Part shown: positions 1 to 64,000 of the stretch, piece by piece
Numbering within the stretch: the first letter of the stretch is position 1
Layout of the letters: every line of letters begins with the position of its first letter
Assembly (NCBI RefSeq): GCF_051903065.1
Contig: NZ_CP178438.1
Length of the DNA: 64,000 bases
Source of the DNA: Escherichia coli
GTDB taxonomy: Bacteria; Pseudomonadota; Gammaproteobacteria; Enterobacterales; Enterobacteriaceae
Reading direction: 5' to 3' (one strand)
Program-made: the position numbers and the translations under genes
Notes under the pieces: model-generated
What the model saw: the letters and a program-made list of their open reading frames with translations, nothing else
Told to the model about the DNA's origin: nothing
The model's database searches: none

Positions 1-9691: not shown

Positions 9692-10849
9692 ATGAACAGA
9701 AGAAGAAAGCTGTTAATACCGTTGTTATTCTGCGGCGCGATGCTCACCGCCTGCGATGACAAATCGGCGGAAAACACCGCCGCCATGACGCCTGAGGTCG
9801 GTGTCGTCACACTCTCCCCTGGGTCGGTCAATGTGTTGAGCGAATTGCCCGGTAGAACCGTTCCTTATGAAGTTGCCGAGATACGTCCCCAGGTGGGCGG
9901 TATTATCATTAAACGCAACTTTATCGAAGGCGATAAAGTGAACCAGGGCGATTCGCTGTATCAGATTGATCCTGCACCTTTACAGGCCGAGCTAAACTCC
10001 GCCAAAGGCTCGCTGGCGAAAGCGCTCTCTACCGCCAGCAATGCCCGCATCACCTTTAACCGCCAGGCATCGTTGCTGAAGACCAACTACGTTAGCCGTC
10101 AGGATTACGACACCGCGCGCACCCAGTTGAATGAAGCAGAAGCCAATGTCACCGTCGCCAAAGCGGCTGTTGAACAGGCGACGATCAATCTGCAATACGC
10201 GAATGTCACCTCGCCGATTACGGGCGTCAGCGGGAAATCGTCGGTGACCGTCGGCGCACTCGTTACCGCTAATCAGGCAGATTCGCTGGTTACCGTACAA
10301 CGTCTGGACCCGATTTATGTCGATCTCACGCAGTCGGTGCAAGATTTCTTACGCATGAAAGAAGAGGTCGCCAGTGGGCAAATCAAACAGGTTCAGGGCA
10401 GTACGCCAGTACAGCTCAATCTGGAAAATGGTAAACGTTACAGCCAGACCGGCACGCTGAAATTCTCCGACCCGACGGTTGATGAAACCACGGGCTCCGT
10501 GACGTTACGGGCGATTTTCCCCAACCCAAATGGTGACTTGCTGCCTGGCATGTATGTCACGGCATTAGTGGATGAAGGTAGCCGCCAGAATGTATTACTG
10601 GTGCCGCAGGAAGGCGTCACCCACAACGCCCAGGGTAAAGCAACGGCGCTCATTCTGGATAAAGACGATGTCGTGCAGCTACGCGAAATTGAAGCCAGCA
10701 AAGCCATCGGCGACCAGTGGGTTGTCACCTCTGGCTTGCAGGCTGGCGATCGGGTGATCGTTTCCGGTTTGCAACGCATTCGTCCGGGTATCAAAGCACG
10801 AGCAATTTCCTCCAGCCAGGAAAACGCCAGCACCGAATCGAAACAATAA
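9692..10849 (+). CDS. mdtE: RND efflux periplasmic adaptor MdtE
   Basis: 385 aa; lipoprotein signal (LLFCGAMLTAC); membrane-fusion-protein family. Confidence 0.95.
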   Translation: MNRRRKLLIPLLFCGAMLTACDDKSAENTAAMTPEVGVVTLSPGSVNVLSELPGRTVPYEVAEIRPQVGGIIIKRNFIEGDKVNQGDSLYQIDPAPLQAELNSAKGSLAKALSTASNARITFNRQASLLKTNYVSRQDYDTARTQLNEAEANVTVAKAAVEQATINLQYANVTSPITGVSGKSSVTVGALVTANQADSLVTVQRLDPIYVDLTQSVQDFLRMKEEVASGQIKQVQGSTPVQLNLENGKRYSQTGTLKFSDPTVDETTGSVTLRAIFPNPNGDLLPGMYVTALVDEGSRQNVLLVPQEGVTHNAQGKATALILDKDDVVQLREIEASKAIGDQWVVTSGLQAGDRVIVSGLQRIRPGIKARAISSSQENASTESKQ

Positions 10850-10873
10850 CGTTGCAGGCTTAAGGGGACTTTC

Positions 10874-13800
10874 ATGGCTAACTATTTTATTGATCGCCCG
10901 GTTTTTGCTTGGGTACTTGCCATTATTATGATGCTTGCAGGTGGTCTGGCGATCATGAACTTACCGGTTGCGCAGTATCCGCAGATTGCGCCACCGACCA
11001 TTACCGTCAGCGCTACCTATCCGGGTGCCGATGCGCAAACGGTAGAAGACTCGGTCACTCAGGTGATTGAGCAAAATATGAATGGGCTTGATGGCCTGAT
11101 GTACATGTCTTCAACCAGTGATGCGGCGGGTAATGCCTCTATCACTCTGACCTTCGAGACTGGGACATCTCCTGATATCGCACAGGTTCAGGTGCAAAAT
11201 AAACTGCAACTCGCTATGCCTTCATTACCTGAAGCAGTGCAGCAGCAGGGGATTAGCGTCGATAAATCGAGCAGTAATATCCTGATGGTAGCGGCGTTTA
11301 TTTCTGATAACGGCAGCCTCAACCAGTACGATATCGCGGACTATGTAGCGTCTAGTATCAAAGACCCGCTAAGCCGTACCGCGGGCGTTGGTAGCGTACA
11401 GCTCTTTGGTTCCGAGTACGCCATGCGTATCTGGCTGGACCCGCAAAAACTCAATAAATATAACCTGGTACCTTCCGATGTTATTTCCCAGATTAAGGTG
11501 CAAAACAACCAGATTTCCGGTGGTCAACTGGGTGGCATGCCACAGGCGGCAGACCAGCAGCTAAACGCCTCGATCATTGTGCAGACGCGTCTGCAAACGC
11601 CGGAAGAATTTGGCAAAATCCTGTTGAAAGTTCAGCAAGATGGTTCGCAAGTGCTGCTGCGTGATGTCGCCCGCGTCGAACTTGGGGCGGAAGATTATTC
11701 CACCGTGGCGCGCTATAACGGCAAACCTGCTGCCGGGATCGCCATCAAACTGGCTACCGGAGCAAACGCCCTGGATACCTCGCGGGCAGTCAAAGAGGAG
11801 CTGAACCGCTTATCAGCCTATTTCCCCGCAAGTCTGAAGACGGTTTATCCTTACGACACCACGCCGTTTATCGAAATTTCTATTCAGGAAGTTTTCAAAA
11901 CACTGGTTGAGGCTATCATCCTCGTCTTCCTGGTCATGTATCTGTTTTTGCAGAATTTCCGTGCCACAATCATCCCGACGATTGCCGTACCGGTGGTTAT
12001 TCTCGGGACGTTTGCGATCTTGTCGGCGGTCGGTTTCACCATCAACACGTTAACTATGTTCGGGATGGTGCTGGCGATAGGGTTACTGGTGGATGACGCC
12101 ATCGTAGTGGTGGAGAACGTCGAGCGTGTCATTGCGGAAGATAAGCTACCGCCGAAGGAAGCGACGCATAAATCGATGGGGCAGATCCAACGTGCGCTGG
12201 TCGGTATTGCCGTTGTTCTTTCCGCAGTGTTTATGCCGATGGCCTTTATGAGCGGTGCAACCGGGGAGATCTACCGCCAGTTCTCCATCACGCTGATCTC
12301 CTCCATGCTGCTTTCAGTATTTGTGGCAATGAGCCTGACCCCTGCCCTGTGCGCCACCATTCTGAAAGCCGCGCCGGAAGGCGGTCATAAACCTAACGCC
12401 CTGTTCGCACGCTTCAACACGCTGTTTGAAAAATCAACTCAGCACTATACCGATAGCACCCGCTCGCTGTTGCGTTGTACCGGTCGCTACATGGTGGTCT
12501 ACCTGCTGATTTGCGCCGGGATGGCGGTGCTGTTCCTGCGCACGCCGACCTCTTTCTTACCAGAAGAGGATCAGGGGGTATTTATGACCACCGCGCAGTT
12601 ACCTTCCGGTGCCACCATGGTTAACACCACGAAAGTGCTGCAACAGGTGACGGATTATTATCTGACTAAAGAGAAAGATAATGTCCAGTCGGTGTTTACC
12701 GTTGGCGGCTTTGGCTTCAGCGGCCAGGGGCAAAACAACGGCCTGGCGTTTATCAGTCTCAAGCCGTGGTCTGAACGTGTCGGTGAGGAAAACTCGGTTA
12801 CCGCGATCATTCAGCGGGCAATGATTGCGCTAAGCAGTATCAATAAAGCCGTCGTCTTCCCGTTCAACTTACCCGCGGTGGCTGAACTGGGTACCGCGTC
12901 AGGTTTTGATATGGAACTGCTGGACAACGGTAACCTGGGGCACGAAAAACTAACCCAGGCACGAAACGAGCTGTTATCACTGGCAGCGCAATCACCGAAT
13001 CAGGTCACCGGGGTACGCCCGAACGGCCTGGAAGATACGCCGATGTTCAAAGTGAACGTCAACGCCGCGAAAGCTGAGGCAATGGGTGTGGCGCTGTCTG
13101 ATATCAACCAGACAATTTCCACCGCCTTCGGCAGCAGCTACGTGAACGACTTCCTCAACCAGGGGCGGGTGAAAAAAGTGTATGTCCAGGCAGGCACGCC
13201 GTTCCGTATGTTGCCGGATAACATCAATCAATGGTATGTACGCAACGCCTCTGGCACGATGGCACCGCTTTCTGCCTACTCGTCTACCGAATGGACCTAT
13301 GGTTCACCGCGACTGGAACGCTACAACGGCATCCCGTCAATGGAGATTTTAGGTGAAGCGGCGGCCGGGAAAAGTACCGGTGACGCAATGAAATTTATGG
13401 CAGACCTGGTCGCTAAACTTCCGGCAGGCGTCGGCTACTCATGGACCGGACTGTCGTATCAGGAAGCGTTATCCTCAAATCAGGCTCCCGCGCTATATGC
13501 CATTTCACTGGTCGTGGTGTTCCTCGCCCTCGCCGCACTTTATGAGAGCTGGTCAATTCCGTTCTCGGTGATGTTGGTTGTTCCGTTAGGCGTCGTTGGC
13601 GCATTACTGGCCACCGATCTGCGCGGCTTAAGTAATGACGTCTACTTCCAGGTTGGTTTGCTGACCACCATCGGGCTTTCCGCCAAGAACGCCATCCTGA
13701 TTGTCGAATTTGCCGTTGAGATGATGCAGAAAGAAGGGAAAACGCCGATAGAGGCAATCATCGAAGCGGCGCGGATGCGTTTACGCCCAATCCTGATGAC

Positions 13801-13987
13801 CTCTCTGGCCTTTATTCTCGGCGTGCTGCCGCTGGTTATCAGTCATGGTGCCGGTTCTGGCGCGCAAAACGCGGTAGGTACCGGCGTGATGGGCGGGATG
13901 TTTGCCGCAACAGTGCTGGCAATTTACTTTGTTCCGGTCTTTTTCGTTGTAGTGGAACATCTCTTTGCCCGCTTTAAAAAAGCGTAA
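10874..13987 (+). CDS. mdtF: RND efflux inner-membrane transporter MdtF (AcrB family)
   Basis: 1037 aa; AcrB-like N-terminus ([27 protein letters not shown]). Confidence 0.95.
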
Positions 13988-14002
13988 CGTGTAAATGAGA
14001 GT

Positions 14003-14040
14003 AAGGTTGAACGTGAAGGTTCAGCCTTACTCTTTCCTGC
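14003..14040. terminator. Stem-loop terminator between convergent mdtF and gadW
   Basis: Inverted repeat gtaaggttgaac...gttcagccttac immediately after the mdtF stop. Confidence 0.5.
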
Positions 14041-14349
14041 TAACCATTCACCACTCAACAACCAGCTAACCGTCAGGAATACCAGGCTTAGTACACAGCA
14101 CTGAAAGTAGAAACCACTCCAGCCATTCGTCATCAATTTGAACAGCACAATACTGACCCACATTCCCGTAATCGTATGAATTGTCAGCTTAATAATCCCA
14201 AACATGCCTAGTCTTTTCCTCCTGAAAATACCTATACCGCCTGGCAAACTGCGAAAGAGAACTAGCCGGTAGCCCGGCAGAAATCATCAGGGAAGAGTTT
14301 CACATGAAGCAGGTGTGAGATCCTGACCAATATTCAAATGCGAAATATG

Positions 14350-15078
14350 TCAGGAAAAGGTACCTGGCGAATGTTGCGCAAACTGATGTGGCGTTACACC
14401 ATAATATTGTCGAAATGTGTTTATAAAGTACGATGTACTGCTATAGCCACATTTTTCCGCAATAGTATGCAGAGGAATTTGACGTAACTCGAGTAATCGT
14501 CTGGCCATCGACATCCTGGAGGCGAGTAATATTTTACTGAAACAGGTATTTTCATCCTGCAACTTTTTTTTGATTAGACTCTCGCTGGTATACATTCTTT
14601 CCGCGATATCGCGCAGATACCAACGTTTAGCGATATCAAAGCTAATAAGGCGTTCAACTTTTCCTGAAACAGTACTGATGCTATTGAAAAGTAAGGGGAT
14701 CAGTTCTTTCTTATGAGAAAACATCGATAAACAGGAAAGATAGAGCATTTTGCTCAGTATCGGCGAATTTACCCCGGAGTCATTGAAACTATCAAAAATC
14801 GCCGTCACCAGCGGCATGGGGGGTGACTGGTTAATTAACAGACGGTCTTTGCTATGTAACCCTAAATTGCGTGGTAGCTGACGAATATTTTGTAAGTAAT
14901 GGCAAACTGTCAGCTCATCGATATCCAGCCGTCGCGTATCCGGTGAACAAAACGCAAAATCGTCTGCCAAATTTTTATCCAGCAGCAGGATACTCTCGTT
15001 ATGCAGCGATATTTTTTGCTGTTCATGATAAATATCGAATGAACGACGAATGAGGATCACCGAGCAGACATGAGTCAT
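14350..15078 (-). CDS. gadW: AraC-family acid-resistance regulator GadW
   Basis: 242 aa; AraC-type HTH C-terminus; paired with gadX. Confidence 0.9.
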   Translation of the reverse strand: MTHVCSVILIRRSFDIYHEQQKISLHNESILLLDKNLADDFAFCSPDTRRLDIDELTVCHYLQNIRQLPRNLGLHSKDRLLINQSPPMPLVTAIFDSFNDSGVNSPILSKMLYLSCLSMFSHKKELIPLLFNSISTVSGKVERLISFDIAKRWYLRDIAERMYTSESLIKKKLQDENTCFSKILLASRMSMARRLLELRQIPLHTIAEKCGYSSTSYFINTFRQYYGVTPHQFAQHSPGTFS

Positions 15079-15323
15079 GATTATCCCTTATATTTCATAC
15101 TGCGATTATTTCAATTTCAGTATACTAATGAAATGATGCCAGACTGTTTCTTAGCGCAAAAACTGCCAGATTTGGTAGGACCAAAATTTATCCACAAAGT
15201 AGTTTTGCATAACAGTTAATTGATAATAAGTAAATGCAACACGAATATATTTTCGCACAGCGTATAGCTTATGTTTATAAAAAAATGGCTGATCTTATTT
15301 CCAGTAAAAGTTATATTTAACTT

Positions 15324-15429
15324 ACTGAGAGCACAAAGTTTCCCGTGCCAACAGGGAGTGTTATAACGGTTTATTAGTCTGGAGACGGCAGACTATCCTC
15401 TTCCCGGTCCCCTATGCCGGGTTTTTTTT
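15324..15429 (+). ncRNA. gadY: GadY small RNA
   Basis: Sequence ACTGAGAGCACAAAGTTTCCCGTGCCAACAGGGAG...CCCGGTCCCCTATGCCGGGTTTTTTTT matches my recollection of GadY; intrinsic terminator at the 3' end; -10-like TATATT just upstream; opposite strand abutting the gadX stop. Confidence 0.75.
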
Positions 15430-15445
15430 ATGTCTGAGTAAAACT

Positions 15446-16270
15446 CTATAATCTTATTCCTTCCGCAGAACAGTCAGTGCCGTAAAAATTCCCTTGCGCA
15501 ACAATACTTGCCGCCGAGTCACGGTTCGACAATCTCTGCGCCGATCGCTCCTGATACTCTGTGGGCGTCATCCCATAATAATTTCGAAAGACGTAAATGA
15601 AATACGACACGCTGTGATATCCACAGGATACTGCAACTCGCTTAATTGAAAAACCATGTATAACAATAAGTTGCAAAGCACGTTTCATTCTACACTCAGT
15701 AAGCAACTGTGAATATGATGTCTCTTCTTCGCGCAATTTTTTCTTTAACAGACTTGGACTCATCAACAGCTCGCTGGCGATTCGGGCTAGTGTCCACTCA
15801 TGGGCGATATTATTATTGATAACCGTACAAACTCGTGTTCGCATGTTCGGTTGTAAAACGTTCAGAAGCAGCGGTATAAAGTGCTCATCCTCAAGAAAAA
15901 CAGATAACAACGCAAAGATTAATGCTCTTTTACGTAGCATTTCTGCATAGCGAAGATTCTTATTCTGCGATAGTTGCGCAACTTCCTGAAAAACAGGAAT
16001 ATCTCTGCTACAGTGATGAACGAGTAATGAAGAAACTTTTTTATGTGCATGAAGATTTAATGCCTCCTCCTTGAGCATCGGGAGAAATAATGAAAGCGTG
16101 TCCCTTGACACGAATACAAAATTTTCAACACACTTATCTACTCGAATTTGGCTTGCATCCGCAAAAACCAGGTCACCGCCATTAAAATAGCGATATTCAC
16201 CATTAACCATGGTGAGAATATATTTATGTCTTGCATACGCAATTAGACAATTCCCATGTAGTGATTGCAT
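15446..16270 (-). CDS. gadX: AraC-family acid-resistance regulator GadX
   Basis: 274 aa; AraC family; downstream of gadA. Confidence 0.9.
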   Translation of the reverse strand: MQSLHGNCLIAYARHKYILTMVNGEYRYFNGGDLVFADASQIRVDKCVENFVFVSRDTLSLFLPMLKEEALNLHAHKKVSSLLVHHCSRDIPVFQEVAQLSQNKNLRYAEMLRKRALIFALLSVFLEDEHFIPLLLNVLQPNMRTRVCTVINNNIAHEWTLARIASELLMSPSLLKKKLREEETSYSQLLTECRMKRALQLIVIHGFSIKRVAVSCGYHSVSYFIYVFRNYYGMTPTEYQERSAQRLSNRDSAASIVAQGNFYGTDCSAEGIRL

Positions 16271-16585
16271 AGTTGACTTAATATTACATAAACATATTAC
16301 TGTTTATTAATGTAGCACGCCGCCCTCTTAAGTCAAATTGATTGATAAATAAATTTAAACGAAGCGGGAGAACAGGATGATAATGTGTGATGTTCTACGG
16401 GCAGGATGACTGGATTTATAATACAAATACGTGTTTAAGAACGCAGGGAAATTAATAGTAAGCAAATAATCCCTTTTCGTGACATTAAAGGTAATCGCTA
16501 CATTTAATAAACATTCATATAACATATATCTTATCAACACGATGAATAGACAGCCAATATATTATTGCGATTAATAAGCAACCGA

Positions 16586-16626
16586 ATGCCCAGCTGTTTT
16601 TTTAAAGGCTGGGCATTCGGTTTTTA
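16586..16626 (-). terminator. Rho-independent terminator after gadA
   Basis: Hairpin aatgcccagc...gctgggcatt with a flanking T-run just past the gadA stop. Confidence 0.55.
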
Positions 16627-16639
16627 CAACGTTATGTTA

Positions 16640-18040
16640 TCAGGTGTGTTTAAAGCTGTTCTGCTGGGCAATACCCTGCAGTTTCGGGTGATCGCTGAGA
16701 TATTTCAGGGAGGCTTTGTAGTCTTCCAGCAACAGTTCAGCAAAGTCCATTTCGAAGCCGCGACGACACATAATGCGCATCACCACGATGTCGGTGGCTT
16801 CACCGCCGAGAGTGAAGGCCGGAACCTGCCAGCCGCGCAGACGCAGACGTTCAGAGAGGTCGTACAGGGTGTATCCCGGATCTTCACCATCTTTCAGTTT
16901 GAAGCAAACTGCCGGGATGCCTTCGTCCGGGCGACCCGTACAGATGAACTCATACGGCCCCAGTTTGGCGATTTCATCCGCCAGATAAGCGGCAACCTGG
17001 TAAGAGGCGTTCTGTACTTTGGTATAGCCTTCACGACCGAGGCGCAGGAATTCATAGTACTGTGCAATTACCTGACCCGCCGGGCGGGAGAAGTTGATGG
17101 CAAAAGTACCAATCTGACCCCCCAGGTAGTCAACGTTGAACACCAGTTCCTGCGGCAGCGCTTCTTCGTCACGCCAGATAACCCAGCCGCAGCCCAGCGG
17201 AGCCAGACCGAATTTATGGCCTGAAGCACTGATCGATTTCACACGCGGCAGGCGGAAGTCCCAGACGATATCCGGGGCGACGAACGGTGCCAGAAAGCCA
17301 CCGCTGGCGGCGTCGATGTGCATGTCGATGTCGATACCGGTGTCGGCCTGGAATTTATCCAGTGCATCGTGCAGCGGTTGCGGGAACTCATAGTTACCGG
17401 TGTAGGTCACGCCGAAAGTCGGCACCACGCCGATGGTGTTTTCGTCGCAGGCTTCAATCATGCGTTTCGGGTCCATAAACAACTGACCGGGGCGCATAGG
17501 GATCTCACGCAGCTCCACATCCCAGTAGCGGGCGAATTTATGCCAGCAGATTTGTACCGGACCGCACACCAGGTTTGGTTTATCCGTTGGTTTGCCTGCA
17601 GCTTCCATACGCTTGCGCCAACGCCATTTCATCGCCATCCCGCCGAGCATACAGGCCTCGGAAGAACCAATGGTGTTGGTGCCAACGGCCTGACCATTTT
17701 TCGGCGCAGGCGCATGCCACAGATCGGCAACCATATTTACGCAACGCAGGTCGATGGCTGCGGATTGCGGATATTCTTCTTTGTCGATCCAGTTTTTATT
17801 GATCGACAAATCCATCAATTTATGGACGTTTTCGTCGTCCCAGGTCTGGCAGAAAGTGGCCAGGTTCTGACGAGCGTTGCCATCAAGATATAATTCATCA
17901 TTGATAATCTGGAATGCGACATCATCGCGCATTTCGTGCAGCGGAAATCGTTTTGACTCCGCGATAGTAGAAATGGCCTTTGCGCCAAAACGTGAATCGA
18001 GTAGTTCTGAGCGGAAATCCGTTAACAGCTTCTGGTCCAT
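16640..18040 (-). CDS. gadA: Glutamate decarboxylase alpha (PLP-dependent)
   Basis: 466 aa from [19 protein letters not shown]; called gadA rather than gadB because of gadX linkage. Confidence 0.9.
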
Positions 18041-18119
18041 TTCGAACTCCTTAAATTTATTTGAAGGCAATAAAAAAGTAGGATTTATCCGCAATGGAAG
18101 CAAGGCATTACAGGCTTAA

Positions 18120-18139
18120 TTTAAATAACAAAATCCTAA
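18120..18139 (-). promoter_or_regulatory. GAD box (GadX/GadW/GadE binding site) upstream of gadA
   Basis: Reverse complement reads TTAGGATTTTGTTATTTAAA, the conserved 20-bp GAD box, about 90 bp upstream of the gadA ATG. Confidence 0.6.
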
Positions 18140-18250
18140 GCAGAAAAACGACTTTTTATAATATAAACATTTAACATGATAATATTAAAAACAGACTTTA
18201 TTATCATAATAAAAATCGCCCAAACATTCCTGTTCGGGCGATCAAATTAA

Positions 18251-19648
18251 TTATTGTTTATCCTGCATATACGGCGTGTACACCCCGTTCAGACTGTGCA
18301 GGAAAGCTACGATATCATCCACATCCTCCTGCGGCAGCTCTTTGCCTACCTGATAGCGCAACATCAGCTTCACCGCCCCGTCCAGCGTCGGCACGTCACC
18401 GCGATGGAAGTACGGTGCCGTTAAAGCAACGTTACGTAAACCGGGTACTTTCTGACGCAATTTATCACGCTCTTCTTTAGTAACATTCATACGACCAATA
18501 TCCGCCGCCGTAATTTCACCAAAGTTAAAGTCTTTTTTCAGCCCCAACGGTTCGAAGGAACGTCCGCCGAGAATAATACCACCATGACAAGTTGCACATT
18601 TATTATCTTTAAATAATTGATAGCCTTTTTTCTGTTGCGCCGTCAGCGCATTCTCATCTCCACGCAACCATTTATCAAATGGGGAATCCGGCGTAATTAA
18701 TGTTTTCTCAAATTCAGCAATGGCATCAGTAATATTTTCGCCACTGAAACCTTGCGGATAGACTTCGAGGAACTGCGCTTTAAGCCGCGGATCTTTTTCC
18801 AGCTTGGCAATAATTTCGTCCCAGGATTTTGACGCCATTTCAATCGGGTTCAACGGCGGTCCACCAGCCTGATCCTGCAATGTTGCCGCACGGCCATCCC
18901 AGAACTGCTCAACGTTAAATACTGAGTTAAATACCGTCGGCGCGTTAATCGGCCCAACTGCGCCACCAACACCAATTGATGTTTTTCTGCCATCGACGCC
19001 CCCCGCATTCAACGCATGGCAATGAGCGCATGAAATGGTGCTATCAGCCGATAAACGGGGATCGTGATACAGCGCAAAGCCCAACGCCACTTTTTGCGCA
19101 TCGGTAGGCAGTTTTTGCGGGATGGGCTGCACCGGTTCATTGCGATGCTCCGGAGCAGTATCATTGCTGGCGTAATATTCCGCGCGCTGTTTTGCAATCC
19201 AGGCCAGTATTTCCGCCCGCTCTTCATCACTCACCTTACCCGCCCAGTGAAGCGCGGTATAACGCGTTGGTGGCATAGTTTCATACTGCATCACCCATTC
19301 AATCTTATTCAGATCGCTTTGCGAAACGGGTTTATCAGCCAGCAGTGCCGCACGCACGGCCTCGAGGTTAAAAGATTTATATCCAAGCTTAATGTCGTAA
19401 TCCATCAACTGTTTCGCGCCAGGAATATAATAATAGGCGGGTAATTCTGCCGAAGGCGTGTGGCAATAGTCGCATCCTTTTTCGCGGAGAAAGCCTAAAA
19501 CCTTATTATTTTCACTGACAGCAGATGCCTGAACATCGGCCTGTTTACTGCGTTTATTATCGTGGTACCACACATAACCAGATAACCCTAAATAGCAAAT
19601 CGCGACGCCAGCCAGGCCGATCGCGGTAATACGTGAGACCATTTTCAT
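18251..19648 (-). CDS. yhjA: Cytochrome c peroxidase (di/tri-heme), YhjA/Ccp
   Basis: 465 aa; several CxxCH heme-binding motifs (CDYCH, CAHCH, CATCH); N-terminal membrane anchor. Confidence 0.9.
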   Translation of the reverse strand: MKMVSRITAIGLAGVAICYLGLSGYVWYHDNKRSKQADVQASAVSENNKVLGFLREKGCDYCHTPSAELPAYYYIPGAKQLMDYDIKLGYKSFNLEAVRAALLADKPVSQSDLNKIEWVMQYETMPPTRYTALHWAGKVSDEERAEILAWIAKQRAEYYASNDTAPEHRNEPVQPIPQKLPTDAQKVALGFALYHDPRLSADSTISCAHCHALNAGGVDGRKTSIGVGGAVGPINAPTVFNSVFNVEQFWDGRAATLQDQAGGPPLNPIEMASKSWDEIIAKLEKDPRLKAQFLEVYPQGFSGENITDAIAEFEKTLITPDSPFDKWLRGDENALTAQQKKGYQLFKDNKCATCHGGIILGGRSFEPLGLKKDFNFGEITAADIGRMNVTKEERDKLRQKVPGLRNVALTAPYFHRGDVPTLDGAVKLMLRYQVGKELPQEDVDDIVAFLHSLNGVYTPYMQDKQ

Positions 19649-19755
19649 TATTCTTCCCTCACGGTGGTGAGTTATTGTGACCCAGAAAATTTTCCAGAAT
19701 GCTGCAAACGTCTCTGCGAGACAAAGCCATCATAAAAAACAGGGAGATACGCTTT

Positions 19756-19769
19756 TTGATAGGAATCAA
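19756..19769. promoter_or_regulatory. FNR-box-like site TTGATaggaATCAA upstream of yhjA
   Basis: Perfect match to the FNR consensus TTGAT-N4-ATCAA about 110 bp upstream of the yhjA start. Confidence 0.55.
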
Positions 19770-20021
19770 TCAATTACATGAATATAAACTATCAATAAGA
19801 TAGCCTGTGCCTATTACCCAGATCAGGAATGGCATATCATGATTGCGGCGAGAGCAGGATTGAATGTTCTGAAAATGAAAAACAACACGAAATCTGTATT
19901 TTTATAAATTCCATTGATATTAGTGCGTTATATTTTTTGACAGGTTAATAAACGTGATCCACCGCACGCTTTGTCGCCCACCAGGCGGAGCGAATGACTA
20001 CCCTTAAAGAAAAGCCGATAA

Positions 20022-21701
<1,680 letters not shown>

Positions 21702-21704
21702 TAT

Positions 21705-21745
21705 TTTTACAGCCAGCCGCTAACTTCCTGCTGGCTGTAAAATTA
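21705..21745. terminator. Bidirectional stem-loop between treF and yhjB
   Basis: Inverted repeat acagccagc...gctggctgt between the two convergent stop codons. Confidence 0.5.
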
Positions 21746-21751
21746 TCCTCT

Positions 21752-22354
21752 TCAGGAGGAGATATTTAACATCATTGCCGCCTGGGTGCGATTTTTCACT
21801 TCCAGACGGCGATACAGGGATTCCAGATGCGCTTTTACCGTTCCGGTACTGATATTCAGCGCTCTGCCGATCTCCTTATTTGATTCGCCCGCCGCTAACA
21901 TGGTTAAAATCTCCCGCTGGCGGGCGCTTAACGATTTGAGATCTTTAATGTCCTTTTCCGGCGTCGTCCGCCAGTCTCCAGGCAGAAACATCATCCCCAT
22001 CGCCGCACTATTTACCGCCAACGCAAATGTCTCGACGGTTGAATCACGAGGCACAATGGCCAGCACATTAAAATGAATAACTTCCTGTAACCACCGTTTA
22101 TTGCAATCCGTCGCCGTGATTAACACCTTAACCTCAGGAAACTGCACCACGGTTTTTTGCAGTAACCAGTAGCAAAACTCACCATCCTGATCGCCATCGA
22201 GCATAACTAAGGCTTCAGGGTAACTTTCCAGCTTTTGCCATAACTCGTCTGCCTGACTGGCCCCCTGAATACTCACTCCTGGAATACGCTGCTGTAAACT
22301 GATTTTCATTCCATGAATAAATATTGACTGCCTGTCAAACATGACTATTTGCAT
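21752..22354 (-). CDS. yhjB: LuxR/FixJ-family response-regulator-like protein YhjB
   Basis: 200 aa; C-terminal LuxR-type HTH (EILTMLAAGESNKEIGRALNISTGTVKAH). Confidence 0.85.
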   Translation of the reverse strand: MQIVMFDRQSIFIHGMKISLQQRIPGVSIQGASQADELWQKLESYPEALVMLDGDQDGEFCYWLLQKTVVQFPEVKVLITATDCNKRWLQEVIHFNVLAIVPRDSTVETFALAVNSAAMGMMFLPGDWRTTPEKDIKDLKSLSARQREILTMLAAGESNKEIGRALNISTGTVKAHLESLYRRLEVKNRTQAAMMLNISS

Positions 22355-22518
22355 AACTGAATCTCCACCTGAATACGTTAAAAAGACTTAAGTAGTGGAA
22401 GGGTATTACCCGCGAGAAAAAATAAGAATTCGCCATTTGGCGGTGGCCATTCTACAGAGATGACGCGTAGAAAATAGTTACCGATATAAATAGTTACAGC
22501 TAAACGCCTGAAATTACA

Positions 22519-22527
22519 TGTCGAGGG
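22519..22527. repeat. Target-site duplication TGTCGAGGG (left flank of IS)
   Basis: Identical 9-mer directly flanks both ends of the IS (also at 23585-23593). Confidence 0.8.
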
Positions 22528-23584
22528 GGCTTTGTTGAATAAATCAGATTTCGGGTAAGTCTCCCCCGTAGCGGGTTGTGTTTTCAGGCAATACGCACGC
22601 TTTCAGGCATACCTGCTTTCGTCATTTTGTTCAGCGCTCGTACCAGGGCCATAGCCTCTGCAACCTGACCATCGTAGTCACGCAGTGTCAGTGAACCCCC
22701 GAACAGCTGTTTTACCCGGTACATCGCCGTTTCCGCTATCGAGCGACGGTTGTAATCTGTTGTCCATTTCCACCGCGCATTACTCCCGGTCATTCGCTGA
22801 TTAGCCACTGCACGGTTACGGTCTGCATATTCACCGGGCCAGTAACCCGCACCTTTTCGGGGAGGGATAAGCGCGCTGATTTTCTTACGCCGCAGTTCAT
22901 CGTGACATAGCCGGGTATCGTAAGCGCCATCGGCGGCGGCTGACCTGATTTTCCGGTGGGTTTGCCGGATTAACCCGGGGAAGGCCTCTGAGTCCGTAAC
23001 GTTGTTCAGCGACAGGTCAGCGCAGATGATTTCATGTGTTTTACTGTCAACGGCGAGATGCAGCTTACGCCAGATACGGCGGCGTTCCTGGCCATGCTTT
23101 TTGACTTTCCACTCGCCTTCACCGAAGACCTTCAGCCCGGTGGAATCAATTACCAGGTGTGCGATTTCACCCCGGGTGGGCGTTTTGAAACTGACATTAA
23201 CCGACTTTGCCCGCCTGCTGACACAGCTGTAATCCGGGCAGCGTAGCGGAACGTTCATCAGAGAAAAAATGGAATCAATAAAGCCCTGCGCAGCGCGCAG
23301 GGTCAGCCTGAATACGCGTTTAATGACCAGCACAGTCGTGATGGCAAGGTCAGAATAGCGCTGAGGTCTGCCTCGTGAAGAAGGTGTTGCTGACTCATAC
23401 CAGGCCTGAATAGCTTCATCATCCAGCCAGAAAGTTATGGAGCCACGGTTGATGAGGGCTTTATTGTAGGTGGGCCAGTTGGTGATTTTGAACTTTTGCT
23501 TTGCCACGGAACGGTCTGCGTTGTCGGGAAGATACGTGATCTGATCCTTCAACTCAGCAAAAGTTCGATTTATTCAACAAAGCC
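22528..23584 (-). mobile_element. IS903-group (IS5 family) insertion sequence, complete, 1057 bp
   Basis: Terminal 18-bp inverted repeats GGCTTTGTTGAATAAATC at both ends; single transposase ORF; 9-bp direct duplication of the target; length and IR match my recollection of IS903/IS102. Confidence 0.85.
22584..23507 (-). CDS. IS903-type DDE transposase
   Basis: 307 aa from a GTG start (VAKQKFKITNW...); the track's 322-aa version starts at an upstream TTG; exact start uncertain. Confidence 0.8.
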   Translation of the reverse strand: MAKQKFKITNWPTYNKALINRGSITFWLDDEAIQAWYESATPSSRGRPQRYSDLAITTVLVIKRVFRLTLRAAQGFIDSIFSLMNVPLRCPDYSCVSRRAKSVNVSFKTPTRGEIAHLVIDSTGLKVFGEGEWKVKKHGQERRRIWRKLHLAVDSKTHEIICADLSLNNVTDSEAFPGLIRQTHRKIRSAAADGAYDTRLCHDELRRKKISALIPPRKGAGYWPGEYADRNRAVANQRMTGSNARWKWTTDYNRRSIAETAMYRVKQLFGGSLTLRDYDGQVAEAMALVRALNKMTKAGMPESVRIA

Positions 23585-23593
23585 TGTCGAGGG
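23585..23593. repeat. Target-site duplication TGTCGAGGG (right flank of IS)
   Basis: Perfect copy of the 9-mer at 22519-22527. Confidence 0.8.
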
Positions 23594-23939
23594 CACTATT
23601 TAAAACAATTTTGAGGATTTCCTTATATTGGTGGTTAGTACGCATGCAATTAAAAATGAAATTCCGCGACCACAAGCCAAAATAACAAATGGCAATGAGA
23701 CAAAAATAAGCACAAATAGCCAATACGTCCTCTATTCACTTTAAAGGGAATCGCTGAAAAATACGCTCTGTTTAAGGGGATTTACCTTTCTCAGAAAGCT
23801 ATTCCGCCCTTTTCCTGCTGAGAAATCGCCACATTCGTCATGACAACATTGTGAAACCCGGCATTAGATGTTAGAAAAAACAATAAACAATGCGATATGC
23901 GCGTTACTGTTTCGCTGTGAACAACAATCGGTCAAAGAA

Positions 23940-24839
23940 ATGGATAAAATTCACGCAATGCAGTTGTTCATCAAAGTCGCGGAGCTGGAAAGTTTTTCCC
24001 GCGCAGCGGATTTCTTTGCTTTGCCAAAGGGAAGTGTTTCGCGCCAGATACAGGCACTGGAACATCAACTTGGCACCCAGCTTCTCCAGCGCACCACGCG
24101 ACGGGTCAAACTCACGCCAGAAGGCATGACCTATTATCAACGGGCAAAAGATGTGTTGAGTAATCTCAACGAACTGGACGGTCTGTTTCAACAGGATGCC
24201 ACCAGTATCAGCGGTAAATTACGCATCGACATCCCGCCAGGAATCGCGAAAAGCCTGTTACTGCCGCGCCTGTCGGAATTTCTCTATCTGCATCCGGGAA
24301 TTGAGCTGGAACTGAGTAGCCATGACCGTCCGGTAGATATTCTTCATGATGGTTTTGATTGCGTGATACGCACTGGCGCGTTACCGGAAGATGGCGTTAT
24401 CGCCCGTCCCCTCGGCAAACTGACCATGGTCAACTGTGCCAGTCCGCACTATCTGACGCGCTTTGGTTATCCGCAAAGCCCCGATGATCTGACTTCACAC
24501 GCAATAGTGCGTTATACACCGCACCTGGGTGTACATCCGTTAGGTTTTGAGGTTGCCAGCGTTAATGGCGTCCAGTGGTTTAAGTCTGGCGGCATGTTGA
24601 CGGTAAACAGTAGCGAAAACTATCTCGCCGCCGGTCTTGCCGGTCTGGGGATTATTCAGATCCCGCGCATTGCCGTGCGCGAAGCCCTGCGTGCCGGGCG
24701 GCTTATTGAAGTGTTGCCAGGCTACCGTGCCGAGCCGCTCTCCCTTTCGCTGGTTTATCCGCAGCGTCGGGAGCTTTCCCGGCGTGTAAACCTGTTTATG
24801 CAGTGGCTGGCTGGCGCAATGAAAGAGTACCTGGACTGA
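23940..24839 (+). CDS. yhjC: LysR-family transcriptional regulator YhjC
   Basis: About 299 aa from MDKIHAMQLFIKVAELESFSRAA (LysR HTH); the ORF's upstream extension is rejected. Confidence 0.85.
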   Translation: MDKIHAMQLFIKVAELESFSRAADFFALPKGSVSRQIQALEHQLGTQLLQRTTRRVKLTPEGMTYYQRAKDVLSNLNELDGLFQQDATSISGKLRIDIPPGIAKSLLLPRLSEFLYLHPGIELELSSHDRPVDILHDGFDCVIRTGALPEDGVIARPLGKLTMVNCASPHYLTRFGYPQSPDDLTSHAIVRYTPHLGVHPLGFEVASVNGVQWFKSGGMLTVNSSENYLAAGLAGLGIIQIPRIAVREALRAGRLIEVLPGYRAEPLSLSLVYPQRRELSRRVNLFMQWLAGAMKEYLD

Positions 24840-24887
24840 CCGACTATACTTTTTAAGAATGACCACGACAGAAGGACAAAAGAGCGG

Positions 24888-25901
24888 ATGACGCAGGAAA
24901 ACGAGATCAAACGTCCCACCCAGGATCTGGAGCACAAGCCGATTAAGCCGTTGGATAATAGCGAGAAAGGCGGCAAAGTTAGCCAGGCGCTGGAAACCGT
25001 CACCACCACTGCCGAAAAAGTCCAACGCCAACCGATTATTGCGCACCTTATTCGCGCGACAGAACGCTTTAACGATCGGCTGGGTAACCAGTTTGGTGCG
25101 GCTATCACCTATTTCTCATTTTTGTCGATGATCCCGATTTTGATGGTGTCGTTTGCCGCAGGGGGCTTTGTGCTGGCCTCCCATCCGATGTTGCTACAGG
25201 ATATCTTCGACAAAATTCTGCAAAACATCAGCGATCCGACGCTAGCCGCTACGTTGAAAAACACCATCAACACCGCCGTTCAGCAGCGTACGACTGTAGG
25301 GCTTGTCGGCCTGGCGGTGGCGCTTTATTCCGGCATCAACTGGATGGGTAACCTGCGTGAAGCGATTCGCGCCCAGTCGCGCGATGTCTGGGAACGCTCG
25401 CCGCAAGATCAGGAGAAGTTCTGGGTAAAATATCTGCGTGATTTTATTTCGCTGATTGGTTTGTTGATTGCGCTGATTGTGACGCTTTCGATCACCTCGG
25501 TTGCCGGTTCGGCGCAGCAAATGATTATTAGCGCCCTGCACCTGAACAGCATTGAGTGGCTGAAACCGACGTGGCGGTTGATTGGCCTGGCGATTTCCAT
25601 CTTCGCCAACTATCTGCTTTTCTTCTGGATCTTCTGGCGGTTGCCGCGCCACCGTCCGCGCAAAAAAGCCCTGATTCGCGGAACATTTCTGGCTGCTATT
25701 GGTTTTGAAGTGATTAAAATCGTGATGACCTACACCTTGCCATCGTTGATGAAATCCCCCTCTGGCGCAGCATTTGGTTCCGTGCTGGGGCTGATGGCAT
25801 TTTTCTACTTCTTCGCCCGTTTGACGCTGTTTTGCGCGGCGTGGATTGCCACCGCCGAATATAAAGACGACCCGCGAATGCCGGGGAAAACACAGCCTTA
25901 A
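24888..25901 (+). CDS. yhjD: Inner membrane protein YhjD (YihY/BrkB family)
   Basis: 337 aa; multi-pass membrane protein. Confidence 0.85.
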   Translation: MTQENEIKRPTQDLEHKPIKPLDNSEKGGKVSQALETVTTTAEKVQRQPIIAHLIRATERFNDRLGNQFGAAITYFSFLSMIPILMVSFAAGGFVLASHPMLLQDIFDKILQNISDPTLAATLKNTINTAVQQRTTVGLVGLAVALYSGINWMGNLREAIRAQSRDVWERSPQDQEKFWVKYLRDFISLIGLLIALIVTLSITSVAGSAQQMIISALHLNSIEWLKPTWRLIGLAISIFANYLLFFWIFWRLPRHRPRKKALIRGTFLAAIGFEVIKIVMTYTLPSLMKSPSGAAFGSVLGLMAFFYFFARLTLFCAAWIATAEYKDDPRMPGKTQP

Positions 25902-25923
25902 AACAGGCCGGGTGTAGTTCAAA

Positions 25924-26000
25924 ACGCCTTATCCGGCATACGAATTTATTCGGCCTGGCTCCCCGTAGGCCGAATAAGATGCGCCAGCATCGCATCCGGC
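25924..26000. repeat. REP/BIME element
   Basis: Palindromic GCCTTATCCGGC...GTAGGCCGAATAAGATGCGCC...GCATCCGGC units typical of E. coli REP sequences. Confidence 0.6.
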
Positions 26001-26312
26001 TATAATGCGCACATAACCTCTTGAAACTCTTTCCCAGAGCCCCTTCAGCCATCTATTCAGGAGCAAACAATTTCATGCCAACTCATAACCCCAGCATATA
26101 AATCCAGTTGGTAACTTTTATTTAACCTGAAACCAGTTTTATCCACCATTTATAAAATTATGTGAAGCATTTCATAGAAGAAAAATCACTGGCCTAAACA
26201 TTATCCCCTTTTTGCCTGGTTTTTGACCATTTCCGCGATTTGTTACACATTGAAATATCACTTTTGCTGTGCGTAATATGGCTATTCGTTAGCCAAAAAA
26301 TAAGAAAAGATT

Positions 26313-27635
26313 ATGCAAGCAACAGCCACAACACTCGACCACGAGCAAGAATACACGCCGATCAACTCGCGTAATAAAGTCCTTGTCGCCTCTCTCATTG
26401 GCACGGCCATTGAGTTCTTCGACTTTTACATTTACGCCACTGCGGCCGTTATTGTGTTTCCGCATATCTTCTTCCCGCAGGGCGATCCAACGGCAGCAAC
26501 GCTACAGTCGCTCGCCACCTTCGCCATCGCCTTCGTCGCGCGCCCCATTGGCTCTGCCGTTTTTGGTCATTTTGGCGATCGCGTTGGGCGTAAAGCGACG
26601 CTGGTCGCCTCGTTGCTAACGATGGGGATTTCGACCGTGGTGATTGGTCTGCTGCCGGGCTATGCCACGATTGGTATTTTCGCCCCGCTGCTGCTGGCGC
26701 TGGCTCGATTTGGTCAGGGTCTGGGCTTAGGCGGTGAATGGGGCGGCGCGGCGCTGCTGGCGACTGAAAACGCCCCACCGCGCAAACGTGCACTGTATGG
26801 CTCCTTCCCACAGCTGGGCGCACCGATTGGCTTCTTCTTTGCCAACGGCACTTTCTTGCTGCTTTCCTGGCTACTGACCGATGAGCAGTTTATGAGCTGG
26901 GGCTGGCGTGTGCCATTTATCTTCTCGGCGGTGCTGGTCATTATCGGCCTGTATGTTCGCGTGTCGCTGCATGAGTCGCCAGTGTTTGAGAAAGTCGCTA
27001 AAGCGAAAAAACAGGTGAAGATCCCGCTGGGTACGCTGCTGACCAAACATGTTCGCGTCACGGTGCTCGGTACCTTCATCATGCTGGCAACCTATACGCT
27101 GTTTTACATCATGACGGTCTACTCTATGACCTTCAGTACCGCCGCCGCGCCAGTTGGGCTTGGCCTGCCGCGTAACGAAGTGTTGTGGATGCTGATGATG
27201 GCAGTTATTGGTTTTGGCGTGATGGTGCCAGTCGCCGGATTACTGGCTGATGCCTTTGGTCGCCGTAAAAGCATGGTAATTATCACCACGCTGATCATCC
27301 TGTTCGCGCTGTTCGCCTTTAACCCGCTGCTCGGTTCTGGCAACCCGATTCTGGTTTTTGCCTTCCTGCTGCTGGGGTTAAGTCTGATGGGGCTGACCTT
27401 CGGGCCAATGGGTGCGCTGTTACCAGAGCTGTTTCCGACAGAAGTGCGTTACACCGGAGCATCGTTCTCTTACAACGTAGCGTCGATTCTCGGGGCTTCC
27501 GTTGCGCCATATATCGCAGCCTGGTTGCAGACTAACTACGGGCTAGGTGCGGTGGGGTTATATCTGGCGGCGATGGCTGGCTTGACGTTAATCGCCCTGC
27601 TGCTGACCCATGAGACGCGACATCAGTCGTTGTAA
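26313..27635 (+). CDS. yhjE: MFS transporter YhjE (metabolite:H+ symporter family)
   Basis: 440 aa; twelve-helix MFS-like hydropathy. Confidence 0.9.
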   Translation: MQATATTLDHEQEYTPINSRNKVLVASLIGTAIEFFDFYIYATAAVIVFPHIFFPQGDPTAATLQSLATFAIAFVARPIGSAVFGHFGDRVGRKATLVASLLTMGISTVVIGLLPGYATIGIFAPLLLALARFGQGLGLGGEWGGAALLATENAPPRKRALYGSFPQLGAPIGFFFANGTFLLLSWLLTDEQFMSWGWRVPFIFSAVLVIIGLYVRVSLHESPVFEKVAKAKKQVKIPLGTLLTKHVRVTVLGTFIMLATYTLFYIMTVYSMTFSTAAAPVGLGLPRNEVLWMLMMAVIGFGVMVPVAGLLADAFGRRKSMVIITTLIILFALFAFNPLLGSGNPILVFAFLLLGLSLMGLTFGPMGALLPELFPTEVRYTGASFSYNVASILGASVAPYIAAWLQTNYGLGAVGLYLAAMAGLTLIALLLTHETRHQSL

Positions 27636-27646
27636 TAAGAGTGAAA

Positions 27647-27746
27647 AGCCTGATGCGCTACGCTTATCAGGCCTGAATTTCCATACAATATATTGAATTC
27701 GCAAGGATTTGTAGGCCGGATAAGGCGTTCACGCCGCATCCGGCAT
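27647..27746. repeat. REP/BIME element
   Basis: GCCTGATGCGCTACGCTTATCAGGCC ... GTAGGCCGGATAAGGCGTTCACGCCGCATCCGGCA; followed by a further hairpin at about 27785-27812. Confidence 0.6.
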
Positions 27747-27816
27747 GAACAAAGCACACTTTGCCAACAATCTAAATCTGTTTAATTGCCGGATGTCAGA
27801 CATCCGGCAATTATCA

Positions 27817-29877
27817 TCACTTCTTCATCTGCGACAAAATCGTCCGACACTGATTAGCCTCCCCTTCGGAAGGTGAGATCAGCGCCAGTAACGCCGCCGC
27901 CGGTGTTACCAGCGTTGCCAGTGCCGCAGCAACAGCACCACGGGCAATCAACGGTCCGGCTTTCACTCCAGCCTGCGGATTTTTAAACGTCCCACGCACA
28001 TACAGCGGAGAACGCAGTGTGATAATCCGAATCCCTTTACTCTCCGGATCAATAGTCAAATCCAGCTGTTCCGAAGCAAAACTTGCCGTGCCGGTAACGT
28101 TAATCAACGCGTTCTCAGTATCGAAAGCAAAAATCTGCGGGCGTGCCACGCCGTTGGCAATATTCAGATTCGCCGCCGCGCAGTTCACCCGCACCTCATC
28201 GTCACCAAATATCGCACCGACAATGTAGTTGCCGACATTCAGCCCAACAATCTCCATCAGGTTGCGGCTCACCAGCCCGTCATTCATCAACAGTTTCAGG
28301 TTGCCGTTACTGTTGCCTAAAAGCGCCGCCACCGAGTTACCGCTACCGCGTAGTTCCGCGTCACCGTTCATTTCCCCCAGCGTCTTCTGCATCAGTTCCA
28401 CATCGGGCATCAGTTCTTTCAGTTTCAGTCGACGAGCCTGAATATCTGCCCGCCCCTGCATCGGCTTTTTATCGCCTTCCAGATGAATATTCGCCGCAAT
28501 GCTGCCGCCCGCCATGCCAAATTTCAGCGGTTGCAGGCGCAGGTCAGCATTTTTGAGGATGATATGAGTAGAAAGATCGCTAATCGGCAGGCTACTGCCA
28601 TGCTCAATGCGCCGCCCTTTGAAGCGAACATCGGCATCCATGACATCCCATTTATCGGTTTCGAAGCGGTCATAAGGCAGCACTTTGCCCGCAGGCTGAA
28701 CGCTTTTTTCGCCCTTCTTCTGTTCAGACCGTTTCGACTTTTCAGCCCCTTTCCCGGAGTCAACGCCAATCAACGGTCCCAGGTCCGCCAGCCGCAATTG
28801 CCGCGACTCAACATCACCTTCCAGTTTTGGTCGTGGCTTGCCGGTGGTGTAGATCAGAGAACCGTGGATATCGCTATCGCCAATGCGCCCATTAAAATCG
28901 CGATAATCAAAGACCGACGATTTTTCAGTGTCGATTTTCGCTACCAGCCGACCATCTGTTTCAAACGGCGGGGTATCGGGCAGCAGAACGCCCGTCAGTT
29001 CATAGAGATCACCCAGTGAATCGCCAGAAAATTTAAGCCGTAAATCGACACCGCCCATCTTCATTGGGTCATTCACGACGCCATCAAAAGCAACACGGGT
29101 ATTACCTGAACGGAAATCAGCCTGTACCGGAAACGGCGTCCCTTCGCCACGCAGCGCCAGCATACCGCCAATTTTCCCCTTACCCGTGAGCGGTTCACCG
29201 TTATAACGTCCCTGCGCCTTCAGGCCAAAAACGTAATCGCCCACCTTTTCTTTATCCGCTTTACCTTTCGATCCAGTAAATTCGCTGAACGGCAGCGGCT
29301 TGCCTAACGGATCGACAAAAATTTCCAGATCCGCTTTGCTTACTTTGTCATCAATGGCGATCCGCCCTTGATCGAACAGAATATTATCCAGCCGAAACGA
29401 CCACGCCAACGGCTTTGCATTCGCGTTTTTGTTGTCATCGTTGGCAAGATTAAACGTCCAGTTATTGTTCTTTTCAGAGAGGCGAATCAGGCGCGCGTCG
29501 GGCTTTTCGAGCTTGATCCACGGCAGCCAGACCGTTTTGGTCAGCAGCGCCAGCGGGGCCAGCGTTGCCTCTACGCGTGGCAAATGCACCATCGTGACTT
29601 CGGGAATATCCGGTGGATTGCCAAGAATGATGTCTTCCGCGTGTACATGGGGCCACGGCACCCAGCTGCGCCAGCCAGTTTCTTGTTTTTGCCGCTCCCA
29701 CACCACGCCCAGATCGCCACGGATAGCGAACGGACGATTCAACTCCGCAGAGACTTTCTGGTTGATGGTCGGTTTGAGTCGATTCCAGTCAAAAGTTGCA
29801 ATCAAAATGATCGCCACGACAATCAACAACAAGAAAGCCCCTGAAATCGCAGCGGTTATTTTGCCTGCCTTGCTCAT
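27817..29877 (-). CDS. yhjG: AsmA-family outer-membrane biogenesis protein YhjG
   Basis: About 686 aa from MSKAGKITAAISGAFLLLIVVAIILI (N-terminal anchor); ORF extends 5 codons further upstream. Confidence 0.85.
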   Translation of the reverse strand: MSKAGKITAAISGAFLLLIVVAIILIATFDWNRLKPTINQKVSAELNRPFAIRGDLGVVWERQKQETGWRSWVPWPHVHAEDIILGNPPDIPEVTMVHLPRVEATLAPLALLTKTVWLPWIKLEKPDARLIRLSEKNNNWTFNLANDDNKNANAKPLAWSFRLDNILFDQGRIAIDDKVSKADLEIFVDPLGKPLPFSEFTGSKGKADKEKVGDYVFGLKAQGRYNGEPLTGKGKIGGMLALRGEGTPFPVQADFRSGNTRVAFDGVVNDPMKMGGVDLRLKFSGDSLGDLYELTGVLLPDTPPFETDGRLVAKIDTEKSSVFDYRDFNGRIGDSDIHGSLIYTTGKPRPKLEGDVESRQLRLADLGPLIGVDSGKGAEKSKRSEQKKGEKSVQPAGKVLPYDRFETDKWDVMDADVRFKGRRIEHGSSLPISDLSTHIILKNADLRLQPLKFGMAGGSIAANIHLEGDKKPMQGRADIQARRLKLKELMPDVELMQKTLGEMNGDAELRGSGNSVAALLGNSNGNLKLLMNDGLVSRNLMEIVGLNVGNYIVGAIFGDDEVRVNCAAANLNIANGVARPQIFAFDTENALINVTGTASFASEQLDLTIDPESKGIRIITLRSPLYVRGTFKNPQAGVKAGPLIARGAVAAALATLVTPAAALLALISPSEGEANQCRTILSQMKK

Positions 29878-29946
29878 CGTTCGCTTCCTCATATTCTTCC
29901 TGTGCCAGTCCTAAAGATAGTCCAGCCAGGCGGAAAATGAGGCAGC

Positions 29947-30714
29947 TTATAGCGCCAGAACCGCCGTATTCAGCGTTTCTATCGGTGCCGGGCGTGAAAG
30001 AAACCAGCCTTGTGCGGCGAATGCGGGCGAGTTCTGAACATCACGCCACTCTTCCGGCGTTTCTACGCCCTCAACAATCACCCCGCGACAATAGCGATTC
30101 ATTAGATGTAAAAGCTGAGAAAAGAGTGTGCGGCCTTCCGGCGACTGACGCAGCATCACAAACAGTTCTCGCGCGATTTTGATGTAGTCATAACGCACTT
30201 CACTTAGTGCAGAGAAATTTGCCATCCCGGTACCAAAATCATCCAGCCACAGCGGGCCAAATTCACATATCGAGGCAAAGGTTGAATCTTTCGGCAGGCG
30301 GATGTGTTCCACCAGTTCGAAACGCAGCCAGGGAAGATCCTCAATCTGGCGCAGGATTTTTGGTTGCTGACGCAGGGCGATGAGCGTAGGGCCATCAATA
30401 TTGACCGATGCCAGCAGGCCGTGCTCTACAAAGAAGTCGGCTTTTTGCGCCAGCAAATCAATCTGCTCTTTCACAACCTCCATCCGATGGCTAACGGTGA
30501 TTTCAGTAAAATAGCGATCCGGCGGCAGGCGTTGCGAAGGGTTCAAGGGATGCGTGACCACCGTTAATAGCTCCACGGCCATTAACCGTCCGCATGTTTG
30601 ATAGATCGGCTGCCAGGTGTAAGCACGCTCACACTGCAACCAAAAACGCCGTTCCTGCAAGCTCTCGATGCTTGCTTCAGGGTTGCTTATTCGCTGGATA
30701 ACCTGCCTTATCAT
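29947..30714 (-). CDS. pdeH: c-di-GMP phosphodiesterase PdeH (EAL domain)
   Basis: 255 aa from MIRQVIQRISNPEASIESLQERRFW; EAL-domain features (AVELLTVV, DDFGTG). Confidence 0.9.
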   Translation of the reverse strand: MIRQVIQRISNPEASIESLQERRFWLQCERAYTWQPIYQTCGRLMAVELLTVVTHPLNPSQRLPPDRYFTEITVSHRMEVVKEQIDLLAQKADFFVEHGLLASVNIDGPTLIALRQQPKILRQIEDLPWLRFELVEHIRLPKDSTFASICEFGPLWLDDFGTGMANFSALSEVRYDYIKIARELFVMLRQSPEGRTLFSQLLHLMNRYCRGVIVEGVETPEEWRDVQNSPAFAAQGWFLSRPAPIETLNTAVLAL

Positions 30715-30762
30715 CAAAGATGTCCTGTGTTTAAAAGTGATGCTGCCCGGACTCAACAAAGA

Positions 30763-30789
30763 TTATCGGCGCGCAAGGGCAGAACTTTA
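30763..30789 (-). promoter_or_regulatory. Sigma-28 (FliA) class 3 flagellar promoter for pdeH
   Basis: Minus strand reads TAAAGTTC-N11-GCCGATAA, near-perfect to the FliA consensus TAAAGTTT-N11-GCCGATAA, about 50 bp upstream of pdeH. Confidence 0.65.
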
Positions 30790-30858
30790 CCGCCTGGCCG
30801 GGGTAAATTTCCCCTCTCCACAACGGAATCTTTCAGGAATACGTTCTGGCTCAAAAAA

Positions 30859-30880
30859 ATAATGGAACACTGTTTTAATA
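30859..30880. promoter_or_regulatory. Putative KdgR operator upstream of kdgK
   Basis: AATGGAACACTGTTTTAAT is an imperfect palindrome resembling KdgR half-sites (AATGAAACA / TGTTTCATT). Confidence 0.35.
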
Positions 30881-30945
30881 TGGTTGACCAGCAAACCACC
30901 ACAGCGCAAACTAACGCTAATTTTTTACAGATCAGGTTCACGACT

Positions 30946-31875
30946 ATGTCCAAAAAGATTGCCGTGATTGGCGAATGCATGATTGAGCTTTCCGAGAAAG
31001 GCGCGGACGTTAAGCGCGGTTTCGGCGGCGATACACTGAATACTTCCGTCTATATCGCCCGTCAGGTCGATCCTGCGGCATTAACTGTTCATTACGTAAC
31101 GGCGCTGGGAACGGACAGTTTTAGCCAGCAGATGCTGGACGCCTGGCACGGCGAGAACGTTGATACTTCCCTGACCCAACGGATGGAAAACCGTCTGCCG
31201 GGCCTTTACTACATTGAAACCGACAGCACCGGTGAACGTACGTTCTACTACTGGCGTAACGAAGCCGCTGCCAAATTCTGGCTGGAGAGCGAGCAGTCTG
31301 CGGCGATTTGTGCAGAGCTGGCGAATTTCGATTATCTCTACCTGAGCGGGATTAGCCTGGCGATCTTAAGCCCGACCAGCCGCGAAAAGCTGCTTTCCCT
31401 GCTGCGCGAATGCCGCGCCAACGGCGGAAAAGTGATTTTCGACAATAACTATCGTCCGCGCCTGTGGGCCAGCAAAGAAGAGACACAGCTGGTGTACCAA
31501 CAAATGCTGGAATGCACGGATATCGCCTTCCTGACGCTGGACGATGAAGACGCGCTGTGGGGTCAACAGCCGGTGGAAGACGTCATTGCGCGCACCCATA
31601 ACGCGGGCGTGAAAGAAGTGGTGGTGAAACGCGGGGCGGATTCTTGCCTGGTGTCCATTGCTGGCGAAGGGTTAGTGGATGTTCCGGCGGTGAAACTGCC
31701 GAAAGAAAAAGTGATCGATACCACCGCAGCTGGCGACTCTTTCAGTGCCGGTTATCTGGCGGTACGTTTGACGGGCGGCAGTGCGGAAAACGCAGCGAAA
31801 CGCGGGCACCTGACCGCAAGTACCGTTATTCAGTATCGCGGCGCGATTATCCCGCGTGAGGCGATGCCAGCGTAA
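30946..31875 (+). CDS. kdgK: 2-dehydro-3-deoxygluconokinase
   Basis: 309 aa from MSKKIAVIGECMIEL; PfkB-family sugar kinase; the track's upstream extension to 30598 is rejected. Confidence 0.9.
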   Translation: MSKKIAVIGECMIELSEKGADVKRGFGGDTLNTSVYIARQVDPAALTVHYVTALGTDSFSQQMLDAWHGENVDTSLTQRMENRLPGLYYIETDSTGERTFYYWRNEAAAKFWLESEQSAAICAELANFDYLYLSGISLAILSPTSREKLLSLLRECRANGGKVIFDNNYRPRLWASKEETQLVYQQMLECTDIAFLTLDDEDALWGQQPVEDVIARTHNAGVKEVVVKRGADSCLVSIAGEGLVDVPAVKLPKEKVIDTTAAGDSFSAGYLAVRLTGGSAENAAKRGHLTASTVIQYRGAIIPREAMPA

Positions 31876-31970
31876 ACGCAGCATATGCAAAAGGCTGGAT
31901 AAAGTGTTACCCCTCTATCCAGCTCATCCATAAATACCTGATGGTTGTGCTAACTCATCACCATCAGGCA

Positions 31971-33467
31971 TTACTGTGCAGGTGGAATATCCGTCACTTC
32001 AGGATGTACGTCATCCGTGGCGACAGAGGTGGTCGCAGCGGCGGTAGATGGGGCCATGATTTGATCCCAGGCCGCCTGCAACGCTTTCATGTTAAATTCC
32101 GGCTCGCCTTTCGGCTGCAGCAGTATTAACGCCATATCATTCGACAACTGCTGACGCAGATCCTGATTTAACATCTCCACAGTCAGGCTGTTAAGGAAAT
32201 CCTGCCGCAGTTTCTGATACTGCTCCGGCGCGATATCGACGACCTGATTTTGCAACGAACGCATCCGCTGACCCATCAGAATATCGGTATCAGCTCGTGC
32301 ATAGGCGGCAAACAGTTTCTGCAGCTCCAGTTTCTTTTGCGCCACTAACGCATTGAACTCTTCTTCCGGCAGACCTTTATCGCGAACCTTCGCCAGTTCA
32401 CGCGCCACCAGATTAAGGTTGCTGTTCAGCTTGTCGTTTGGTGATTCGATGTTGATGGCACACTGCGCACGCAGATACAGCACACGGCAGTCAAATCCAA
32501 GACCGATGTCTTTGCTATTACTGGCGCTTAACGCTTGCTGAACATGCCAGAACAGCGCCTCACGGGCCAGGTCCGCACGCCAGTAGCGCAGCAGTGCGGC
32601 TGATTCACGAATCGGCTGCCACGGCGTATCCCACATGATAGATAACCGGTCCTGACGCACCGCGTCAGTCATAATACTCACCGCTTCCGCACGCAGCGGG
32701 GAAAGCGTCGGCACCGGAGCCGGTGTTTCACGTTTGCCTTTCAGTTCGCCAAACGTTTTGTTGATTTGGTCGACGACCGAGCGCGCATCCACGTTTCCCA
32801 CCACCAGCAGCGTCATTGCATCCGGGGTGTACCATTTCTGATAGAAATCTTTAATTTTTTCCGCTTCAACGGGTTGTTTCAGCGGATCGGCAGGATCGTG
32901 ACCTAACAGGGTTGATCCTTTCAGACGATAACGCCACCAGCCCTCTTTAGTATCGGCAGGCCAGGTTGCCACCATGTCCTGACTTTGCAGCGCGTGGTTG
33001 ATGGTTTCTGGCGTGATAGTCAGTTTGCCAGTGGCATTTGCCAGATAAGAGAGCGCCTCTTTCAGCAAATCGTTACGGTTATTGGGCAAACTCAGATTAA
33101 ACAGCGTGGTGTCATAAGAGACAATTACCGGCGGCATCGGGCGTTTAGGGTCGATCCCCTGCTGCCACAATGAACGCGCCTGTGCTGCGTCAAGGCCACC
33201 GCTTTGCGTTAGCGCAATACGAGGGATGGCGTGACTGTAACCGCTCTGTTGTGTACTTTCGGCGAGCGAACCGGTATTAACCAGCAGGCGAATTTCAACA
33301 CGATCGCTGGGACGCTGGGGGGTGGTCAGCACTTGCCACTGTAAACCGTTGGAAAGCGTCCCCTGTTGCCATGCTGGATCAGGCTGGAGCGCATCTGCCT
33401 GCACATAGCCAGCAGTGGCCATCATCAGCAAACCGCCCGCTAAAAGTCGAATTTTTGTGCCCTGCAT
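31971..33467 (-). CDS. yhjJ: M16-family zinc-peptidase-like periplasmic protein YhjJ
   Basis: 498 aa with signal peptide (MQGTKIRLLAGGLLMMATAGYVQA). Confidence 0.9.
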   Translation of the reverse strand: MQGTKIRLLAGGLLMMATAGYVQADALQPDPAWQQGTLSNGLQWQVLTTPQRPSDRVEIRLLVNTGSLAESTQQSGYSHAIPRIALTQSGGLDAAQARSLWQQGIDPKRPMPPVIVSYDTTLFNLSLPNNRNDLLKEALSYLANATGKLTITPETINHALQSQDMVATWPADTKEGWWRYRLKGSTLLGHDPADPLKQPVEAEKIKDFYQKWYTPDAMTLLVVGNVDARSVVDQINKTFGELKGKRETPAPVPTLSPLRAEAVSIMTDAVRQDRLSIMWDTPWQPIRESAALLRYWRADLAREALFWHVQQALSASNSKDIGLGFDCRVLYLRAQCAINIESPNDKLNSNLNLVARELAKVRDKGLPEEEFNALVAQKKLELQKLFAAYARADTDILMGQRMRSLQNQVVDIAPEQYQKLRQDFLNSLTVEMLNQDLRQQLSNDMALILLQPKGEPEFNMKALQAAWDQIMAPSTAAATTSVATDDVHPEVTDIPPAQ

Positions 33468-33687
33468 GTGAACCCCTGATCAACTATCCTGGTAATAAAA
33501 AAACTGCCCGTTGTCGGTCAGTCTAAATGACGTTAAAAACACTTCGTGTTAGACCGCAAGAACATGAAAATGTCACGGAAGAAGTGAAATAAACCTGAAC
33601 TTACCCAGGTGGTAAGTTCAGGCACAGGGGTCAATTATGCGCAAACACCCGCACTCGGGGAAGGGAGTGCGGGCATAAGTGATGAGA

Positions 33688-35010
<1,323 letters not shown>

Positions 35011-35156
35011 TTATGGGGTACCTGCGGCCTTAAAATAACACCCAGACAACATCACAGAAATGTACCTGGATCATAATTGAAACAAAAAGGTTAAAAAGTT
35101 TGAGCTGGCTCGCACAAACCAGCACTTTTTAAAGTTTTGTAATCAGTTTGGGGTAG

Positions 35157-37145
35157 CTACTTTTCTTCCAGGTAACTCTCTTCGAAGATTTCAATAGGGA
35201 GTGGACGAGCAAAAAGGAAGCCCTGGGCAATACCAACGCCCGCTTTTGCCAGCCAGTCGCGTTGTGCTTCAGTCTCCACGCCTTCGGCAATCATTTGTAA
35301 GTTCAGGCTCTGCGCCAGCATGATAATTGCAGCAATCATGCTGCTATCTTCCGGCAAGCCTTCAACAAACATTTTGTCGATTTTCAGAACGTCGATTGGC
35401 AACGATTTCATATGCTGCAGCTGACGCAGCCCTGCGTAGCCCATGCCGAAATCATCCAGCGCCACCCGAACTCCGGCATTGCGCAGCGGACGGAGGATTG
35501 CCACCGCAGCATGAGGGTCGTCAATACGTCGGCTTTCTGTCACTTCCAGAATCAGTGTTCCCGGCTGAATGCGATAGCGGGTTAACAGTTCCAGCATATC
35601 CGCCACCATATTCGGGTGCATCAGTTGCAGCGCAGAGAGGTTTACCGACAAGGGCAGCATAATGCCGCGCTCTTGCCAGGCTGCAAGCAATCGACAGGAC
35701 TCTTCCAGCACCCAGTGACCGACGGTAACCATCAGCCCACAGCACTCAATGCGATCGATTAAGCCATCCGGCAGGTCCCAACTGCCATCCGGTTGCTGGA
35801 TACGCAGTAACACTTCCGCACTGACCAGTTTACCGCTGGTCATCTCGACCTGTGGCTGTAACCAAATAGCAAACTGATGATTTTCCAGTGCATTAAGGAT
35901 ATCGCTCTCTTCCGTCAACCGCTTCTGGGCAGCTTCCATCTGCTGCGGATCAAAGAACTGAATCTGATTCTTGCCTTTATGGCGAGCGGTAAATGCCGCA
36001 GAAATAGCGCGACTGTAAAGCTGTTCGGCGGTGAGATCGCCGTAGAACATCGCCACGCCAATGCTACAGTGCGGACGGAGTTGAATACGTTCAATCGACA
36101 GGCGCTCGCTCATGATAGTGAGCACTTGCTGACCTAAGGTGATTGCGTGCCACGGTTCCTGTACACCATTGGCAATGACAGCAAAGTCATAACCGCTAAT
36201 CTGCGCGAGGATCATACGTGGCGACAGTACCGATTTGAGTTTTTCCACCAGCGTCAGCAGCAGAATTTCTCGTTGCGCCTCTTGCAGCACACCCGCAGTA
36301 TCACGCAGGGTTTCACAGGTGATGATCATCAGCGCGGTGGTTTGTTTACGCGCGACAACCTGCTCCAGCATCTCCATCAGCAAGGCTTTGTTCGGCAAAT
36401 CCGACACCGGGAAGCGCATCGCATTTTCGTTCTGTTCTTCATAATGGCGCTGCAGCAATTGCTGGTTGAGGTTGTAACTGCGCACCAACATACCGATTTC
36501 ATCGTCCTGATGCAGACGCGGTAATGCCAGTTGGTGACCAACAAGCTCCTGGGCTGGGATGGCGTTAAGTTCGCGAGCAATATTGCGTAACGGATGCAAA
36601 ATCAGGCGGTTAATGCACCAGCTAATCGCCACCGTCAATATTAACGACAAAAGTAAGTAAATGGTCACTAACGTTGAGAGGGTGCTCATCACGAACTTAT
36701 ACATACGGAAGGAATCCGCCTGTAGCACCAGATAGGCAATTGGCTGCGGATTTGCCGGACGTTCGAGCGAGTAGACGCCCAGCGAGATTTGAACCGGTAG
36801 CTCAAACAGGCGAGTAACCATTACCGGCACCGGACGCTCTGGAATAAAACTTTTACGCAGCGCCTGGAACTGGTTAGGCAGCACTACATCGGCACGGCTG
36901 ACCACGCCTGCCGGTTTAATGCTGGCAAGAATAGCTTCCGCTTCGGGAATATCGCCTTTCAAAATGGCTGAAGATAAGGGTTCGCGGACAGAGCGAGCAA
37001 TGCTTTCCAGTTGCGTAGCCGTGTTATAGCGATTCTGCTGGACCAGATGGAACAGCAAAACGGTGCAAAAAATAAAAACGAACACCAGGACAACGGCTGC
37101 CACCATTGCCATCTGCTTGATTGTTAACGAGCGACTTACGCGCAA
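35157..37145 (-). CDS. pdeK: Membrane-anchored GGDEF-EAL protein PdeK
   Basis: 662-aa ORF with an N-terminal TM segment and a C-terminal EAL domain ([15 protein letters not shown]); exact start uncertain. Confidence 0.85.
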
Positions 37146-37226
37146 ATTGTCTCCCCCCGGAAATCCCAGATTGCCGCCCGAGTATACCCGATCGCAGCGG
37201 CATTAAGAGAGGCGCTATCTGAAAAC

Positions 37227-40200
37227 TTACCAGTCGGCGTAAGGTATCAGTGGCTGCGGCGGTAAATCCATGTCACCCTGCCATCCGGCGGCGGAATAAC
37301 GTACGTAGAGCAGGAAATGGCTGGGGGCGTAATCTTTCGCCTGCTGGATATCAATTGCCGTGCCGACAAACCAGTTGGAAGTAACACGTCGTTCAAGTAA
37401 TGCCCGCGCCGTATAGCCGAAGCCCTGGCTGCTGCCGCCATCGTTGGATTGCCGCGCAGCTTCTTCCTGCCAGTCGGTCGGGATCAGATTCATCAGCGGA
37501 TAACGCGGCATGGTTTTGGTGCGTGAATGCGACCACGAGCCAGACGCCCCCAGCTCCCACGACCAGTTTTCCGTGCGCTCCCGCCACATCACCGGTATGG
37601 CAAACGACAGGTATTCCTGCGGGCTGTAGTAACCGCCCTGACCGAGTGAGTAGCCACTCAGGTCTTTGTCGTAATGCCAGATCATGTTGTTCAGGCCGAT
37701 TGTGACGCGGCGATTGTTCTGGTTGATGACCTTATAGTAATAGCCCGTCATCCAGCGCACACGCCAGTTATCTTCGACATTTTTACCGGTTAACTGGTCG
37801 CCACTAAGCGATGCCCAGACGCCGTTTGCTTCACCTTTATCGTAGCTCAGGCTTAGCCCCACGCCGTCGGCACGCACGCCGCCCCATTTTTTCCCGGTAT
37901 TGCTCGGGGAGTCTTTTTGCCCACCAAAGGCCAGCAAAGAACTGGAGATGGGCCGACGGTGGGCGTTAACGGTGTAACCCAGCGGCCCGATATCATCGCT
38001 GTAACTGATGCCGCCGACCACATCCACCACGTTGAAGCCCATCGGCGTGGTGCCGATATCCCAGCTCCAGACGTCATTTCGCCAGCCGACCGCCACGCTG
38101 GCACCGGAATCCGACTGGCTGCGGTTGCCGCTACAGTCCTGTAATGTACAGGTGCCCCAGTTGTCATCCCATTTGCCATCGGCATTAGTGGAGAAACTGC
38201 CGACGTTCATATTGACGAAATCACTGCGAAAGAACATCCGCCCGTCAGAATACGGCGCATCCACCTGCAACATGGTAGTGTGCGCTTTCAGATCGGAGTA
38301 ACCACCGGTGCCGCTCGAACCCCAATAATCATGCTCGAGGGTGACGTTAAGATCCTGCTGGCGATAGAGGTCCGCCGCATCGCTGCGCACGCCGCGTTTC
38401 AGCCAGTCATCTTTCTCGTCGTTACGGGTCAGTCGGGTAAAGGTGTCGTTATCCTGCGGACGCGTCGTAGTCACACCGGATGCGACCATGGCGTCTTTGT
38501 AGGTTTCCAGCGCCTGCTTTGGATCGCCCGCCTGCGCTTCAAACTTCGCACCATCACGCAGTACCATCGCACTTTCCATCGACGGTGGCTGAGATTTTGC
38601 CTGCGGGATCACCTTATTAAACGTCTGCTGCGCCGCTGCGGTATCGCCAAGCTGCGCCTGCGCCAGCGCCACGCGCCGCTGTGTGTTCAGCGAGGCGTTA
38701 TCGGTGGCAGGCAGTTTCGCCAGCTGGCTACGTGCCGCCGATTTGTCACCAGCAGCAATATCCACTTCCGTCAGACCAAGAATGGCATCGGCGTTAGTTG
38801 GCTCCCGCGTCAGGACATTCTGATATGCAGCGCGGGCGGCGGTGTAATCACGTCGCTGCTGCGCCCAGTCAGCCAGCGTGAGGTCAATACGCGTGGAAGG
38901 TGGTTGCTGACGCAGCATCGCTTCCGCTTCAGCTTCTTTGCCGCTTTCTCGCAGGCGATTAGCGGTTTCCAGCACCTGATCGCTTTGCAGTCGATTAACC
39001 AGCTCCTGAATATTGCTGCTCCACTGCGCACGCGGCAGGCTGTTGATATGCGCCAGCGCCGCTCTGTCCTGGTCATGACCAGAGAGGTACAGCCCGTAAG
39101 CGTAAACCTGCTCCGGGTCGTTCGGCTTCTGCTGCGCCAGATTGCGCATTAACGTATCGGCCTGGCTGCGTTGTCCGGCCTGCCAGAGATCCTGCGAAAG
39201 TCGGTAAGTAATCCATACGCTGCCGGGGTCCAGCGCCAGTCGTTGCCGCTGAAGTGCTGCCGCCTGCGCCCATTTGCCCTGGTTTTCCAGTGCCTCTGCC
39301 TGCTGTGCCAGACGGTCGTTTTGCAGGCTGCGTTCGATATCATCAATGCTACGTCGCTGACTGGCAGAGAGCGAGGCGATAAACGCTTCAGCTTTTTCTG
39401 GCGATTGCTGGCGGTAAATATTTGCCAGCCCGCGCACGGCGTTAGTGTTGCCGCTGTCCATACGCAAGGTCTGCTGATAATAACGTTCGGCGGCGGGATA
39501 ATCTTTTCGCGCCATCGCCACATCGCCCAGCCCCAGCACTGCATAACTGTCGGTGTTATCGACATTACGCGCCTGCTGGAACAGGCGTTCTGCCCGGTCA
39601 GGATTATTGGCTTTCAGCGCAGCATCGCCCTGCTGGATTGCCAGCCAGTAACGGTTTACTTTCAGCAGACTGTTCCATTTGTCGTTGTTGCTGCTGTGCG
39701 GATCCAGTGCGAGGGCTTTTTCCAGATTCGCCACTGCATTGGCGCGATCGCCTTTCTGTGAATATGCCTGGCCCAGCGCCCCCAGAGCCTCACTGTCTTT
39801 CGGGTTCGCCCGCACTGCCTGTTGTAGTTCGGGAATGGCTTTACCCGCCATACCAGAGTCCACCGCCGCTAAACCTTGCGCACGAGCGCGGAAAGCAGGA
39901 TCGGCCAGCTGTTTTTGCTGTTCTGCCAGTTGCGATTGCGCAGCCGCCACGCTATCGCCATCACTAAAGATCGAAAGATATTTTTTCAGCGCCTGCACGC
40001 TGGCATCGCTGACGGGCATGTCTTTAATCTGCCCGTACCAGATTTTAGATGCCCCTTCGCGCCCGGCGTTCGATTTCGCCATCTGTTCCAGGACGGCAAA
40101 ACCTTCGTCACGGCGATCGCTACTAAACAGCAATAGCGCCAGATTGTTTTGCAGGCCCGTATTGCCCGGTGCATCCGCATTGATGCGTTTTAACTGATTA

Positions 40201-40700
40201 ATCGCTTCGCCACGGCGAGCCGGAATTTTCGCCACCGTACTCCAGTACTCGACAGCAATGTCACCTTCCGGCGGCGCACCGTTGAACAGCTTGTTGTAAC
40301 TCGCCACAGCTTCTTCCGCATGACCGGTAGTCGCCTGCAATCTTGCCTGTTGCAGTGCCTGACGACCATCTGGCGTGGAAAGTAGCATCGTAGTCCGCGA
40401 CGATTTATACGCATTTGAACTCGGCGCTAACTGCGACAGCCGATCGAGCTGTTTTTGCGCGCCATCAATATCGCCCTGACGTAACAAAGAACGGAAACGG
40501 GCGGCAACGACGTCCGGATTATTCGGATCAATAAGTTCCAGCCGATACAACGACTGTTGCACCAGGTCTTCACGATGGGTCGCTTCGCCTAACCGAACTT
40601 GCTCCAGCAACTGTTGCTGAGCGGTTGGTGCTGCCTCGACCATCGGCATGACGGCCAGACCGAGGGAAAGCGTGAATATGTTTAGTGTGAATTTGCGCAT
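37227..40700 (-). CDS. bcsC: Cellulose synthase outer-membrane subunit BcsC (TPR repeats plus beta-barrel)
   Basis: 1157 aa; signal peptide; long TPR-repeat region. Confidence 0.95.
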
Positions 40701-41788
40701 TCCTGGCCCCAGTCAGGTAATAACTCACCTTTTGTCGAGAAGCGGAAACGGTGTTGATCCCAGCCTTGTCCAAACAGGGTCAGCACATAGTTGTAATAGG
40801 CATCGCTGCCGGGAAAGTTATCGGCCACGCGCTGGCGCTGAACGGCCTGCGCATCGCGGTTTTGTAAAAAGGGCAGCATGGCGGCAGAAAAACCGACCGG
40901 TCCTTTACCCTGCGCTTTCGCCGTAGCCACATCCACTTTTTCCGGCGGATAACCGTTTTTCTCAGTGAATGTCGCCATCGGTTTAAACCGGTTGAGCATC
41001 CGCGCTTTCTGCGGATCGCTGTCAGGCATCATGCCTACCCACATGTAAACGCGGATAGCGTCGTAGCTGCTGATCAATGTTTTTTCGGCTTTTAGCTGCC
41101 AGCCTTTGTCTTTCTCATAGCGCACCCAGTCTGGCGAAAAGCCTTTCGGGGCGGTTTCCAGCAATAAACGTTGATTGGTTTCGCGCAGCGTAGTCCACGG
41201 CGCGCCAAAGCGGGTGAAATACTGCGCCAGCGTCGGCGGCAGGTAGCTGGGGTTAAAACGCCAGCTGTTATCCTCAGCAAAACCCACTTTGCCCGGTAAC
41301 AACATGGAACCCAGCCCAGGCACCGTCACCACTTCCTCCCGCGCGATACGTTTTAGCAACGCGCTGCCGATGTCGGTATAACGCTGCTCTTTCCACAAAC
41401 GCCCCGCCTCCAGCAACGACCAGGCCATCCAGACATCACCATCGGAGGCCGAATTGCTGTCCAGCACTTCCCACTTACTGTTCTCTTTCTTGCCCCACAG
41501 CCAGGCGGGCAAACGTTCTTTTAAAGAACCCTGAGCGAGATTGTTCTGCGTCCAGTCGAGAATATTATCGAAAGCTGCACGGTCGTTAGCCGCCAGGGCA
41601 AAGAACATACCGTAACTTTGCCCTTCGGAGGTGGTGATTTTGCGCGCGTCGCTGGGGTCGATGACGCGCCCTTCCTGACTGATGTAATCCTTTTTAAACT
41701 GCTCCCAGGCAGGCCAGGTACAGGCTGCCTGAACACTAAAGGCAGCCAACAGCAGCATCGTCACGAGTCCACTACGCAACACATTCAT
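40682..41788 (-). CDS. bcsZ: Endo-1,4-beta-glucanase BcsZ (GH8)
   Basis: About 368 aa from [22 protein letters not shown]; overlaps the bcsC start by 19 nt. Confidence 0.9.
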
Positions 41789-41794
41789 CTTCAA

Positions 41795-44134
41795 TTACTC
41801 GTTATCCGGGTTAAGACGACGACGGCTGATAATACGCAGCAAACGCCACAGTACCCAGGCCAGCAGCACGACGCTGATAGCCGCCAGCACCGCCAGCAGA
41901 ATCGGATGGTTTGCCAGCGCATACCACAAGCGCTCGAACCACGGCAGATGACCTACGTAATAAACGTCGCCAACACGTAGGCTGTTGATACCGGACTCGC
42001 GGATCACCGCGACCGAACCGAACATGGTGGCGCGTTTGCCGCTATCGTTCACCGCATCGTTAAGCATTTCATAACCGCGTGGGCTATCTGCCAGCAGCGC
42101 AATCACGCTGCGCTGGTCGTTATACGGCGACTGGAAGCCAATCACCGCCGCCATCGCACCGGAAGAGGTCAGCGTTGACTGGGTTTCTGCCGCGCGATCG
42201 CTCTCGTCCGGCACAATGCCGGGGAACGGGGTCTGGCGCATCGGTGTTTTCACCCAGCTTTCGGTCGCCTGCACCAATAGGTCGATCTGCTTATCGTCTT
42301 TCAGTTTGTCCGGGATACCACCGATGATCATGATGTCGGCATCTTTGCCCTGAATGGTGCTGCCATCATCGGTCACCGTCAGATTAATCGCCGGGAAGCC
42401 CGTCTGTGCGCCGATAAAACCAACAGTATTCAGCAACGTTTCCATCTGTGCTTCGTTAGGCGTTTTCGGCATCACGGTGATGGTTTGCGACAGATCCGCC
42501 ATCCGGCTGAACGGGAAGCCCGCGTTAGCAAAGGCGCGTAGATCCGGCATCGGGATGAAGTGGTAATACTTCGAGAAGTCGATGGTGGAATCGTCACCAA
42601 TCACCACATGATTCTGCACCGGCTGGAAGGTAATACAGTTATCCACCGAACCGCCCGGCATCGGGTTCATATACTCAAAGTCGAAGCGCAGCTGGTTGGT
42701 CGCGCCCAGTTTCAGCGCCGGAATAGAGACATCCGTTTTGCCATCCAGCAAACCTTGTAATACCGGAATCCGCAGCAGCAGGCGGTTCGCCTCCTGTTTA
42801 CTGCTCAGGTTGAAGGATTGCAGGAACTGGTTATTCAGGCTGATATCCATCCGCGAACTGTCTTTCACCGGCGGCATGGTGTAGCGGTAATTAATATCCA
42901 TATCAATGCCGGTACTGCGCATCAGGTAGAGATCCGGCGGCAGGTTTAGCGAAACGTTAATCGCTGCTGGCTCAAGACCGCTGGATTGTAACTGTTCTTC
43001 ATAGGTTTTCAGTTCACCAAAGGTGACCGGACGATCGGTACGTACCCAGTTCGGCGCATCGTACGGCTTACGTGGTAGCAGCGGTTTCACTTCATTCACT
43101 ACCACGCTTTCACCACGGAACAGAATGTTACCCTGAGCGATACCTTTCGCTGCCTGCAACAGGTCTTTGTCGTCACGACCAAACACCACCAGCAGTTTGA
43201 CGTAAGGATTCTGCGGATGGTTAATCATCTCAATCACCGGGGCTTTTACCGCCGGATGATCGCGCAGGAAGTCCGGCCGTTTGTCGTTGGTTGCAAAGAC
43301 AATGGCATTGCGATCCGGCAGTTGGTTATAGAGCACCGAGAAGTTCTGCCCACGCCAGCCAGAACGCGAACCAAACCACGAGGCGACAATGGCAGAGGCT
43401 TGTTGCAGCCCAACATCCGGCGCACCCGCAAAGACCATCGGCAAGGTGTTGGTGCGGTTATCACGCGGGTCAAAGAATGGCACCGGGAAGTGTGACAGGT
43501 CATTCTTCACATTCAGGGTCTGATAGGTCAGATCCAGTCCACTGCTCCGCCCAACATCCAGCCAAAGCGTGGTGCTGGCCGGGTTTTCGCACACGTCCTG
43601 ATAATGGCCGACAAACTCCAGCCGCACACGGTTGAAGTCGGTAATAAACAGTGGATTAATGGGCATTTGCGCCAGCGTTTTTTTACCCAACTGTTCTTTG
43701 GTCACTGGCAGCACGCCCATCAGCTCATCATTGAGATAAACCTTTAACTGCGACTGGACAGGCAGTAACGATGGCGATGGCGTGTATTCGAGGTTGAGCA
43801 TCGCCTTCGTCACCACTTCATCGCTGCGCATACCAAACTCAATGCTGCCGTTCGGGTTAATGCCACGTAGCACCATGCTGCCCGGCGGCGGCGCAATTTG
43901 CGCAAAGGTCAGCTTCACATCACGCGAAGGACCGTTCTGCGCCACGACTGGCGCATCAGCGCCCTGCACGCCCGGCATCACTTGCCCCACCTGCGGATTT
44001 TGTTCCGTCTGGGCGGCTACAGCTGGCTCAGCATTGATCAGTGGTTGCGTTGCTGGCGTCGCCTGCGTCATGAAAGAGGGGAACGCACTCATCCCCATAG
44101 CCACTGCACAAATCCAGAATAGTTTTCTTTTCAT
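41795..44134 (-). CDS. bcsB: Cellulose synthase periplasmic regulatory subunit BcsB
   Basis: About 779 aa from MKRKLFWICAVAMGMSAFPSF (signal peptide); C-terminal TM anchor. Confidence 0.9.
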   Translation of the reverse strand: MKRKLFWICAVAMGMSAFPSFMTQATPATQPLINAEPAVAAQTEQNPQVGQVMPGVQGADAPVVAQNGPSRDVKLTFAQIAPPPGSMVLRGINPNGSIEFGMRSDEVVTKAMLNLEYTPSPSLLPVQSQLKVYLNDELMGVLPVTKEQLGKKTLAQMPINPLFITDFNRVRLEFVGHYQDVCENPASTTLWLDVGRSSGLDLTYQTLNVKNDLSHFPVPFFDPRDNRTNTLPMVFAGAPDVGLQQASAIVASWFGSRSGWRGQNFSVLYNQLPDRNAIVFATNDKRPDFLRDHPAVKAPVIEMINHPQNPYVKLLVVFGRDDKDLLQAAKGIAQGNILFRGESVVVNEVKPLLPRKPYDAPNWVRTDRPVTFGELKTYEEQLQSSGLEPAAINVSLNLPPDLYLMRSTGIDMDINYRYTMPPVKDSSRMDISLNNQFLQSFNLSSKQEANRLLLRIPVLQGLLDGKTDVSIPALKLGATNQLRFDFEYMNPMPGGSVDNCITFQPVQNHVVIGDDSTIDFSKYYHFIPMPDLRAFANAGFPFSRMADLSQTITVMPKTPNEAQMETLLNTVGFIGAQTGFPAINLTVTDDGSTIQGKDADIMIIGGIPDKLKDDKQIDLLVQATESWVKTPMRQTPFPGIVPDESDRAAETQSTLTSSGAMAAVIGFQSPYNDQRSVIALLADSPRGYEMLNDAVNDSGKRATMFGSVAVIRESGINSLRVGDVYYVGHLPWFERLWYALANHPILLAVLAAISVVLLAWVLWRLLRIISRRRLNPDNE

Positions 44135-44144
44135 CGCGTTATCA

Positions 44145-46763
44145 TCATTGTTGAGCCAAAGCCTGATCCGATGGTTGTGCCGTTTCGCTCCGCTCCGGGC
44201 GGCGCGGAATAAACGATACAACCCAGGAAACCAGAGAAGTCAGCACACGGAATATGCCCTTCACCGAAGAAGGCGCAAACTCCGCCAGATGGCGGTAGCC
44301 ACGGAAGCCGAGCTTCAGAATATCCAGCAGACTTTCCAGCGGCTTATCTTCCGGATAGCTGTCCTGCCAGAGCGCCCATGTATCCGCACGGGCAAACGTA
44401 CACTGCACAAAATCGATATGTTGCTGGGTGGTGAGCGGCATTAATTTCAGCCCAACTTCATTACCCATCACGCGCGCCACCTGGGTCGGGAAAACGTATT
44501 CCTGCTGACCGCGTTTAAGCAACAGATTCACTTTCTGCCCTTCCAGAATCTGCGCCTGACCGTTGATCTTGATCCCCAAACCACCATCGGAGAAATCCTG
44601 AACGGTACACGAAAAGAGGTGACCATCTTCGCGGGCAATTGCCGCGGGCATCGTCATCTCCACGCGGTGCGATCGGCGTACCTGTTTGCTTTCTACCGAT
44701 ACCGCAACTGCGCCGCCAAGAACAATCAGGTTGTAGAATACCCACACCATACTGACGACCACGGTGAGCATCTCGGTTGGCGGGCCATAGAAGTAGCGCC
44801 AGATGCCTACCGCAACGCCCACCAGGTTGAGCAGGACAAGGAAGATGTAGGGCCGCGAGATCACCCAATCGACGTACTCTTCTTCCACCAGTCCACCTTT
44901 GGCGGTGACGTTAAATTTGCCTTTGTGCGGGTTAATCAGCGCCACCAGCGTCGGTGGTGCGATATACCACGCCAGCACCGTTTCGTAGATTTCACTCCAG
45001 AAAGAGTGGCGATATTTGCCCTGGATCTTGGAGTTGGTCAGGCTGGCATGGATCATATGCGGCAGCACGAATAGGGCGATCATCAACGCTGGCGCATAGA
45101 TGATGTAGGCATGAAGCAGCAGGAACGCCAGCGGCGCAGTCAGGAAGATCAGCCGTGGAATGCCCGACAAGAAGTGGAACATGGCGTTGACGTAACATAG
45201 CCGCTGAGCAAACTTCAGCCCTTTACCGGTGAGCGGGTTATCGAGACGGAAGATTTGTACCATCCCGCGCGCCCAGCGAATACGCTGACCGATATGCGCC
45301 GACAGACTTTCGGTCGCCAGCCCCGCCGCCTGCGGAATACGCATATACGCGGAGGTATAGCCACGACGGTGCAAACGCAGAGAAGTATGCGCATCTTCAG
45401 TCACGGTTTCGACAGCAATGCCGCCAATTTCATCCAGCGGCTTACGACGAATCACCGCACAGGAACCGCAGAAGAAAGTGGCGTCCCACATATCGTTGCC
45501 ATCCTGCACCAGACCATAGAACAGCGTGCCTTCGTTCGGCGTTTTACGAAAACGCCCCAGGTTGCGTTCAAACGGGTCCGGCGAGAAGAAGTGGTGTGGA
45601 GTCTGCATCATCGCCAGCTGTTTCTCTTTCAGGAACCAGCCCATGGTCATTTGCAGGAACGATCGCGTTGGTACGTGATCGCAGTCGAAAATCGACACGA
45701 ACTCGCCTTTGGCATATTTCAGCGCATTGTTGATGTTGCCCGCTTTCGCATGTTCATGAGTGGTACGGGCGATATATTTCACCCCCACGTTTTGCGCAAA
45801 CTGGCGAAACTCTTCCCTGCCGCCGTCATCGAGGATCCAGATGTTCAGCTTGTCTTTCGGCCAGTCGATACCCAGCGAGGCGTAAATGGTATTTTTCACC
45901 ACGTTGAGATCTTCGTTGTAAGTCGGGACAAAGATATCCACCGACGGCCACAGCGACATATCTTTCGGCAATGGCACCGGCTGACGATTCAGCGGCCATA
46001 CTACCTGGAAGTAGCCGAGCACCAGCACAATCCACGCGTACGTTTCAGCGAAGAGCAGAATAAGCCCGCACACCAGGCTGACCGGATCGTCCCAGTTCAG
46101 CGTAGAGGTGTAACGCCACCAGATATAACGGCAAGAAACGGTCAGCGACAGCACAATCAACATTAGCGCCGAGAAGCGCCCCGGCATCCGCCGTACGATC
46201 AGCGCTACCCCCCACAGCAGCATCAGGAAGATAAACTGCGCCAGCGGGTTAAACGGCTGAGTAACGCAGATTAACGCCAGAATCAGCGAGAAGGTGACGA
46301 TGATACCGAGGATCAACCGCCGCGCCCCGGCACTCAAATGACCGAGCTCTTTTTTCTCATCAAGATGCTGTGTTTTATGGCTAACGCGCTCAGGCAGCTC
46401 GTTCATCCATTGATGGTAACGTCCACGAATATTCTGCAGACCTGAAAATGCCCGCCTGCGCGGTTTCGGCGTTTCTTTGCGCGATGCACCGATCAGTAAC
46501 CAGCATGTTTGAATGAGATAACGGACCGGGTCCAGCGGACGCGGACGCGAGGCGTTGATATGCGGATACAGGTTTTTATGTTCTGCGCGAATACGCTGCC
46601 AGCGCGGGTGCTCCAGCGGAATAAAAATCCAGGCCAGGATCATCCAGAAACAGCCGAGCGTCGCGCTGAAAGCCGACGCACCGTGACGACGATAATCGCG
46701 ATAACGCCCGATAAGCCGCGCGTTGACCGGCGGGATAAGCAACCACCGGGTCAGGATACTCAT
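44145..46763 (-). CDS. bcsA: Cellulose synthase catalytic subunit BcsA (GT2 plus PilZ)
   Basis: 872 aa from MSILTRWLLIPPVNARLIGRY; GT2 motifs (DDG, DCD, QRIRWA) and a C-terminal PilZ region. Confidence 0.9.
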   Translation of the reverse strand: MSILTRWLLIPPVNARLIGRYRDYRRHGASAFSATLGCFWMILAWIFIPLEHPRWQRIRAEHKNLYPHINASRPRPLDPVRYLIQTCWLLIGASRKETPKPRRRAFSGLQNIRGRYHQWMNELPERVSHKTQHLDEKKELGHLSAGARRLILGIIVTFSLILALICVTQPFNPLAQFIFLMLLWGVALIVRRMPGRFSALMLIVLSLTVSCRYIWWRYTSTLNWDDPVSLVCGLILLFAETYAWIVLVLGYFQVVWPLNRQPVPLPKDMSLWPSVDIFVPTYNEDLNVVKNTIYASLGIDWPKDKLNIWILDDGGREEFRQFAQNVGVKYIARTTHEHAKAGNINNALKYAKGEFVSIFDCDHVPTRSFLQMTMGWFLKEKQLAMMQTPHHFFSPDPFERNLGRFRKTPNEGTLFYGLVQDGNDMWDATFFCGSCAVIRRKPLDEIGGIAVETVTEDAHTSLRLHRRGYTSAYMRIPQAAGLATESLSAHIGQRIRWARGMVQIFRLDNPLTGKGLKFAQRLCYVNAMFHFLSGIPRLIFLTAPLAFLLLHAYIIYAPALMIALFVLPHMIHASLTNSKIQGKYRHSFWSEIYETVLAWYIAPPTLVALINPHKGKFNVTAKGGLVEEEYVDWVISRPYIFLVLLNLVGVAVGIWRYFYGPPTEMLTVVVSMVWVFYNLIVLGGAVAVSVESKQVRRSHRVEMTMPAAIAREDGHLFSCTVQDFSDGGLGIKINGQAQILEGQKVNLLLKRGQQEYVFPTQVARVMGNEVGLKLMPLTTQQHIDFVQCTFARADTWALWQDSYPEDKPLESLLDILKLGFRGYRHLAEFAPSSVKGIFRVLTSLVSWVVSFIPRRPERSETAQPSDQALAQQ

Positions 46764-47512
46764 GATGCACTCCCGACTGGCGTTTTCAGCCCGGAATAGT
46801 TCAACAGGCACCAGTTCGCCAGCGTCAATATCTCTTCAGCCGCCAGCGCATCACTGCGATATTCACCTACTGGTTGCTTAGCCGCCAGGCATTCAGCCAT
46901 CGCTTCATCACGATGAATGAGCATCGGCAGTAATCGGCGCTGGCTTTGCAACCAAAGCTGGTAAATATCGTCCTGAACCTGACTGCCAATACGGAAGTCA
47001 TTAATCAAAATATGTGCGCCATCCGGCAGCGCTTGCTGATGCAGTCGGATATGGCAGTTGGCATCCACATTGACGATTGCCAGCGAGTGATCGCACAAAC
47101 TCAGCAGCTGGTGGGTTATCTGCGAGGCATCACGCGGTAAGTCGATTAAAATCCACTGGTAACGCCCGCTGGCTTTTAGTTGCTGTAAGCCGGAGCAAAT
47201 ATCGCTCAGCCGGGTTTGCCAGTGCTGTGGATTTTCTTGTTCTTCAATGGATAACTGACCAAAAGGCAGCAAATCGAGCTGCGAGGTGTAGCGCAACCCA
47301 GCGTCGCGCCAGTCCTGGCCATCCAGCATAGCTCTGGCCCAGCCCTGACGGTGGGTAAAATCAACATTAAATGACAGGCGCAACAAGTTGTCCGGGCAGG
47401 CATCGACCACCAGGACATTTTCTCCCAACATTTGTAATGACCAGGCTAATGCGGCGGTGATGGTTGTTGTCCCCACGCCTCCCCGCACCCCCTGCAATCC
47501 CAGTACGGCCAT
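46760..47512 (-). CDS. bcsQ: Cellulose biosynthesis ParA/MinD-like ATPase BcsQ (intact)
   Basis: 250 aa uninterrupted; P-loop GVRGGVGTTT; codon 7 is Gln. Confidence 0.9.
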   Translation of the reverse strand: MAVLGLQGVRGGVGTTTITAALAWSLQMLGENVLVVDACPDNLLRLSFNVDFTHRQGWARAMLDGQDWRDAGLRYTSQLDLLPFGQLSIEEQENPQHWQTRLSDICSGLQQLKASGRYQWILIDLPRDASQITHQLLSLCDHSLAIVNVDANCHIRLHQQALPDGAHILINDFRIGSQVQDDIYQLWLQSQRRLLPMLIHRDEAMAECLAAKQPVGEYRSDALAAEEILTLANWCLLNYSGLKTPVGSAS

Positions 47513-47523
47513 TCACCAATCCC

Positions 47524-47712
47524 CTACTTTTGTTGCGCAAACTCTGCCAGCAACGGCCAGCGTTTTAATGCCGCGGCCAACTGTTCGCGTTGGGAAATAT
47601 CGGCATAATCAATATCAGGCAGTGAAAATGCCTGCTTTAACGCCAAAATATCATTCTGGAAGATATAGCCTATCGCGGGATCAGGCAGAGTATCTGGTTC
47701 ATTGTTATTCAT
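47524..47712 (-). CDS. bcsR: Cellulose biosynthesis protein BcsR
   Basis: 62-aa ORF immediately upstream of bcsQ in the same operon. Confidence 0.8.
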   Translation of the reverse strand: MNNNEPDTLPDPAIGYIFQNDILALKQAFSLPDIDYADISQREQLAAALKRWPLLAEFAQQK

Positions 47713-47984
47713 TTTGCTTGATCCCTATGAAATAACCGTACCGTTCATGAGACAATTCTAATCGTGAGCATTTCGCCGGTTTATTGTTTACGGCGAGACG
47801 GGAATTTGCTCACTTTTTGACTTTCCGTTACGCAACAGAAAAAGTTAAAAACGAAAAGACTAAAATCACACGTCTTGTGACCTGCTAAATTGATTCACAT
47901 GCTAAATCTGATAAGTTTTAATTTCAATGGTAGGTTTATTTCTTAGCTTTCGCTAGTAAACTGATAATCAGACAAAATGGTGAC

Positions 47985-49556
47985 ATGAGGGACATTGTGG
48001 ACCCTGTATTCTCTATCGGTATCTCATCATTATGGGATGAGCTGCGACATATGCCAGCAGGCGGCGTCTGGTGGTTTAACGTCGATCGCCATGAAGATGC
48101 TATCAGTCTGGCGAATCAAACAATTGCATCCCAGGCTGAAACCGCACACGTCGCGGTCATTAGCATGGACAGCGATCCGGCGAAAATCTTTCAATTAGAT
48201 GATTCTCAAGGGCCGGAAAAAATAAAATTATTTTCAATGCTAAATCATGAAAAAGGTCTATACTATTTGGCCCGTGATTTGCAGTGTTCTATTGATCCCC
48301 ATAATTACCTTTTTATTCTTGTTTGCGCAAATAACGCATGGCAAAACATTCCTGCCGAGCGGCTGCGCTCATGGTTGGATAAAATGAATAAATGGAGCAG
48401 GTTAAACCATTGTTCGCTTTTGGTAATTAATCCCGGAAATAATAACGATAAACAATTTTCATTGTTGCTTGAGGAATACCGTTCACTTTTTGGTCTTGCC
48501 AGTTTGCGTTTTCAGGGCGACCAACATTTGCTGGATATTGCCTTCTGGTGCAACGAAAAAGGGGTCAGCGCCCGTCAGCAGCTTAGCGTTCAGCAACAAA
48601 ATGGTATCTGGACATTAGTTCAAAGCGAAGAGGCGGAGATCCAACCACGCAGCGACGAAAAACGCATTCTGAGTAATGTTGCTGTACTGGAAGGTGCGCC
48701 GCCGCTATCGGAACACTGGCAACTGTTCAACAATAACGAAGTCCTGTTCAATGAAGCCCGTACCGCTCAGGCGGCGACGGTGGTCTTTTCTTTACAGCAA
48801 AATGCGCAAATCGAGCCACTGGCCCGCAGCATTCATACTCTGCGTCGCCAGCGCGGTAGTGCGATGAAAATCCTCGTACGGGAAAATACCGCTAGCCTGC
48901 GCGCCACCGATGAACGTTTGTTATTGGCCTGCGGTGCAAATATGGTTATCCCGTGGAATGCGCCACTCTCCCGCTGTCTGACGATGATCGAAAGCGTGCA
49001 AGGGCAGAAGTTTAGTCGCTATGTGCCGGAAGATATCACTACCTTGCTGTCAATGACCCAGCCGCTCAAACTGCGTGGTTTCCAGAAGTGGGATGTGTTC
49101 TGTAATGCCGTCAACAACATGATGAATAACCCTCTTTTGCCTGCCCACGGTAAAGGTGTTCTGGTTGCCCTACGTCCGGTACCGGGTATCCGCGTTGAGC
49201 AAGCCCTGACGCTATGTCGCCCTAACCGTACCGGCGATATCATGACCATTGGCGGTAATCGGCTGGTGCTGTTTCTCTCATTCTGTCGGATTAACGATCT
49301 GGATACCGCGTTGAATCATATTTTCCCATTGCCTACTGGCGACATTTTCTCAAACCGTATGGTCTGGTTTGAAGATGATCAAATCAGTGCCGAGCTGGTG
49401 CAGATGCGCCTGCTTGCCCCAGAACAATGGGGCATGCCGCTGCCTTTAACACAAAGTTCTAAACCGGTCATCAATGCCGAGCACGATGGTCGCCACTGGC
49501 GACGAATACCAGAACCCATGCGACTGTTAGATGATGCTGTGGAGCGCTCATCATGA
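47985..49556 (+). CDS. bcsE: Cellulose biosynthesis c-di-GMP-binding protein BcsE
   Basis: 523 aa; divergent from bcsRQABZC. Confidence 0.9.
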
Positions 49557-49744
49557 TGACCATCAGCGATATCATTGAAATTATTGTCGTTTGCGCACTG
49601 ATATTTTTCCCGCTGGGCTATCTGGCGCGGCACTCTTTGCGACGCATTCGCGACACCTTACGTTTGTTCTTTGCTAAACCTCGTTATGTTAAACCGGCTG
49701 GGACGTTACGCCGCACGGAAAAAGCCAGGGCAACCAAAAAATGA
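49553..49744 (+). CDS. bcsF: Cellulose biosynthesis small membrane protein BcsF
   Basis: 63 aa with one TM helix; ATGA overlaps with bcsE and bcsG. Confidence 0.8.
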
Positions 49745-51420
49745 CTCAATTTACGCAAAATACCGCCATGCCTTCTTCCCTCTGGCAATACTGGCGCGGC
49801 CTTTCCGGCTGGAACTTCTATTTTCTGGTTAAGTTCGGCCTGTTGTGGGCGGGATATCTTAACTTCCATCCGCTCCTCAATTTGGTGTTTGCCGCGTTTC
49901 TGCTGATGCCCATTCCGCGCTACAGCCTGCATCGCTTGCGCCACTGGATTGCCCTGCCGATCGGCTTTGCTTTGTTCTGGCATGACACCTGGTTGCCTGG
50001 CCCGGAAAGCATAATGAGCCAGGGTTCGCAGGTGGCGGGGTTCAGTACCGATTATTTAATCGACCTTGTCACACGCTTTATTAACTGGCAGATGATTGGG
50101 GCCATTTTTGTTTTATTAGTGGCCTGGTTATTCCTGTCACAATGGATTCGCATTACCGTTTTTGTGGTTGCCATTCTGCTGTGGCTGAACGTACTTACCC
50201 TGGCGGGACCAAGTTTCTCCTTGTGGCCAGCCGGTCAACCGACGACCACTGTAACAACGACGGGTGGTAACGCAGCGGCAACCGTTGCGGCGACGGGTGG
50301 CGCACCGGTAGTGGGTGATATGCCCGCACAAACTGCACCGCCAACAACGGCGAACCTTAACGCCTGGCTGAATAATTTCTATAACGCGGAGGCGAAACGT
50401 AAATCGATCTTCCCGTCTTCGCTGCCCGCTGATGCTCAGCCATTTGAACTACTGGTGATTAATATTTGTTCGCTTTCCTGGTCGGATATTGAAGCCGCCG
50501 GGTTGATGTCGCATCCGCTGTGGTCGCATTTCGATATTGAGTTCAAGAACTTTAACTCCGCCACCTCCTACAGTGGCCCGGCGGCGATCCGTTTACTGCG
50601 TGCCAGCTGCGGGCAGACTTCGCACACTAATCTGTATCAACCGGCAAATAACGACTGCTATCTGTTTGATAACCTGTCGAAACTGGGCTTTACCCAGCAC
50701 CTGATGATGGGACATAACGGCCAGTTCGGCGGTTTTTTGAAAGAAGTTCGCGAAAATGGCGGCATGCAGAGCGAATTGATGGATCAAACAAATCTGCCGG
50801 TTATTTTGCTGGGCTTTGATGGTTCGCCGGTTTATGACGATACCGCCGTGCTTAACCGCTGGCTGGACGTTACCGAAAAAGATAAAAACAGCCGTAGTGC
50901 CACGTTCTACAACACGCTTCCACTGAATGACGGCAACCATTATCCGGGCGTCAGCAAAACAGCGGATTACAAAGCGCGGGCGCAGAAATTCTTTGATGAA
51001 CTGGACGCCTTCTTTACTGAACTGGAGAAATCGGGTCGTAAAGTGATGGTGGTCGTGGTGCCGGAACACGGTGGCGCGCTGAAGGGCGACAGAATGCAGG
51101 TATCTGGCCTACGTGATATCCCTAGCCCGTCTATCACCGACGTCCCCGTTGGGGTGAAATTCTTCGGCATGAAGGCACCACATCAGGGGGCACCGATTGT
51201 CATCGACCAACCGAGCAGCTTCCTGGCTATCTCCGATCTGGTGGTTCGCGTTCTTGATGGCAAGATTTTCACCGAAAACAATGTTGACTGGAAAAAACTC
51301 ACCAGTGGGTTGCCACAAACAGCACCGGTCTCCGAGAACTCAAATGCAGTAGTTATTCAATACCAGGATAAACCGTACGTTCGCCTGAACGGCGGCGACT
51401 GGGTGCCTTACCCGCAGTAA
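49741..51420 (+). CDS. bcsG: Cellulose phosphoethanolamine transferase BcsG
   Basis: 559 aa; N-terminal membrane domain, C-terminal sulfatase-like domain. Confidence 0.9.
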
Positions 51421-51425
51421 GCACG

Positions 51426-51456
51426 AAAAAGGCCGCAGAGTTTCACCTCTGCGGCC
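51426..51456 (-). terminator. Rho-independent terminator of ldr copy 1 (also ends bcsG region)
   Basis: Minus strand: GGCCGCAGAG-gtgaaa-CTCTGCGGCC followed by TTTTT. Confidence 0.6.
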
Positions 51457-51506
51457 TGATCCGGGCGCAAATTGCCATTACGGCAGCCTGACGCCCGCAT
51501 GACACG

Positions 51507-51614
51507 TTACTTCCGTTTGTTCAGCCAGTTCACGATCATACTGGCAAGAATGCCAGCAATGACCGGAGCCGCTAAATCATGCCAGAAGGCCATGCCCAGC
51601 TCTGCGAGCGTCAT
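51507..51614 (-). CDS. ldrD: Ldr-family type I toxin peptide, copy 1 (35 aa)
   Basis: MTLAELGMAFWHDLAAPVIAGILASMIVNWLNKRK; one hydrophobic helix with a basic C-terminus, as I recall for the E. coli Ldr toxin family. Confidence 0.8.
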   Translation of the reverse strand: MTLAELGMAFWHDLAAPVIAGILASMIVNWLNKRK

Positions 51615-51662
51615 ATAGCCGCCTGTGTTGTAATGACAACGTTTCGCGGCTATTCTTGTATT

Positions 51663-51728
51663 GTTTGGATGCAAGAATGGCCCCCGTGATGTTGTCAGGT
51701 GCATACCTGCAACGTGCGGGGGTTTTCT
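51663..51728 (+). ncRNA. rdlD: Rdl antisense RNA, copy 1 (approximate)
   Basis: Opposite strand about 50 nt upstream of the ldr ATG; sigma70-like promoter TTGTAA-17-TATTCT at 51628-51656; ends in hairpin CCCCCG...CGGGGG plus TTTT at 51723-51726. Boundaries inferred. Confidence 0.5.
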
Positions 51729-51908
51729 CTCTCCAGCAACCAATACCACCAGGGATTAAGCCCCCGCAACATTGCGCCTCACCGGAACCCTTCCGGCTTG
51801 CCGCTGATTCTACGACTGTTTTTCTGTTCCGGAATCCGTCACGTCTTCACTCTGTGCTGCGCATTCCGCAGAATATTATCCGCTTGCAACCGTTGCATTT
51901 TTCTTACG

Positions 51909-51939
51909 AAAAAGGCCGCAGAGTTTCACCCCTGCGGCC
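51909..51939 (-). terminator. Rho-independent terminator of ldr copy 2
   Basis: Same hairpin plus T-run as copy 1. Confidence 0.6.
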
Positions 51940-51989
51940 TGGTCCGGGCGCAAATTGCCATTACGGCAGCCTGACGCCCGCATGACACG

Positions 51990-52097
51990 TTACTTCCGCT
52001 TGTTCAGCCAGTTCACGATCATACTGGCAAGAATGTCATCAATGACCGGAGACGCTAAATCATGCCAGAAGGCCATGCCCAGCTCTGCGAGCGTCAT
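51990..52097 (-). CDS. Ldr-family toxin peptide, copy 2 (variant, 35 aa)
   Basis: MTLAELGMAFWHDLASPVIDDILASMIVNWLNKRK; differs from copies 1 and 3 at three residues (A to S, A to D, G to D) from four clustered nucleotide changes. Confidence 0.75.
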   Translation of the reverse strand: MTLAELGMAFWHDLASPVIDDILASMIVNWLNKRK

Positions 52098-52145
52098 ATA
52101 GCCGCCTGTGTTGTAATGACAACGTTTCGCGGCTATTCTTGTATT

Positions 52146-52211
52146 GTTTGGATGCAAGAATGGCCCCCGTGATGTTGTCAGGTGCATACCTGCAACGTGC
52201 GGGGGTTTTCT
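52146..52211 (+). ncRNA. Rdl antisense RNA, copy 2 (approximate)
   Basis: Same promoter and terminator-like hairpin as copy 1, shifted by one repeat unit. Confidence 0.45.
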
Positions 52212-52391
52212 CTCTCCAGCAACCAATGCCACCAGGGATTAAGCCCCCGCAACATTGCGCCTCACCGGAATCCTTCCGGCTTGACGCTGATTCTACGACT
52301 GTTTTTCTGTTCCGGAATCCGTCACGTCTTCACTCTGTGCTGCGCATTCCGCAGAATATTATCCGCTTGCAACCGTTGCATTTTTCTTACG

Positions 52392-52422
52392 AAAAAGGCC
52401 GCAGAGTTTCACCCCTGCGGCC
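52392..52422 (-). terminator. Rho-independent terminator of ldr copy 3
   Basis: Same hairpin plus T-run. Confidence 0.6.
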
Positions 52423-52472
52423 TGGTCCGGGCGCAAATTGCCATTACGGCAGCCTGACGCCCGCATGACACG

Positions 52473-52580
52473 TTACTTCCGCTTGTTCAGCCAGTTCACG
52501 ATCATACTGGCAAGAATACCAGCAATGACCGGAGCCGCTAAATCATGCCAGAAGGCCATGCCCAGCTCTGCGAGCGTCAT
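52473..52580 (-). CDS. Ldr-family toxin peptide, copy 3 (35 aa)
   Basis: Peptide identical to copy 1; the 5'-UTR region differs from copies 1 and 2. Confidence 0.8.
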   Translation of the reverse strand: MTLAELGMAFWHDLAAPVIAGILASMIVNWLNKRK

Positions 52581-52628
52581 ATAGCCGCCTGTGTTGTAAT
52601 GGCAACGTTTCGCGGCTATTCTTGAGTG

Positions 52629-52694
52629 GTCTAGGTTCAAGATTAGCCCCCGTGGTGTTGTCAGGTGCATACCTGCAACGTGCGGGGGTTTTCT
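52629..52694 (+). ncRNA. Rdl antisense RNA, copy 3 (approximate, divergent 5' part)
   Basis: Promoter and 3' hairpin conserved, but the first ~25 nt (gagtggtctaggttcaagattagccc) differ from copies 1 and 2 (gtattgtttggatgcaagaatggccc). Confidence 0.45.
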
Positions 52695-53055
52695 CTCTCC
52701 AGCAACCAATGCCACCAGGGTTAAAGCCCCCGCAACATTGCGCCTCACCGGAACCCTTCCGGCTTGCCGCTGATTTTACGATTGCTTTTTACTGTCAGCA
52801 CCCTGCAATCTTCCTCATTGCGTGATGCCTTCCAGCTTAATTTCTTAATTTGCAATAGTTGCAGTTCATATCCGGGCTGACTCCAGACTGGTAGTGAAAT
52901 GCGCAATTTTGTAGAATTGCGCCTCCTCGCGACCTCCCCAGTGAATCTGTTGCCTCATTTTTTACATACTGCGTATTCGACTTCTCCACCTGTTGCGCAA
53001 GAGAAACTGGGTTTATTCATTTTTGCGAGGCCGACTTCTTTCTGGACAGGACTTT

Positions 53056-54327
53056 ATGCAGCACAACACACTACCGAAACACGATCAGAAATTGCCGTTT
53101 ACACGCTACGACTTCGGCTGGGTTTTATTATGCATAGGCATGGCGATTGGTGCCGGAACCGTGCTGATGCCGGTACAAATTGGCTTGAAGGGAATTTGGG
53201 TATTTATTACCGCAGCGATCATTGCTTATCCTGCCACCTGGGTAGTGCAGGACATTTATTTAAAAACCCTTTCTGAAAGCGATTCCTGTAATGACTACAC
53301 CGATATTATCAGTCATTACCTGGGGAAGAACTGGGGAATTTTCCTCGGGGTTATCTACTTTTTGATGATTATCCACGGGATTTTTATCTACTCTCTCTCC
53401 GTGGTTTTCGACAGCGCCTCGTACCTGAAAACCTTCGGTTTAACCGATGCCGATCTTTCACAATCTCTACTTTATAAAGTCGCCATTTTCGCCGTACTGG
53501 TGGCGATTGCGTCTGGTGGTGAACGATTACTGTTTAAGATTTCTGGGCCAATGGTGGTGGTCAAAGTAGGGATTATTGTCGTGTTCGGTTTTGCGATGAT
53601 CCCGCACTGGAATTTCGCCAATATAACCGCCTTCCCGCAAGCCTCCGTCTTTTTCCGCGATGTCCTGCTTACCATTCCATTTTGCTTCTTTTCTGCGGTA
53701 TTTATTCAGGTACTTAACCCAATGAATATTGCCTATCGTAAACGGGAAGCAGATAAAGTACTGGCAACCCGGCTCGCGCTGCGTACCCACCGAATTAGTT
53801 ATATCACGCTCATCGCGGTGATACTGTTTTTTGCCTTTTCGTTTACCTTCTCAATTAGCCACGAAGAAGCCGTTTCTGCCTTTGAACAAAATATCTCGGC
53901 ACTGGCACTGGCCGCGCAGGTGATCCCTGGACATATCATTCATATCACCTCTACGGTGCTGAATATCTTTGCCGTACTGACCGCATTCTTTGGCATTTAT
54001 CTCGGTTTCCACGAGGCCATTAAAGGCATTATTCTCAATCTGTTAAGCCGAATTATTGATACCAAGAAAATTAACTCACGCATGCTGACTCTGGCGATCT
54101 GCGCTTTTATCGTCATTACGTTGACGATTTGGGTTTCGTTTCGTGTATCGGTGCTGGTGTTCTTTCAGTTGGGAAGCCCGTTATATGGCATTGTGTCGTG
54201 CCTCATTCCGTTTTTCCTGATCTATAAAGTCGCACAACTGGAAAAACTTCGCGGATTTAAAGCCTGGCTGATTCTGCTTTACGGCATTTTGCTATGCTTG
54301 TCGCCACTGTTGAAGCTGATTGAGTAA
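53056..54327 (+). CDS. yhjV: Amino-acid permease-like inner membrane transporter YhjV
   Basis: 423 aa from [34 protein letters not shown]; multi-pass membrane protein. Confidence 0.9.
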
Positions 54328-54356
54328 ACCGGAGCGCATGGCCCCGGTTTTGTGAG

Positions 54357-55361
54357 TTAACGCTGCGGATTTTCATCCTGATCAACAGCAAAACAAGCTA
54401 CCAGTTGACCGCCGTAGTCTTTTAGCTGCGGCTGCAACTGGGTGCAGGGGCCGAAGCGCCGACGACAGCGGGCGTTAAACGCGCAGCCCGGCGGTGGATT
54501 CAGCGGGCTTGGCAGTTCACCGGTGAGTTTGATGCGCTCGCGGCGATCGTCCGGATTCAGGCGCGGCGTCGCGGAAAGTAGCGCCTGAGTGTACGGATGG
54601 CGCGGGTTATTGAAGATTTGGTCTTTCGTTCCCTTCTCCACGCAGCGGCCCAGGTACATCACCATCACTTCATCAGCAATGTGCTCCACCACCGACAGGT
54701 CGTGGGAGATGAAGACATAAGAAAGCCCCAGTTCCTGCTGCAAATCCATCATCAGGTTGAGCACCTGTGCACGCACCGAGACGTCCAGCGCGGAGACCGG
54801 TTCATCGGCAATCACCACGTCCGGGTCGAGCATCAGACCACGGGCAATAGCGATACGCTGACGTTGTCCGCCGGAGAACATATGCGGATAGCGGTCATAG
54901 TGCTCGGTTTTCAGGCCGACTTTCGCCATCATCGACAGGGCTTTTTCCCGACGCTGTTCTTTGCTTAAGCTGGTGTTGATCAGCAGCGGCTCTTCAAGAA
55001 TTTGCCCGACTTTTTTACGCGGATTCAGCGAACCGTAAGGGTTCTGGAAGACAATCTGGATTTTCTGCCGACGCAGCTTCTGCGCCTGCGGATCGTGCTT
55101 AAGCAGATCCTGCCCCTGGTAATACAGCTCGCCACCGGTGGGCGTTTCGATCATCGTCAGCAACCGACCGAGGGTCGATTTACCGCAGCCGGATTCGCCC
55201 ACTACCGCCAGCGTTTTGCCACGTTCAAGGTTAAACGAAACGCCATCCAGCGCTTTAACCAGACGTTCCGGCGCGAACATGCCTTTCTTCACCGGATAAT
55301 GTTTTTTCAGGTCGATAGCCTGCAACAGAGGTTGTTGCGAGGTGGCCTCATGCGTACTCAT
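54357..55361 (-). CDS. dppF: Dipeptide ABC transporter ATP-binding protein DppF
   Basis: 334 aa; Walker [10 protein letters not shown] and ABC signature; overlaps dppD by 4 nt. Confidence 0.95.
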
Positions 55362-56341
55362 AGTGTCGGCCTCCCGGCATCATCAAGTGGGTAATGGCAT
55401 TTGGACTGACGCCCATCAGCGAGCATATTCAGCGCCGGTTCTTCAGCACGGCATTTGTCAGTGGCGTAGGGGCAGCGCGGATTAAGCAGACAGCCGTTCG
55501 GGCGATCATACTTGCCGGGAACGACGCCAGGTAACGACGCCAAACGTTCTTTGTCCTGAGCAAATTCCGGCAGCGCACGCAGCAATGCCTGAGTATACGG
55601 ATGACGCGGCGCATGGAAGATGGCGTGAGCATCGCCCGTTTCCACCACTTGACCGGCATACATCACAATGATTTTATGCGCAGCTTCCGCCACCAGCGCC
55701 AGGTCATGGGTAATTAACACCAGCGCCATGTTCTCTTTCTGCTGTAGCTCCAGCAGTAGTTCAATGATTTGCGCCTGAATGGTCACGTCCAGCGCAGTGG
55801 TTGGTTCATCGGCAATCAGCAGTTTTGGCCGACAGGCAATCGCCATGGCGATCATCACGCGCTGGCTCATGCCGCCGGAAAGCTGATGCGGGTAAACATC
55901 CAGACGCGATGCCGGATCGGGAATACCGACCTGATTCAGCAGGTCAATCGCCCGCTGACGGCGGGTACTTTTGTTGCCGCCCTGATGCACCTTAATCGCT
56001 TCCATAATCTGGAAACCCACGGTGTAGCACGGGTTAAGGCTGGTCATCGGGTCCTGGAAGATCATCGCCACTTCGGCACCCACCAGGTTGCGGCGCTCTT
56101 TTTCCGAGATACGCTGCAAATCCTGACCGTTAAACTCCAGCTTTTCCGCCATCACGCGGCCCGGATAATCAATCAGCCCCATAATCGCCAGCGAACTGAC
56201 CGACTTACCGGAGCCAGACTCACCCACAATCCCGACTACTTCGCCCTGTTTTACGCTGTAGCTGATGCGGTCTACGGCGCGGAACGGTGCGCTTTCGTCG
56301 CCGAAATGCACCGATAATTTATCTACATTTAATAACGCCAT
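55358..56341 (-). CDS. dppD: Dipeptide ABC transporter ATP-binding protein DppD
   Basis: 327 aa; Walker A GESGSGKS. Confidence 0.95.
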
Positions 56342-56351
56342 CTCGAACCTC

Positions 56352-57254
56352 TTACTGCTTCAGTTTGGGATCGAGCGCGTCACGCAGACCGTCACCCATC
56401 AGGTTAAATGCCAGCACCGTCAGCAGGATCGCCAGACCAGGGAAGGTCACGACCCACCAGGCGCTTTGCGCGAACTGCAACACGTCAGAGAGCATGGTGC
56501 CCCACTCTGGTGTTGGCGGCTGCGCCCCCATGCCGAGGAAACCAAGAGCAGCCATATCGAGAATGGCGTTAGAGAAACCGAGCGACGCCTGAACAATCAG
56601 AGGCGCAAGGCAGTTCGGGAAGATGTTAATAAACATCTGACGCATCGCCCCGGCACCTGCCACGCGAGACGCGGTAACGTAATCGCGGTTAACTTCCACC
56701 AGCACGGCGGCGCGGGTTAAGCGCACATAGTGCGGCAAGGCAACAAAGGTCAGCGCCAGCGCGGCGTTACCAATCGACGGGCCGAAAATCGCTACCAGCA
56801 CCAGTGCCAACAGCAGACTTGGCAGCGCCAGCATGATATCGACCACGCGCATGATGATGTTATCGACCAGGCCGCCAAAGTAACCGGCGATCAGGCCGAG
56901 AATAACGCCCATAATCAGCGATAACACCACCACCAGACAGCCAACCAGCAGCGATAAACGCGCGCCGTACATCAGCCGCGACAGCACATCACGGCCTACG
57001 TCATCGGTGCCCAGCAAGTGCGCCATGCTGCCGCCTTCCTGCCAGGCGGGCGGGGCAAGCAGCGCATCGCGGAATTGTTCCGCCGGGTTATAGGGAGCAA
57101 TCCAGTTGGCAAAGATCGCGATAAACAGCACGATGACGACATAAACCAGCCCGACAACCGCACCTTTGTTGCGTTTAAAATAGTGCCAGAACTCCTGTAA
57201 CGGGGTCATCGGCACCGGTGCGCTAATCACTTTATTTTCAGTAACCTGTGACAT
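56352..57254 (-). CDS. dppC: Dipeptide ABC transporter permease DppC
   Basis: 300-aa permease. Confidence 0.95.
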
Positions 57255-57263
57255 GATGTCCCC

Positions 57264-58283
57264 TTACTTCTTATGACGAATACGCGGGTTCACCACGCCA
57301 TACAGCAGATCGACCAGCAGGTTGACGAGGATAATCATCGTCGCCACCAGCAATACGCCGCCCTGCACCACCGGATAATCGCGCCGTTGCAGTGCGTCAA
57401 TCAACCAGCGCCCCAGACCGGGCCACGAGAAGATGGTTTCGGTCAGAATCGCCCCCGCCAGCAATGTTCCCACCTGGAGGCCGATAACGGTCACTACCGG
57501 CAGCATCGCGTTACGCAGCGCATGGACGATAATCACCCGCATGCGGGTCAACCCTTTGGCGCGCGCGGTGCGGATGTAATCTTCACCCAGCACTTCCAGC
57601 ATCGAGGAGCGTGTCATACGCACAATGACCGCCAGCGGAATAGTACCCAGCACAATGGCGGGCAAGATCATATGGGCGACGGCATCGATAAAGTTACCGT
57701 CTTCACCCCAGATGGCGGTGTCGATCAGCATAAAACCGGTTAACGGATTGGAATCATCGAGGAACACCATATCGCTCACGCGACCGGAGACGGGTGTCAG
57801 GTTCCAGTGCACCGAAACCAGCATGATCAGCATCATGCCCCACCAGAAGATAGGCATTGAATAACCTGTCAGCGCCAGGCCAACCGCTGTGTGATCGAAA
57901 ATGGAACCGCGTTTAACCGCGGCCAGCACACCAACCGGAATGCCGACCGCGGTCGCAAAAATCATCGCGCAGACGCCAAGTTCCAGCGTGGCCTGAAAGC
58001 GCGGCACGAACTCTTCCCATACCGGAATTCGGCTTTTCATCGAAATGCCTAAATCGCCGTGCATAACGCCCCAAATGTAATGGAGATACTGCTGCCACAT
58101 CGGTTTATCTAAGCCGAGTTCTGCCAGCAATTGCGCGTGACGCTCTGGGGAGATCCCACGTTCGCCCGCCATGATCATCACCGGATCGCCCGGGATCATG
58201 TGGACAAAGGCAAATGTGAGAAGGGTAATACCGATAAACGTGGGGATGACGAGTCCCAAACGTCGGAGAATAAACTGCAACAT
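57264..58283 (-). CDS. dppB: Dipeptide ABC transporter permease DppB
   Basis: 339 aa from MLQFILRRLGLVIPTFIGITLL; the ORF's 52-codon upstream extension is rejected. Confidence 0.9.
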   Translation of the reverse strand: MLQFILRRLGLVIPTFIGITLLTFAFVHMIPGDPVMIMAGERGISPERHAQLLAELGLDKPMWQQYLHYIWGVMHGDLGISMKSRIPVWEEFVPRFQATLELGVCAMIFATAVGIPVGVLAAVKRGSIFDHTAVGLALTGYSMPIFWWGMMLIMLVSVHWNLTPVSGRVSDMVFLDDSNPLTGFMLIDTAIWGEDGNFIDAVAHMILPAIVLGTIPLAVIVRMTRSSMLEVLGEDYIRTARAKGLTRMRVIIVHALRNAMLPVVTVIGLQVGTLLAGAILTETIFSWPGLGRWLIDALQRRDYPVVQGGVLLVATMIILVNLLVDLLYGVVNPRIRHKK

Positions 58284-58454
58284 AACCCGGATTCTCTGTA
58301 GTGACCCGCAGCCTGGAACTGCGTGTCTGTATTGCTCACAAATCAATTCCCGCCCGTGCCGGACAGGGAATGAAGTATTGCTGCCGGATGGCGCTGCACG
58401 CAGAGGCACAGCGTCACCGGGTATGCAGATTGTTGACAAAGAGCGCTTTGTTTA

Positions 58455-58565
58455 TGCCGGATGCGGCGTTAACGCCTTATCCGGCCTACAAAATCGTGCA
58501 AACTCAATACATTGCAGAATTTTCGTAGGCCTGATAAGCGGAGCGCATCAGGCAGTTTTGCCTTT
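58455..58565. repeat. REP/BIME element in the dppA-dppB intergenic region
   Basis: Two inverted REP units (TGCCGGATGCGGCGTTAACGCCTTATCCGGCCTAC ... GTAGGCCTGATAAGCGGAGCGCATCAGGCAG). Confidence 0.65.
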
Positions 58566-58590
58566 GCCATCAGTCTTGTATGGCTTTTAA

Positions 58591-60198
58591 TTATTCGATA
58601 GAGACGTTTTCGAAGTGATGTTTACCTAATGGATCAACCACATAGCCTTTAACTTCTTTGCGTACCGGTTCAAACACGGTGGAGTGAGCGATGATCAGTG
58701 CCGGAGCCTGATCGTGCATCACCACCTGTGCTTGTTTGTACAGTTCAACGCGCTTGTTGTGGTCGTCGGTAGCACGCGCCGGTTGAATCAGATCTTCAAA
58801 CGGTTTGTAGCACCATTTTGAGTAGTTGGAGCCTTGTTCAGAAGCGGCGCAGCTGAACAGGGTGGCGAAGAAGTTATCCGGATCCCCGTTGTCGCCAGTC
58901 CAGCCCATCATTACCGTCTGGTGCTCGCCATCTTTCGCACGCTTGAGGTACTCACCCCATTCGTAGGTGACAATTTTGGCCTGCACGCCGACTTTCGCCC
59001 AGTCTGCCTGAATCATCTCCGCCATGCGGCGAGCGTTCGGGTTATACGGACGTTGTACCGGCATTGCCCACAAGTCGATGGAGAAACCTTTTTCCAGACC
59101 CGCTTCTTTCAGCAAGGCTTTCGCTTTTTCAGGATCGTAGGTGTAGTCCTGAACGTCGTCGTTATAGCCCCACATGGTTGGCGGGATCAGGTTTTTCGCT
59201 GCCACGCCCGCGCCCTGATAAACCGCTTTGATGATCGCGTCTTTGTTCACCGCGTAGGTCAGAGCCTGGCGAACTTTCACATCATCGAGTGGTTTTTTCT
59301 GCACGTTATACGAGAGATAACCGACGTTCAGCCCCGGCATTTCCATCAGGTTGATGGATTTATCCTGCTTCATGCGAGCGATATCTGCCGGGTTCGGGTA
59401 CGGCATCACCTGGCATTCATTCTTCTGCAATTTCGCGTAACGCACGGAAGCATCAGGGGTAATAGAGAAAACCAGCGTATCGATCTGCGGTTTGGTGCCC
59501 CAGTAGCCATCAAACGCTTTGTAGCGGATACGGGAATCTTTTTGGTACTGCTGTAACTGGAACGGGCCGGTTCCGATTGGGTTGAGGTCCAGTTTTTCCG
59601 GTGTACCGGCTTTCATCATCGCATCAGCATATTCTTTTGACAGAATAGAGGCGAAGTCCATTGCCAGGTCAGCGAGGAACGGCGCTTCCGGGCGAGTCAG
59701 CACAAACTGAACGGTATTGTCGTCCACCTTTTTCACTTCGCTGATCAGCTCCGGCAAGCCCATGCCTTCGAAGTATTCGTAGCTGCCGCCAGAAACTTTA
59801 TGGTACGGGTTTTGCGCGTTTTTCTGACGATCGAACGAGAACACCACGTCATCGGCATTCATTTCGCGCGTCGGTTTGAATTCTTTATTGTCGTGCCACT
59901 TCACACCTTTACGCAGATGGAAGGTATAGGTTTTACCGTCTTCGCTGACTTCCCACTTTTCAGCGAGGCCCGGGATCACTTCAGTGGTGCCGATTTTAAA
60001 TTCAACCAGACGGTTATAAAGCGGGACGGAAGAGGCGTCATAGGTGGTGCCGGAGGTAAACAGCTGCGGGTTAAACCCTTCCGGAGATCCTTCTGAGCAA
60101 TAAACCAGAGTTTTAGCCTGAACACTTGCTGCGACGGTCATAGCCACCAGGCTGAGACCAAGCTTCAGCATCCCTGACTTTTTCAAGGAAATACGCAT
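58591..60198 (-). CDS. dppA: Periplasmic dipeptide-binding protein DppA
   Basis: 535 aa with signal peptide; SBP family 5. Confidence 0.95.
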   Translation of the reverse strand: MRISLKKSGMLKLGLSLVAMTVAASVQAKTLVYCSEGSPEGFNPQLFTSGTTYDASSVPLYNRLVEFKIGTTEVIPGLAEKWEVSEDGKTYTFHLRKGVKWHDNKEFKPTREMNADDVVFSFDRQKNAQNPYHKVSGGSYEYFEGMGLPELISEVKKVDDNTVQFVLTRPEAPFLADLAMDFASILSKEYADAMMKAGTPEKLDLNPIGTGPFQLQQYQKDSRIRYKAFDGYWGTKPQIDTLVFSITPDASVRYAKLQKNECQVMPYPNPADIARMKQDKSINLMEMPGLNVGYLSYNVQKKPLDDVKVRQALTYAVNKDAIIKAVYQGAGVAAKNLIPPTMWGYNDDVQDYTYDPEKAKALLKEAGLEKGFSIDLWAMPVQRPYNPNARRMAEMIQADWAKVGVQAKIVTYEWGEYLKRAKDGEHQTVMMGWTGDNGDPDNFFATLFSCAASEQGSNYSKWCYKPFEDLIQPARATDDHNKRVELYKQAQVVMHDQAPALIIAHSTVFEPVRKEVKGYVVDPLGKHHFENVSIE

Positions 60199-60765
60199 TA
60201 TTCTGCTCCAATTGTGATGTTTGTTGTTTTAACCCTTTGCAGTGGGTTGTCGCTGCCTGACCTTTTTTGTTTTTTACCCGGTCGGGTCAACGTTATGAGG
60301 TGGGGATGCCGTACTAATTAACATCAGTGTAACAGTGCGGATCCTCCATAAAATGCCCCTCGTGACCTACAATCTGTCAACAGAATGTGAAAACGTCAAT
60401 ACAGCCAACCGGGATTTACACCAACGGTGAGAATCCACAAACAAAGATTAAAAAAACTTCAAACAGCTATTTGCAGCAGAGAAATTTGTGCTACTCCAAC
60501 ATGACCAGAACAATCAGCTTAATATTTAGCAACATTTGGTGATTAAGTTTTATGCATTTAATGAAAAAAATCTGAGGAAAAGGTGGATATCTGAGCGATT
60601 AATACCATGAACGCTAAAACGCACAGCGGAAAATGCCAGCGCCAGCCATAAGTAACGCAAAAAAAGATTTAAGCAAATATAAAAAAAGACAATGGTTTCT
60701 GTCACAAATCCGTTAATGGATAGTGAGATATGGGGCGCAAATTTGGCAGGGAAATGTGTGGCGTG

Positions 60766-60853
60766 TAGGTCGAATAAGGCGTTCACGCCGCATCCGACAA
60801 TAAGTGCGGTGCCGTTGCCTGATGCGACGCTGACGCGTCTTATCAGGCCTACG
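60766..60853. repeat. REP/BIME element
   Basis: REP-like palindromes (CGAATAAGGCGTTCACGCCGCATCCGACA ... CGTCTTATCAGGCCTAC). Confidence 0.6.
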
Positions 60854-60907
60854 TCGAGTCGAACCTCCCGGCCCCCGGAGGTTCTCTTCCTCATGGGCTG
60901 CAGATGC

Positions 60908-60936
60908 AAAAAAGCCTGCTCGTTGAGCAGGCTTTT
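60908..60936 (-). terminator. Rho-independent terminator downstream of proK
   Basis: Perfect hairpin AAAAGCCTGCTCgttgaGCAGGCTTTT with flanking T-run just 3' of the tRNA. Confidence 0.7.
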
Positions 60937-60942
60937 CGAATT

Positions 60943-61019
<77 letters not shown>

Positions 61020-61110
61020 AATGCGGGGCGCATCTTACTGCGCAGATACGCCCTCGTCAATCCCTTAATAGCAAAATGCCTTTTGATCGGCGAGAAAGTC
61101 AGCAGGCCTC

Positions 61111-62802
61111 TTAGTTAGCCGCTGCCTCTTTTGTCTGCGGGATGTGACACCAGTTGTTGTTTTCGTTAATTCCACCATCCGGTGAAGTATAGCCAAGACA
61201 ACCCATGATGGTGTCGTACAGCTCTACGTGACGGCGTGGCACTTTCATGTCGGCTGCTTTTTTCAGCTGCGCAAACGCCTGCGCATTGACCGGATTTTCC
61301 AGATATTTATCTGACATCCAGACCATCATCGGTACGCGGAACTGCTCCGGCGGTGCCAGTTCACGCGGCGTGCCGTGCAGGTGCTCGCGTTCATTAATTG
61401 ACTCGCCGTGGTCAGCTGCGTAGAACACAATCGCTTTCTTATCGCGAACCTGATCAATCACACTGGAGATAAAGTGATCCACATAGGTCACCGAGTTGTC
61501 ATAGGAGTTGATCATCTGCGCTTTGGTACATCCGCTATCAACACCAATACATTCCGGCTTCCACTGCGCAAAGCTGCGCGGGTAACGCTGGGTGTAGTTA
61601 AAGTGCGAACCTTTGGTATGCAGAATGATTAGATGCTTACCATCCGGGTTGCGCCCCAGCGATTGCTGCATTTCGTCTACCAGCAACATATCATCTACCG
61701 GCTTGCCACGGTTACGTGGCTCCGCACCAATCTGTTCACGGTAAGCAATATTGTCCGCCATCGTATTGCTGTAGAACCACATTTCGCTCTGCATAGCGTA
61801 GAGGTCAGAACTGAATCCTAACTGCTTCAGTACCGCGAAAATGTTCTGTTCTTTTAATGTGCGCTGCGGATTATCTTCCGCGCCCCCCTGACGTACAAAC
61901 ATGCAACGCAGAGAGAGTTTGGTTGCGGTATCACAGGAGTAACCACGGAACGCCGCCAGATTTTTCTCCTGGGCCAGCTTCGGCGTGGTATTACGCTCAT
62001 AGCCGAAAATGCCCATATGGTCCCAACGCGTAGTTTCACCGATGATAAACACGACATAAGTGTCATTAACATTTTGCGGTGCCTGATAAGTGAATTTCTT
62101 CGCCGGGTTAAGCAATGAATTATTATCGGAAGATTCATCGACCCGCGCCCAGGCGTACAGCCCCAACGCAGAAAGCCAGTTTGATGGCAGATAAGAGTTC
62201 GCTACGACACCGCCATAACTCGGCAAATCAACGCCGGTCGCCCTCTCCACTTTCTTCTGCTGGATATCCAGCAAACGAATCGGTGCCCAAACCATAATTC
62301 CCGCCAGTACGACGACCGCCAGGCTGCGAATACGCTGCCCTGGGGTTCGCAGTTGTCGGAGCAAGGTGTAGCGACAGCGGTTATTCCAGATAAGGATAAG
62401 AGGCAATGCGCTAACGGCGATTAACCAGAGAATAAAGTTCAGACCAACAACTTCTTTTGACAGGTCGATATCGGTGGTCATGACGGAAGCGATGATGCCA
62501 TAACCAATGACCACATTAAGGAAGGTCATGTAATAGCTGGCACCTGCGGAAAAGAGCACAACCAGCGATGCCAGAATACGCCAGCTGCGGCGGCCAAACA
62601 GCGAAAGAAGACGTAGTAAAAAGAAGGTCACCAGTACGGTGGCGGCCAGTTCAACAACAGCAGAAATGCCTTTCCAGACGGTAAAATCGTGCGCATAGCT
62701 GCCGAAGCGGCGGTAAAAAACCGCGCCATTCATAAAAAGGCCAATATAGATTGCAAGCAAAAAGCTCAGCTTCTGCTGTGTAATCGATTTGATGTATCTC
62801 AT
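61111..62802 (-). CDS. eptB: Kdo2-lipid A phosphoethanolamine transferase EptB
   Basis: 563 aa from [23 protein letters not shown]-terminal TM domain plus sulfatase-like domain. Confidence 0.9.
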
Positions 62803-63056
62803 GCAAACAAACCCTGGACAAACAGGTGATAACACCCTGCTTAGCGGCTTTTCAGGCCCAGCAGGGGAAAAGTGCGGAGGTAGTCAGATAAGTAAAATCT
62901 ACACGCGCGAATAAGTAGACCACAGCAAAGGGAAAAAGTGTGGGGAAAGAGTGTGCATGAAGCACAAATTTACAAAAGTGCAAGTCCGGAATAGACCATT
63001 TTAACGGATTAACGACTATTCAGAGATAGGTTGGGCCAGGATGCTGGCCCAGTAAC

Positions 63057-63605
63057 TTACTCATAGGTGATGGAAAAATTGACAAGGGCATTCGCTGTGC
63101 CACCAGTGGCCTGAGTGTTGACGACCACATAACTCGCCTGGTAGTGAAGCGACGTGGTTTCGCCATCAATCGCCCATTCAATCGGCGTTCCGCTGGAGCC
63201 TTTGGGAACTTGCTGCGTTCCTTTATCGTCCTCTATCTTCAACGCAACACCCGTTGCGCCACCAGCCTCAAGGGCAAACATGGAATCATCATCGCTGTCC
63301 GACTGACTGTCCATCTCAACGGTCGCTTTGGATATCCCATCGCACTCTTTGAGTTCAATGGTGAAATCTTTCTTGCTCAACACCGTACCGACTGCCGCAG
63401 GTTTTTGCAGCGTCATTGTTCCCATATCGACTTCGAGATCGCTTTTTTCCATCTCGCAAGCTTTAGTGGTGATAGTGATGGAGAAATGAATATCCCCTGC
63501 CGGGCCAAGATCCGTCGCCGCATTCACCCCGCAGGCAAACAGACTCAAACTGGCGATGCCGCTATGCAGCAATAGTTTGAATTTCATGGCATCACTCCAT
63601 TTCAA
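63057..63605 (-). CDS. lpfE: Fimbrial minor subunit (LpfE-like)
   Basis: 182 aa with signal peptide (MKFKLLLHSGIASLSLFACGVNA); last gene of a fimbrial operon next to eptB; Lpf assignment is by locus position. Confidence 0.65.
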   Translation of the reverse strand: MKWSDAMKFKLLLHSGIASLSLFACGVNAATDLGPAGDIHFSITITTKACEMEKSDLEVDMGTMTLQKPAAVGTVLSKKDFTIELKECDGISKATVEMDSQSDSDDDSMFALEAGGATGVALKIEDDKGTQQVPKGSSGTPIEWAIDGETTSLHYQASYVVVNTQATGGTANALVNFSITYE

Positions 63606-64000
63606 GATATATGGTCGTTACGCCTTCAAACGTCCCGCCTTTAGGCGCTTTACCCGTCGTGCTAATCGGTAAAGCCAGCAGTCGAATCGCGGCATTGCGG
63701 TGAGTTTTAGAATCCAGGCTGCTCAAATTTAATAACGTGGTGCTGCTTGCATCATTCGGTACCAAAATTTTGCCGCTGGAATCTTTCACCAGTACGCCAA
63801 TATCGGGGTTGTCCATATCCACCGCTCGGGGATCGTCAGCATTGGTTGCCCCCTCAAGGCGCAACGAGACTTTGATACCATCCGAGATATTGTTGCAATC
63901 AAAGCCGAGGTTAATTTCTTGCTCTGTCGCACCTTCAGGCATTTGCCCTTGTCTGTTTTTAAACGCTGAGGAGGGGAATTCACCAAATGGCACATCCAGC
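63592..64000 (-). CDS. lpfD: Fimbrial subunit/adhesin (LpfD-like), 3' portion only
   Basis: C-terminal 133 aa visible; fimbrial-like beta-strand-rich sequence; stop overlaps the lpfE start; gene runs off the window. Confidence 0.55.
   Translation of the reverse strand, partial: LDVPFGEFPSSAFKNRQGQMPEGATEQEINLGFDCNNISDGIKVSLRLEGATNADDPRAVDMDNPDIGVLVKDSSGKILVPNDASSTTLLNLSSLDSKTHRNAAIRLLALPISTTGKAPKGGTFEGVTTIYLEME

Follow-up and report, generated by a model that had tools for sequence, protein, structure and literature searches.

The closest described system is GadY of Escherichia coli K-12 (b4452; RF00122), a known Hfq-binding small RNA whose gene lies between those of gadX and gadW and is read from the other strand. 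In K-12, GadY is detected as species of 105, 90 and 59 nt with a common 3' end (PMC3050690, citing Opdyke 2004). It overlaps the gadX transcript at its 3' end and pairs with it there, raising both gadX mRNA and GadX protein (PMC3050690). When GadY is overexpressed, the gadXW mRNA is processed to separate and more stable gadX and gadW transcripts (PMC5029454); the GadY-directed cleavage of the bicistronic gadX-gadW message goes back to Opdyke 2004 and 2011 (summarised in PMC5029454 and PMC3919570). RNase III takes part in this processing, and without RNase III cleavage continues at slightly shifted positions, which points to another double-strand nuclease (PMC3919570, PMC5029454).

Other antisense systems share parts of this pathway. 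Among chromosomal cis-antisense RNAs, lambda OOP/cII-O and the type I antitoxins Sok, IstR-1 and OrzO also form a perfect or extended antisense-mRNA duplex that is cut by RNase III, and OOP and OrzO show the same residual, shifted cleavage without RNase III (PMC3919570). In these systems cleavage represses the target, whereas the products of GadY-directed cleavage are more stable and expression rises (PMC5029454). GadY has further described connections. The gadY gene is a direct target of AppY, whose motif, ATGSCWGM, reportedly overlaps the -35 of gadY (PMC10057817). Binding of the GadY RNA by Hfq is known for K-12 (PMC3050690, PMC11300174). GadY also titrates CsrA, promoting pgaABCD-dependent biofilm formation (Parker 2017, cited in PMC10057817), and is reported to pair in trans with the sdiA mRNA (PMC11300174).

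The window analysed here, a stretch of 64,000 nucleotides of E. coli DNA, almost certainly carries the unaltered gadY gene of the species, encoding the known Hfq-binding small RNA, at 15324-15429 on the + strand, and the mechanism described for K-12 is expected to apply to it. The RNA is the one already described and no variant, and our analysis revealed no sequence evidence contradicting this explanation. An Rfam cmscan of the whole window returned a single GadY match (RF00122) at 15321-15434 (+), scoring 150 bits (E 8.3e-32) against a gathering score of 45 bits. This match covers positions 1-114 of the 114-position covariance model, with each base equal to the consensus. Alignment to K-12 gadY (b4452), the check proposed in the first-pass annotation, gave 0 differences over 106 nt (106/106 identical), with no divergence in the overlap region.

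The neighbourhood is likewise that of K-12. The MG1655 annotation places gadY (b4452) at 3664864-3664969, gadW at 3663890-3664618 (-) and gadX at 3664986-3665810 (-), and the window is collinear with K-12 without gaps over 5710-22527 (16,818 nt, 134 mismatches), so that subtracting 3649540 from a K-12 coordinate gives the window position. The primary form of gadY (105-106 nt) occupies 15324-15429 (+). It is followed by a 16-nt spacer (15430-15445), identical to K-12, and then by the stop codon of gadX (15446-16270, -), which encodes a 274-aa AraC-family activator of glutamate-dependent acid-resistance genes. On the other side, a 245-nt divergent control region (15079-15323) separates gadY from the start of gadW (14350-15078, -), the second cistron of the gadX-gadW mRNA, encoding an AraC-family regulator of 242 aa. 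The 16-nt and 245-nt spacings are those of K-12. The K-12 conversion, the mechanical ORF list and the RefSeq annotation of strain 23CRST027 agree on the coordinates of gadW and gadX, and both reading frames are intact, full length and without stops.

The gadY gene and the gadX coding sequence do not overlap; gadY overlaps only the transcribed region downstream of the gadX coding sequence. Since gadY is cis-encoded, its RNA is a perfect complement of the stretch of gadX-gadW mRNA that follows gadX, which places the target site at 15324-15429 on the - strand, 17-122 nt downstream of the gadX stop codon. From the published lengths, the 90- and 59-nt forms would start near 15339 and 15370, respectively. 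The first-pass annotation had described GadY as abutting the 3' end of gadX on the opposite strand, and the 150-bit RF00122 match, the identity to K-12 at 106/106 positions and the 16-nt spacer bear this out. Its start, 15324, is exactly the annotated 5' end of gadY. Its end, 15446, lies 17 nt beyond the annotated 3' end: the span takes in the 16-nt spacer and reaches the final base of the gadX stop codon.

With these elements in place, the pathway described for K-12 can be mapped onto the locus. In stationary phase or mild acid, gadY would be transcribed from a promoter with a weak -35, reportedly RpoS-dependent and activated by AraC-family regulators including AppY. An intrinsic terminator of its own would end the transcript 16 nt short of the gadX stop codon, and the RNA would pair with the gadX-gadW mRNA just downstream of gadX to give a double-stranded region. 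RNase III and at least one other endonuclease would cut this duplex, splitting the bicistronic mRNA and letting more stable gadX and gadW mRNAs accumulate. More GadX, and more GadW, would then raise expression across the acid-resistance regulon, including gadA and gadBC. For this strain, we infer from the K-12 literature that GadY is transcribed, pairs with its target, directs its cleavage and affects acid resistance. The sequence prerequisites found in the window are the complementarity itself, undisrupted gadX and gadW genes, and a minus strand free of called terminators between the two; as these are present and unchanged, the published mechanism should apply here. RpoS, Hfq, RNase III, AppY and EvgA/YdeO are encoded outside the window. 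The earlier statement that GadY stabilises gadX mRNA is supported, and the literature refines it to a directed processing of the gadX-gadW transcript (PMC5029454, PMC3919570).

Identity to K-12 carries little weight as a signal of constraint. At the background rate of 134 mismatches in 16,818 nt, about 0.85 differences are expected in 106 nt, and zero differences were rejected as a signal. The absence of differences from K-12 is therefore unremarkable, and the signal is carried by the population comparison. The gadW-gadX intergenic region is present in 5413 of 5426 complete E. coli genomes, always on the chromosome. We compared segments of 99 nt, for which one mismatch drops a genome below the 99% identity band, so that this band holds the genomes that are mismatch-free over the aligned stretch. 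The GadY segment (15324-15422) was matched in 5412 of the 5426 genomes, 5353 of them without a mismatch (98.9%). The gadW-proximal intergenic segment (15100-15198) was matched in 4368 genomes and mismatch-free in 2168, and the segment directly upstream of gadY (15225-15323) was matched in 5396 and mismatch-free in 936. The segment directly downstream, comprising the spacer and the 3' coding end of gadX (15430-15528), was matched in 5261 genomes, 523 of them without a mismatch and 1363 at 90-95% identity. The mismatch-free share is thus 98.9% for GadY versus 10-40% for adjacent segments of equal size.

Individual lineages show the same pattern. In JA0257 and EC28, whose intergenic region is 97% identical to the one here, all 11 differences lie at or before 15255: 11 fall in the 180 nt nearest gadW and 0 in the 171 nt of promoter and gadY (Fisher p = 0.0009). 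Within the spacer, position 15444 is variable in strain O152:H23. A genus-level scan used an exact 22-mer from the GadY middle hairpin against one genome per bacterial species, an exact-match design under which the lack of a match in E. albertii, E. fergusonii and E. marmotae does not equal absence of the gene. The matches were five Escherichia representatives (two titled E. coli, together with E. whittamii, E1V33 and MOD1-EC7003), each with an RF00122 score of 123-150 bits. Across these five, GadY has accumulated 2 substitutions and 1 inserted A; upstream of about -70, and in the spacer next to gadX, the sequences diverge freely. On these comparisons, the GadY RNA is evidently under very strong purifying selection. 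Loss of the locus was also seen: in E. coli KFu015, from river water (L008 4001-4820), the gadW-gadX intergenic region breaks off after 61 nt directly at an IS1A element, which is itself followed by a truncated ccp, and gadY, gadX and gadA are lost in this IS1-associated deletion.

This degree of invariance bears on what GadY is selected for. Complementarity in cis needs no sequence conservation, so the extreme invariance is not explained by the cis mechanism alone. It may be, tentatively, that the constraint comes from trans targets or partners such as CsrA and Hfq reading most of the 105 nt, or from a signal on the gadX-gadW strand that is read by the second endonuclease. A broader proposal, that GadY is selected mainly for its action in trans (CsrA titration and Hfq-dependent pairing, for example with sdiA, affecting biofilm and conjugation) and that its antisense role is one among several and possibly secondary, is a real though minority possibility. 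Pairing in cis would survive any sequence, yet GadY is mismatch-free in 98.9% of genomes against 10-40% for the adjacent segments, and it is nearly unchanged across the cryptic Escherichia clades. The published CsrA titration and biofilm effects (Parker 2017, in PMC10057817) and the sdiA pairing (PMC11300174) point in the same direction, as does a GGA motif that tops the middle hairpin of GadY (CUGGAGAC). However, invariance could arise equally from either strand, through GadY stability and Hfq binding on one or through the function of the gadX 3' and gadW 5' UTRs, or nuclease recognition, on the other. The effect on gadX-gadW in cis is moreover the best-documented activity experimentally (PMC5029454, PMC3919570). 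Selection in trans is compatible with an unaltered gadY acting as in K-12, and the two are not exclusive.

If the locus itself is intact, regulation could still depart from K-12 through its control region, its protein partners or factors acting in trans. The putative gadY core promoter was placed at 15285-15318 (+) by sequence reading and identity to K-12. A -10-like hexamer, TATATT (15313-15318), matches TATAAT at 5 of 6 positions and ends 5 nt before the gadY +1. The candidate -35, TGATCT (15290-15295), is weak and is set off by a 17-nt spacer; the two hexamers are presumably the -10 and -35 of gadY. The AppY motif, ATGGCTGA, lies at 15285-15292 and overlaps the candidate -35. The core promoter is invariant in divergent E. 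coli lineages, and the -10 and a GGCTGATCTTAT block are kept in the cryptic Escherichia clades. A sigma-70 consensus scan called no promoter for gadY, returning 6 sites in the region versus 6.1 in shuffled sequences, so the promoter assignment draws on the identity to K-12 and the published AppY motif. The promoter had been called intact, which holds for its sequence, identical to K-12 from -84 to +1, though not as an independent detection by the sigma-70 scan. The missing call would fit the reported RpoS dependence of gadY. Expression of gadY was reportedly found to be RpoS-dependent by Opdyke in 2004, and the title of a 2008 report by Tramonti refers to divergent gadY-gadW promoters.

Over the whole 367-nt gadW-gadX intergenic region, a single position differs from K-12, at 15239, where A is found here and G in K-12. 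This position lies 85 nt upstream of the gadY +1 (-85), and its A is common to JA0257 and EC28; the 99-nt segment that contains it is identical in no more than 936 of 5396 genomes. The gadY gene with exactly these 245 nt, under its own promoter, complemented a gadY deletion under AppY overproduction (PMC10057817). The protein products differ from K-12 at a few residues, Q196K and R267C in GadX and E34D, E100D and N110K in GadW. The 99-nt segments on both sides of gadY differ from K-12 and match an O157:H7 genome exactly; in O157:H7 strain PV15-279, GadY and the 99-nt segments on either side are 100% identical to the window. In other O157:H7 genomes the 367-nt intergenic region has one base different from the window (99.7%), and the best match to the window as a whole is 23CRST027, not O157. 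Compared with the K-12 gadY locus, the sequence of the RNA, its strand, neighbours, spacings, terminator and core promoter are thus the same, and the differences are A versus G at 15239, the two substitutions in GadX and the three in GadW.

These differences are the basis for supposing that the locus is intact but does not function as in K-12, whether through trans factors (an rpoS defect, absence of AppY) or through the changes in GadX and GadW. The trans factors are encoded outside the window, and AppY, being prophage-encoded in K-12 (PMC10057817), may be absent elsewhere; with the five residue changes and the one base at 15239 in the gadY-gadW control region, this is what such a reading has in its favour. 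We nevertheless consider it very improbable. Both 99-nt segments flanking gadY are exactly common to an O157:H7 genome, and the segment at the gadX 3' end, which includes codon 267 but not the Q196K site, is mismatch-free in 523 genomes, so that its allele is no lesion private to this strain. Two other lineages also have the A at 15239, and the core promoter and the RNA are unchanged. An unaltered gadY working as in K-12 is therefore still the preferred explanation.

The use of gadY as a positive control for K-12-like regulation, suggested in the first-pass annotation, is harder to sustain. The gene is identical to that of K-12, but the control is a weak one, as GadY is mismatch-free in 5353 of 5412 genomes and its flanks are O157:H7-like. 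Because GadY is invariant across E. coli, neither its presence nor its identity can mark regulation as K-12-like. Informative variation is found in the adjoining control region, in GadX and in GadW.

The 3' end of the gene is equally well defined. A terminator scan located the intrinsic terminator of GadY at 15403-15429 (+), with the layout CCCGGT-CCCCTAT-GCCGGG followed by T8. The stem spans 15403-15421, with 6 pairs, 5 of them G-C, and a 7-nt loop, and continues into TTTTTTTT. Both the minimum-free-energy fold and the Rfam consensus contain this hairpin, and the terminator is unchanged in 7/7 aligned sequences. The terminator had been described as intact, and this is confirmed: the stem and the T8 tract on the + strand are those of K-12. 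A U-tailed Rho-independent terminator is the usual Hfq-binding module. On the minus strand, the scan called no terminator at the gadY locus or between gadX and gadW; read in that direction, the stem is followed by AAGAGGAUAG, with no U-tract. This is consistent with the reported co-transcription of gadX and gadW by read-through (PMC5029454, PMC3919570).

The 105-nt GadY sequence folds into three hairpins that match the Rfam consensus, at -28.6 kcal/mol, with the GGA motif at the top of the middle one. The fold showed no unusual stability relative to shuffled sequences (z = -0.64; 50 of 200 shuffles folded equally well). In the alignment, 98.2% of cells in the Rfam structure are paired and 26 of 28 pairs are invariant, the sequences being near-identical, and 0 compensatory changes were found among these highly similar sequences. 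The 2 variable pairs are disrupted, without compensation, in E. whittamii and E1V33, so that covariation speaks neither for nor against the structure. As neither stability nor covariation lends support, the identification of GadY is grounded in homology and not in structure. That the hairpin and T-tract form only a bidirectional terminator or a gadX 3' structure, with no independent small RNA, would suit the location, since a terminator would be expected at about this distance (16 nt) from the gadX stop codon, but this reading was rejected as scarcely credible: the U-tract follows the stem on the + strand only, the minus side (AAGAGGAUAG) received no terminator call, the whole 114-position GadY model is matched, about 80 nt of it lying upstream of the hairpin, conservation across clades extends to the -10 and the surroundings of the -35, and the detection of three GadY RNA species in K-12 (PMC3050690) effectively refutes it there.

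The wider setting of the gene differs from that of K-12. The window is near-identical to E. coli 23CRST027, which was isolated from human faeces in Ecuador, with the first difference at 17804. Compared with K-12, yhiD, hdeB, hdeA, hdeD, gadE, mdtE, mdtF, gadW, gadX and gadA are all intact. The island's other two small RNAs, ArrS (8445-8514, -) and GadF (9452-9542, +; Rfam ES205 at 9471-9542) are 100% identical to their K-12 counterparts. The annotation of 23CRST027 has a 'hypothetical protein' at 9354-9632 (-), overlapping GadF; it is probably spurious. A chu/shu haem-uptake cluster at 1-5709 (shuT, hutW, hutX, chuY, shuU and an ATPase) adjoins yhiD. Within it, chuY (3231-3853) is frameshifted, its N-terminal half lying in frame 0 and its C-terminal half in frame 2, and it is a pseudogene in the near-identical RefSeq genome. 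In 23CRST027, slp-dctR-chuS-chuA lies immediately upstream of the region equivalent to the window, which puts the chu cluster between dctR and yhiD, within the acid fitness island. The K-12 arrangement, with dctR directly adjoining yhiD and no internal haem genes, is not the one found here.

An island of about 22 kb that includes chu is described for EDL933 and O145:H28, versus 13.6 kb in K-12 (PMC9144400). The window thus resembles the O157:H7 EDL933-type island in having the chu cluster inside it, and differs from the 13.6-kb K-12 type (PMC9144400). The accessory DNA that had been noted as flanking the island is real, consisting of chu and IS903B, but chu lies within the island and does not merely flank it.

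Several other features of the window lie at a distance from gadY. An IS903B element (IS5-like, 1057 bp) at 22528-23584, absent from K-12, sits between yhjB and rcdB (yhjC) and is bounded by a 9-bp target duplication, TGTCGAGGG, at 22519-22527 and 23585-23593; in the near-identical genome, the transposase of the element carries a frameshift annotation. At 51423-52795, the type I toxin-antitoxin locus ldrD/rdlD comprises about 2.8 tandem copies with a period of 483 bp and 96% matches, with Rfam rdlD matches at 51663, 52146 and 52629 and three annotated Ldr toxin genes, compared with one copy at this position in K-12. Further Rfam matches are ES036 (CssrF) at 58490-58532, naRNA4 (CssrE) at 60768-60849 and tRNA-Pro (proK) at 60946-61019, and local copy-number differences from K-12 were seen at about 60854-60961. 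Collinearity with K-12 stops after eptB, and at 62986-64000 lpfE and a fimbrial protein (long polar fimbria) replace yhjX.

The identification of gadY has a practical side. Among the non-K-12 genome rows listed, no RefSeq/PGAP gadY feature was found, though the gene is present and identical; an ncRNA feature for gadY was seen only in the K-12 record. Automated annotation appears to omit gadY unless an RNA-family scan is run. In biological terms, a non-K-12 strain carries an unaltered gadY-gadX-gadW module in an EDL933-type acid fitness island, which has little import beyond annotation. The size of the conservation contrast is only a mildly interesting by-product, and it points to additional sequence-specific constraints on GadY. 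Were one of these a signal that the second endonuclease reads on the gadX-gadW strand, the recognition element of this nuclease could be defined in part from the invariant positions.

Follow-up and report, generated by a model that had tools for sequence, protein, structure and literature searches.

The window examined here was a 64-kb stretch (64,000 nucleotides) of the chromosome of a non-K-12 Escherichia coli strain. Its acid fitness island carried an inserted chu haem cluster, and an IS5-family element was located nearby. A RefSeq record that was 100% identical across positions 17900-20100 carried annotated gadA, ccp (yhjA), and treF genes in that interval. The nearest genome, ECNB21-M121, showed five mismatches with the window in the first 22.5 kb, so the two were not fully identical, and their colinearity then ended at an IS insertion. 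The gadA gene (16640-18040, minus strand; start codon checked, ATG at 18040) encodes glutamate decarboxylase A, and its product matched the Pfam family Pyridoxal_deC (E = 2.6e-111). The ccp gene (18251-19648, minus strand; ATG at 19648, from the open reading frame list and the annotation) encodes a tri-haem quinol/cytochrome c peroxidase with the Pfam domains Haem_bd, CCP_MauG, and Cytochrom_C. Beginning 8 bp past the ccp stop codon, the terminator scan detected an intrinsic terminator with a 13-bp stem followed by a T run (18208-18243, minus strand). The divergent neighbor treF (20052-21701, plus strand) is annotated as cytoplasmic trehalase and lies outside the OxyR-FNR module described below. 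The gene identities proposed in the original prediction, which had been made from the sequence alone, were thus upheld for gadA and yhjA by the annotation of the identical record and by the Pfam matches. The window also contained a gadE open reading frame with a full-length translation (8826-9353, plus strand), annotated in the nearest record, whereas rcsB was located outside the window.

The gadA promoter contained a 20-bp GAD box (TTAGGATTTTGTTATTTAAA; 18120-18139, minus strand; 20/20 match), the predicted activator site of the GadE-RcsB heterodimer. Expected about 90 bp upstream of gadA, the box was found 80-99 bp (center 89.5) from the A of the ATG, and it was the sole match in the 64 kb even when three mismatches were allowed (0.01 expected). 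The same 20 bp were present without change in the K-12 gadA and gadB promoters, which diverged from each other in the 16-bp spacer and in the upstream flank, as well as in E. albertii, and with one change (19/20) in a cryptic Escherichia clade (Escherichia sp. MOD1). Contrary to expectation, megablast with the gadA promoter did not bring up gadB as an additional hit in each genome, because the two promoters have only short islands in common; a direct comparison of the gadB and gadA promoters was used in place of megablast. Downstream of the GAD box, a 16-bp spacer, the same as that reported previously (PMC2887963), led to a -35 element (TTGCTT; 18098-18103, minus strand) that was read from the sequence and was identical in gadB, and to a -10 element (TACTTT; 18075-18080, minus strand) that was conserved between gadA and gadB. 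A putative repressing RcsB box (GCGGATAAATCCTA; 18079-18092, minus strand) abutted and overlapped the -10 element; it was assigned from the sequence and from the K-12 description (PMC2887963), its limits are our own reading of the sequence, and its core (GATAAATCCTA) was identical in gadB. The Shine-Dalgarno sequence AAGGAG (18047-18052, minus strand) was likewise read from the sequence and was identical in the gadB promoter. We take gadA transcription to start at 18067 or 18068, as predicted from the position of the -10 element and a presumed K-12 leader length. The GAD box would then be centered at -62.5 or -61.5, respectively, a value that, like the ccp positions given below, depends on predicted or literature start sites.

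Further upstream, a sequence (AAGTCTGTTTTTAATATTAT; 18179-18198, minus strand) that may be assigned as a GadX/GadW box matched the published GadX/W motif AtGtcTGATtTttatattat (PMC4918353) at 17/20, and was the sole match to that motif in the window at three or fewer mismatches (0.02 expected). The DNA further upstream in this promoter was 72% A+T and H-NS-prone. A GAD-box-like site upstream of hdeD was also considered, but was rejected as too weak (16/20 in the nearest genome and 15/20 in the window).

The ccp promoter contained an FNR site (TTGATaggaATCAA; TTGATAGGAATCAA) at 19756-19769, a perfect palindromic TTGAT-N4-ATCAA with 10 of 10 specified bases. Perfect FNR half-sites had been predicted about 110 bp upstream of yhjA, and both half-sites were indeed perfect and located 108-121 bp (center 114.5) from the ATG at 19648. 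The window contained two perfect matches against 0.12 expected, a number that was reached by one of 100 shuffles, and nine sites at one or fewer mismatches against 2.56 expected, which was reached by none of 100 shuffles. Elsewhere in the window, half-sites at 332-345, within 320-411, mark chuT as a possible new FNR target. The -10 element of ccp (TATGAT; 19729-19734, minus strand), read from the sequence, was invariant in divergent E. coli strains, and no recognizable -35 element was found in this promoter. Transcription was predicted to start at 19722 (minus strand), 7 nt after the -10 element, giving a 74-nt leader. The center of the FNR site and the first TATGAT base were 28.5 bp apart, which places that center at -40.5 relative to the predicted start. 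The site is located within -41.5 ± 4 in 19 of 23 FNR-activated promoters, and the geometry of the ccp promoter, with its predicted start, fits that of a class II FNR promoter. As in the class II promoters of dmsA, narG, and nirB (-41.5), ccp had a perfect TTGAT-N4-ATCAA in place of the -35 element and TATGAT downstream; its predicted center was -40.5 rather than -41.5, but still inside the ± 4 window. Two possible hairpins in the ccp leader (GTCTCgcaGAGAC and CTCACcaccGTGAG), with possible compensatory changes in Citrobacter, were rejected, as the 83-nt leader folded no better than shuffles (z = -1.3).

Directly upstream of the FNR site, a 37-bp OxyR-type site (ATAGgcacaggCTATcttattgATAGtttatatTCAT; 19778-19814, minus strand) that had been overlooked in the first reading was centered at -74 from the predicted start. 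The interval originally proposed, 18104-19800, contained both the GAD box and the FNR site, but truncated this OxyR site of the same ccp promoter. The site matched ATAG-N7-CTAT-N7-ATAG-N7-CTAT at 14 of 16 positions (actual sequence, ATAG-N7-CTAT-N7-ATAG-N7-tCAT) and was the sole match in the window, although such a match is weak when taken alone, with 0.13 expected per window and a match in 12 of 100 shuffles. Both ccp positions, -40.5 and -74, presumably agree with the start mapped by Partridge in 2007. As in the OxyR promoters of katG, ahpC, dps, and oxyS, the ccp site was composed of four ATAG-type elements with 10-bp spacing. OxyR abuts the -35 element and directly touches RNA polymerase in textbook OxyR promoters, whereas in ccp an FNR dimer would be located between OxyR (-74) and polymerase. 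The FNR and OxyR sites were both located in the 403-bp ccp-treF intergenic region, which was 60% A+T.

The OxyR and FNR sites were conserved as a pair. An FNR site with one or fewer mismatches was found upstream of ccp in eight genera, namely Escherichia, Citrobacter, Providencia, Trabulsiella, Hafnia, Enterobacillus, Yersinia, and an Enterobacteriaceae MAG. In 30 of 31 loci, an OxyR-like site was located exactly 33.5 bp from the FNR center; the sole exception had a spacing that was 11 bp longer, which is one helical turn. A -10-like hexamer was present at the same offset from the FNR site, or 1 bp off, in most other genera. Among these loci, the spacing to the ccp ATG varied between 86.5 and 226.5 bp, and the gene next to ccp on its upstream side also changed; a flanking treF was confined to Escherichia and Citrobacter, while the OxyR-FNR module accompanied ccp in other genera. 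A remnant of the FNR site with two mismatches was found at the same offset in three further genera, and no FNR site was found upstream of ccp in Saezia. The sequences, positions, and conservation of these sites, as well as the fixed OxyR-FNR spacing, are direct observations.

Within E. coli, the gadA and ccp promoter regions were found in 5,411-5,418 of 5,426 complete genomes. In the most divergent strains, polymorphisms avoided the GAD box, the -35 element, the RcsB box, the -10 element, the FNR half-sites, and the ATAG/CTAT elements of the OxyR site. An Rfam scan of the whole window detected no RNA family between 18041 and 20051, indicating that no known riboswitch or sRNA accounts for the intergenic regions. 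A generic promoter scan missed both the gadA and the ccp promoter, and its seven matches in the A+T-rich spacer did not exceed shuffled sequence (4.4 expected). This result is expected for activator-dependent promoters, but is not positive evidence for them. The locus is very probably best described as two separate, known activator-dependent promoters, those of gadA and ccp, that lie by coincidence on either side of the ccp gene.

The original prediction took the FNR half-sites to be consistent with anaerobic induction of yhjA, which captured only half of the logic. Published work names yhjA as an FNR target (Partridge 2007, as cited in PMC10301912, PMC4207228, and PMC2690998), but OxyR and peroxide would also be required. 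Activation of yhjA by OxyR has been published, with FNR and OxyR both required according to PMC10301912 and PMC4207228, and ccp is included in the published OxyR regulon. Induction of yhjA/ccp that depends on peroxide and oxyR has been reported, as has OxyR binding. In contrast to the class II FNR promoters named above, ccp would need a second, upstream activator, and its site was unoccupied in ChIP-seq without peroxide although it has a perfect consensus. In particular, Myers 2013 (PMC3688515, Table S6) listed TTGATAGGAATCAA as a predicted FNR site of yhjA/treF without an FNR ChIP-seq peak (“silent”), and this site overlapped H-NS and IHF enrichment in anaerobic K-12 without peroxide. The anaerobic increase of yhjA without peroxide was only about 2-fold (Myers 2013, PMC3688515; Tables S6 and S12 cited). 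The absence of an FNR peak without peroxide makes “anaerobic induction” alone incomplete. Another study (PMC2690998) reported positive FNR ChIP at yhjA and treF, which conflicts with the ChIP-seq of Myers 2013. From the sequence and the literature we infer the transcription starts, protein binding, and AND logic of the following scheme. The FNR site at -40.5 would take the place of the missing ccp -35 element and allow class II activation by [4Fe-4S]-FNR without oxygen, the four-element OxyR site at -74 would act from directly upstream of it, and ccp transcription would require both anoxia and hydrogen peroxide. Such a two-input requirement fits the role of the enzyme in respiration with H2O2 as the acceptor in the absence of O2.

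A stronger version of this scheme, which we consider possible but doubtful, is that the OxyR tetramer site and the FNR dimer site form a rigid and ancient composite, 33.5 bp apart, that has traveled with ccp through at least eight Enterobacterales genera. The FNR site would remain empty until oxidized OxyR binds, and OxyR would serve as a licensing or anti-silencing factor. Acting less as a classical activator, OxyR might clear H-NS/IHF or recruit FNR cooperatively. If true, this would explain why a perfect FNR consensus is “silent” in ChIP-seq.

The same silence could instead mean that the FNR palindrome is a non-functional match that is permanently occluded by H-NS/IHF, with OxyR alone driving ccp. 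The missing peak at TTGATAGGAATCAA and the overlapping H-NS and IHF enrichment in Table S6 of Myers 2013 agree with such occlusion, as do the small induction without peroxide (about 2-fold), the A+T-rich intergenic DNA (60%), and the absence of yhjA from the peaks that Myers 2013 tabulated as unmasked in the hns/stpA mutant. However, that ChIP-seq was performed without H2O2, a condition in which OxyR is inactive, whereas an independent ChIP found FNR bound in vivo (PMC2690998) and the FNR dependence of yhjA has been published (PMC10301912 and PMC4207228). Moreover, in the eight genera the FNR site, with one or fewer mismatches, is held at 33.5 bp from the OxyR site and at a fixed distance from the -10-like hexamer, while the surrounding sequence, the leader length, and the neighboring genes all vary. 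Permanent occlusion is very unlikely on this evidence, and the requirement for both FNR and OxyR is the preferred reading of the ccp promoter.

For gadA, the literature on K-12 describes the GAD box as a 20-bp element with its center near -63 relative to the transcription start in both gadA and gadB (PMC2887963; PMC4918353). Mutational and footprinting experiments and in vivo fusions indicated that it is bound by the GadE-RcsB heterodimer. Protection by GadE with RcsB covers -50 to -76 (apparent Kd about 10 nM), and the box resembles an RcsB half-site in its left half (PMC2887963). [quoted passage not shown] Older papers had GadE alone binding the GAD box (summarized in PMC2887963), and GadX, which also activates gadA, has GadX/W sites in the same region; binding by GadE alone or by GadX/GadW instead of the heterodimer is nevertheless highly unlikely. 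GadE from rcsB-minus cells neither binds nor protects the box, whereas GadE with RcsB protects it (PMC2887963), and the published GadX/W motif differs from the box, with its best match (18179-18198) located 40 bp further upstream. The ligand of the GAD box in this strain is therefore probably the GadE-RcsB heterodimer rather than GadE alone, by analogy with the identical K-12 sequence. In the proposed scheme, gadA has a weak sigma-70/sigma-S promoter (-35 TTGCTT, -10 TACTTT) that would be activated from the GAD box, where the heterodimer would sit 16 bp upstream of the -35 element with a center near -62.5. High RcsB would lead to repression through the RcsB box at the -10 element, and GadX/W-type sites and H-NS-prone DNA would lie further upstream.

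It is barely credible that the FNR and OxyR sites serve the divergent treF instead of ccp, or both genes. In favor of this reading, the sites occupy the shared 403-bp region, the palindrome has no orientation, Myers 2013 labels the site “yhjA/treF”, and DISTILLER predicts treF as an FNR target with ChIP enrichment there (PMC2690998). However, ChIP is unable to separate two genes with one common intergenic region. Between the end of the FNR site and the treF ATG there are 283 bp, and the sole sigma-70-like match on the treF side is at 19994-20022, an arrangement far outside activating positions. In Myers 2013, treF appears only in Table S11, which covers oxygen-dependent changes confined to the hns/stpA mutant, and is absent from the fnr-dependent operons. 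Moreover, treF is a neighbor of ccp only in Escherichia and Citrobacter, yet Providencia, Hafnia, Yersinia, Trabulsiella, and Enterobacillus also keep the module upstream of ccp.

The GAD box and the FNR site are therefore real and were correctly assigned, but both have already been described and constitute an ordinary finding; as anticipated from the K-12 literature, sequence, geometry, and publications all agree. Beyond these known sites, the analysis adds the OxyR site, the class II geometry, the fixed spacing across genera, and the caveat on ChIP. Its value is in annotation, with little as discovery, since both sites are textbook-level K-12 elements: the ccp promoter should be annotated with two inputs (no oxygen and peroxide) rather than as simply anaerobically induced. 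The fixed OxyR-FNR spacing and the paradox of a silent perfect site are small, testable points on how two activators and nucleoid proteins interact. With their elements unchanged, both promoters are expected to respond in this non-K-12 strain as they do in K-12. In comparison with the K-12 gadA/gadBC system (Castanie-Cornet & Foster 2001; PMC2887963), the 20-bp GAD box, the 16 bp to the -35 element TTGCTT, the RcsB box, and the -10 element were all identical, and no difference of substance was found apart from the host strain. The two promoter regions each carried two SNPs relative to K-12, none within the motifs. The two in the 210-bp ccp-gadA spacer were outside the promoter elements. In comparison with the K-12 yhjA promoter (Partridge, Poole & Green 2007; Khademian & Imlay 2017), the gene and its neighbors were the same, the sequence from the OxyR site through the ATG was identical, and the two SNPs, at 19889 and 19895, were located towards treF, outside the promoter.

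Within the window, a stretch of Escherichia coli chromosome, the region 17900-20100 matched three RefSeq E. coli genomes at 100% identity, and 5,412 of the 5,426 complete genomes carried it. It has the gene order gadW, gadX, gadA (-), ccp (yhjA, -), treF (+), and yhjB, as annotated in an identical record and in K-12 MG1655. The minus strand carried gadA at 16640-18040 (ATG at 18040; a PLP decarboxylase by Pfam) and ccp at 18251-19648 (ATG at 19648; Pfam Haem_bd, CCP_MauG, and cytochrome c peroxidase), and the plus strand carried treF at 20052-21701 (annotation and ORF list). The promoters of gadA and ccp are very probably two independent, known promoters. Motif scanning of the window agreed with the motif descriptions and distances of the original prediction, which placed a GAD box about 90 bp upstream of gadA and an FNR site about 110 bp upstream of yhjA. 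Both the GAD box and the FNR control of ccp are already known.

The FNR site of ccp, TTGATAGGAATCAA, was located at 19756-19769 (TTGATTCCTATCAA when read on the minus strand), with its centre 114.5 bp from the ATG. The window contained two perfect FNR consensus sites (0.12 expected) and nine with at most one mismatch (2.56 expected). A -10 element (TATGAT, 19734-19729) followed after 21 bp, and then a 74-nt leader, GAGGGAAG, and the ATG at 19648, all on the minus strand. The FNR centre was 28.5 bp from the first -10 base, corresponding to -40.5 from the predicted start at 19722, and no recognisable -35 was present in the ccp promoter. Judged from the sequence, the FNR site and the -10 form a predicted class II arrangement; 19 of 23 FNR-activated K-12 promoters have their site at -41.5 +/- 4 (PMC3688515). 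Eight bp upstream of the FNR site was an OxyR-type 37-mer, ATAGgcacaggCTATcttattgATAGtttatatTCAT (19814-19778, minus, centre -74), which agreed with the four-element OxyR pattern in 14 of its 16 positions. This site was absent from the original prediction, whose end coordinate of 19800 cuts through it. The pattern match alone was not significant (0.13 expected per window), and the OxyR-type site is supported by its conservation rather than by the single-window match. In the ccp leader (19640-19722, minus), a hairpin, GTCTCgcaGAGAC, at the predicted 5' end had apparently compensatory variants in Citrobacter, and a second small hairpin, CTCACcaccGTGAG, overlapped the Shine-Dalgarno sequence. The overall fold was no better than shuffles (z = -1.3); therefore, no structure is claimed.

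According to accounts of the earlier work, yhjA is activated by both FNR (in anaerobiosis) and OxyR (Partridge 2007, as cited in PMC4207228, PMC10301912, and PMC2690998), and Ccp allows H2O2 to serve as terminal acceptor of the respiratory chain under hypoxia (Khademian and Imlay 2017, as cited in PMC8115020 and PMC12051229). Expression of the gene would require FNR (no oxygen) to be bound together with oxidised OxyR (peroxide). The anaerobic induction of ccp originally proposed is therefore correct but incomplete, as the peroxide input through OxyR would be needed too. An AND gate of this kind predicts ChIP-seq silence at the ccp FNR site without peroxide. The yhjA/treF site, identical in sequence (PatSer 14.16), was listed as a predicted FNR site without a ChIP-seq peak in anaerobic glucose medium, where H-NS and IHF enrichment overlaps it (Myers 2013, PMC3688515, Table S6), and the change in yhjA from aerobic to anaerobic growth was only about 2-fold (Table S12 of the same study; direction verified against dmsA, narG, and cyoA). 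These data could be read as a dead consensus match, a reading that is weakly supported: an earlier ChIP test found FNR at yhjA and treF (PMC2690998), and the site is conserved within and beyond E. coli. A sequence one mismatch away from the FNR consensus, ATGATAAAAATCAA, was located at 8895-8908, 69 bp inside the gadE CDS (8826-9353). In K-12 the same sequence at gadE is listed with a ChIP-seq peak for FNR (Myers 2013, PMC3688515, Table S6), whereas the perfect ccp site has none.

At a threshold of at least 80% coverage, the gadA promoter (160 bp) was found in 5,411 and the ccp promoter (182 bp) in 5,418 of 5,426 genomes, and no match was less than 90% identical. In three lower-identity genomes among the matches listed for each promoter, substitutions avoided the GAD box, -35, RcsB box, and -10 of gadA, and the FNR half-sites, ATAG/CTAT elements, and -10 of ccp; one ccp substitution fell in an N7 spacer of the OxyR site. 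A Ccp protein scan with one genome per species yielded 41 loci. An FNR site with at most one mismatch occurred 5' of ccp in Escherichia, Citrobacter, Providencia, Trabulsiella, Hafnia, Enterobacillus, Yersinia, and an Enterobacteriaceae MAG, and versions with two mismatches occurred at the same offset in Pluralibacter, Entomohabitans, and Buttiauxella. Both motifs were present at 31 loci, and at 30 of them the OxyR-like centre preceded the FNR centre by exactly 33.5 bp, the lone exception being Providencia burhodogranariea (44.5 bp, one extra helical turn). In contrast, the FNR-to-ATG distance varied from 86.5 to 226.5 bp. When 16 representatives were aligned without gaps, the information content per column was highest on ATAG, CTAT, ATAG, TTGAT, and ATCAA, and most genera with a ccp FNR site had a -10-like hexamer at an unchanged offset or 1 bp further downstream. 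That the FNR and OxyR sites serve treF, the divergent gene at which FNR was also detected, is likewise weakly supported. Only Escherichia and Citrobacter have treF as the divergent neighbour of ccp, and only Escherichia has gadA downstream of it; since the neighbours change between genera, the OxyR-FNR module belongs to ccp. The invariant cross-genus spacing and its link to the silent site, a predicted FNR site without a peak, are modest additions. Together they suggest that OxyR might license FNR binding at ccp against nucleoid proteins, an idea that we put forward tentatively and consider rather unlikely.

The GAD box of gadA, TTAGGATTTTGTTATTTAAA, matched 20/20 at 18120-18139 (minus; centre 89.5 bp from the ATG) and was the sole match in 64 kb even at up to three mismatches (0.01 expected). 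A 16-bp spacer separated it from the -35 (TTGCTT, 18103-18098), and a 17-bp spacer containing the RcsB-box sequence GCGGATAAATCCTA (18092-18079) led to the -10 (TACTTT, 18080-18075) and the Shine-Dalgarno sequence (AAGGAG, 18052-18047), all on the minus strand. The K-12 gadA promoter has the same layout, with the GAD box 16 bp 5' of the -35 and its centre about 63 bp before the start, and with the RcsB box directly 5' of the -10 (PMC2887963). [quoted passage not shown] The motif from GadE ChIP-exo agrees with the box (PMC4918353). gadA would be turned on by this heterodimer acting at the GAD box, with RcsB, GadX/W, and H-NS as probable modulators. That the box is a GadE-only or GadX/W site is weakly supported: GadE without its partner does not bind it (PMC2887963), and the published GadX/W motif (PMC4918353) had its best match elsewhere, at 18179-18198 (17/20). 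The K-12 gadB promoter shared the GAD box (20/20), TTGCTT, GATAAATCCTACTTTTTTA, and the Shine-Dalgarno sequence with gadA, whereas the 16-bp spacer and all sequence further upstream were unrelated. E. albertii had the box at 20/20 beside a diverged spacer, and a cryptic Escherichia lineage had it at 19/20. Compared with K-12, the 210-bp ccp-gadA spacer showed two differences: the loop of the ccp intrinsic terminator (18208-18243) held one, and the other was just 3' of the terminator. The spacer's A+T content of 72% (vs. 49% for the window) fits reported H-NS silencing. A weak GAD-box-like sequence, ATAAGATATTTTTATTTCAA, at 7306-7325 (plus) in the hdeA-hdeD intergenic region, about 130 bp upstream of hdeD, matched 15/20 here and 16/20 at the corresponding place in the nearest genome, which is too weak to call. 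Both hdeD and hdeAB are GadE targets.

The most interesting lead in the window lies outside the gadA/ccp finding. The only other perfect FNR consensus, TTGATaaaaATCAA at 332-345 (context 1-455), was in the divergent chuA-chuT (shuA-shuT) intergenic region, and its centre was 114.5 bp before the chuT ATG (453). The chuTWXY genes include those for ChuW and ChuY, which degrade haem anaerobically, so FNR control through this candidate site would make sense. In S. dysenteriae, the shuT start is 42 nt ahead of the ATG and a Fur site covers +1 to +19 (PMC5458455); applied to the window, this would give a chuT start at position 411 and a Fur box covering 411-429, and the FNR site would be centred at -72.5, near a class I position. 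No mention of FNR at chuT/shuT was found in the accessible literature. TTGATaaaaATCAA was identical in four chu alleles, a weak footprint because the whole 220 bp there was 98% conserved.

The host strain is not K-12. [quoted passage not shown] The annotation of the nearest genome, ECNB21-M121, gives chuY as frameshifted. An IS5-family transposase ORF (22584-23552, minus, 322 aa; Pfam DDE_Tnp_1_5 and DDE_Tnp_1; region about 22528-23730) was located between yhjB and rcdB/yhjC. The element was missing at the same place in ECNB21-M121, with colinearity ending at 22528, and that genome carries IS1397 between yhjD and yhjE instead. Rfam matches above the gathering score were GadY sRNA (15321-15434, between gadW and gadX), ES205 (9471-9542, just 3' of gadE), ES036 (58490-58532), naRNA4 (60768-60849), one tRNA (60946-61019), and three tandem rdlD antitoxin RNAs (51663-52694), whose partner Ldr toxin genes are annotated in the nearest genome.

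Follow-up and report, generated by a model that had tools for sequence, protein, structure and literature searches.

An apparently recent IS903B insertion with a 9-bp target duplication in the yhjB-rcdB spacer of a small Escherichia coli clone

The window, by which we mean the whole 64-kb stretch of Escherichia coli DNA that was analysed (64,000 nucleotides), carries a complete insertion sequence in the spacer between two regulator genes, yhjB and rcdB (= yhjC). The coordinates of yhjB follow from its open reading frame and from the annotation of the related genome 23CRST027, while those of rcdB were taken from the same annotation and shifted by +1 for a 1-bp indel, the window reading frame containing the start codon. 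The features of the locus are as follows.

21752-22354, minus strand: yhjB, LuxR-type HTH regulator (WP_001167676.1)
22519-22527: left copy of the 9-bp target-site duplication TGTCGAGGG, identical to 23585-23593
22528-23584, minus strand: complete element of 1057 bp, assigned below to IS903B, the transposase being read leftward, toward yhjB
22528-22545: terminal inverted repeat GGCTTTGTTGAATAAATC at the transposase 3' end, facing yhjB, 18/18 reverse complement of 23567-23584
22584-23552, minus strand: IS5-family DDE transposase gene, an uninterrupted open reading frame and the sole gene of the element
23567-23584: terminal inverted repeat at the transposase 5' end, facing rcdB, 18/18 with 22528-22545
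23585-23593: right copy of the 9-bp target-site duplication TGTCGAGGG, identical to 22519-22527
23839-23856, minus strand: published PhoB ChIP site TTTCACAATGTTGTCATG, with one exact match in the window where none is expected by chance
23940-24839, plus strand: rcdB, LysR-type regulator

A scripted check of the repeat search placed exactly 1057 bp of element between the two 9-bp duplications. Beyond the 18-bp inverted repeats the complementarity of the element ends becomes looser (79% out to 33 nt), and the direct repeat stops at 9 bp with no further extension. When both strands of the 64-kb window are considered, TGTCGAGGG occurs just twice, and these two occurrences are the two flanks of the element; a 9/9 match at two exact junctions has a chance probability of about 4^-9 = 4e-6. 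Apart from the two element ends, the 64-kb window contains no match to the inverted-repeat 18-mer with up to three mismatches allowed, so the element is the single IS903B copy in the 64 kb. Its GC content is 52.7%, compared with 42-43% in the 500-bp flanks. An earlier note on this DNA had described a 1057-bp element with 18-bp terminal inverted repeats, an intact transposase gene and identical flanking 9-mers, about 170 bp from yhjB and about 355 bp from yhjC, and had regarded a lack of the inverted repeats or of the duplication on realignment as grounds for refutation. Both kinds of repeat are present on realignment, the inverted repeats being perfect and the 9-mers identical; the length holds to the base, the reading frame runs without interruption, and the distances were measured as 173 nt and 355 nt.

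Without the interruption, the yhjB-rcdB spacer comprises 519 bp with 38.7% GC. The distance of 173 nt separates the yhjB ATG (22354) from the nearer end of the element, yhjB being co-directional with the transposase gene, and that of 355 nt separates the annotated rcdB ATG (23940) from the other end, rcdB being divergent from the transposase gene. The PhoB ChIP site was assigned by its authors to the yhjB/yhjC intergenic region (PMC10294691), and sigma-S run-off assays gave transcription from a 447-bp probe upstream of yhjB, with no positional resolution (PMC3141248). The native yhjB leader furthermore contains, at 22423-22450 on the minus strand, an inverted repeat GAATGGCCACCGCCAAATGGCGAATTC followed by the T-rich stretch TTATTTTTTC, which falls below the terminator threshold and is found in all E. 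coli.

The 1057-bp element was used as a query against plasmids and 5,426 complete E. coli genomes. Among the matches listed by megablast, at least 19 plasmid copies are 100% identical over 1057/1057 bp, all of them annotated as 'IS5-like element IS903B family transposase', and 100% identical copies were found in about 30 E. coli replicons, chromosomes as well as plasmids, again among the matches listed. Most plasmid-borne relatives among the matches listed share 95-99% identity with the window copy, and 1,993 of the 5,426 complete E. coli genomes match the element. Because of this full-length identity to annotated IS903B copies, the element is, as judged by its nucleotide sequence, IS903B itself, of the IS903 group of the IS5 family, and no mere relative, which narrows the IS903-group assignment made earlier. 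IS903B is described as 1057 bp long with 9-bp direct repeats (PMC10513040), and a 9-bp target duplication is likewise listed for IS903 (PMC2577343, Table 1). Compared with IS903B as annotated by NCBI PGAP (e.g. WP_000654812.1), with which it shares the full sequence, the 18-bp inverted repeats, the 9-bp duplication and the single DDE transposase, the element is no different; just its insertion site is uncommon, being occupied in 2/5,426 complete genomes and in the window. The element had been described before, and an annotation of this very insertion exists in RefSeq. It also resembles the IS903 of Tn903, the experimental prototype of Grindley and Derbyshire, in its architecture, in D121/D193/E259, in the 9-bp duplication and in a partial match to the target motif, whereas IS903B is a sequence variant of that prototype, the likeness being drawn from features. 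The inverted repeats of IS903 are likewise said to be 18 bp long, as attributed to Grindley and Joyce in 1980 and to Oka et al. in 1981.

The transposase comprises 322 aa when read from a TTG codon, which is the start used by PGAP for identical copies, or 307 aa when read from the GTG at 23507. It is matched end to end by the NCBIfam model NF033579 for IS5-family transposases (357 bits; curated cut-off, 140), and also by the Pfam families DDE_Tnp_1_5 (4.6e-39) and DDE_Tnp_1 (8.4e-33). In the 307-aa form, D, D and E occupy positions 121, 193 and 259, which we take to be the catalytic triad positions of IS903 as given by Tavakoli and Derbyshire. Since the reading frame, the DDE triad and the inverted repeats are all intact, the earlier description of the element as possibly still mobile is reasonable, and the window copy possibly has all that is needed to move again. 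Both 23CRST027 and its relative 23CRST031 lack one C at window position 22858, inside the transposase gene (TTTTCGGGG in the window, TTTTGGGG in these two genomes), so that the transposase is frameshifted in both and labelled 'frameshifted' by PGAP. Either both strains carry a genuine inactivating mutation, or the missing C is a base-calling error that they share.

A query consisting of the element and 400 bp on each side was searched against the 5,426 complete E. coli genomes, and matches with at least 80% coverage were kept. Six genomes reached this coverage, and exactly the same insertion is present in two of the 5,426, namely 23CRST027 and 23CRST031, both from human faeces in Ecuador. Over the whole 64-kb window, 23CRST027 differs by eight SNPs and one 1-bp indel and is the best match in the collection (99.986% identical). 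For the empty site, a 791-bp query was reconstructed from the flanks and one 9-mer, and it was found contiguously in 5,401 of the 5,426 genomes; taking out the element together with one 9-mer gives back exactly the sequence that is universal in E. coli. The closely related genome ECNB21-M121 carries a single TGTCGAGGG, and its left (2,900 bp) and right (2,339 bp) flanks match the window with 100% identity. The empty-site string ACATGTCGAGGGCACTATT, which had been predicted from the window beforehand, is found verbatim in M15, AH04 and ECNB21-M121. As the site is empty in 5,401/5,426 genomes and occupied in just 2/5,426, with a relative carrying a single TGTCGAGGG, the insertion is, on these genome comparisons, recent and confined to one small clone, in line with the earlier suggestion of a relatively recent event. 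IS903B is abundant in this lineage, with about 20 matching places in each of the sister genomes. Apart from five genomes that are accounted for here, approximately 17 of 5,423 genomes are without a contiguous yhjB-rcdB spacer, for example S1-CAM-01-A (15% coverage, in two places).

The comparison with relatives brought up further features outside the insertion. Half of the SNPs between the window and 23CRST027 (4/8; positions 52142, 52145, 52148 and 52150) cluster within 9 bp inside one of three tandem repeats of about 480 bp each, which carry Ldr type I toxin genes (~51420-52800), and this clustering suggests gene conversion between the repeats or a difference in repeat polishing. The chuY gene (anaerobilin reductase, heme-uptake cluster; ~3231-3853, plus strand) is frameshifted, with a frame switch after about 110 codons, and is annotated likewise in 23CRST027. 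Besides, ECNB21-M121 has an IS1397 element (IS3 family) directly after yhjD, at approximately window position 25924, which the window is without, and which adds, within 2.5 kb, a further case of an IS that differs between lineages.

We are confident in reading the locus as a simple recent transposition of IS903B into the AT-rich yhjB-rcdB spacer, with an effect on the neighbouring genes that is most likely small or nil. In such an event, the element's own DDE transposase would bind the 18-bp terminal inverted repeats, as is established for the family, and the element ends would be joined to staggered target cuts made 9 bp apart, after which repair of the gaps would give rise to the duplication of TGTCGAGGG. 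The staggered-cut chemistry is that of the family to which IS903 belongs, and it is carried over from there rather than from the window.

The alternative which survives best is that the element alters the expression of yhjB and/or rcdB and has been retained as useful, and this we consider unlikely. Three possible routes can be named: read-through of transposase transcription into yhjB, separation of yhjB from operators close to rcdB, and interference with a spacer silenced by H-NS. Both yhjB and the transposase gene are read from one strand, and a terminator scan revealed no terminator-like site between the transposase stop codon and yhjB, so that read-through into yhjB is possible; the predicted fold of 22355-22600 on the minus strand does not exceed those of shuffled sequences in stability (z = -0.45). 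The PhoB site stays on the rcdB side of the element and, together with all DNA to the right of 23593, is placed 1066 bp farther from yhjB. LysR-type regulators often control a divergent neighbour, and this also counts in favour of a regulatory effect. In addition, RcdB/YhjC has been reported to activate csgD (PMC9068703), so that any effect would plausibly be seen in curli and biofilm formation, and IS903B in a promoter region alters expression elsewhere, as for the -27/-26 insertion at mgrB (PMC10513040).

The promoter scans, however, do not point in this direction. A consensus promoter scan of 22250-24050 returned two sites, compared with 2.4 expected, both of them away from the junctions: the first is internal to the transposase gene, and the second, at 23600-23629 on the plus strand, belongs to native DNA. 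The latter is the sole 9/12 match, begins 7 bp past the duplication and is present in the occupied and the empty state alike. In a relaxed sigma-70 scan, which compared the two states at a threshold of 8/12, no junction-spanning or outward promoter was detected, weak and alternative-sigma promoters being outside the reach of consensus scans. On the rcdB side the 8/12 matches are unchanged, save for one weak empty-state match whose -10 hexamer lies to the left of the insertion point, while the yhjB-facing strand gave no match at 8/12 in either state. The earlier note had hedged that the element may separate either regulator from control sequences upstream or supply an outward-reading promoter; the idea of such an outward promoter, or of a hybrid one, was rejected within the reach of these scans, as the consensus and the relaxed scans found nothing new at the junctions. 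IS903 transposase is weakly transcribed and, in work attributed to Derbyshire and Grindley in 1996, reportedly poorly translated, which likewise speaks against a regulatory effect. Moreover, the PhoB site came with unchanged RNA counts for yhjB/yhjC (252/397 vs 218/408; PMC10294691), the insertion is limited to one tiny clone, and the local IS903B events, which are counted below, are no commoner than chance. Neither yhjB nor rcdB appears in the Shigella TSS tables or in the ROSE supplement.

Two known cases of expression changes by related insertions help to place the present one. The IS903B insertions in mgrB or its promoter in Klebsiella, known from colistin resistance, involve the same element in an intergenic position close to a promoter and flanked by 9-bp direct repeats, whereas there the core promoter was hit at -27/-26 under a selected phenotype, and the window copy is 173 nt and 355 nt away from the start codons (PMC10513040). 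The activation of H-NS-repressed bgl, flhDC and glpFK by IS5 also concerns an IS5-family element in an AT-rich spacer upstream of regulator genes, but IS903B is not IS5, and the yhjB-rcdB locus gives no evidence of activation. We infer that the insertion is most likely neutral for both yhjB and rcdB. If the expression of either gene were changed, the regulation of curli and biofilm could shift, which would add a further case to a well-known class of IS effects.

It may also be considered whether the treF-yhjB-rcdB region is a preferred or selected target of IS903B, given three independent events in the same orientation in unrelated lineages, a proposal to which we give little credence. The reported target preference of IS903 is WTTYA-N9-TRAAW (PMC2577343), and the yhjB-rcdB insertion site agrees with it at 6/10 specified positions (left TTACA 4/5, right CACTA 2/5), the motif being a tendency and not a requirement. 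Such a score is unremarkable, with 8.9% of the window positions scoring at least as high as the insertion site and several 8/10 matches lying in the same spacer, and thus the sequence preference does not explain the exact position. As a reason for the choice of this site, the target motif therefore accounts for little. According to a re-analysis, IS903 insertions concentrate in H-NS-bound DNA, and members of the IS5 family are captured by such DNA (PMC11335895). The AT-rich yhjB-rcdB spacer fits this pattern, H-NS binding there being putative.

The other two local events, which are those of the remaining four of the six genomes, differ from the window insertion in position and in outcome. In M15, an independent IS903B splits treF at window position 21035 with a 9-bp duplication of its own, TTCCCGTTG, and this site scores 2/10 on WTTYA-N9-TRAAW. 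In AH04, AH02 and CT01, a 100% identical IS903B is joined to window positions 21809 and 22368 and replaces 21810-22367, a 558-bp deletion by which nearly all of yhjB is gone; there is no duplication, and the adjoining TGTCGAGGG site is empty. The lack of a duplication suggests an IS-associated adjacent deletion or recombination between two IS copies. All three elements have the same orientation. Within the 3.7-kb neighbourhood, the six clonally related genomes amount to three events, compared with about 3.5 places expected from the 4,732 chromosomal IS903B places in the collection, so there is no excess, and the notion of a hotspot or of selection at the locus was dropped for want of enrichment over the chance expectation. 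Were the region nevertheless preferred or selected, H-NS-mediated capture or selection on the YhjB/RcdB (csgD-curli) node could lie behind it, and the insertion would rewire the expression of yhjB via transposase read-through or uncoupling from the operators on the rcdB side.

Two further explanations can be dismissed with near certainty. Misplacement of IS903B by repeat mis-joining might be suspected in genomes with about 20 IS903B-like places, such as the sisters, since short-read assemblies can misplace repeats of this kind, but a mis-join would not yield a perfect 9-bp duplication of a unique flank, the flanks are otherwise collinear with, and 100% identical to, the empty-site genome ECNB21-M121, and the identical junctions recur in two independent complete assemblies (23CRST027 and 23CRST031), so that the chimeric assembly which the earlier note had kept in view is effectively refuted; with the window as a third independent assembly of this clone and with the duplication, a mis-join is ruled out. 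IS903 forms composite transposons, and the element might thus be one arm of a larger Tn903-like composite or a product of recombination between two IS copies, for which the 558-bp deletion in AH04, AH02 and CT01, associated with IS903B at this very locus and lacking a duplication, could be adduced; against it, the 64 kb contain one copy and two inverted-repeat matches, the duplication directly flanks the single element, and the exact reconstruction of the empty site refutes such an origin.

A simple recent transposition thus remains the reading we prefer for the insertion between yhjB and rcdB. As such, the insertion is a clean clonal marker of the lineage to which 23CRST027 and 23CRST031 belong, and the activity of IS903B in that lineage is shown by it. 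Beyond strain typing its importance is slight, and we regard it as an ordinary strain-level polymorphism of E. coli.

Follow-up and report, generated by a model that had tools for sequence, protein, structure and literature searches.

Results

The pdeH-kdgK locus

The stretch of DNA analysed here (the window) covers 64 kb of Escherichia coli sequence, and all coordinates are positions within it. The coding sequence of pdeH (yhjH) occupies positions 29947-30714 on the minus strand and encodes an EAL-domain c-di-GMP phosphodiesterase of 255 amino acids. The coding sequence of kdgK occupies positions 30946-31875 on the plus strand and encodes 2-dehydro-3-deoxygluconokinase, with 309 amino acids. 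Because pdeH ends at 30714 and kdgK starts at 30946 in the open reading frame listing, the spacer between the two genes is exactly 30715-30945, or 231 bp, which is the interval that the initial annotation had marked out. Comparison with NCBIfam equivalog models gave 460 bits for PdeH against NF008617 (cut-off 190) and 524 bits for KdgK against NF052444 (cut-off 400).

The region 30500-31200 had a match in 5422 of 5426 complete E. coli genomes, and the pdeH-kdgK spacer itself was found at an identity of at least 95% in 5416 of the 5426. The spacer is chromosomal and part of the E. coli core genome. One genome, E. coli ECNB21-M121, was 100% identical to the window over 30500-31200. Its RefSeq annotation agrees on both genes (pdeH as a cyclic-guanylate-specific phosphodiesterase, kdgK as 2-dehydro-3-deoxygluconokinase) and gives the gene order yhjG-pdeH / kdgK / yhjJ-dctA-hmsP(pdeK)-bcs. 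The genes fliA, flgM and kdgR lie beyond the 64-kb window, and their presence in the strain was assumed from its species identity.

Orthologous loci were collected by a search with PdeH in one genome per species. This search yielded 80 loci, ranging from Escherichia to Franconibacter, and the addition of ECNB21-M121 brought the set to 81. In 78 of the 81 loci kdgK is located divergently upstream of pdeH. A total of 77 spacers were extracted, 75 of them between 227 and 243 bp long, and conservation was scored in 74 distinct spacers as the identity of each base to that of the window. The resulting pattern is a classical phylogenetic footprint, in which two compact modules are separated by drifting DNA. 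The scores for the individual elements are given below with the elements concerned.

The sigma-28 promoter of pdeH

A sigma-28 motif, TAAAGTTCTGCCCTTGCGCGCCGATAA, was found at 30763-30789 on the minus strand. The -35 element TAAAGTTC at 30782-30789 agrees with the consensus TAAAGTTT at 7 of 8 positions (conservation 0.99), and the -10 element GCCGATAA at 30763-30770 is a perfect consensus match (conservation 1.00). The 11-nt spacer between them, at 30771-30781, is fixed in length and variable in sequence (conservation 0.47). As a whole the motif has one mismatch to TAAAGTTT-N11-GCCGATAA, that is, 15 of the 16 consensus positions at the 11-nt spacing, and it was the sole match with at most one mismatch in the 64 kb. 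On the pdeH strand, 48 nt separate the 3' end of the -10 element from the pdeH ATG. The promoter TAAAGTTC-N11-GCCGATAA that the initial annotation had read on the minus strand "about 50 bp" upstream of pdeH was therefore recovered in both its sequence and its position.

The same motif was present in all 77 orthologous spacers, each time with exactly one mismatch. The sequences TAAAGTT[C/A] and GCCGATAA and the 11-nt length of the spacer between them were constant throughout this enterobacterial set, and the distance from the motif to the pdeH ATG was 47-57 nt in 76 of the 77. In Citrobacter amalonaticus S646 the intergenic spacer measures 421 bp and the motif is found 235 nt from the pdeH ATG as opposed to about 50 nt, so about 190 bp have been inserted in the pdeH leader of this species.

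The K-12 yhjH promoter was reportedly placed in class 3 of the FliA regulon by Ko & Park in 2000. The K-12 yhjH site coincides with a FliA ChIP-seq peak that, with a FAT score of 67, is among the strongest of that genome, and yhjH expression was 511 in motile MG1655 and 2 in a fliA deletion (Fitzgerald et al. 2014, PMC4183435). By microarray, yhjH dropped 9.6-fold upon deletion of fliA and rose 1.9-fold 5 minutes after sigma-F induction (PMC1935009). Together with the invariance of the elements in 77 of 77 spacers, these K-12 data support the earlier assignment of pdeH to the flagellar class 3 regulon. That the motif in the window is a chance match devoid of promoter function is extremely improbable. 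Sigma-28-like motifs do occur at chance level under a lax threshold of at most three mismatches (0.67 expected, with matches in 48 of 100 dinucleotide-preserving shuffles), but the actual match has a single mismatch and none of the 100 shuffles contained one that good. Both elements are unchanged across the orthologous spacers while the sequence between them drifts, and FliA occupancy and FliA dependence are published for the K-12 ortholog (PMC4183435, PMC1935009).

The predicted pdeH 5' untranslated region spans 30715-30756 on the minus strand, about 40 nt, and was derived from the spacing between the sigma-28 -10 element and the start site. This spacing is usually 7-9 nt, and the pdeH start site would accordingly fall at approximately 30753-30757 on the minus strand. 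The Shine-Dalgarno sequence AGGA was read at 30723-30726 on the minus strand, 8 nt before the ATG, in a conserved block at 30719-30728 that makes up the pdeH ribosome-binding region (conservation 0.92). A regulatory hairpin in the pdeH leader was considered and rejected, as the 65 orthologous leaders that were folded gave weak and inconsistent structures.

In the mechanism that we propose, RNA polymerase carrying sigma-28 (FliA) would read the -35 element and the -10 element over the 11-nt spacer, and the pdeH mRNA would begin near 30755 with a leader of about 40 nt that carries the AGGA ribosome-binding site. Transcribed from a class 3 sigma-28 promoter, PdeH would therefore be produced together with flagellin, motor and chemotaxis proteins. 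By lowering c-di-GMP, PdeH would keep the YcgR motor brake off, and the low level of c-di-GMP would restrain c-di-GMP-dependent matrix production, for example by the Bcs cellulose synthase encoded nearby. Work by Pesavento in 2008 and by Boehm and Paul in 2010 is said to have shown that PdeH keeps c-di-GMP low, with no YcgR motor braking and with matrix synthesis delayed. Both yhjH and ycgR have been described as modulators of the c-di-GMP control of motility (PMC4183435).

A CRP site was also considered for the spacer and rejected, since TGTGA-N6-TCACA at up to two mismatches had no match there and the count over the whole window was below that expected by chance. Inside the pdeH coding sequence, at 30618-30633, the CRP-like sequence TGTAAGCACGCTCACA has one mismatch to TGTGA-N6-TCACA. 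It is probably a chance occurrence, because the window contains fewer such matches than its shuffles do.

The KdgR-like box and the proposed promoter of kdgK

On the kdgK side of the spacer, 66 nt ahead of the kdgK ATG, the sequence AATGGAACACTGTTTTAAT forms a KdgR-like imperfect palindrome, AATGGAAC-ACT-GTTTTAAT, at 30861-30879 (conservation 0.85) and is a putative kdgK operator. The reference for this comparison was the D. dadantii KdgR consensus AAATGAAACAnTGTTTCATTT (Rodionov et al. 2000, 2004, as cited in PMC5559549), of which AATGAAACAnTGTTTCATT is the core. The box has three mismatches to this core (3 of 18 in the 19-mer); no other site in the window matches at this level, and 2 of 100 shuffles contained a match. 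Against the 21-mer AAATGAAACAnTGTTTCATTT we counted 5 mismatches in 20 positions, and the two halves of the box are symmetrical at only 5 of 8 positions. A degenerate gamma-proteobacterial consensus, RWWGAAACGNCGTTTCAKKA, is quoted in PMC8222616, and the box is not within three mismatches of it, so the word "imperfect" that had been applied to the palindrome was accurate. The box is best described as a real but weak match to the consensus, as judged from its bases.

Nearly all of the 77 spacers have the core GGAAC-N3-GTTTTAA at a distance of 64-70 nt from the kdgK ATG. Deletion of kdgR raises kdgK mRNA (PMC6958661), and kdgK mRNA is likewise raised in a strain with 39 genes deleted, kdgR among them (PMC6892915). 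The KdgR reading of the palindrome ahead of kdgK is supported both by its conserved distance from the gene and by the derepression of kdgK without KdgR. The accessible literature yielded no report that KdgR binds the E. coli kdgK box in vitro. From the sequence and these expression data, we infer that the box serves as the operator for kdgK and is physically bound by KdgR.

Just upstream of the box, an A-tract block, CTGGCTCAAAAAAATA, was observed at 30845-30860 on the plus strand. This block is conserved to the same degree as the box (0.86) though it falls outside the 19-mer consensus, and it may bend the DNA, act as an UP-like element or belong to a wider footprint of the repressor. A larger palindrome enclosing the box, GCTGGCTCAA ... 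TTGACCAGC, was rejected, as it is not conserved past TTGACC.

Downstream of the box, TTGACC at 30884-30889 on the plus strand (conservation 0.98) is a candidate sigma-70 -35 element at a fixed spacing from the palindrome, and CAAACT at 30907-30912 (plus strand, conservation 0.85), 17 nt after TTGACC, is a candidate -10 element. The sequence TTGAC[C/T/A] follows GTTTTA[A] by exactly 5 nt in 73 of the 77 spacers, and 71 of these 73 have CA[C/A/G]ACT at the 17-nt distance; the other two have CAAAAT. A generic sigma-70 scan requiring at least 9 of 12 consensus positions reported no promoter in the spacer. It missed this candidate because TTGACC-17-CAAACT, whose -10 element is weak, reaches no more than 8 of 12. 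The combination TTGACC-17-CAAACT, abutted by the KdgR box, is most likely the kdgK promoter, a reading that draws on its bases and their conservation. The kdgK start site would then fall near 30919-30920 on the plus strand. For translation, a Shine-Dalgarno region, CAGG, was read at 30933-30936 on the plus strand, in a conserved block at 30933-30945 that makes up the kdgK ribosome-binding region (conservation 0.88). Neither the pdeH nor the kdgK start site was found in the accessible supplement text of three genome-wide E. coli start-site studies (PMC3415461, PMC4782308 and PMC2760140), and both start sites given here are predicted from the promoter elements.

The geometry of these elements suggests how repression might work. 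The KdgR palindrome ends 4 nt from the presumed -35 hexamer, and KdgR bound there would cover roughly -59 to -41, counted from a start near 30919. In this position KdgR, an IclR-family protein, could block RNA polymerase, or its alpha-subunit or -35 and upstream contacts, at kdgK. Binding of 2-keto-3-deoxygluconate would release KdgR and lift the repression of kdgK.

Two other readings of the conserved kdgK-proximal DNA were weighed. The block 30845-30889 might have been conserved as a core promoter and not as a repressor site, with the likeness to a KdgR box being secondary; the A-tract or UP-like segment would then act with a -10-like TAATAT or TGtTTTAAT at about 30871-30881, and kdgK transcription would start at about 30886. 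In keeping with this, GTTTTAATAT, two bases of which lie past the 19-mer box, shows little or no variation, TTTAAT matches TATAAT at 5 of 6 positions, and the window has a TG two bases upstream. However, the critical A at position 2 is missing from TTTAAT, the T of the upstream TG is a C in 26 of the 75 spacers scored, and the position of a -35 element for a -10 inside the box reads TCAAAA or CAAAAA. The left half-site GGAAC is equally conserved, yet it would have no role in such a promoter. The dependence of kdgK on KdgR is published (PMC6892915, PMC6958661), and TTGACC-17-CAnACT is the better conserved promoter candidate. An extended -10 promoter inside the KdgR box was consequently rejected as having less support than TTGACC-17-CAnACT, and we regard the conservation of the block as a core promoter as unlikely.

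The other reading concerns which repressor the palindrome at 30861-30879 serves. It may mainly or also be an operator for PlaR (YiaJ), an IclR-family paralog, so that kdgK would be co-repressed by PlaR and KdgR and would answer to sugars from plants, galacturonate and ascorbate among them. The PlaR box, as published, is similar to that of KdgR. In PMC6958661, kdgK is among the PlaR targets identified by genomic SELEX, and the authors propose that genes with a KdgR box are co-regulated by both repressors. Against this, the printed PlaR consensus ATnTGAAACnnnGTTCAnTT does not match the kdgK box at up to three mismatches; at that threshold it had no match in the spacer and a single one in the window, at 33466-33485, which is the level expected by chance. 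The accessible part of PMC6958661 states the rise of kdgK in a kdgR mutant and does not name kdgK among the genes raised in a plaR mutant. Control by PlaR would in any case be an addition to control by KdgR and not a replacement for it. Taken as a whole, an operator role for PlaR at this palindrome is a tentative proposal that we hold to be less probable than its absence, and co-regulation of kdgK by PlaR and KdgR is possible. The KdgR operator next to TTGACC-17-CAAACT is the reading adopted below.

Relationship between the two modules

Between the sigma-28 -35 element and the A-tract block lies an inter-module spacer of about 55 nt, at 30790-30844, which is poorly conserved (0.42) and varies in length. 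A palindrome, GGGTAAATTTCCCC, was seen within it at 30801-30814, just upstream of the sigma-28 -35 element, and is specific to E. coli; its left arm also pairs with the sigma-28 -35 element (GAACTTTACC/GGTAAATTTC). This inverted repeat hinted at a second, divergent sigma-28 promoter for kdgK. That candidate was rejected, as the would-be -10 element matches GCCGATAA at only 3 of 8 positions by our own reading and conservation of the repeat does not extend past E. coli.

In one E. coli genome, DSM 111506, a copy of the IS4-like element IS421, more than 1 kb long, is inserted between the modules at a point corresponding to about window position 30800 (1834-2946 of locus L084). The position of the break suggests that both modules were left intact, and this genome constitutes a natural test of their separability. 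Most spacers have 71-77 nt between the sigma-28 -35 element and the GGAAC core, the outliers having 44 and 83 nt, and the distance from the KdgR box to TTGACC was fixed in 73 of 77. The fixed distance from box to TTGACC and the 17-nt spacing to CAnACT place the KdgR box with the kdgK core promoter. With the drift in inter-module distance and the IS421 insertion set beside this fixed spacing, we conclude that the sigma-28 promoter is autonomous. We therefore consider it highly probable that the spacer is made up of two independent modules set back to back, sigma-28/pdeH on the minus strand and KdgR/kdgK on the plus strand.

The alternative is that the modules are coupled, with a repressor on the KdgR box, or transcription from one promoter, modulating the other, so that hexuronate or pectin sensing would reach pdeH and the motility-biofilm switch. 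The divergent gene order retained in nearly all loci and the steady length of the spacer would agree with such coupling. Synteny among close relatives is expected anyway, however, and the inter-module sequence is unconstrained, its length is unphased, and IS421 parts the modules in one genome. In addition, kdgK has 0 occurrences in the FliA regulon paper (PMC4183435). Coupling in this general sense is very improbable. The more specific proposal, that KdgR or PlaR at 30845-30889, or kdgK transcription, modulates the sigma-28 promoter some 75 bp away, and that the pairing is more than mere synteny, seems to us marginally less probable still. Were it true, plant-sugar sensing would feed directly into the motility-biofilm switch.

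Cellulose genes and other features of the window

The initial annotation had also described the bcs and pdeK genes nearby as intact. In the open reading frames of the window, bcsRQABZC, bcsEFG and pdeK (annotated as hmsP) are all uninterrupted and without internal stops, in agreement with that description. The bcsQ gene is a full-length open reading frame of 250 amino acids at 46760-47512 on the minus strand, starting MAVLGLQGVRGG. In K-12 laboratory strains, bcsQ is interrupted near its start by a premature stop. Since bcsQ is full-length here, unlike in those strains, the cellulose operon of this strain is probably functional.

Several further observations were made in passing. An Rfam scan of 29800-32000 at an E-value of up to 1 returned nothing in the pdeH-kdgK spacer. 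In the kdgK-yhjJ spacer, at 31893-31969 on the plus strand, it gave a weak match to naRNA4 (23.5 bits, E 0.21, below the gathering score of 59.5), which is probably a REP-type repeat. Relative to ECNB21-M121, the window has an insertion of about 1057 bp at 22528-23584, between rcdB (yhjC) and yhjB. The insertion carries one open reading frame of 322 amino acids at 22584-23552 on the minus strand, and judged by eye its product looks like an IS5/IS903-type transposase. ECNB21-M121 in turn has IS1397 between yhjD and yhjE, where the window has none. Between yhjV and bcsG, at about 51507-52580, three tandem Ldr-family type I toxin genes are annotated in the matching reference genome. Over 30500-64000 the window and the reference differ at 14 bases, 9 of which are at 51745-52150, within or just upstream of the Ldr repeat region.

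Discussion

The region between pdeH and kdgK combines the published K-12 yhjH class 3 promoter with the control region of the KdgR-regulated kdgK gene, and as such it is already known. The analysis demonstrates that real promoter and operator motifs were recognisable from the raw sequence, which in itself adds no new biology. The conservation-based proposal for a kdgK core promoter and the evidence for independent evolution of the two modules are each a small addition. The region can be regarded as a clean textbook case in which c-di-GMP degradation is tied to late flagellar expression, beside an unrelated sugar-catabolic operator.

The closest known system for the pdeH module is the K-12 yhjH class 3 promoter. 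The two share the locus, both octamers, the 11-nt spacing and the placement relative to the gene. In the window the site reads TAAAGTTCTGCCCTTGCGCGCCGATAAT, which differs from the K-12 yhjH site TAAAGTTCTGCCCTTACGCGCCGATAAT by one base of the spacer, G for A; to judge from the aligned sequences, the difference is a polymorphism between strains, and the position concerned is free to vary among species. For the kdgK module, the comparison is with the KdgR operators of the KDG/pectin regulon. Like them, the kdgK box is an imperfect palindrome rich in A and T, has their length and half-site pattern, and precedes a gene of the KDG regulon that is derepressed when KdgR is absent. It differs from consensus KdgR operators in being a weaker match and in sitting just upstream of the putative -35 element and not over the core promoter. 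The PlaR (YiaJ) box of E. coli K-12 (PMC6958661) is also an IclR-family palindrome of similar composition, but its printed consensus, which misses the kdgK box at up to three mismatches, sets it apart.

Follow-up and report, generated by a model that had tools for sequence, protein, structure and literature searches.

An Escherichia coli lineage with a full-length cellulose secretion cluster carries asparagine in place of the BcsG active-site histidine

Results

A type II cellulose secretion cluster with nine uninterrupted genes

The window, the 64-kb stretch of E. coli DNA analyzed in this study, contains bcsR-Q-A-B-Z-C on the minus strand and divergently oriented bcsE-F-G on the plus strand, with a Pfam match for all nine genes. 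This is the arrangement of type II (E. coli-type) Bcs systems, and the locus appears to be a standard type II cellulose secretion cluster. The bcsRQABZC unit begins with bcsR (yhjR; 47524..47712, 62 aa), followed by bcsQ (46760..47512) and by bcsA (44145..46763), which encodes the 872-aa catalytic cellulose synthase with GT2 and PilZ domains. Downstream lie bcsB (41795..44134, 779 aa), the GH8 endoglucanase gene bcsZ (40682..41788, 368 aa) and bcsC (37227..40700), whose 1157-aa product combines a TPR domain with an outer-membrane channel. The divergent unit comprises bcsE (47985..49556), encoding a c-di-GMP-binding subunit of 523 aa, bcsF (49553..49744, 63 aa) and the phosphoethanolamine (pEtN) transferase gene bcsG (49741..51420, 559 aa).

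All nine genes are collinear with those of K-12 and have K-12 lengths, with no indels and no internal stops; PGAP annotation of a virtually identical genome likewise lists nine intact coding sequences with no pseudogene flags. An earlier sequence-only reading, which had described bcsR, bcsA, bcsB, bcsZ, bcsC, bcsE, bcsF and bcsG as full length, was therefore correct on this point. At the protein level, BcsA and BcsF are 100% identical to their K-12 counterparts, and BcsQ equals K-12 BcsQ once codon 6 of the latter is read as Leu. BcsR and BcsE differ from K-12 by V23L and T96A, respectively, each common to five of nine panel strains. Private substitutions were found in BcsZ (G290A), BcsC (A654S and L697V) and BcsB, where P266S is the single lineage-private change; Pro266 is kept in 94 of 95 close BcsB homologues, all of them from close relatives (E. 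coli, Shigella, Citrobacter), the range to which this conservation applies.

The 272-bp divergent intergenic region between bcsR and bcsE (47713..47984), where the promoters are expected, differs from K-12 by SNPs at 47762 and 47884, and a promoter scan of it returned one consensus-like site that did not score above shuffled sequences. Beyond bcsC on the minus strand lies an intact pdeK (hmsP/yhjK; 35157..37145, 662 aa), encoding a membrane-located c-di-GMP phosphodiesterase with a local action on cellulose synthase (PMC7397504). Together with pdeH, also intact, it is the only such regulator within the window.

The bcsQ allele is the common form in E. coli

bcsQ is an ATG-started open reading frame of 250 codons plus a stop, and its stop codon overlaps the bcsA start (ATGA). 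Its product is a subunit with the SIMIBI (ParA/MinD-like) ATPase fold, in agreement with the sequence-only reading. The protein covers the whole profile of the Pfam family CBP_BcsQ (PF06564), with residues 1-236 aligned to profile positions 1-234 of 234 (383 bits, gathering cut-off 21.3; E 6e-115). The ParA/MinD-type families AAA_31, CbiA and ArsA_ATPase also match, and the MinD structure 4V02 is recovered as a distant match. An N-terminal glycine-rich nucleotide-binding loop occupies residues 8-17 (GVRGGVGTTT), and 248 of 250 residues are identical to those of crystallized E. coli BcsQ (6YBU). From its identity to the characterized protein (PMC11470070), BcsQ of the window is predicted to bind ATP and to assemble with BcsA and BcsE in a BcsR-dependent manner.

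In K-12 MG1655, bcsQ carries a pseudogene annotation. The responsible lesion is at codon 6 (47495..47497, minus strand), which is TTG (Leu) in the window and TAG in K-12 through a T>A change at gene nucleotide 17 (window base 47496); published accounts also place the stop at codon 6 (PMC7397504, PMC5944007). The K-12 null allele is thus absent from the window, and the sequence-only reading was right that K-12 bcsQ has an early premature stop. The same reading had pointed to Gln at codon 7 and proposed aligning that codon to K-12. The Gln is present, but codon 7 is not the site of the K-12 lesion: the alignment shows CAG in both sequences, and this codon therefore does not tell the strains apart.

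We determined the frequency of the two alleles among 5426 complete E. coli genomes. TTG is found in 4898 (~90%) and TAG in 349, and all 60 of the TAG genomes we sampled are K-12-type laboratory strains. With the uninterrupted form in roughly 90% of sequenced E. coli, an intact bcsQ is ordinary; it is the species norm, already known and not distinctive. On its own it says only that the strain is not a K-12 laboratory strain and has little weight. The TTG allele probably represents the ancestral intact form.

BcsG carries an H396N substitution at its active site

Codon 396 of bcsG (50926..50928, plus strand) is AAT (Asn) in the window, whereas it is CAT (His) in K-12 and nearly all other E. coli. 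The sequence-only reading did not mention this change in the full-length protein. The remaining catalytic residues we inspected are all present, namely the Zn ligands Cys243, Glu442 and His443, the nucleophile Ser278, Tyr277, Arg458 and the disulfide pair Cys290-Cys306; the active-site His396 of a competent BcsG is the one replaced.

Among 142 aligned representatives of the BcsG family, position 396 is His in 140 and Asn in none, a conservation matching that of the nucleophile Ser278 and of the Zn-binding residues. Of the 5426 complete E. coli genomes, 5372 have the His codon; the Asn codon occurs in three, all of which belong to the lineage of the window. The exact H396N protein, accession WP_047623758.1, recurs on 199 public contigs and in these three complete genomes, with the other bcs open reading frames intact, and H396N is for that reason a real allele. 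Sequencing error as its source was considered and is ruled out by the independence of the three complete genomes and by the 199 exact matches. Across 7.7 kb, five more assemblies show just 1-5 SNPs relative to the window. For the nearest strains (ECNB21-M121 and 23CRST027/031), a literature search returned no report on biofilm phenotype.

Evidence that His396 matters for catalysis comes from published mutants. A review reports that H396A fails to function in both E. coli AR3110 and Salmonella, and the residue is accordingly described as needed in vivo (PMC10525099). The same review puts His396 at the second-metal site of MCR-type pEtN transferases. In MCR-1, activity is lost when H395, a conserved His close to the catalytic Thr285, is replaced by Ala (PMC12658134). 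By analogy, we infer that BcsG His396 may match MCR-1 His395 residue to residue. Comparing the BcsG family profile with all PDB sequences returned BcsG chains only, with no match to MCR-1, and an hhalign comparison of BcsG with EptB of the window aligned just the PEHG/ADHG Zn-ligand segment (2.6% probability) and did not reproduce the His396-H395 equivalence. As sequence methods did not recover the alignment, this equivalence rests on the review.

Discussion

The sequence-only reading predicted a functional cellulose synthesis operon from an intact bcsQ and eight other full-length genes. Part of this prediction stands, in that the contrast with K-12 is real and the genes for core synthesis and secretion appear competent by sequence. 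The remainder is called into question by BcsG H396N and by the insufficiency of intact reading frames. BL21 and H10407 lack stop codons in their bcs genes, yet give no detectable calcofluor signal (PMC5944007); full length therefore does not equate to functional. The genes csgD, dgcC and rpoS lie outside the 64-kb window. Cellulose production also requires their products CsgD, DgcC (AdrA) and RpoS.

For the core machinery, BcsR would stabilize BcsQ, and the resulting cytosolic BcsR2Q2 module would keep BcsA in a catalytically competent state. Because this module and BcsA, BcsB, BcsZ and BcsC appear competent, glucan polymerization and export should be possible when DgcC supplies c-di-GMP. A close experimental precedent is AR3110, a W3110 derivative in which repair of bcsQ codon 6 from TAG to TTG turned K-12 cellulose-positive (PMC7397504). 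The AR3110 and window loci agree in the order and length of their genes and in their operon junctions, and their BcsQ, BcsA and BcsF proteins are identical. The window differs by natural polymorphisms in BcsB, BcsC, BcsZ, BcsE and BcsR, by three downstream ldr copies rather than one, and by BcsG H396N, which AR3110 lacks. The structurally solved E. coli 1094 Bcs macrocomplex (6YBU, 9FNN, 9FP0, 9FMV) shares the type II bcsRQABZC plus bcsEFG architecture. Its BcsQ differs from that of the window only at residues 172 (D versus N) and 249 (A versus K), while its ~99% identical BcsG differs at residues 58, 223, 396, 489 and 513, again including the active-site His396.

With Asn396, BcsG catalysis would probably be lost, and pEtN modification, possibly along with secretion efficiency, would be impaired. 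We favor, with moderate confidence, a reading in which the core synthase is competent and the strain makes unmodified or strongly under-modified cellulose, possibly in smaller amounts, and not normal pEtN-cellulose. Asn, unlike Ala, can retain some hydrogen bonding, such that residual BcsG activity is conceivable. The allele also persists in a circulating lineage in which bcsG shows no further decay, a pattern that fits a tolerated change as well.

If H396N were such a tolerated polymorphism, the whole operon would be functional and would yield normal pEtN-cellulose under the conditions of rdar (red, dry and rough) biofilm colonies. The nine intact reading frames free of pseudogene flags, the retention of every other catalytic residue in BcsG and the maintenance of the allele on ~200 contigs are consistent with this. 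We nevertheless regard it as unlikely, given that His396 is near-invariant in a family where Asn is never seen, that 5372 of 5426 E. coli genomes encode His, that H396A is non-functional in two species according to the review cited above (PMC10525099), and that intact bcs genes do not guarantee cellulose (PMC5944007).

The opposite outcome, no detectable cellulose, could arise from lowered secretion caused by inactive BcsG, from a damaging private substitution such as BcsB P266S or from defective regulators encoded beyond the window. The conservation of Pro266 in 94 of 95 close homologues lends it some support, as do the calcofluor-negative strains with intact genes (PMC5944007), the recurrent loss of bcs function in E. 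coli (PMC10881479) and the presence of bcs stops in two of eight randomly fetched genomes. We consider it improbable, however. As reported in a paper citing Thongsomboon 2018, AR3110 and UTI89 still make unmodified cellulose when BcsG is missing; no evidence supports harm from P266S; and, apart from the repaired bcsQ codon, BcsA, BcsQ and BcsF have no substitutions relative to K-12, with BcsR differing solely by its common V23L allele.

The MCR-1/EptA pEtN transferases share with BcsG the alkaline-phosphatase fold and a mechanism involving a covalent pEtN-enzyme. In MCR-1 the conserved active-site H395 is essential, and the review places His396 of BcsG at the corresponding second-metal site (PMC10525099). 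BcsG differs from MCR-1/EptA in relying on Ser as nucleophile and on one Zn, in having Arg458 in place of a second His, and in acting on cellulose instead of lipid A. Whether H396N is a naturally fixed BcsG knock-out or strong hypomorph in a circulating E. coli lineage (~200-300 public assemblies), shifting the matrix to plain or reduced cellulose, is in our estimate an even call.

Cellulose genotypes called by reading-frame length alone, as in the sequence-only reading and in published population screens, can misclassify strains. The bcs loss-of-function alleles described for ST95 and other pathogenic lineages (PMC10881479) resemble that of the window in being clonally propagated, lineage-wide changes in bcs/pEtN genes. 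They are nonsense or frameshift truncations that leave reading frames below 99% of full length, whereas the window has a missense change that affects a catalytic residue and leaves the protein full length, and truncation-based screens would for that reason miss it. If H396N inactivates BcsG, the lineage would provide a naturally occurring source of cellulose without the modification and would exemplify a missense route, with every bcs reading frame full length, to the convergent "cellulose attenuation" known from pathogenic clones. This would add a further case of matrix attenuation in E. coli, relevant to the architecture of biofilms, to adhesion through curli and perhaps to virulence.

An intact bcsQ within a complete bcs cluster

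The bcsQ gene (46760-47512, minus strand) comprises 250 codons from an ATG start and encodes a protein beginning MAVLGLQGVRGGVGTTT. This protein matches the full Pfam CBP_BcsQ profile (383 bits, E 6e-115) and, more weakly, the ParA/MinD-type families AAA_31, CbiA, and ArsA_ATPase; it is identical at 248 of 250 positions to the E. coli BcsQ solved by crystallography (6YBU and related entries), and MinD is a distant match. The open reading frame and these matches therefore bear out the sequence-only reading of an intact, ParA/MinD-like protein of 250 aa. The same allele (WP_000279528.1) occurs in the unrelated strains B7A and Z1323CEC0014.

That reading was also right about a bcsQ defect in K-12: the gene is annotated as a pseudogene in MG1655, its codon 6 is TAG, and the literature agrees. 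The site it named, Gln at codon 7, was mistaken. Window and K-12 alike read CAG (Gln) at codon 7, and the stop lies at codon 6, which in the window is TTG (Leu; gene nucleotide 17, window plus coordinate 47496). Codon 6 is the sole amino-acid-level difference between the two genes, the other four nucleotide differences being synonymous, and the window locus is not the K-12 null allele. We counted alleles using 55-nt megablast queries with the SNP placed centrally, so that every 28-mer seed covers it. TTG was found in 4898 of 5426 complete E. coli genomes and TAG in 349/5426; an even sampling of the TAG records yielded K-12-type laboratory strains in 60 of 60 cases (e.g., MG1655, DH5alpha, BW25113, J53, HB101, and TG1). 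Because the TTG allele is the species norm, an intact bcsQ is ordinary, and already known.

The remaining genes were likewise described as full length, and this holds. Alongside bcsQ, the minus strand encodes bcsR (47524-47712), bcsA (44145-46763), bcsB (41795-44134), bcsZ (40682-41788), and bcsC (37227-40700), with bcsE (47985-49556), bcsF (49553-49744), and bcsG (49741-51420) running divergently on the plus strand. Base-by-base comparison with the MG1655 locus shows the whole region to be collinear with zero indels, and each gene has its K-12 length and no internal stop. In the virtually identical genome 23CRST027, PGAP annotates nine of nine bcs genes as intact CDSs. The locus is an E. coli-type (type II) Bcs system in every architectural feature tested.

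Whole-cluster intactness is not trivial. Among eight arbitrarily fetched genomes, O157:H7 Z1834 carries bcsQ Q66* (CAG>TAG; 11061-11813 of its fetched locus) together with a stop at codon 1021 of bcsC (1504-4977), and the seawater isolate PCP06171 has a stop at codon 506 of bcsG (14042-15688). A survey found truncating bcs mutations in 74/76 common STs (PMC10881479). Separately, an E. coli/Shigella group of BcsB proteins of 718-730 aa (P0228-P0251) lacks a segment covering residues 262-267 of the 779-aa protein and may represent another natural bcsB deletion allele.

Features flanking the bcs genes

A C>T change (plus strand, 47762) lies in the divergent bcsR-bcsE promoter region, 50 nt ahead of where bcsR starts; it is common to the window and 23CRST027 and absent from K-12 and five other same-lineage assemblies. 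Between bcsG and yhjV lies a tandem array (51423-52795; 483-bp period, 2.8 copies, 96% matches) bearing three type I toxin genes of the ldr family, presumably accompanied by rdl antisense partners; K-12 has a single ldrD/rdlD here and other strains one to three copies. The toxin of the middle copy is a variant (WP_072025054.1).

Farther away, an IS903B-like (IS5 family) transposase gene absent from the K-12 site lies between yhjB and rcdB (yhjC; 22584-23552). It is an open 322-codon ORF in the window and carries a 1-nt indel in 23CRST027, where it is flagged as frameshifted; apart from this indel, the two show one mismatch and no other difference over the first 36 kb. Within the chu/shu heme-uptake cluster, the anaerobilin reductase gene chuY (3231-3853) appears frameshifted and is identical to the 23CRST027 copy flagged as such by PGAP. 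Because it has chu genes, the strain belongs to neither phylogroup A nor phylogroup B1. Just past eptB, which is separated from dppA by a tRNA-Pro gene, the end of the window (63057-64000) carries genes for long polar fimbriae (lpf), namely lpfE and one for another fimbrial protein, an island-type insertion that K-12 lacks at that site.

A substitution at a conserved histidine of BcsG

We compared each Bcs protein with its counterparts in K-12 and in a panel of eight diverse strains. No residue of BcsA or BcsF differs from K-12, nor does any of BcsQ once codon 6 is read as Leu. BcsR V23L and BcsE T96A are both common, and BcsC A654S and L697V, BcsZ G290A, BcsB P266S (codon at 43337-43339), and BcsG H396N and D513N are private to the window's lineage. 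BcsB Pro266 is found in 94 of 95 close homologues, which come only from Escherichia, Shigella, and Citrobacter; BcsG residue 513 falls in a variable alignment column. All Bcs parts are present, and those of the core are identical or near-identical to proteins known to work.

Codon 396 of bcsG (50926-50928) is AAT (Asn) in place of the K-12 CAT. The numbering agrees with the literature, since C243, Y277, S278, C290, C306, E442, H443, and R458 all sit where published work places them. Searching 1.84 billion cluster representatives gave 683 BcsG relatives; among the best 150, aligned, residue 396 is His in 140 and Asn in none of the 142 sequences with a residue there. This conservation equals that of the zinc ligands, the nucleophile, and Arg458 (the same in alignment A1). 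Across complete E. coli genomes, 5372/5426 carry His and 3/5426 Asn (ECNB21-M121, 23CRST027, and 23CRST031), the latter being the three genomes that match the window at 99% identity or more. The exact 559-aa H396N protein (WP_047623758.1) is present on 199 contigs and indexed in 299 assembly-collection blocks, and five more assemblies, 1-5 SNPs away from the window over 7.7 kb, have all neighboring bcs ORFs intact. These contigs and assemblies rule out sequencing error as its source.

Judged by sequence, the window BcsG lacks one residue expected of a competent catalyst, His396. A review of phosphoethanolamine transferases describes His396 as the conserved residue remaining at the "second metal" site and reports that H396A did not rescue pellicle formation in E. 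coli AR3110, a W3110 derivative with repaired bcsQ (citing Anderson 2020), and that mutation of His396 disturbed Salmonella cellulose biosynthesis (citing Sun 2018; PMC10525099). No other source in the literature searched paired BcsG with H396. The catalytic arrangement has been described as Ser/His/Glu (PMC11379886). In the phosphoethanolamine transferase MCR-1, H395A abolishes activity, this being a conserved histidine near the catalytic Thr285 (PMC12658134), which we regard as equivalent to BcsG His396; sequence methods gave no bridge from BcsG to MCR-1/EptB residues.

Likely consequences for cellulose production

Cellulose synthesis also requires DgcC-derived c-di-GMP and CsgD/RpoS control. 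Of the regulators, the window holds only pdeK and pdeH, both intact; the DgcC, CsgD, and RpoS genes lie outside it. BL21 and H10407 contain no bcs stop codons, yet their calcofluor signal is undetectable (PMC5944007). Because of such strains and of H396N, full length predicts function only partly. The sequence-only prediction of a functional operon is plausible for the core and doubtful for BcsG. That the operon is fully functional is unlikely in our view, with the caveat that Asn is a milder replacement than Ala.

It is established that BcsQ is stabilized by BcsR and that a BcsR2Q2 heterotetramer, with BcsE2 and BcsF2 holding it in place, binds the BcsA GT and PilZ modules and keeps BcsA in a competent catalytic state; BcsB makes up the periplasmic crown, export is completed by BcsZ and BcsC, and a BcsG trimer bound to the BcsA N terminus transfers phosphoethanolamine (pEtN) from phosphatidylethanolamine via Ser278 to glucose C6 (PMC11470070, PMC8892547, PMC11379886). 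With Asn396, pEtN transfer would be lost or greatly slowed, leaving cellulose unmodified or under-modified. A competent core with impaired modification is the reading we lean toward. In Salmonella, the catalytic activity of BcsG further determines how efficiently cellulose is secreted, and some E. coli strains cannot secrete it without BcsG, so reduced or absent cellulose is a real alternative; that none is made strikes us as quite improbable. We found no biofilm phenotype in the literature on the nearest strains.

The bcsQ finding was already known, and the BcsG allele is a side result of modest interest that lends itself to testing. Its nearest precedents are the natural alleles that abolish bcs function in pathogenic clones (PMC10881479). 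These are truncations, detected as ORFs <99% of full length, whereas the window carries a missense change at a catalytic residue, which would escape an ORF-length screen, as it escaped the sequence-only reading.

Follow-up and report, generated by a model that had tools for sequence, protein, structure and literature searches.

The interval between bcsG and yhjV in the analysed stretch of Escherichia coli DNA (64,000 nucleotides, hereafter the window) consists of three 483-bp ldr/rdl units arranged head-to-tail. We conclude with high confidence that the interval is LDR-D of E. coli in the multi-copy form common in the species, with each of the three tandem units making up an ldr/rdl type I toxin-antitoxin cassette complete in itself. 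The three-copy array is an already known and ordinary form of the locus, because at least two copies are present at this position in about 61% of the complete genomes of E. coli.

Structure of the array

Tandem Repeats Finder reported an array at positions 51423-52795 with a period of 483 bp, 2.8 copies, 96% matches and zero indels, and a repeat search placed three in-register copies with starts at 51423, 51906 and 52389. The interval given in an earlier note on this DNA, 51424-52790, was right to within a few bases. The array is flanked by two single-copy genes on the plus strand, bcsG to the left (49741-51420, a 559-aa ORF that carries the bcsG annotation in matching genomes) and yhjV to the right (53056-54327, from the ORF list and mapped annotation). 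Repeat searches and alignment delimited the bcsG-proximal unit 1 (51423-51905) and the middle unit 2 (51906-52388), both of 483 bp, and the yhjV-proximal unit 3 (52389-52871), in which high-identity repeat homology stops near position 52795; all three are oriented on the minus strand. Each unit contains a minus-strand 35-codon Ldr ORF with a strong hairpin terminator and, on the opposite strand, a full-length Rdl. With its period of 483 bp and shared flanks, the array is a direct repeat of ~500 bp orthologous to K-12 LDR-D.

The three units are not equally similar to each other. Units 1 and 2 were identical at 474 of 483 positions (98%), and unit 3 matched them at 368-369 of 388 positions over unit columns 96-483. 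The promoter-distal ~95 bp of unit 3 were only ~75% alike to units 1 and 2 in a gapped alignment. The earlier note had described coding changes in copy 2 (A16S, A20D and G21D) and a divergent Rdl and 5′ UTR in copy 3, and both differences are real.

Ldr toxin peptides

The ldr-1 ORF (51507-51614, minus strand) encodes the 35-aa peptide MTLAELGMAFWHDLAAPVIAGILASMIVNWLNKRK, which is the common E. coli allele WP_001295224.1, present in at least 1000 contigs of a large contig collection and invariant in most sampled units. A comparison of the peptides from the ORF list showed that ldr-3 (52473-52580, minus strand) encodes the same peptide. In contrast, ldr-2 (51990-52097, minus strand) carries the rare allele MTLAELGMAFWHDLASPVIDDILASMIVNWLNKRK (WP_072025054.1) with the three substitutions, and a search of 5426 complete E. 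coli genomes found this exact ORF in only 3, while the large collection has it in 135 contigs. All peptides matched the Pfam family Ldr_toxin (PF13940) over the full length of 1-35/35, with E=1e-26 for copies 1 and 3 and E=3.4e-23 for copy 2; an NCBIfam scan of the Ldr peptides gave zero matches, which does not conflict with the Pfam result. Together with the Rfam rdlD matches described below, these hits back the proposal in the earlier note of a tandem triplicated ldr/rdl type I cassette.

A PXXXG motif and the need for a hydrophobic transmembrane segment have been described for the Fst/Ldr superfamily (PMC7472228), and the peptides were examined for a hydrophobic transmembrane helix containing PXXXG, for a charged C-terminus and for a conserved Trp. 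This signature is complete in copies 1 and 3 (P17-V-I-A-G21, W30 and the KRK tail), whereas copy 2 reads P-V-I-D-D and has lost the glycine of the PXXXG motif. The mean Kyte-Doolittle value over residues 14-29 fell from 2.02 in copies 1 and 3 to 1.33 in copy 2. Units 1 and 3 look intact, and the toxin of unit 2 is probably attenuated, because two aspartates are placed in the transmembrane helix and the PXXXG motif is broken. The Rdl and the regulatory signals of unit 2 remain intact.

Rdl antisense RNAs

Rfam model RF01813 (rdlD; gathering score 50) matched all three Rdl sequences over model positions 1-66/66, with the consensus hairpin present in each. Rdl-1 (51663-51728, plus strand; 82.9 bits, E=4e-17) is 66 nt long and has an unpaired 5′ tail, a long hairpin and a U-tail. 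Rdl-2 (52146-52211, plus strand; 82.9 bits) has the same sequence as Rdl-1, and Rdl-3 (52629-52694, plus strand; 89.2 bits) differs from both at 7 of 66 positions, with six of the differences within the first 17 nt. The predicted fold of Rdl-1 had an energy of -32.3 kcal/mol with z = -4.4, and the fold of Rdl-3 likewise had z = -4.4. Each Rdl is complementary to the segment 49-114 nt upstream of its ldr ATG, clear of the start codon and RBS, which agrees with published descriptions that place Rdl opposite the ldr 5′ UTR (PMC4147584, PMC8594479).

Across strains the single-stranded 5′ tail of Rdl was the most variable part of the unit, approximately five-fold more variable than the rest, and diversity outside the tail was low at ~0.03. 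The tails in the window would form two pairing groups, with units 1 and 2 in one and unit 3 in the other. A speculative reading is that tail diversity is kept so that the cassettes of one array form separate antisense specificity groups, and that the array is not simple redundancy; since the middle unit combines an intact Rdl with a toxin carrying two aspartates, it might then act mainly as an extra antitoxin donor buffering unit 1. We regard this reading as unlikely.

Transcription signals and leader ORFs

Every unit has a GC-rich 11-bp hairpin followed by a T-run at the end of ldr. A terminator scan located these intrinsic terminators on the minus strand at 51430-51457 for ldr-1 (11 bp, 8 of them GC, then TTTTT), 51913-51940 for ldr-2 and 52396-52423 for ldr-3. 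A consensus sigma-70 scan with a cut-off of 9/12 found zero sites, and the -10 and -35 boxes proposed here are weaker matches. The Rdl-1 promoter (51628-51656, plus strand; TTGTAA, a 17-nt spacer and TATTCT, with 6 nt between it and the Rdl 5′ end) is putative because its consensus score of 8/12, read from the sequence by eye, falls below that cut-off. The alignment of the units suggested putative -10 boxes on the minus strand for ldr-1 (TAGAAT, 51807-51812) and ldr-3 (TAAAAT, 52773-52778), and a -10-like hexamer is found at this position in all compared LDR units, including K-12 LDR-A, B and C (TAGAAT, TAAAAT or TAGTAT). We assume from sequence conservation that the ldr and Rdl genes of all three units are transcribed.

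A leader ORF, ldrX, has been proposed for ldr (PMC4147584, PMC8167048), and three candidates for it were found. The first, an ORF of 25 codons, spans unit columns 134-211; in the ldr-1 5′ UTR it lies at 51695-51772 on the minus strand (MLRGLNPWWYWLLERENPRTLQVCT) with its 3′ end under Rdl, and it is conserved in K-12 LDR-D, LDR-A and LDR-B. The second starts at an ATG that is in frame with ldr and lies 30 codons upstream of it, and the third is a 20-codon TTG ORF overlapping the ldr start. The ORF comparison showed that in unit 3 a TAA cuts the 5′ UTR ORF to 5 codons (MLRGL*, 52721-52738, minus strand), and this premature stop could matter if the 25-codon ORF is the coupling ORF.

Taken together with the K-12 literature, the layout suggests how each unit would work. 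Minus-strand transcription would give an ldr mRNA with an inferred length of ~375 nt, made up of a 5′ UTR of ~186 nt, the 35-codon toxin ORF (for a small, membrane-active peptide) and a terminator of its own. The plus strand would give a 66-nt Rdl fully complementary to part of the ldr 5′ UTR. In K-12 an unstable Rdl blocks translation of the stable ldr mRNA, over-produced LdrD is toxic and RdlD represses it (PMC4147584, PMC8167048). The ldrD-rdlD pair also gives ~21-nt dsRNA in an RNase III-dependent manner, and the RNA duplex is an RNase III substrate (PMC7373196). Coupling through a leader ORF, as in hok/mok/sok, is proposed and unproven.

The features of units 2 and 3 raise the question of whether the extra units are decaying, non-functional pseudo-cassettes without regulatory or toxic activity. 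The two aspartates and the lost PXXXG glycine in copy 2 would fit such decay, as would the truncated 5′ UTR ORF in unit 3, and no deletion phenotype has been reported for Fst/Ldr systems (PMC7472228). However, in all three units the 35-codon ORF is still open, and the terminator, a full-score Rdl hairpin and the conserved -10 boxes are still present. The invariance of the common peptide in most sampled units and the low diversity outside the Rdl tail also speak against decay; we consider decay improbable, and prefer to view the three units as self-contained cassettes.

Copy number in E. coli and the origin of the K-12 single copy

The earlier note had implied that the array was unusual and had suggested comparing its junction across E. 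coli genomes. The comparison showed that the multi-copy form is the majority state and did not bear out the implied rarity. Of the 5426 complete E. coli genomes, 3304 (~61%) had the inter-unit junction, at 6980 places in total, and the genomes that carry it span varied hosts and lineages. LdrD-type ORFs numbered 12381 in 5404 genomes, with a median of 3 and a maximum of 6. Essentially every extra copy is tandem, because the sum of 5404 and 6980 (12384) is near 12381. The array lay between bcsG and yhjV at every locus inspected, and examples with 4, 3, 2 and 1 copies were found at this site. Estimating per-genome copy numbers from the totals and evenly spaced sample rows, we found that about 30% of complete genomes have three-copy arrays and that the one-copy state is a minority of about 39%. 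PGAP routinely annotates the genes in these arrays as Ldr family, and tandem, lineage-specific duplication of ldr/rdl has already been published (Fozo 2010, PMC2887945).

A 483-bp repeat with 96-98% identity is of the type that short-read assemblers mishandle, so the three copies might have been a mis-collapsed or mis-expanded repeat. Against this, the units differ at diagnostic positions, arrays of 2-5 units occupy the site in the 3304 junction-bearing complete genomes, and three independent complete genomes have this three-unit array, with the rare copy-2 allele, at 99.6-99.8% identity. An assembly artefact was rejected on the strength of these identical arrays, and the chance that it explains the window is vanishingly small. 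The earlier note had argued for an evolved array rather than an assembly duplication, and the arrays shared by independent genomes bear this out.

The earlier note was also correct that K-12 has a single ldrD unit between bcsG and yhjV. The single copy in K-12 and the 98% identity between units 1 and 2 could be taken to mean that the window shows a recent, strain-specific triplication of a K-12-type LDR-D unit, and thus a new evolutionary event. But the same junction is found in 61% of complete genomes, the Rdl-tail types of the window units are common to several strains, and arrays of two copies lie at this position in Escherichia sp. E1V33 and in a second species representative of Escherichia. 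The scan of species-representative genomes that returned these arrays used an exact pattern, too strict for a genus survey, and found 8 loci; thus the locus exists outside E. coli. Furthermore, columns 1-216 of K-12 LDR-D are identical to unit 3 of the E. coli B-type array, and its columns 91-483 are identical to unit 1 of that array. Judged from these sequences, the K-12 single copy is a derived collapse, since it is an exact recombinant of the outer units of a B-type three-unit array. The junction frequency and the K-12 mosaic led us to reject a recent triplication, which we consider very unlikely. An import of units 1 and 2 from LDR-A/B/C was rejected as well, with ~82% identity to A/B/C versus 95% to K-12 LDR-D, and unrelated spacers.

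A recombining array is the reading we favour. The array grows, shrinks and is patched as its units undergo unequal homologous recombination and convert one another, so that copy number in the species ranges from 1 to at least 5, and the K-12 single copy is one collapse product. A possible trace of such patching lies at the start of Rdl-2, where 9 bp (52142-52150, plus strand) have the unit-1 version, whereas the nearest relatives have a different tail type. The window differed from 23CRST027 at 5 positions over 2401 bp, 4 of them inside this patch, as would fit a short tract of gene conversion.

K-12 serves poorly as a reference here, because its single ldrD/rdlD is both a minority state and derived; across the species, the norm is a recombining array with 2-5 cassettes. 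The result matters little as a discovery, and its main use is as a correction. It bears in practice on the counting of type I toxin-antitoxin genes, on the design of ldrD/rdlD knock-outs or probes in non-K-12 strains (B/BL21 derivatives have three copies) and on short-read assembly of the bcsG-yhjV region. The variability of the Rdl tail and the charged copy-2 allele offer cheap, testable but incremental leads for studying how paralogous type I systems cross-talk.

Comparison with known systems

K-12 LDR-D shares with the window the site, the flanking genes and the organisation (a toxin of 35 aa, an Rdl antisense to the 5′ UTR, and a terminator). The window units are 95-98% identical to it, and it is closest to unit 3, with 97.7% identity over the shared 393 bp (unit columns 91-483). 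It differs in having one unit instead of three, with a bcsG-yhjV intergenic region of 0.67 kb against 1.64 kb in the window, and its peptide has F3 where the window has L3. The three-copy arrays of E. coli B derivatives (NEBExpress) and of about 30% of complete E. coli genomes have the same site, 483-bp period, copy number and junction sequence as the window, and in PGAP annotation each appears as three genes of the Ldr family; the Rdl-tail type at each position varies by strain, and the window's copy-2 allele (S16, D20, D21) is rare.

K-12 LDR-A/B/C, located between kdsA and chaA, also forms a head-to-tail triplet with the same internal architecture, the same position of the -10-like hexamer and a conserved 5′ UTR. 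However, it occupies another locus and has a 535-bp period, ~82% nucleotide and 60% peptide identity and unrelated inter-unit spacers. Ibs/Sib and Zor/Orz are likewise tandemly duplicated type I cassettes, but their toxins are unrelated to Ldr and Sib overlaps the whole ibs ORF. For Ibs/Sib, near-identical antisense RNAs are reported to tell cognate from non-cognate mRNAs by short variable segments (PMC2943612), and discrimination between cognate and non-cognate partners has been reported for OrzO/OrzP (PMC8167048). The Rfam sok model (RF01794; gathering score 59) matched only the ldr 5′ UTRs of units 1 and 2, below threshold at 29.2-29.7 bits, which does not place the array in the Hok/Sok family. 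The hok/mok/sok system resembles ldr in its long 5′ UTR, in having the antisense RNA lie across from this UTR and not from the start codon of the toxin, and in the coupling through a leader ORF that has been proposed; its toxin belongs to a different family from Ldr.

A tandem array of three ldr/rdl units between bcsG and yhjV

Tandem Repeats Finder detected a single array at 51423-52795 (period 483, 2.8 copies, 96% matches, no indels), and a repeat search of the window placed in-register copies beginning at 51423, 51906 and 52389, showing that the repeat claimed in the earlier note is real and correctly located. The array is flanked by bcsG (49741-51420, plus strand) and yhjV (53056-54327, plus strand). 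Units 1 to 3 are numbered from the bcsG side, and unit columns 1-483 run along the minus strand from the yhjV-facing end. Units 1 and 2 were identical at 474 of 483 positions in the minus-strand alignment. Unit 3 matched both at 368-369 of 388 positions over columns 96-483, and its first ~95 columns, on the yhjV-facing side, were only ~75% alike to units 1 and 2 in a gapped alignment. An assembly artefact as the source of the three copies was considered and rejected. Elsewhere in the window, Rfam matched GadY, ES205, ES036, naRNA4 and a tRNA (jointly 15321-15434, 9471-9542, 58490-58532, 60768-60849 and 60946-61019); these RNA genes are unremarkable for E. coli and fit the gad-to-dpp region of the chromosome.

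Each unit carries a 35-codon ldr ORF on the minus strand (51507-51614, 51990-52097 and 52473-52580) and a 66-nt Rdl antisense RNA on the plus strand (51663-51728, 52146-52211 and 52629-52694). The three peptides were full-length matches to Pfam Ldr_toxin (E=1e-26 for copies 1 and 3, E=3e-23 for copy 2), and the three RNAs were full-length matches to Rfam rdlD (RF01813), scoring 82.9, 82.9 and 89.2 bits for Rdl-1, Rdl-2 and Rdl-3 against a gathering score of 50; the identification as a type I ldr/rdl toxin-antitoxin array was thus correct. When folded, the Rdl RNAs form the long hairpin characteristic of the rdlD family and leave the 5′ tail unpaired, with z-scores of -4.4 compared to shuffles. 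The ldr 5′ UTR is complementary to Rdl 49-114 nt upstream of the start codon, an arrangement on record for the Ldr family (PMC4147584, PMC8594479), and an 11-bp hairpin (8 GC) followed by a T-run lies 50-77 nt beyond every ldr stop codon.

In every LDR compared, the alignment showed a -10-like hexamer at columns 94-99, reading TAGAAT in units 1 and 2, TAAAAT in unit 3 and TAGTAT in LDR-A/B/C, the K-12 array at kdsA-chaA. As a putative ldr -10 it would give a ~186-nt 5′ UTR and a ~375-nt mRNA. TTGTAA-N17-TATTCT, read from the sequence, ends 6 nt ahead of each Rdl 5′ end and is a candidate Rdl promoter element. A promoter scan of this region returned no site, both putative elements scoring below its threshold. 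The ldr 5′ UTR also holds a 25-codon ORF (MLRGLNPWW...) conserved in K-12 LDR-D (the ldrD/rdlD unit at bcsG-yhjV), A and B, a candidate for the proposed leader 'ldrX', and a premature TAA cuts it to 5 codons in unit 3 (52721-52738, minus strand); the relevance of this shortening depends on the leader-ORF model, itself hypothetical. The Rfam sok model (RF01794) gave sub-threshold matches to the minus-strand 5′ UTRs of units 1 and 2 (51612-51765 and 52095-52248; ~29-30 bits against a gathering score of 59, E ~1e-3), a resemblance in keeping with T1TAdb, which notes a hok/sok-like organisation of the RNAs.

Copy number in E. coli and occurrence beyond the species

A 110-bp query spanning the unit 1/unit 2 boundary was searched in 5426 complete E. 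coli genomes and found at 6980 places in 3304 of them, with 1-4 per genome. The 108-bp ldr ORF occurred at 12381 places in 5404 genomes (median 3, maximum 6). Because 5404 plus 6980 equals 12384, nearly the 12381 found, essentially each copy past the first has a tandem junction, and at every locus inspected the array lay between bcsG and yhjV. Junction counts of 1, 2 and 3 stood at 8:18:13 in evenly spaced sample rows. Approximate shares, derived from this ratio, the totals and the median, were one copy in about 39% of genomes, two in about 11-12%, three in about 30%, four in about 18-20%, and five or more in a few. Loci examined singly included four-, three- (among them an E. coli B derivative), two- and one-copy examples. 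K-12 carries a single ldrD at bcsG-yhjV, as stated in the earlier note, and this single-copy state is not the norm for E. coli. The suggestion that the triplication is unusual did not hold, since three copies are the species median and annotated across thousands of genomes, and the phenomenon has been published. Repeated ldr-rdl loci within one intergenic region, lineage-specific duplications from LdrD-group and LdrB-group ancestors, and 2 to 10 Ldr per genome in Escherichia, Shigella and Salmonella have already been described (Fozo et al. 2010, PMC2887945). In strain E7 an IS200C transposase is annotated under the array match beside three ldr genes. Ldr-family ORFs also occurred on plasmids, at 27 places (for example the 195-kb NZ_CP195449.1, ~81% identity).

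Beyond E. coli, E. whittamii has a single copy at the locus adjoining bcsG, and Escherichia sp. E1V33 has two. In Pseudocitrobacter faecalis and P. vendiensis (loci L012 and L016) an LdrA-like toxin ORF and an Rdl core lie directly downstream of bcsG, so an ldr cassette at the end of the bcs operon is not confined to Escherichia. A 503-bp contig assigned to 'Bacillus sp. EB106-08-02-XG196' (NZ_JABWSY010000055.1, L015; coverage 0.66) carries an Rdl core together with an LdrD ORF of the E. coli type (94% identical), probably through E. coli contamination of the assembly.

Unequal recombination and probable gene conversion within the array

K-12 LDR-D (2024-2506 of the K-12 record, L001) matched unit 3 of the B-type array (NEBExpress, L005) at every position over columns 1-216 and unit 1 of that array at every position over columns 91-483. 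Judged by these identities, it joins the yhjV-proximal B-type unit to the bcsG-proximal one as an exact mosaic, with the crossover between columns 91 and 216. A single unequal crossover between the two outer units, deleting 966 bp, would leave just such a unit. One copy is therefore the derived condition, and the reference strain lost two cassettes by unequal recombination. Compared to the closest complete genome, strain 23CRST027, the window showed 5 differences over 2401 positions, and 52142-52150 contains four of these. At this 9-bp patch, at the start of Rdl-2, the window's unit 2 has the unit-1 version and 23CRST027 and ECNB21-M121 have another tail type; the pattern suggests a short tract of gene conversion. 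Rdl-tail types also occupied different array positions from strain to strain. Unequal recombination together with conversion would account for the range in copy number and the mosaic units.

Diversity of the Rdl 5′ tail

Among 25 D-type units from 10 strains, a small sample of non-independent units, nucleotide diversity was highest at columns 226-247, reaching 0.13-0.20 in two 15-column windows over 226-255 compared to ~0.03 elsewhere (about 5-fold). The peak coincides with the unpaired 5′ tail of Rdl, and no other part of the LDR-D unit was as variable: 8 of 17 tail columns varied, compared to 54 of 376 outside the tail (Fisher p=0.002, again for few and non-independent units), and eight tail types were found. 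In the window the tails (nt 1-17) lie at 51663-51679, 52146-52162 and 52629-52645. Rdl-1 and Rdl-2 are identical, and Rdl-3 differs at seven positions, of which six fall in the tail. Tail duplex energies were predicted at -26 to -28 kcal/mol when the partners are cognate, compared to -6.6 to -10.5 kcal/mol when they are not. As a modest lead, the tails may mark antisense specificity groups. The 3′ 49 nt of the window Rdls differ only at nt 27, so cross-pairing via the hairpin region remains likely.

The middle-copy toxin and comparison with K-12 LdrD/RdlD

The ldr-2 product carries A16S, A20D and G21D. The exact ORF was found in 3 of 5426 complete genomes and on 135 contigs of a larger collection, the latter marking it as a genuine lineage allele. 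Its substitutions remove the glycine of the family's PXXXG motif and add two charges to the transmembrane helix, lowering mean hydropathy over residues 14-29 from 2.02 to 1.33. In the Ldr relative Fst, mutagenesis showed that toxicity requires transmembrane hydrophobicity (PMC7472228), and by this analogy the copy-2 toxin is likely attenuated. The middle copy has probably had its toxin disarmed while the antitoxin was kept, which we regard as a modest lead.

In K-12, over-produced LdrD is lethal and is relieved by RdlD, which is thought to block translation indirectly via a leader ORF in the hypothesised manner of hok/mok/sok (PMC4147584, PMC8167048), and the ldrD-rdlD overlap yields ~21-nt dsRNA dependent on RNase III (PMC7373196). 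Units 1 and 3 may act by the K-12 mechanism, with which nothing within the window conflicts.

Follow-up and report, generated by a model that had tools for sequence, protein, structure and literature searches.

The window (the whole stretch of Escherichia coli DNA that was analysed; 64,000 nucleotides) carries three head-to-tail ldr/rdl (LDR) units of 483 bp in the interval between bcsG (49741-51420, plus strand) and yhjV (53057-54327, plus strand; 423 amino acids as annotated). The two flanking genes were identified from their ORFs and from the annotation of an identical locus, and the interval corresponds to the LDR-D locus of E. coli. Every unit is composed of a 35-codon ldr ORF, encoded on the minus strand with a long 5' UTR and an intrinsic terminator, and of an rdlD-type antisense RNA gene, which lies upstream of this ORF on the plus strand. 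Triple arrays at this locus were annotated in nearly all of the best-matching complete genomes listed.

The translations of the ldr ORFs on the minus strand placed copy 1 in the bcsG-proximal unit (51507-51614) and copy 3 in the yhjV-proximal unit (52473-52580), and both encode the canonical peptide, MTLAELGMAFWHDLAAPVIAGILASMIVNWLNKRK. Copy 2 (51990-52097, minus strand; 35 codons plus stop) lies in unit 2, which was delimited by unit alignment (51904-52386, minus strand). It encodes a peptide identical to WP_072025054.1, containing DLASPVIDDILA, with the replacements A16S, A20D and G21D (the allele is hereafter called SDD). The rdl genes were recognised by the Rfam rdlD model RF01813 (gathering score 50), at 51663-51728 in unit 1 (82.9 bits), 52146-52211 in unit 2 (82.9 bits) and 52629-52694 in unit 3 (89.2 bits), all on the plus strand. 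The rdl of unit 2 is intact, and its sequence is the same as in unit 1.

Unit 2 thus has the arrangement of an Ldr/Rdl type I toxin-antitoxin unit: it is one of the long direct repeats, about 0.5 kb each, of a known LDR locus, and its cis-encoded Rdl antisense RNA overlaps the ldr 5' UTR. The parts serving expression and control of copy 2, namely the upstream region, the 5' UTR, SD/AUG, the cis-antisense Rdl and the terminator (an 11-pair stem followed by TTTTT, 51913-51940, minus strand), are intact, and the alignment of units 1 and 2 revealed no further damage to the ORF and UTR of unit 2. No consensus promoter for ldr was found by promoter scan, and the transcription start used for folding was derived from a TAGAAT box.

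Three further features of the units were recorded. The ldr frame is open for 45 to 56 codons upstream of the ATG, through the rdl-antisense region, in all three units (51507-51749, 51990-52232 and 52473-52748, minus strand); a leader ORF, ldrX, was proposed by Gerdes and Wagner, as cited in PMC4147584. The ldr 5' UTRs (51612-51765, 52095-52248 and 52578-52731, minus strand) matched the Rfam sok model RF01794 below threshold, at 24.5-29.7 bits where the gathering score is 59, which would fit a hok/sok-like organisation of ldr/rdl. An ORF of 48 amino acids antisense to copy 2 (51955-52101, plus strand), without a family match, was treated as spurious.

The copy-2 substitutions and their expected effect on the peptide

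The ORF translations bore out the reading LASPVIDDILA in copy 2, as opposed to LAAPVIAGILA in copies 1 and 3, given in an earlier note on this DNA. That note had counted four nucleotide changes within about 20 bp, altering three residues. The three residues stand, and the nucleotide count has to be corrected to three, within 17 bp: ORF nt 46 G>T (window position 52052), nt 59 C>A (52039) and nt 62 G>A (52036), all non-synonymous and private to copy 2 (52036-52052 in the copy alignment, minus strand). The fourth difference, at ORF nt 63 (52035), is synonymous (GGC/GGT) and sets copy 3 apart from the other two. Unit 2 has otherwise only two private changes (52284 and 52271), both close to the point where the ldr mRNA is inferred to start, and the presence of at least three of the five private changes of a 483-bp unit within 17 bp has a probability of about 0.03. 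One of the two outlying changes sits in the loop of a CCGGAA/TTCCGG hairpin; both travel with the SDD allele in triple arrays and are absent from the single-copy SDD loci.

The altered residues A16, A20 and G21 belong to the near-invariant DLAAPxxAG core of Ldr. A survey of about 52 distinct peptides from six genera (Escherichia, Citrobacter, Klebsiella, Kluyvera, Pseudocitrobacter and Salmonella) showed W-[HDQ]-D-L-A-A-P to be nearly invariant and A16 to be invariant, with A or V at position 20 and G at position 21 (S in three peptides); no charged residue other than those of SDD was found between positions 14 and 28 in this survey. Among 88 distinct E. coli-type Ldr cores, SDD alone has D at positions 20 and 21. 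A few rare alleles of this set are charged between positions 14 and 28, each on one or two contigs, and only the A15E and A16D variants have an acidic residue there.

Copy 2 nonetheless retains the features by which an Ldr peptide is recognised: the 35-residue ORF, W11, H12-D13, W30 and the basic C-terminus (KRK). It matched the Pfam model PF13940 (Ldr_toxin) over its full length (positions 1-35 of 35; 81.8 bits, E-value 3.4e-23), about 11 bits lower than the canonical copy (93.1 bits). By structural features, copy 2 is a standard Ldr/Rdl member in every respect save one: the uninterrupted hydrophobic transmembrane helix with a PXXXG motif (P17...G21), characteristic of Ldr/Fst toxins, is lost through the replacement of both A20 and G21 by D. 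In NCBIfam, no match to an Ldr model was found for either peptide, and the Fst model gave 13.8 bits for the canonical peptide (cut-off 26) and no match for the SDD peptide.

Several other non-canonical ldr alleles are frequent (P0120, P0093, P0116 and P0094), indicating that motif-altering alleles segregate in natural populations. Non-canonical forms include an allele with V18I, G21S, M26L and W30S (99 contigs), a Shigella allele with A9T and P17L (13 contigs), an allele with a PV duplication inside the motif, and N-terminally shortened gene calls of 30 residues (245 contigs).

The Fst/Ldr superfamily shares a PXXXG motif, which is present in the Ldr toxins (Weaver 2020, PMC7472228), and mutagenesis of Fst has shown the P and G of the motif, together with the hydrophobicity of the helix, to be essential for toxicity (PMC7472228). 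LdrD and LdrA are single-pass inner-membrane toxins (PMC8309996; PMC12643268). P17-x-x-x-G21 of Ldr corresponds to PXXXG, G21 being the motif glycine. On a helical wheel, D13, A16, P17, A20, G21 and A24 fall within an arc of 140 degrees, on which all three substitutions lie, and this arc may represent a small-xxx-small face of the kind used in helix packing. With the scale values of Hessa 2005, the sum for residues 14-31 rose from 2.43 to 9.29 kcal/mol (+6.9), and with those of the Wimley-White octanol scale (charged Asp) from -6.19 to -0.60 kcal/mol over the same residues (+5.6).

A mechanism can be proposed on this basis. The substitutions would strike the helix on its small-residue side, formed by A16/A20/A24 and P17/G21/S25 together with D13, destroying the PXXXG glycine and placing two carboxylates at mid-membrane, and the SDD peptide would for these reasons be expected to insert or pack poorly. 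Since toxicity in Fst requires the motif P and G as well as a hydrophobic helix, both scale sums are less favourable and the Pfam score is lower, the SDD peptide is, on balance, probably non-toxic or strongly attenuated; this judgement draws on homology and physical chemistry. The suggestion of the earlier note that this copy may be attenuated is thereby partly supported: the computational evidence (conserved core, PXXXG glycine, hydrophobicity and Pfam score) is all in agreement, the attenuation itself being deduced from it. As to the other suggestion of that note, different selection, the lineage of the carriers is too young for dN/dS. As the rest of the unit is undamaged and its rdl is the same as that of unit 1, unit 2 should still supply an Rdl able to pair with the unit-1 mRNA, and we infer that it acts as a dead toxin gene combined with a working antitoxin gene.

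Four considerations temper the proposed attenuation. The Fst result is carried over to Ldr by homology only, and a search of the literature found no Ldr point mutants or mutagenesis. If both Asp residues were protonated, the octanol-scale penalty would disappear, making insertion physically possible. The ORF is open and identical on 135 contigs, as would be expected of a functional gene; in so young a lineage, however, decay would not yet show. Finally, the changes lie non-randomly on one face of the helix, a pattern that might be due not to loss but to selection for a new property.

In a first alternative the substitutions are nearly neutral, the SDD peptide still inserting, with its Asp residues protonated or hydrogen-bonded to each other or within an oligomer, and remaining toxic. 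The retention of ORF, SD, Rdl and terminator and the end-to-end match to the Pfam Ldr_toxin model are consistent with this, TisB and other type I toxins tolerate charged residues in their helices, and with neutral Asp residues the octanol-scale cost is similar to that of the wild type. We nevertheless consider it unlikely: the cytoplasmic pH is far above the pKa of Asp, the motif glycine is essential in Fst, and acidic residues at positions 14-28 are otherwise limited to the A15E and A16D variants of E. coli, with none in the rest of the six-genus survey.

Predicted folding of the ldr mRNA

The copy-2 ldr mRNA was predicted to form a long rod, which begins 40 nt before the AUG and ends 85 nt past the stop codon (51905-52137, minus strand), and equivalent rods were predicted for the other two mRNAs (51422-51654 and 52388-52620, minus strand). 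The apex of the rod is a UUCU loop at codons 22-23, and SD/AUG is predicted to pair with the 3' UTR just past the stop codon. The copy-2 mRNA is predicted to be stable and highly folded, with SD/AUG sequestered, and it has an intrinsic terminator. The rod of copy 1 had a minimum free energy (MFE) of -117.6 kcal/mol (z = -8.0), as opposed to -103.8 kcal/mol (z = -5.1) for that of copy 2, in which the apex is weaker.

The axis of the rod, at ORF nt 65-66, is unchanged in divergent ldr loci. When the copy-1 structure was imposed on 42 sequences from six genera, 85.6% of cells were paired, against 36-47% in slid controls, and 27 pairs were changed on both sides, against 13-20 in controls; for the apical part of the rod alone, 79.5% were paired, against 27-42%, these counts, as support for the inner rod, being biased in favour of a structure derived from one member of the alignment. 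RNAalifold recovered only the basal clamp and the terminator from the 233-nt alignment, and did not recover the apical hairpin from the 72-nt ORF segment. Because the rod folds the whole ORF and is kept across loci, the first half of the ldr coding sequence appears to be constrained to pair with the second half.

The three substitutions all lie on paired bases in the 5' arm, near the apex. They break the pairs 46-87, 59-74 and 62-71, which were paired in 42, 31 and 42, respectively, of the 42 family sequences. The local hairpin was weakened from -28.4 to -15.9 kcal/mol, and the reversion of the three bases changed the MFE of the whole copy-2 mRNA from -165.9 to -178.4 kcal/mol, a gain of 12.5 kcal/mol. 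The basal SD/AUG clamp was predicted to be unaffected, so little effect on translational control is expected.

These results bear on a second alternative, acting at the RNA level, in which the changes were kept because they loosen the apex of the rod, with consequences for mRNA stability, processing or translation, the amino-acid changes being a by-product. The position of all three changes on paired bases, the weakening of the local hairpin, the shift in z-score between copies 1 and 2 and the conservation of the rod would all agree with such an effect. However, about three quarters of the mRNA is paired, so that hits in a stem are unremarkable, and none of the three changes is compensated. 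Moreover, synonymous or conservative routes to an equal destabilisation were available and were not taken, and the SD/AUG clamp is left as it was. We therefore regard this alternative as quite improbable.

Distribution and origin of the SDD allele

The exact SDD peptide was found on 135 contigs. An 81-nt stretch around the changes was 100% identical in three of 5,426 complete E. coli genomes (about 0.06%), with carriers from meat (China) and human faeces (Ecuador); NZ_CP083585.1 is an example of a complete genome with the allele. The remaining complete genomes had at most 96.3% identity over this stretch, and therefore none of them carries just one or two of the three changes. In nine carrier loci the flanking sequences were the same as those of the window or differed from them by one to three bases in 4.4 kb, whereas the flanks of the next closest complete genome differed by 1.2%, which argues for a single origin in a single lineage.

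The earlier note described the allele as that of the middle copy, which is correct for the window and does not extend to other strains, in some of which the allele is the sole copy. Three unit backgrounds were distinguished: unit 2 as in the window; a unit 2 that is mosaic in the region where rdl starts (L001, L002 and L006); and a lone unit whose upstream region is that of the yhjV-proximal unit, SDD being the only ldr between bcsG and yhjV (L003, L004, L005, L007 and L008). Of 24 carrier contigs read, about 13 had the single-copy arrangement and 11 the triple one. Repeat collapse is unlikely to account for the single-unit loci, four of which lie on contigs of 4.9-5.4 Mb. The occurrence of SDD in several unit backgrounds and array types indicates that it went through several events of unequal crossing-over or conversion. 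SDD arose once and outlived several array rearrangements, including contraction to one copy. Copy 2 is accordingly a real natural variant, restricted to one lineage, of a type I toxin of the LdrD kind.

The number of LDR copies between bcsG and yhjV ranged from one to four among E. coli strains, with four units at L061, L062, L064 and L069 and two at L063, L065, L066 and L070. Judging by the mosaic relationship among the units, unequal crossing-over and conversion outpace point mutation at this locus. Two oddities of the collection were encountered. An E. coli-type ldr locus in a "Bacillus sp." assembly (L023; NZ_JABWSY010000055.1, 503 bp, coverage 0.66) is most likely a contamination, and the grouping of a glycosyltransferase-like protein of 380 residues (P0003) with the 35-residue SDD peptide in a 90% cluster is evidently a clustering artefact.

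No donor was found for the mutated stretch TCTCCGGTCATTGATGA on either strand of the 64-kb window, the best matches being 11-mers over one or two of the sites, at chance level. The mutated bases are not covered by any direct or inverted repeat of at least 7 nt inside the 483-bp unit, and the SDD patch was absent from 41 loci from other species. Quasi-palindrome correction was considered and rejected: the Asp changes create GTCAT-TG-ATGAC (only 5+2+5) and leave the third change unexplained, and the mutations break a larger native hairpin instead of perfecting it.

Single-change alleles occur at the same locus, in arrays of one to four units and mostly on other flanking haplotypes: G21D alone on 5 contigs, A20D alone on 4-5 and A16S alone on 1-2. 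They have several independent origins, from GAC or GAT and GGC or GGT codon contexts, and their frequency is at the background level of the many sporadic ldr variants. No double combination of the SDD changes was found in the collection. The absence of double intermediates, and of partial alleles from the complete genomes, would fit a single simultaneous event. Against such an event stands the occurrence, on the same haplotype, of A20D alone at L067 (GCA_053739595.1; allele at L067:3001-3108), known from one short-read assembly. This allele lies in a unit-1/unit-2 hybrid that shares a unit-2 marker, and its locus has no differences from the SDD haplotype in 2,826 bp of yhjV/dppF flank and differs from it at two sites within the 17-bp stretch. 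Either A20D came first, followed by the other two changes, or the L067 allele is the product of patchy conversion. Two changes in 17 bp, compared with none in 2.8 kb, are non-random and point to a coupled mutational event or to selection; as evidence of clustering this comparison is stronger than the probability calculated for the 483-bp unit.

Selection is central to a third alternative, in which SDD is a distinct paralogue with a new function. It might co-assemble with canonical Ldr through the small-residue (small-xxx-small) face and temper it, as a dominant-negative partner, or it might be an acidification-gated toxin, the protonation of D20 and D21 on acidification of the cytoplasm switching on membrane insertion. 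The concentration of the changes on one face would then reflect positive selection. The excess of changes over the A20D-only allele of L067, the location of the three residues in an arc that also holds D13 and P17, and the persistence of the allele through array rearrangements and as sole copy could be read in this way. Coupled multi-nucleotide mutation nevertheless accounts for the clustering equally well, the allele is confined to one young lineage, with its very low frequency among the complete genomes, and the combination has not evolved in parallel elsewhere, making this alternative very unlikely. The least probable explanation, a sequencing or assembly artefact in the window (the earlier note had named errors revealed by resequencing as grounds for refutation), has a negligible probability, as sequencing errors are excluded by the recurrence of the identical allele in independent assemblies (135 contigs, the same 81 nt in three complete genomes, and contigs of 4.9-5.4 Mb).

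Relation to known systems and significance

The closest known system is LdrD/RdlD of E. coli K-12 (LDR-D), with which unit 2 shares the locus, the 35-aa frame, an Rdl antisense RNA in the 5' UTR, the terminator and the mRNA rod. K-12 has one unit at LDR-D and this strain has three. The SDD peptide differs from K-12 LdrD by L3 in place of F3 and by A16S, A20D and G21D, with the loss of the PXXXG glycine and the gain of two acidic residues in the helix core, and has 31 of 35 residues identical to the LdrD chain of PDB structure 5LBJ. Toxicity on overproduction, countered by Rdl, has been shown in the literature for canonical LdrD and LdrA only. None of the other natural motif-altering ldr alleles of E. 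coli and Shigella combines the three SDD changes.

Fst of pAD1 is, like Ldr, a small single-helix toxin with PXXXG, and SDD resembles a natural counterpart of its loss-of-toxicity mutants. Fst differs in being Gram-positive, plasmid-borne and controlled by another RNA mechanism, its mutants are laboratory-made, and its sequence similarity to Ldr is marginal.

The ldr genes are regarded as hok-like in the literature, and it is an established principle that type I toxin mRNAs can sequester the SD through pairing of 5' and 3' parts. In hok/sok, the SD is sequestered by long-distance pairing between the 5' and 3' ends, and SD/AUG of ldr is predicted to be clamped by the 3' UTR; Rdl targets the ldr 5' UTR as Sok does that of hok. 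Unlike hok, ldr has its whole ORF folded on itself, with the apex at codons 22-23; specific steps of processing and activation are known for hok.

Taken together, the comparisons suggest that the toxin encoded by SDD is probably attenuated or dead, within a unit still able to supply Rdl, and that this is a case of ordinary decay. SDD itself is an uncharacterised allele, but the Ldr/Rdl system to which it belongs is well known. The importance of the finding is limited, and no new kind of system is involved. As no Ldr mutagenesis has been published, SDD provides a ready-made natural test of the residues required for toxicity. Strains with SDD as sole copy are likely to be natural LdrD-null strains, and the allele indicates that a tandem array of type I toxins can harbour a copy whose toxin is probably inactive, and can even be reduced to that copy, without losing the antitoxin RNA.
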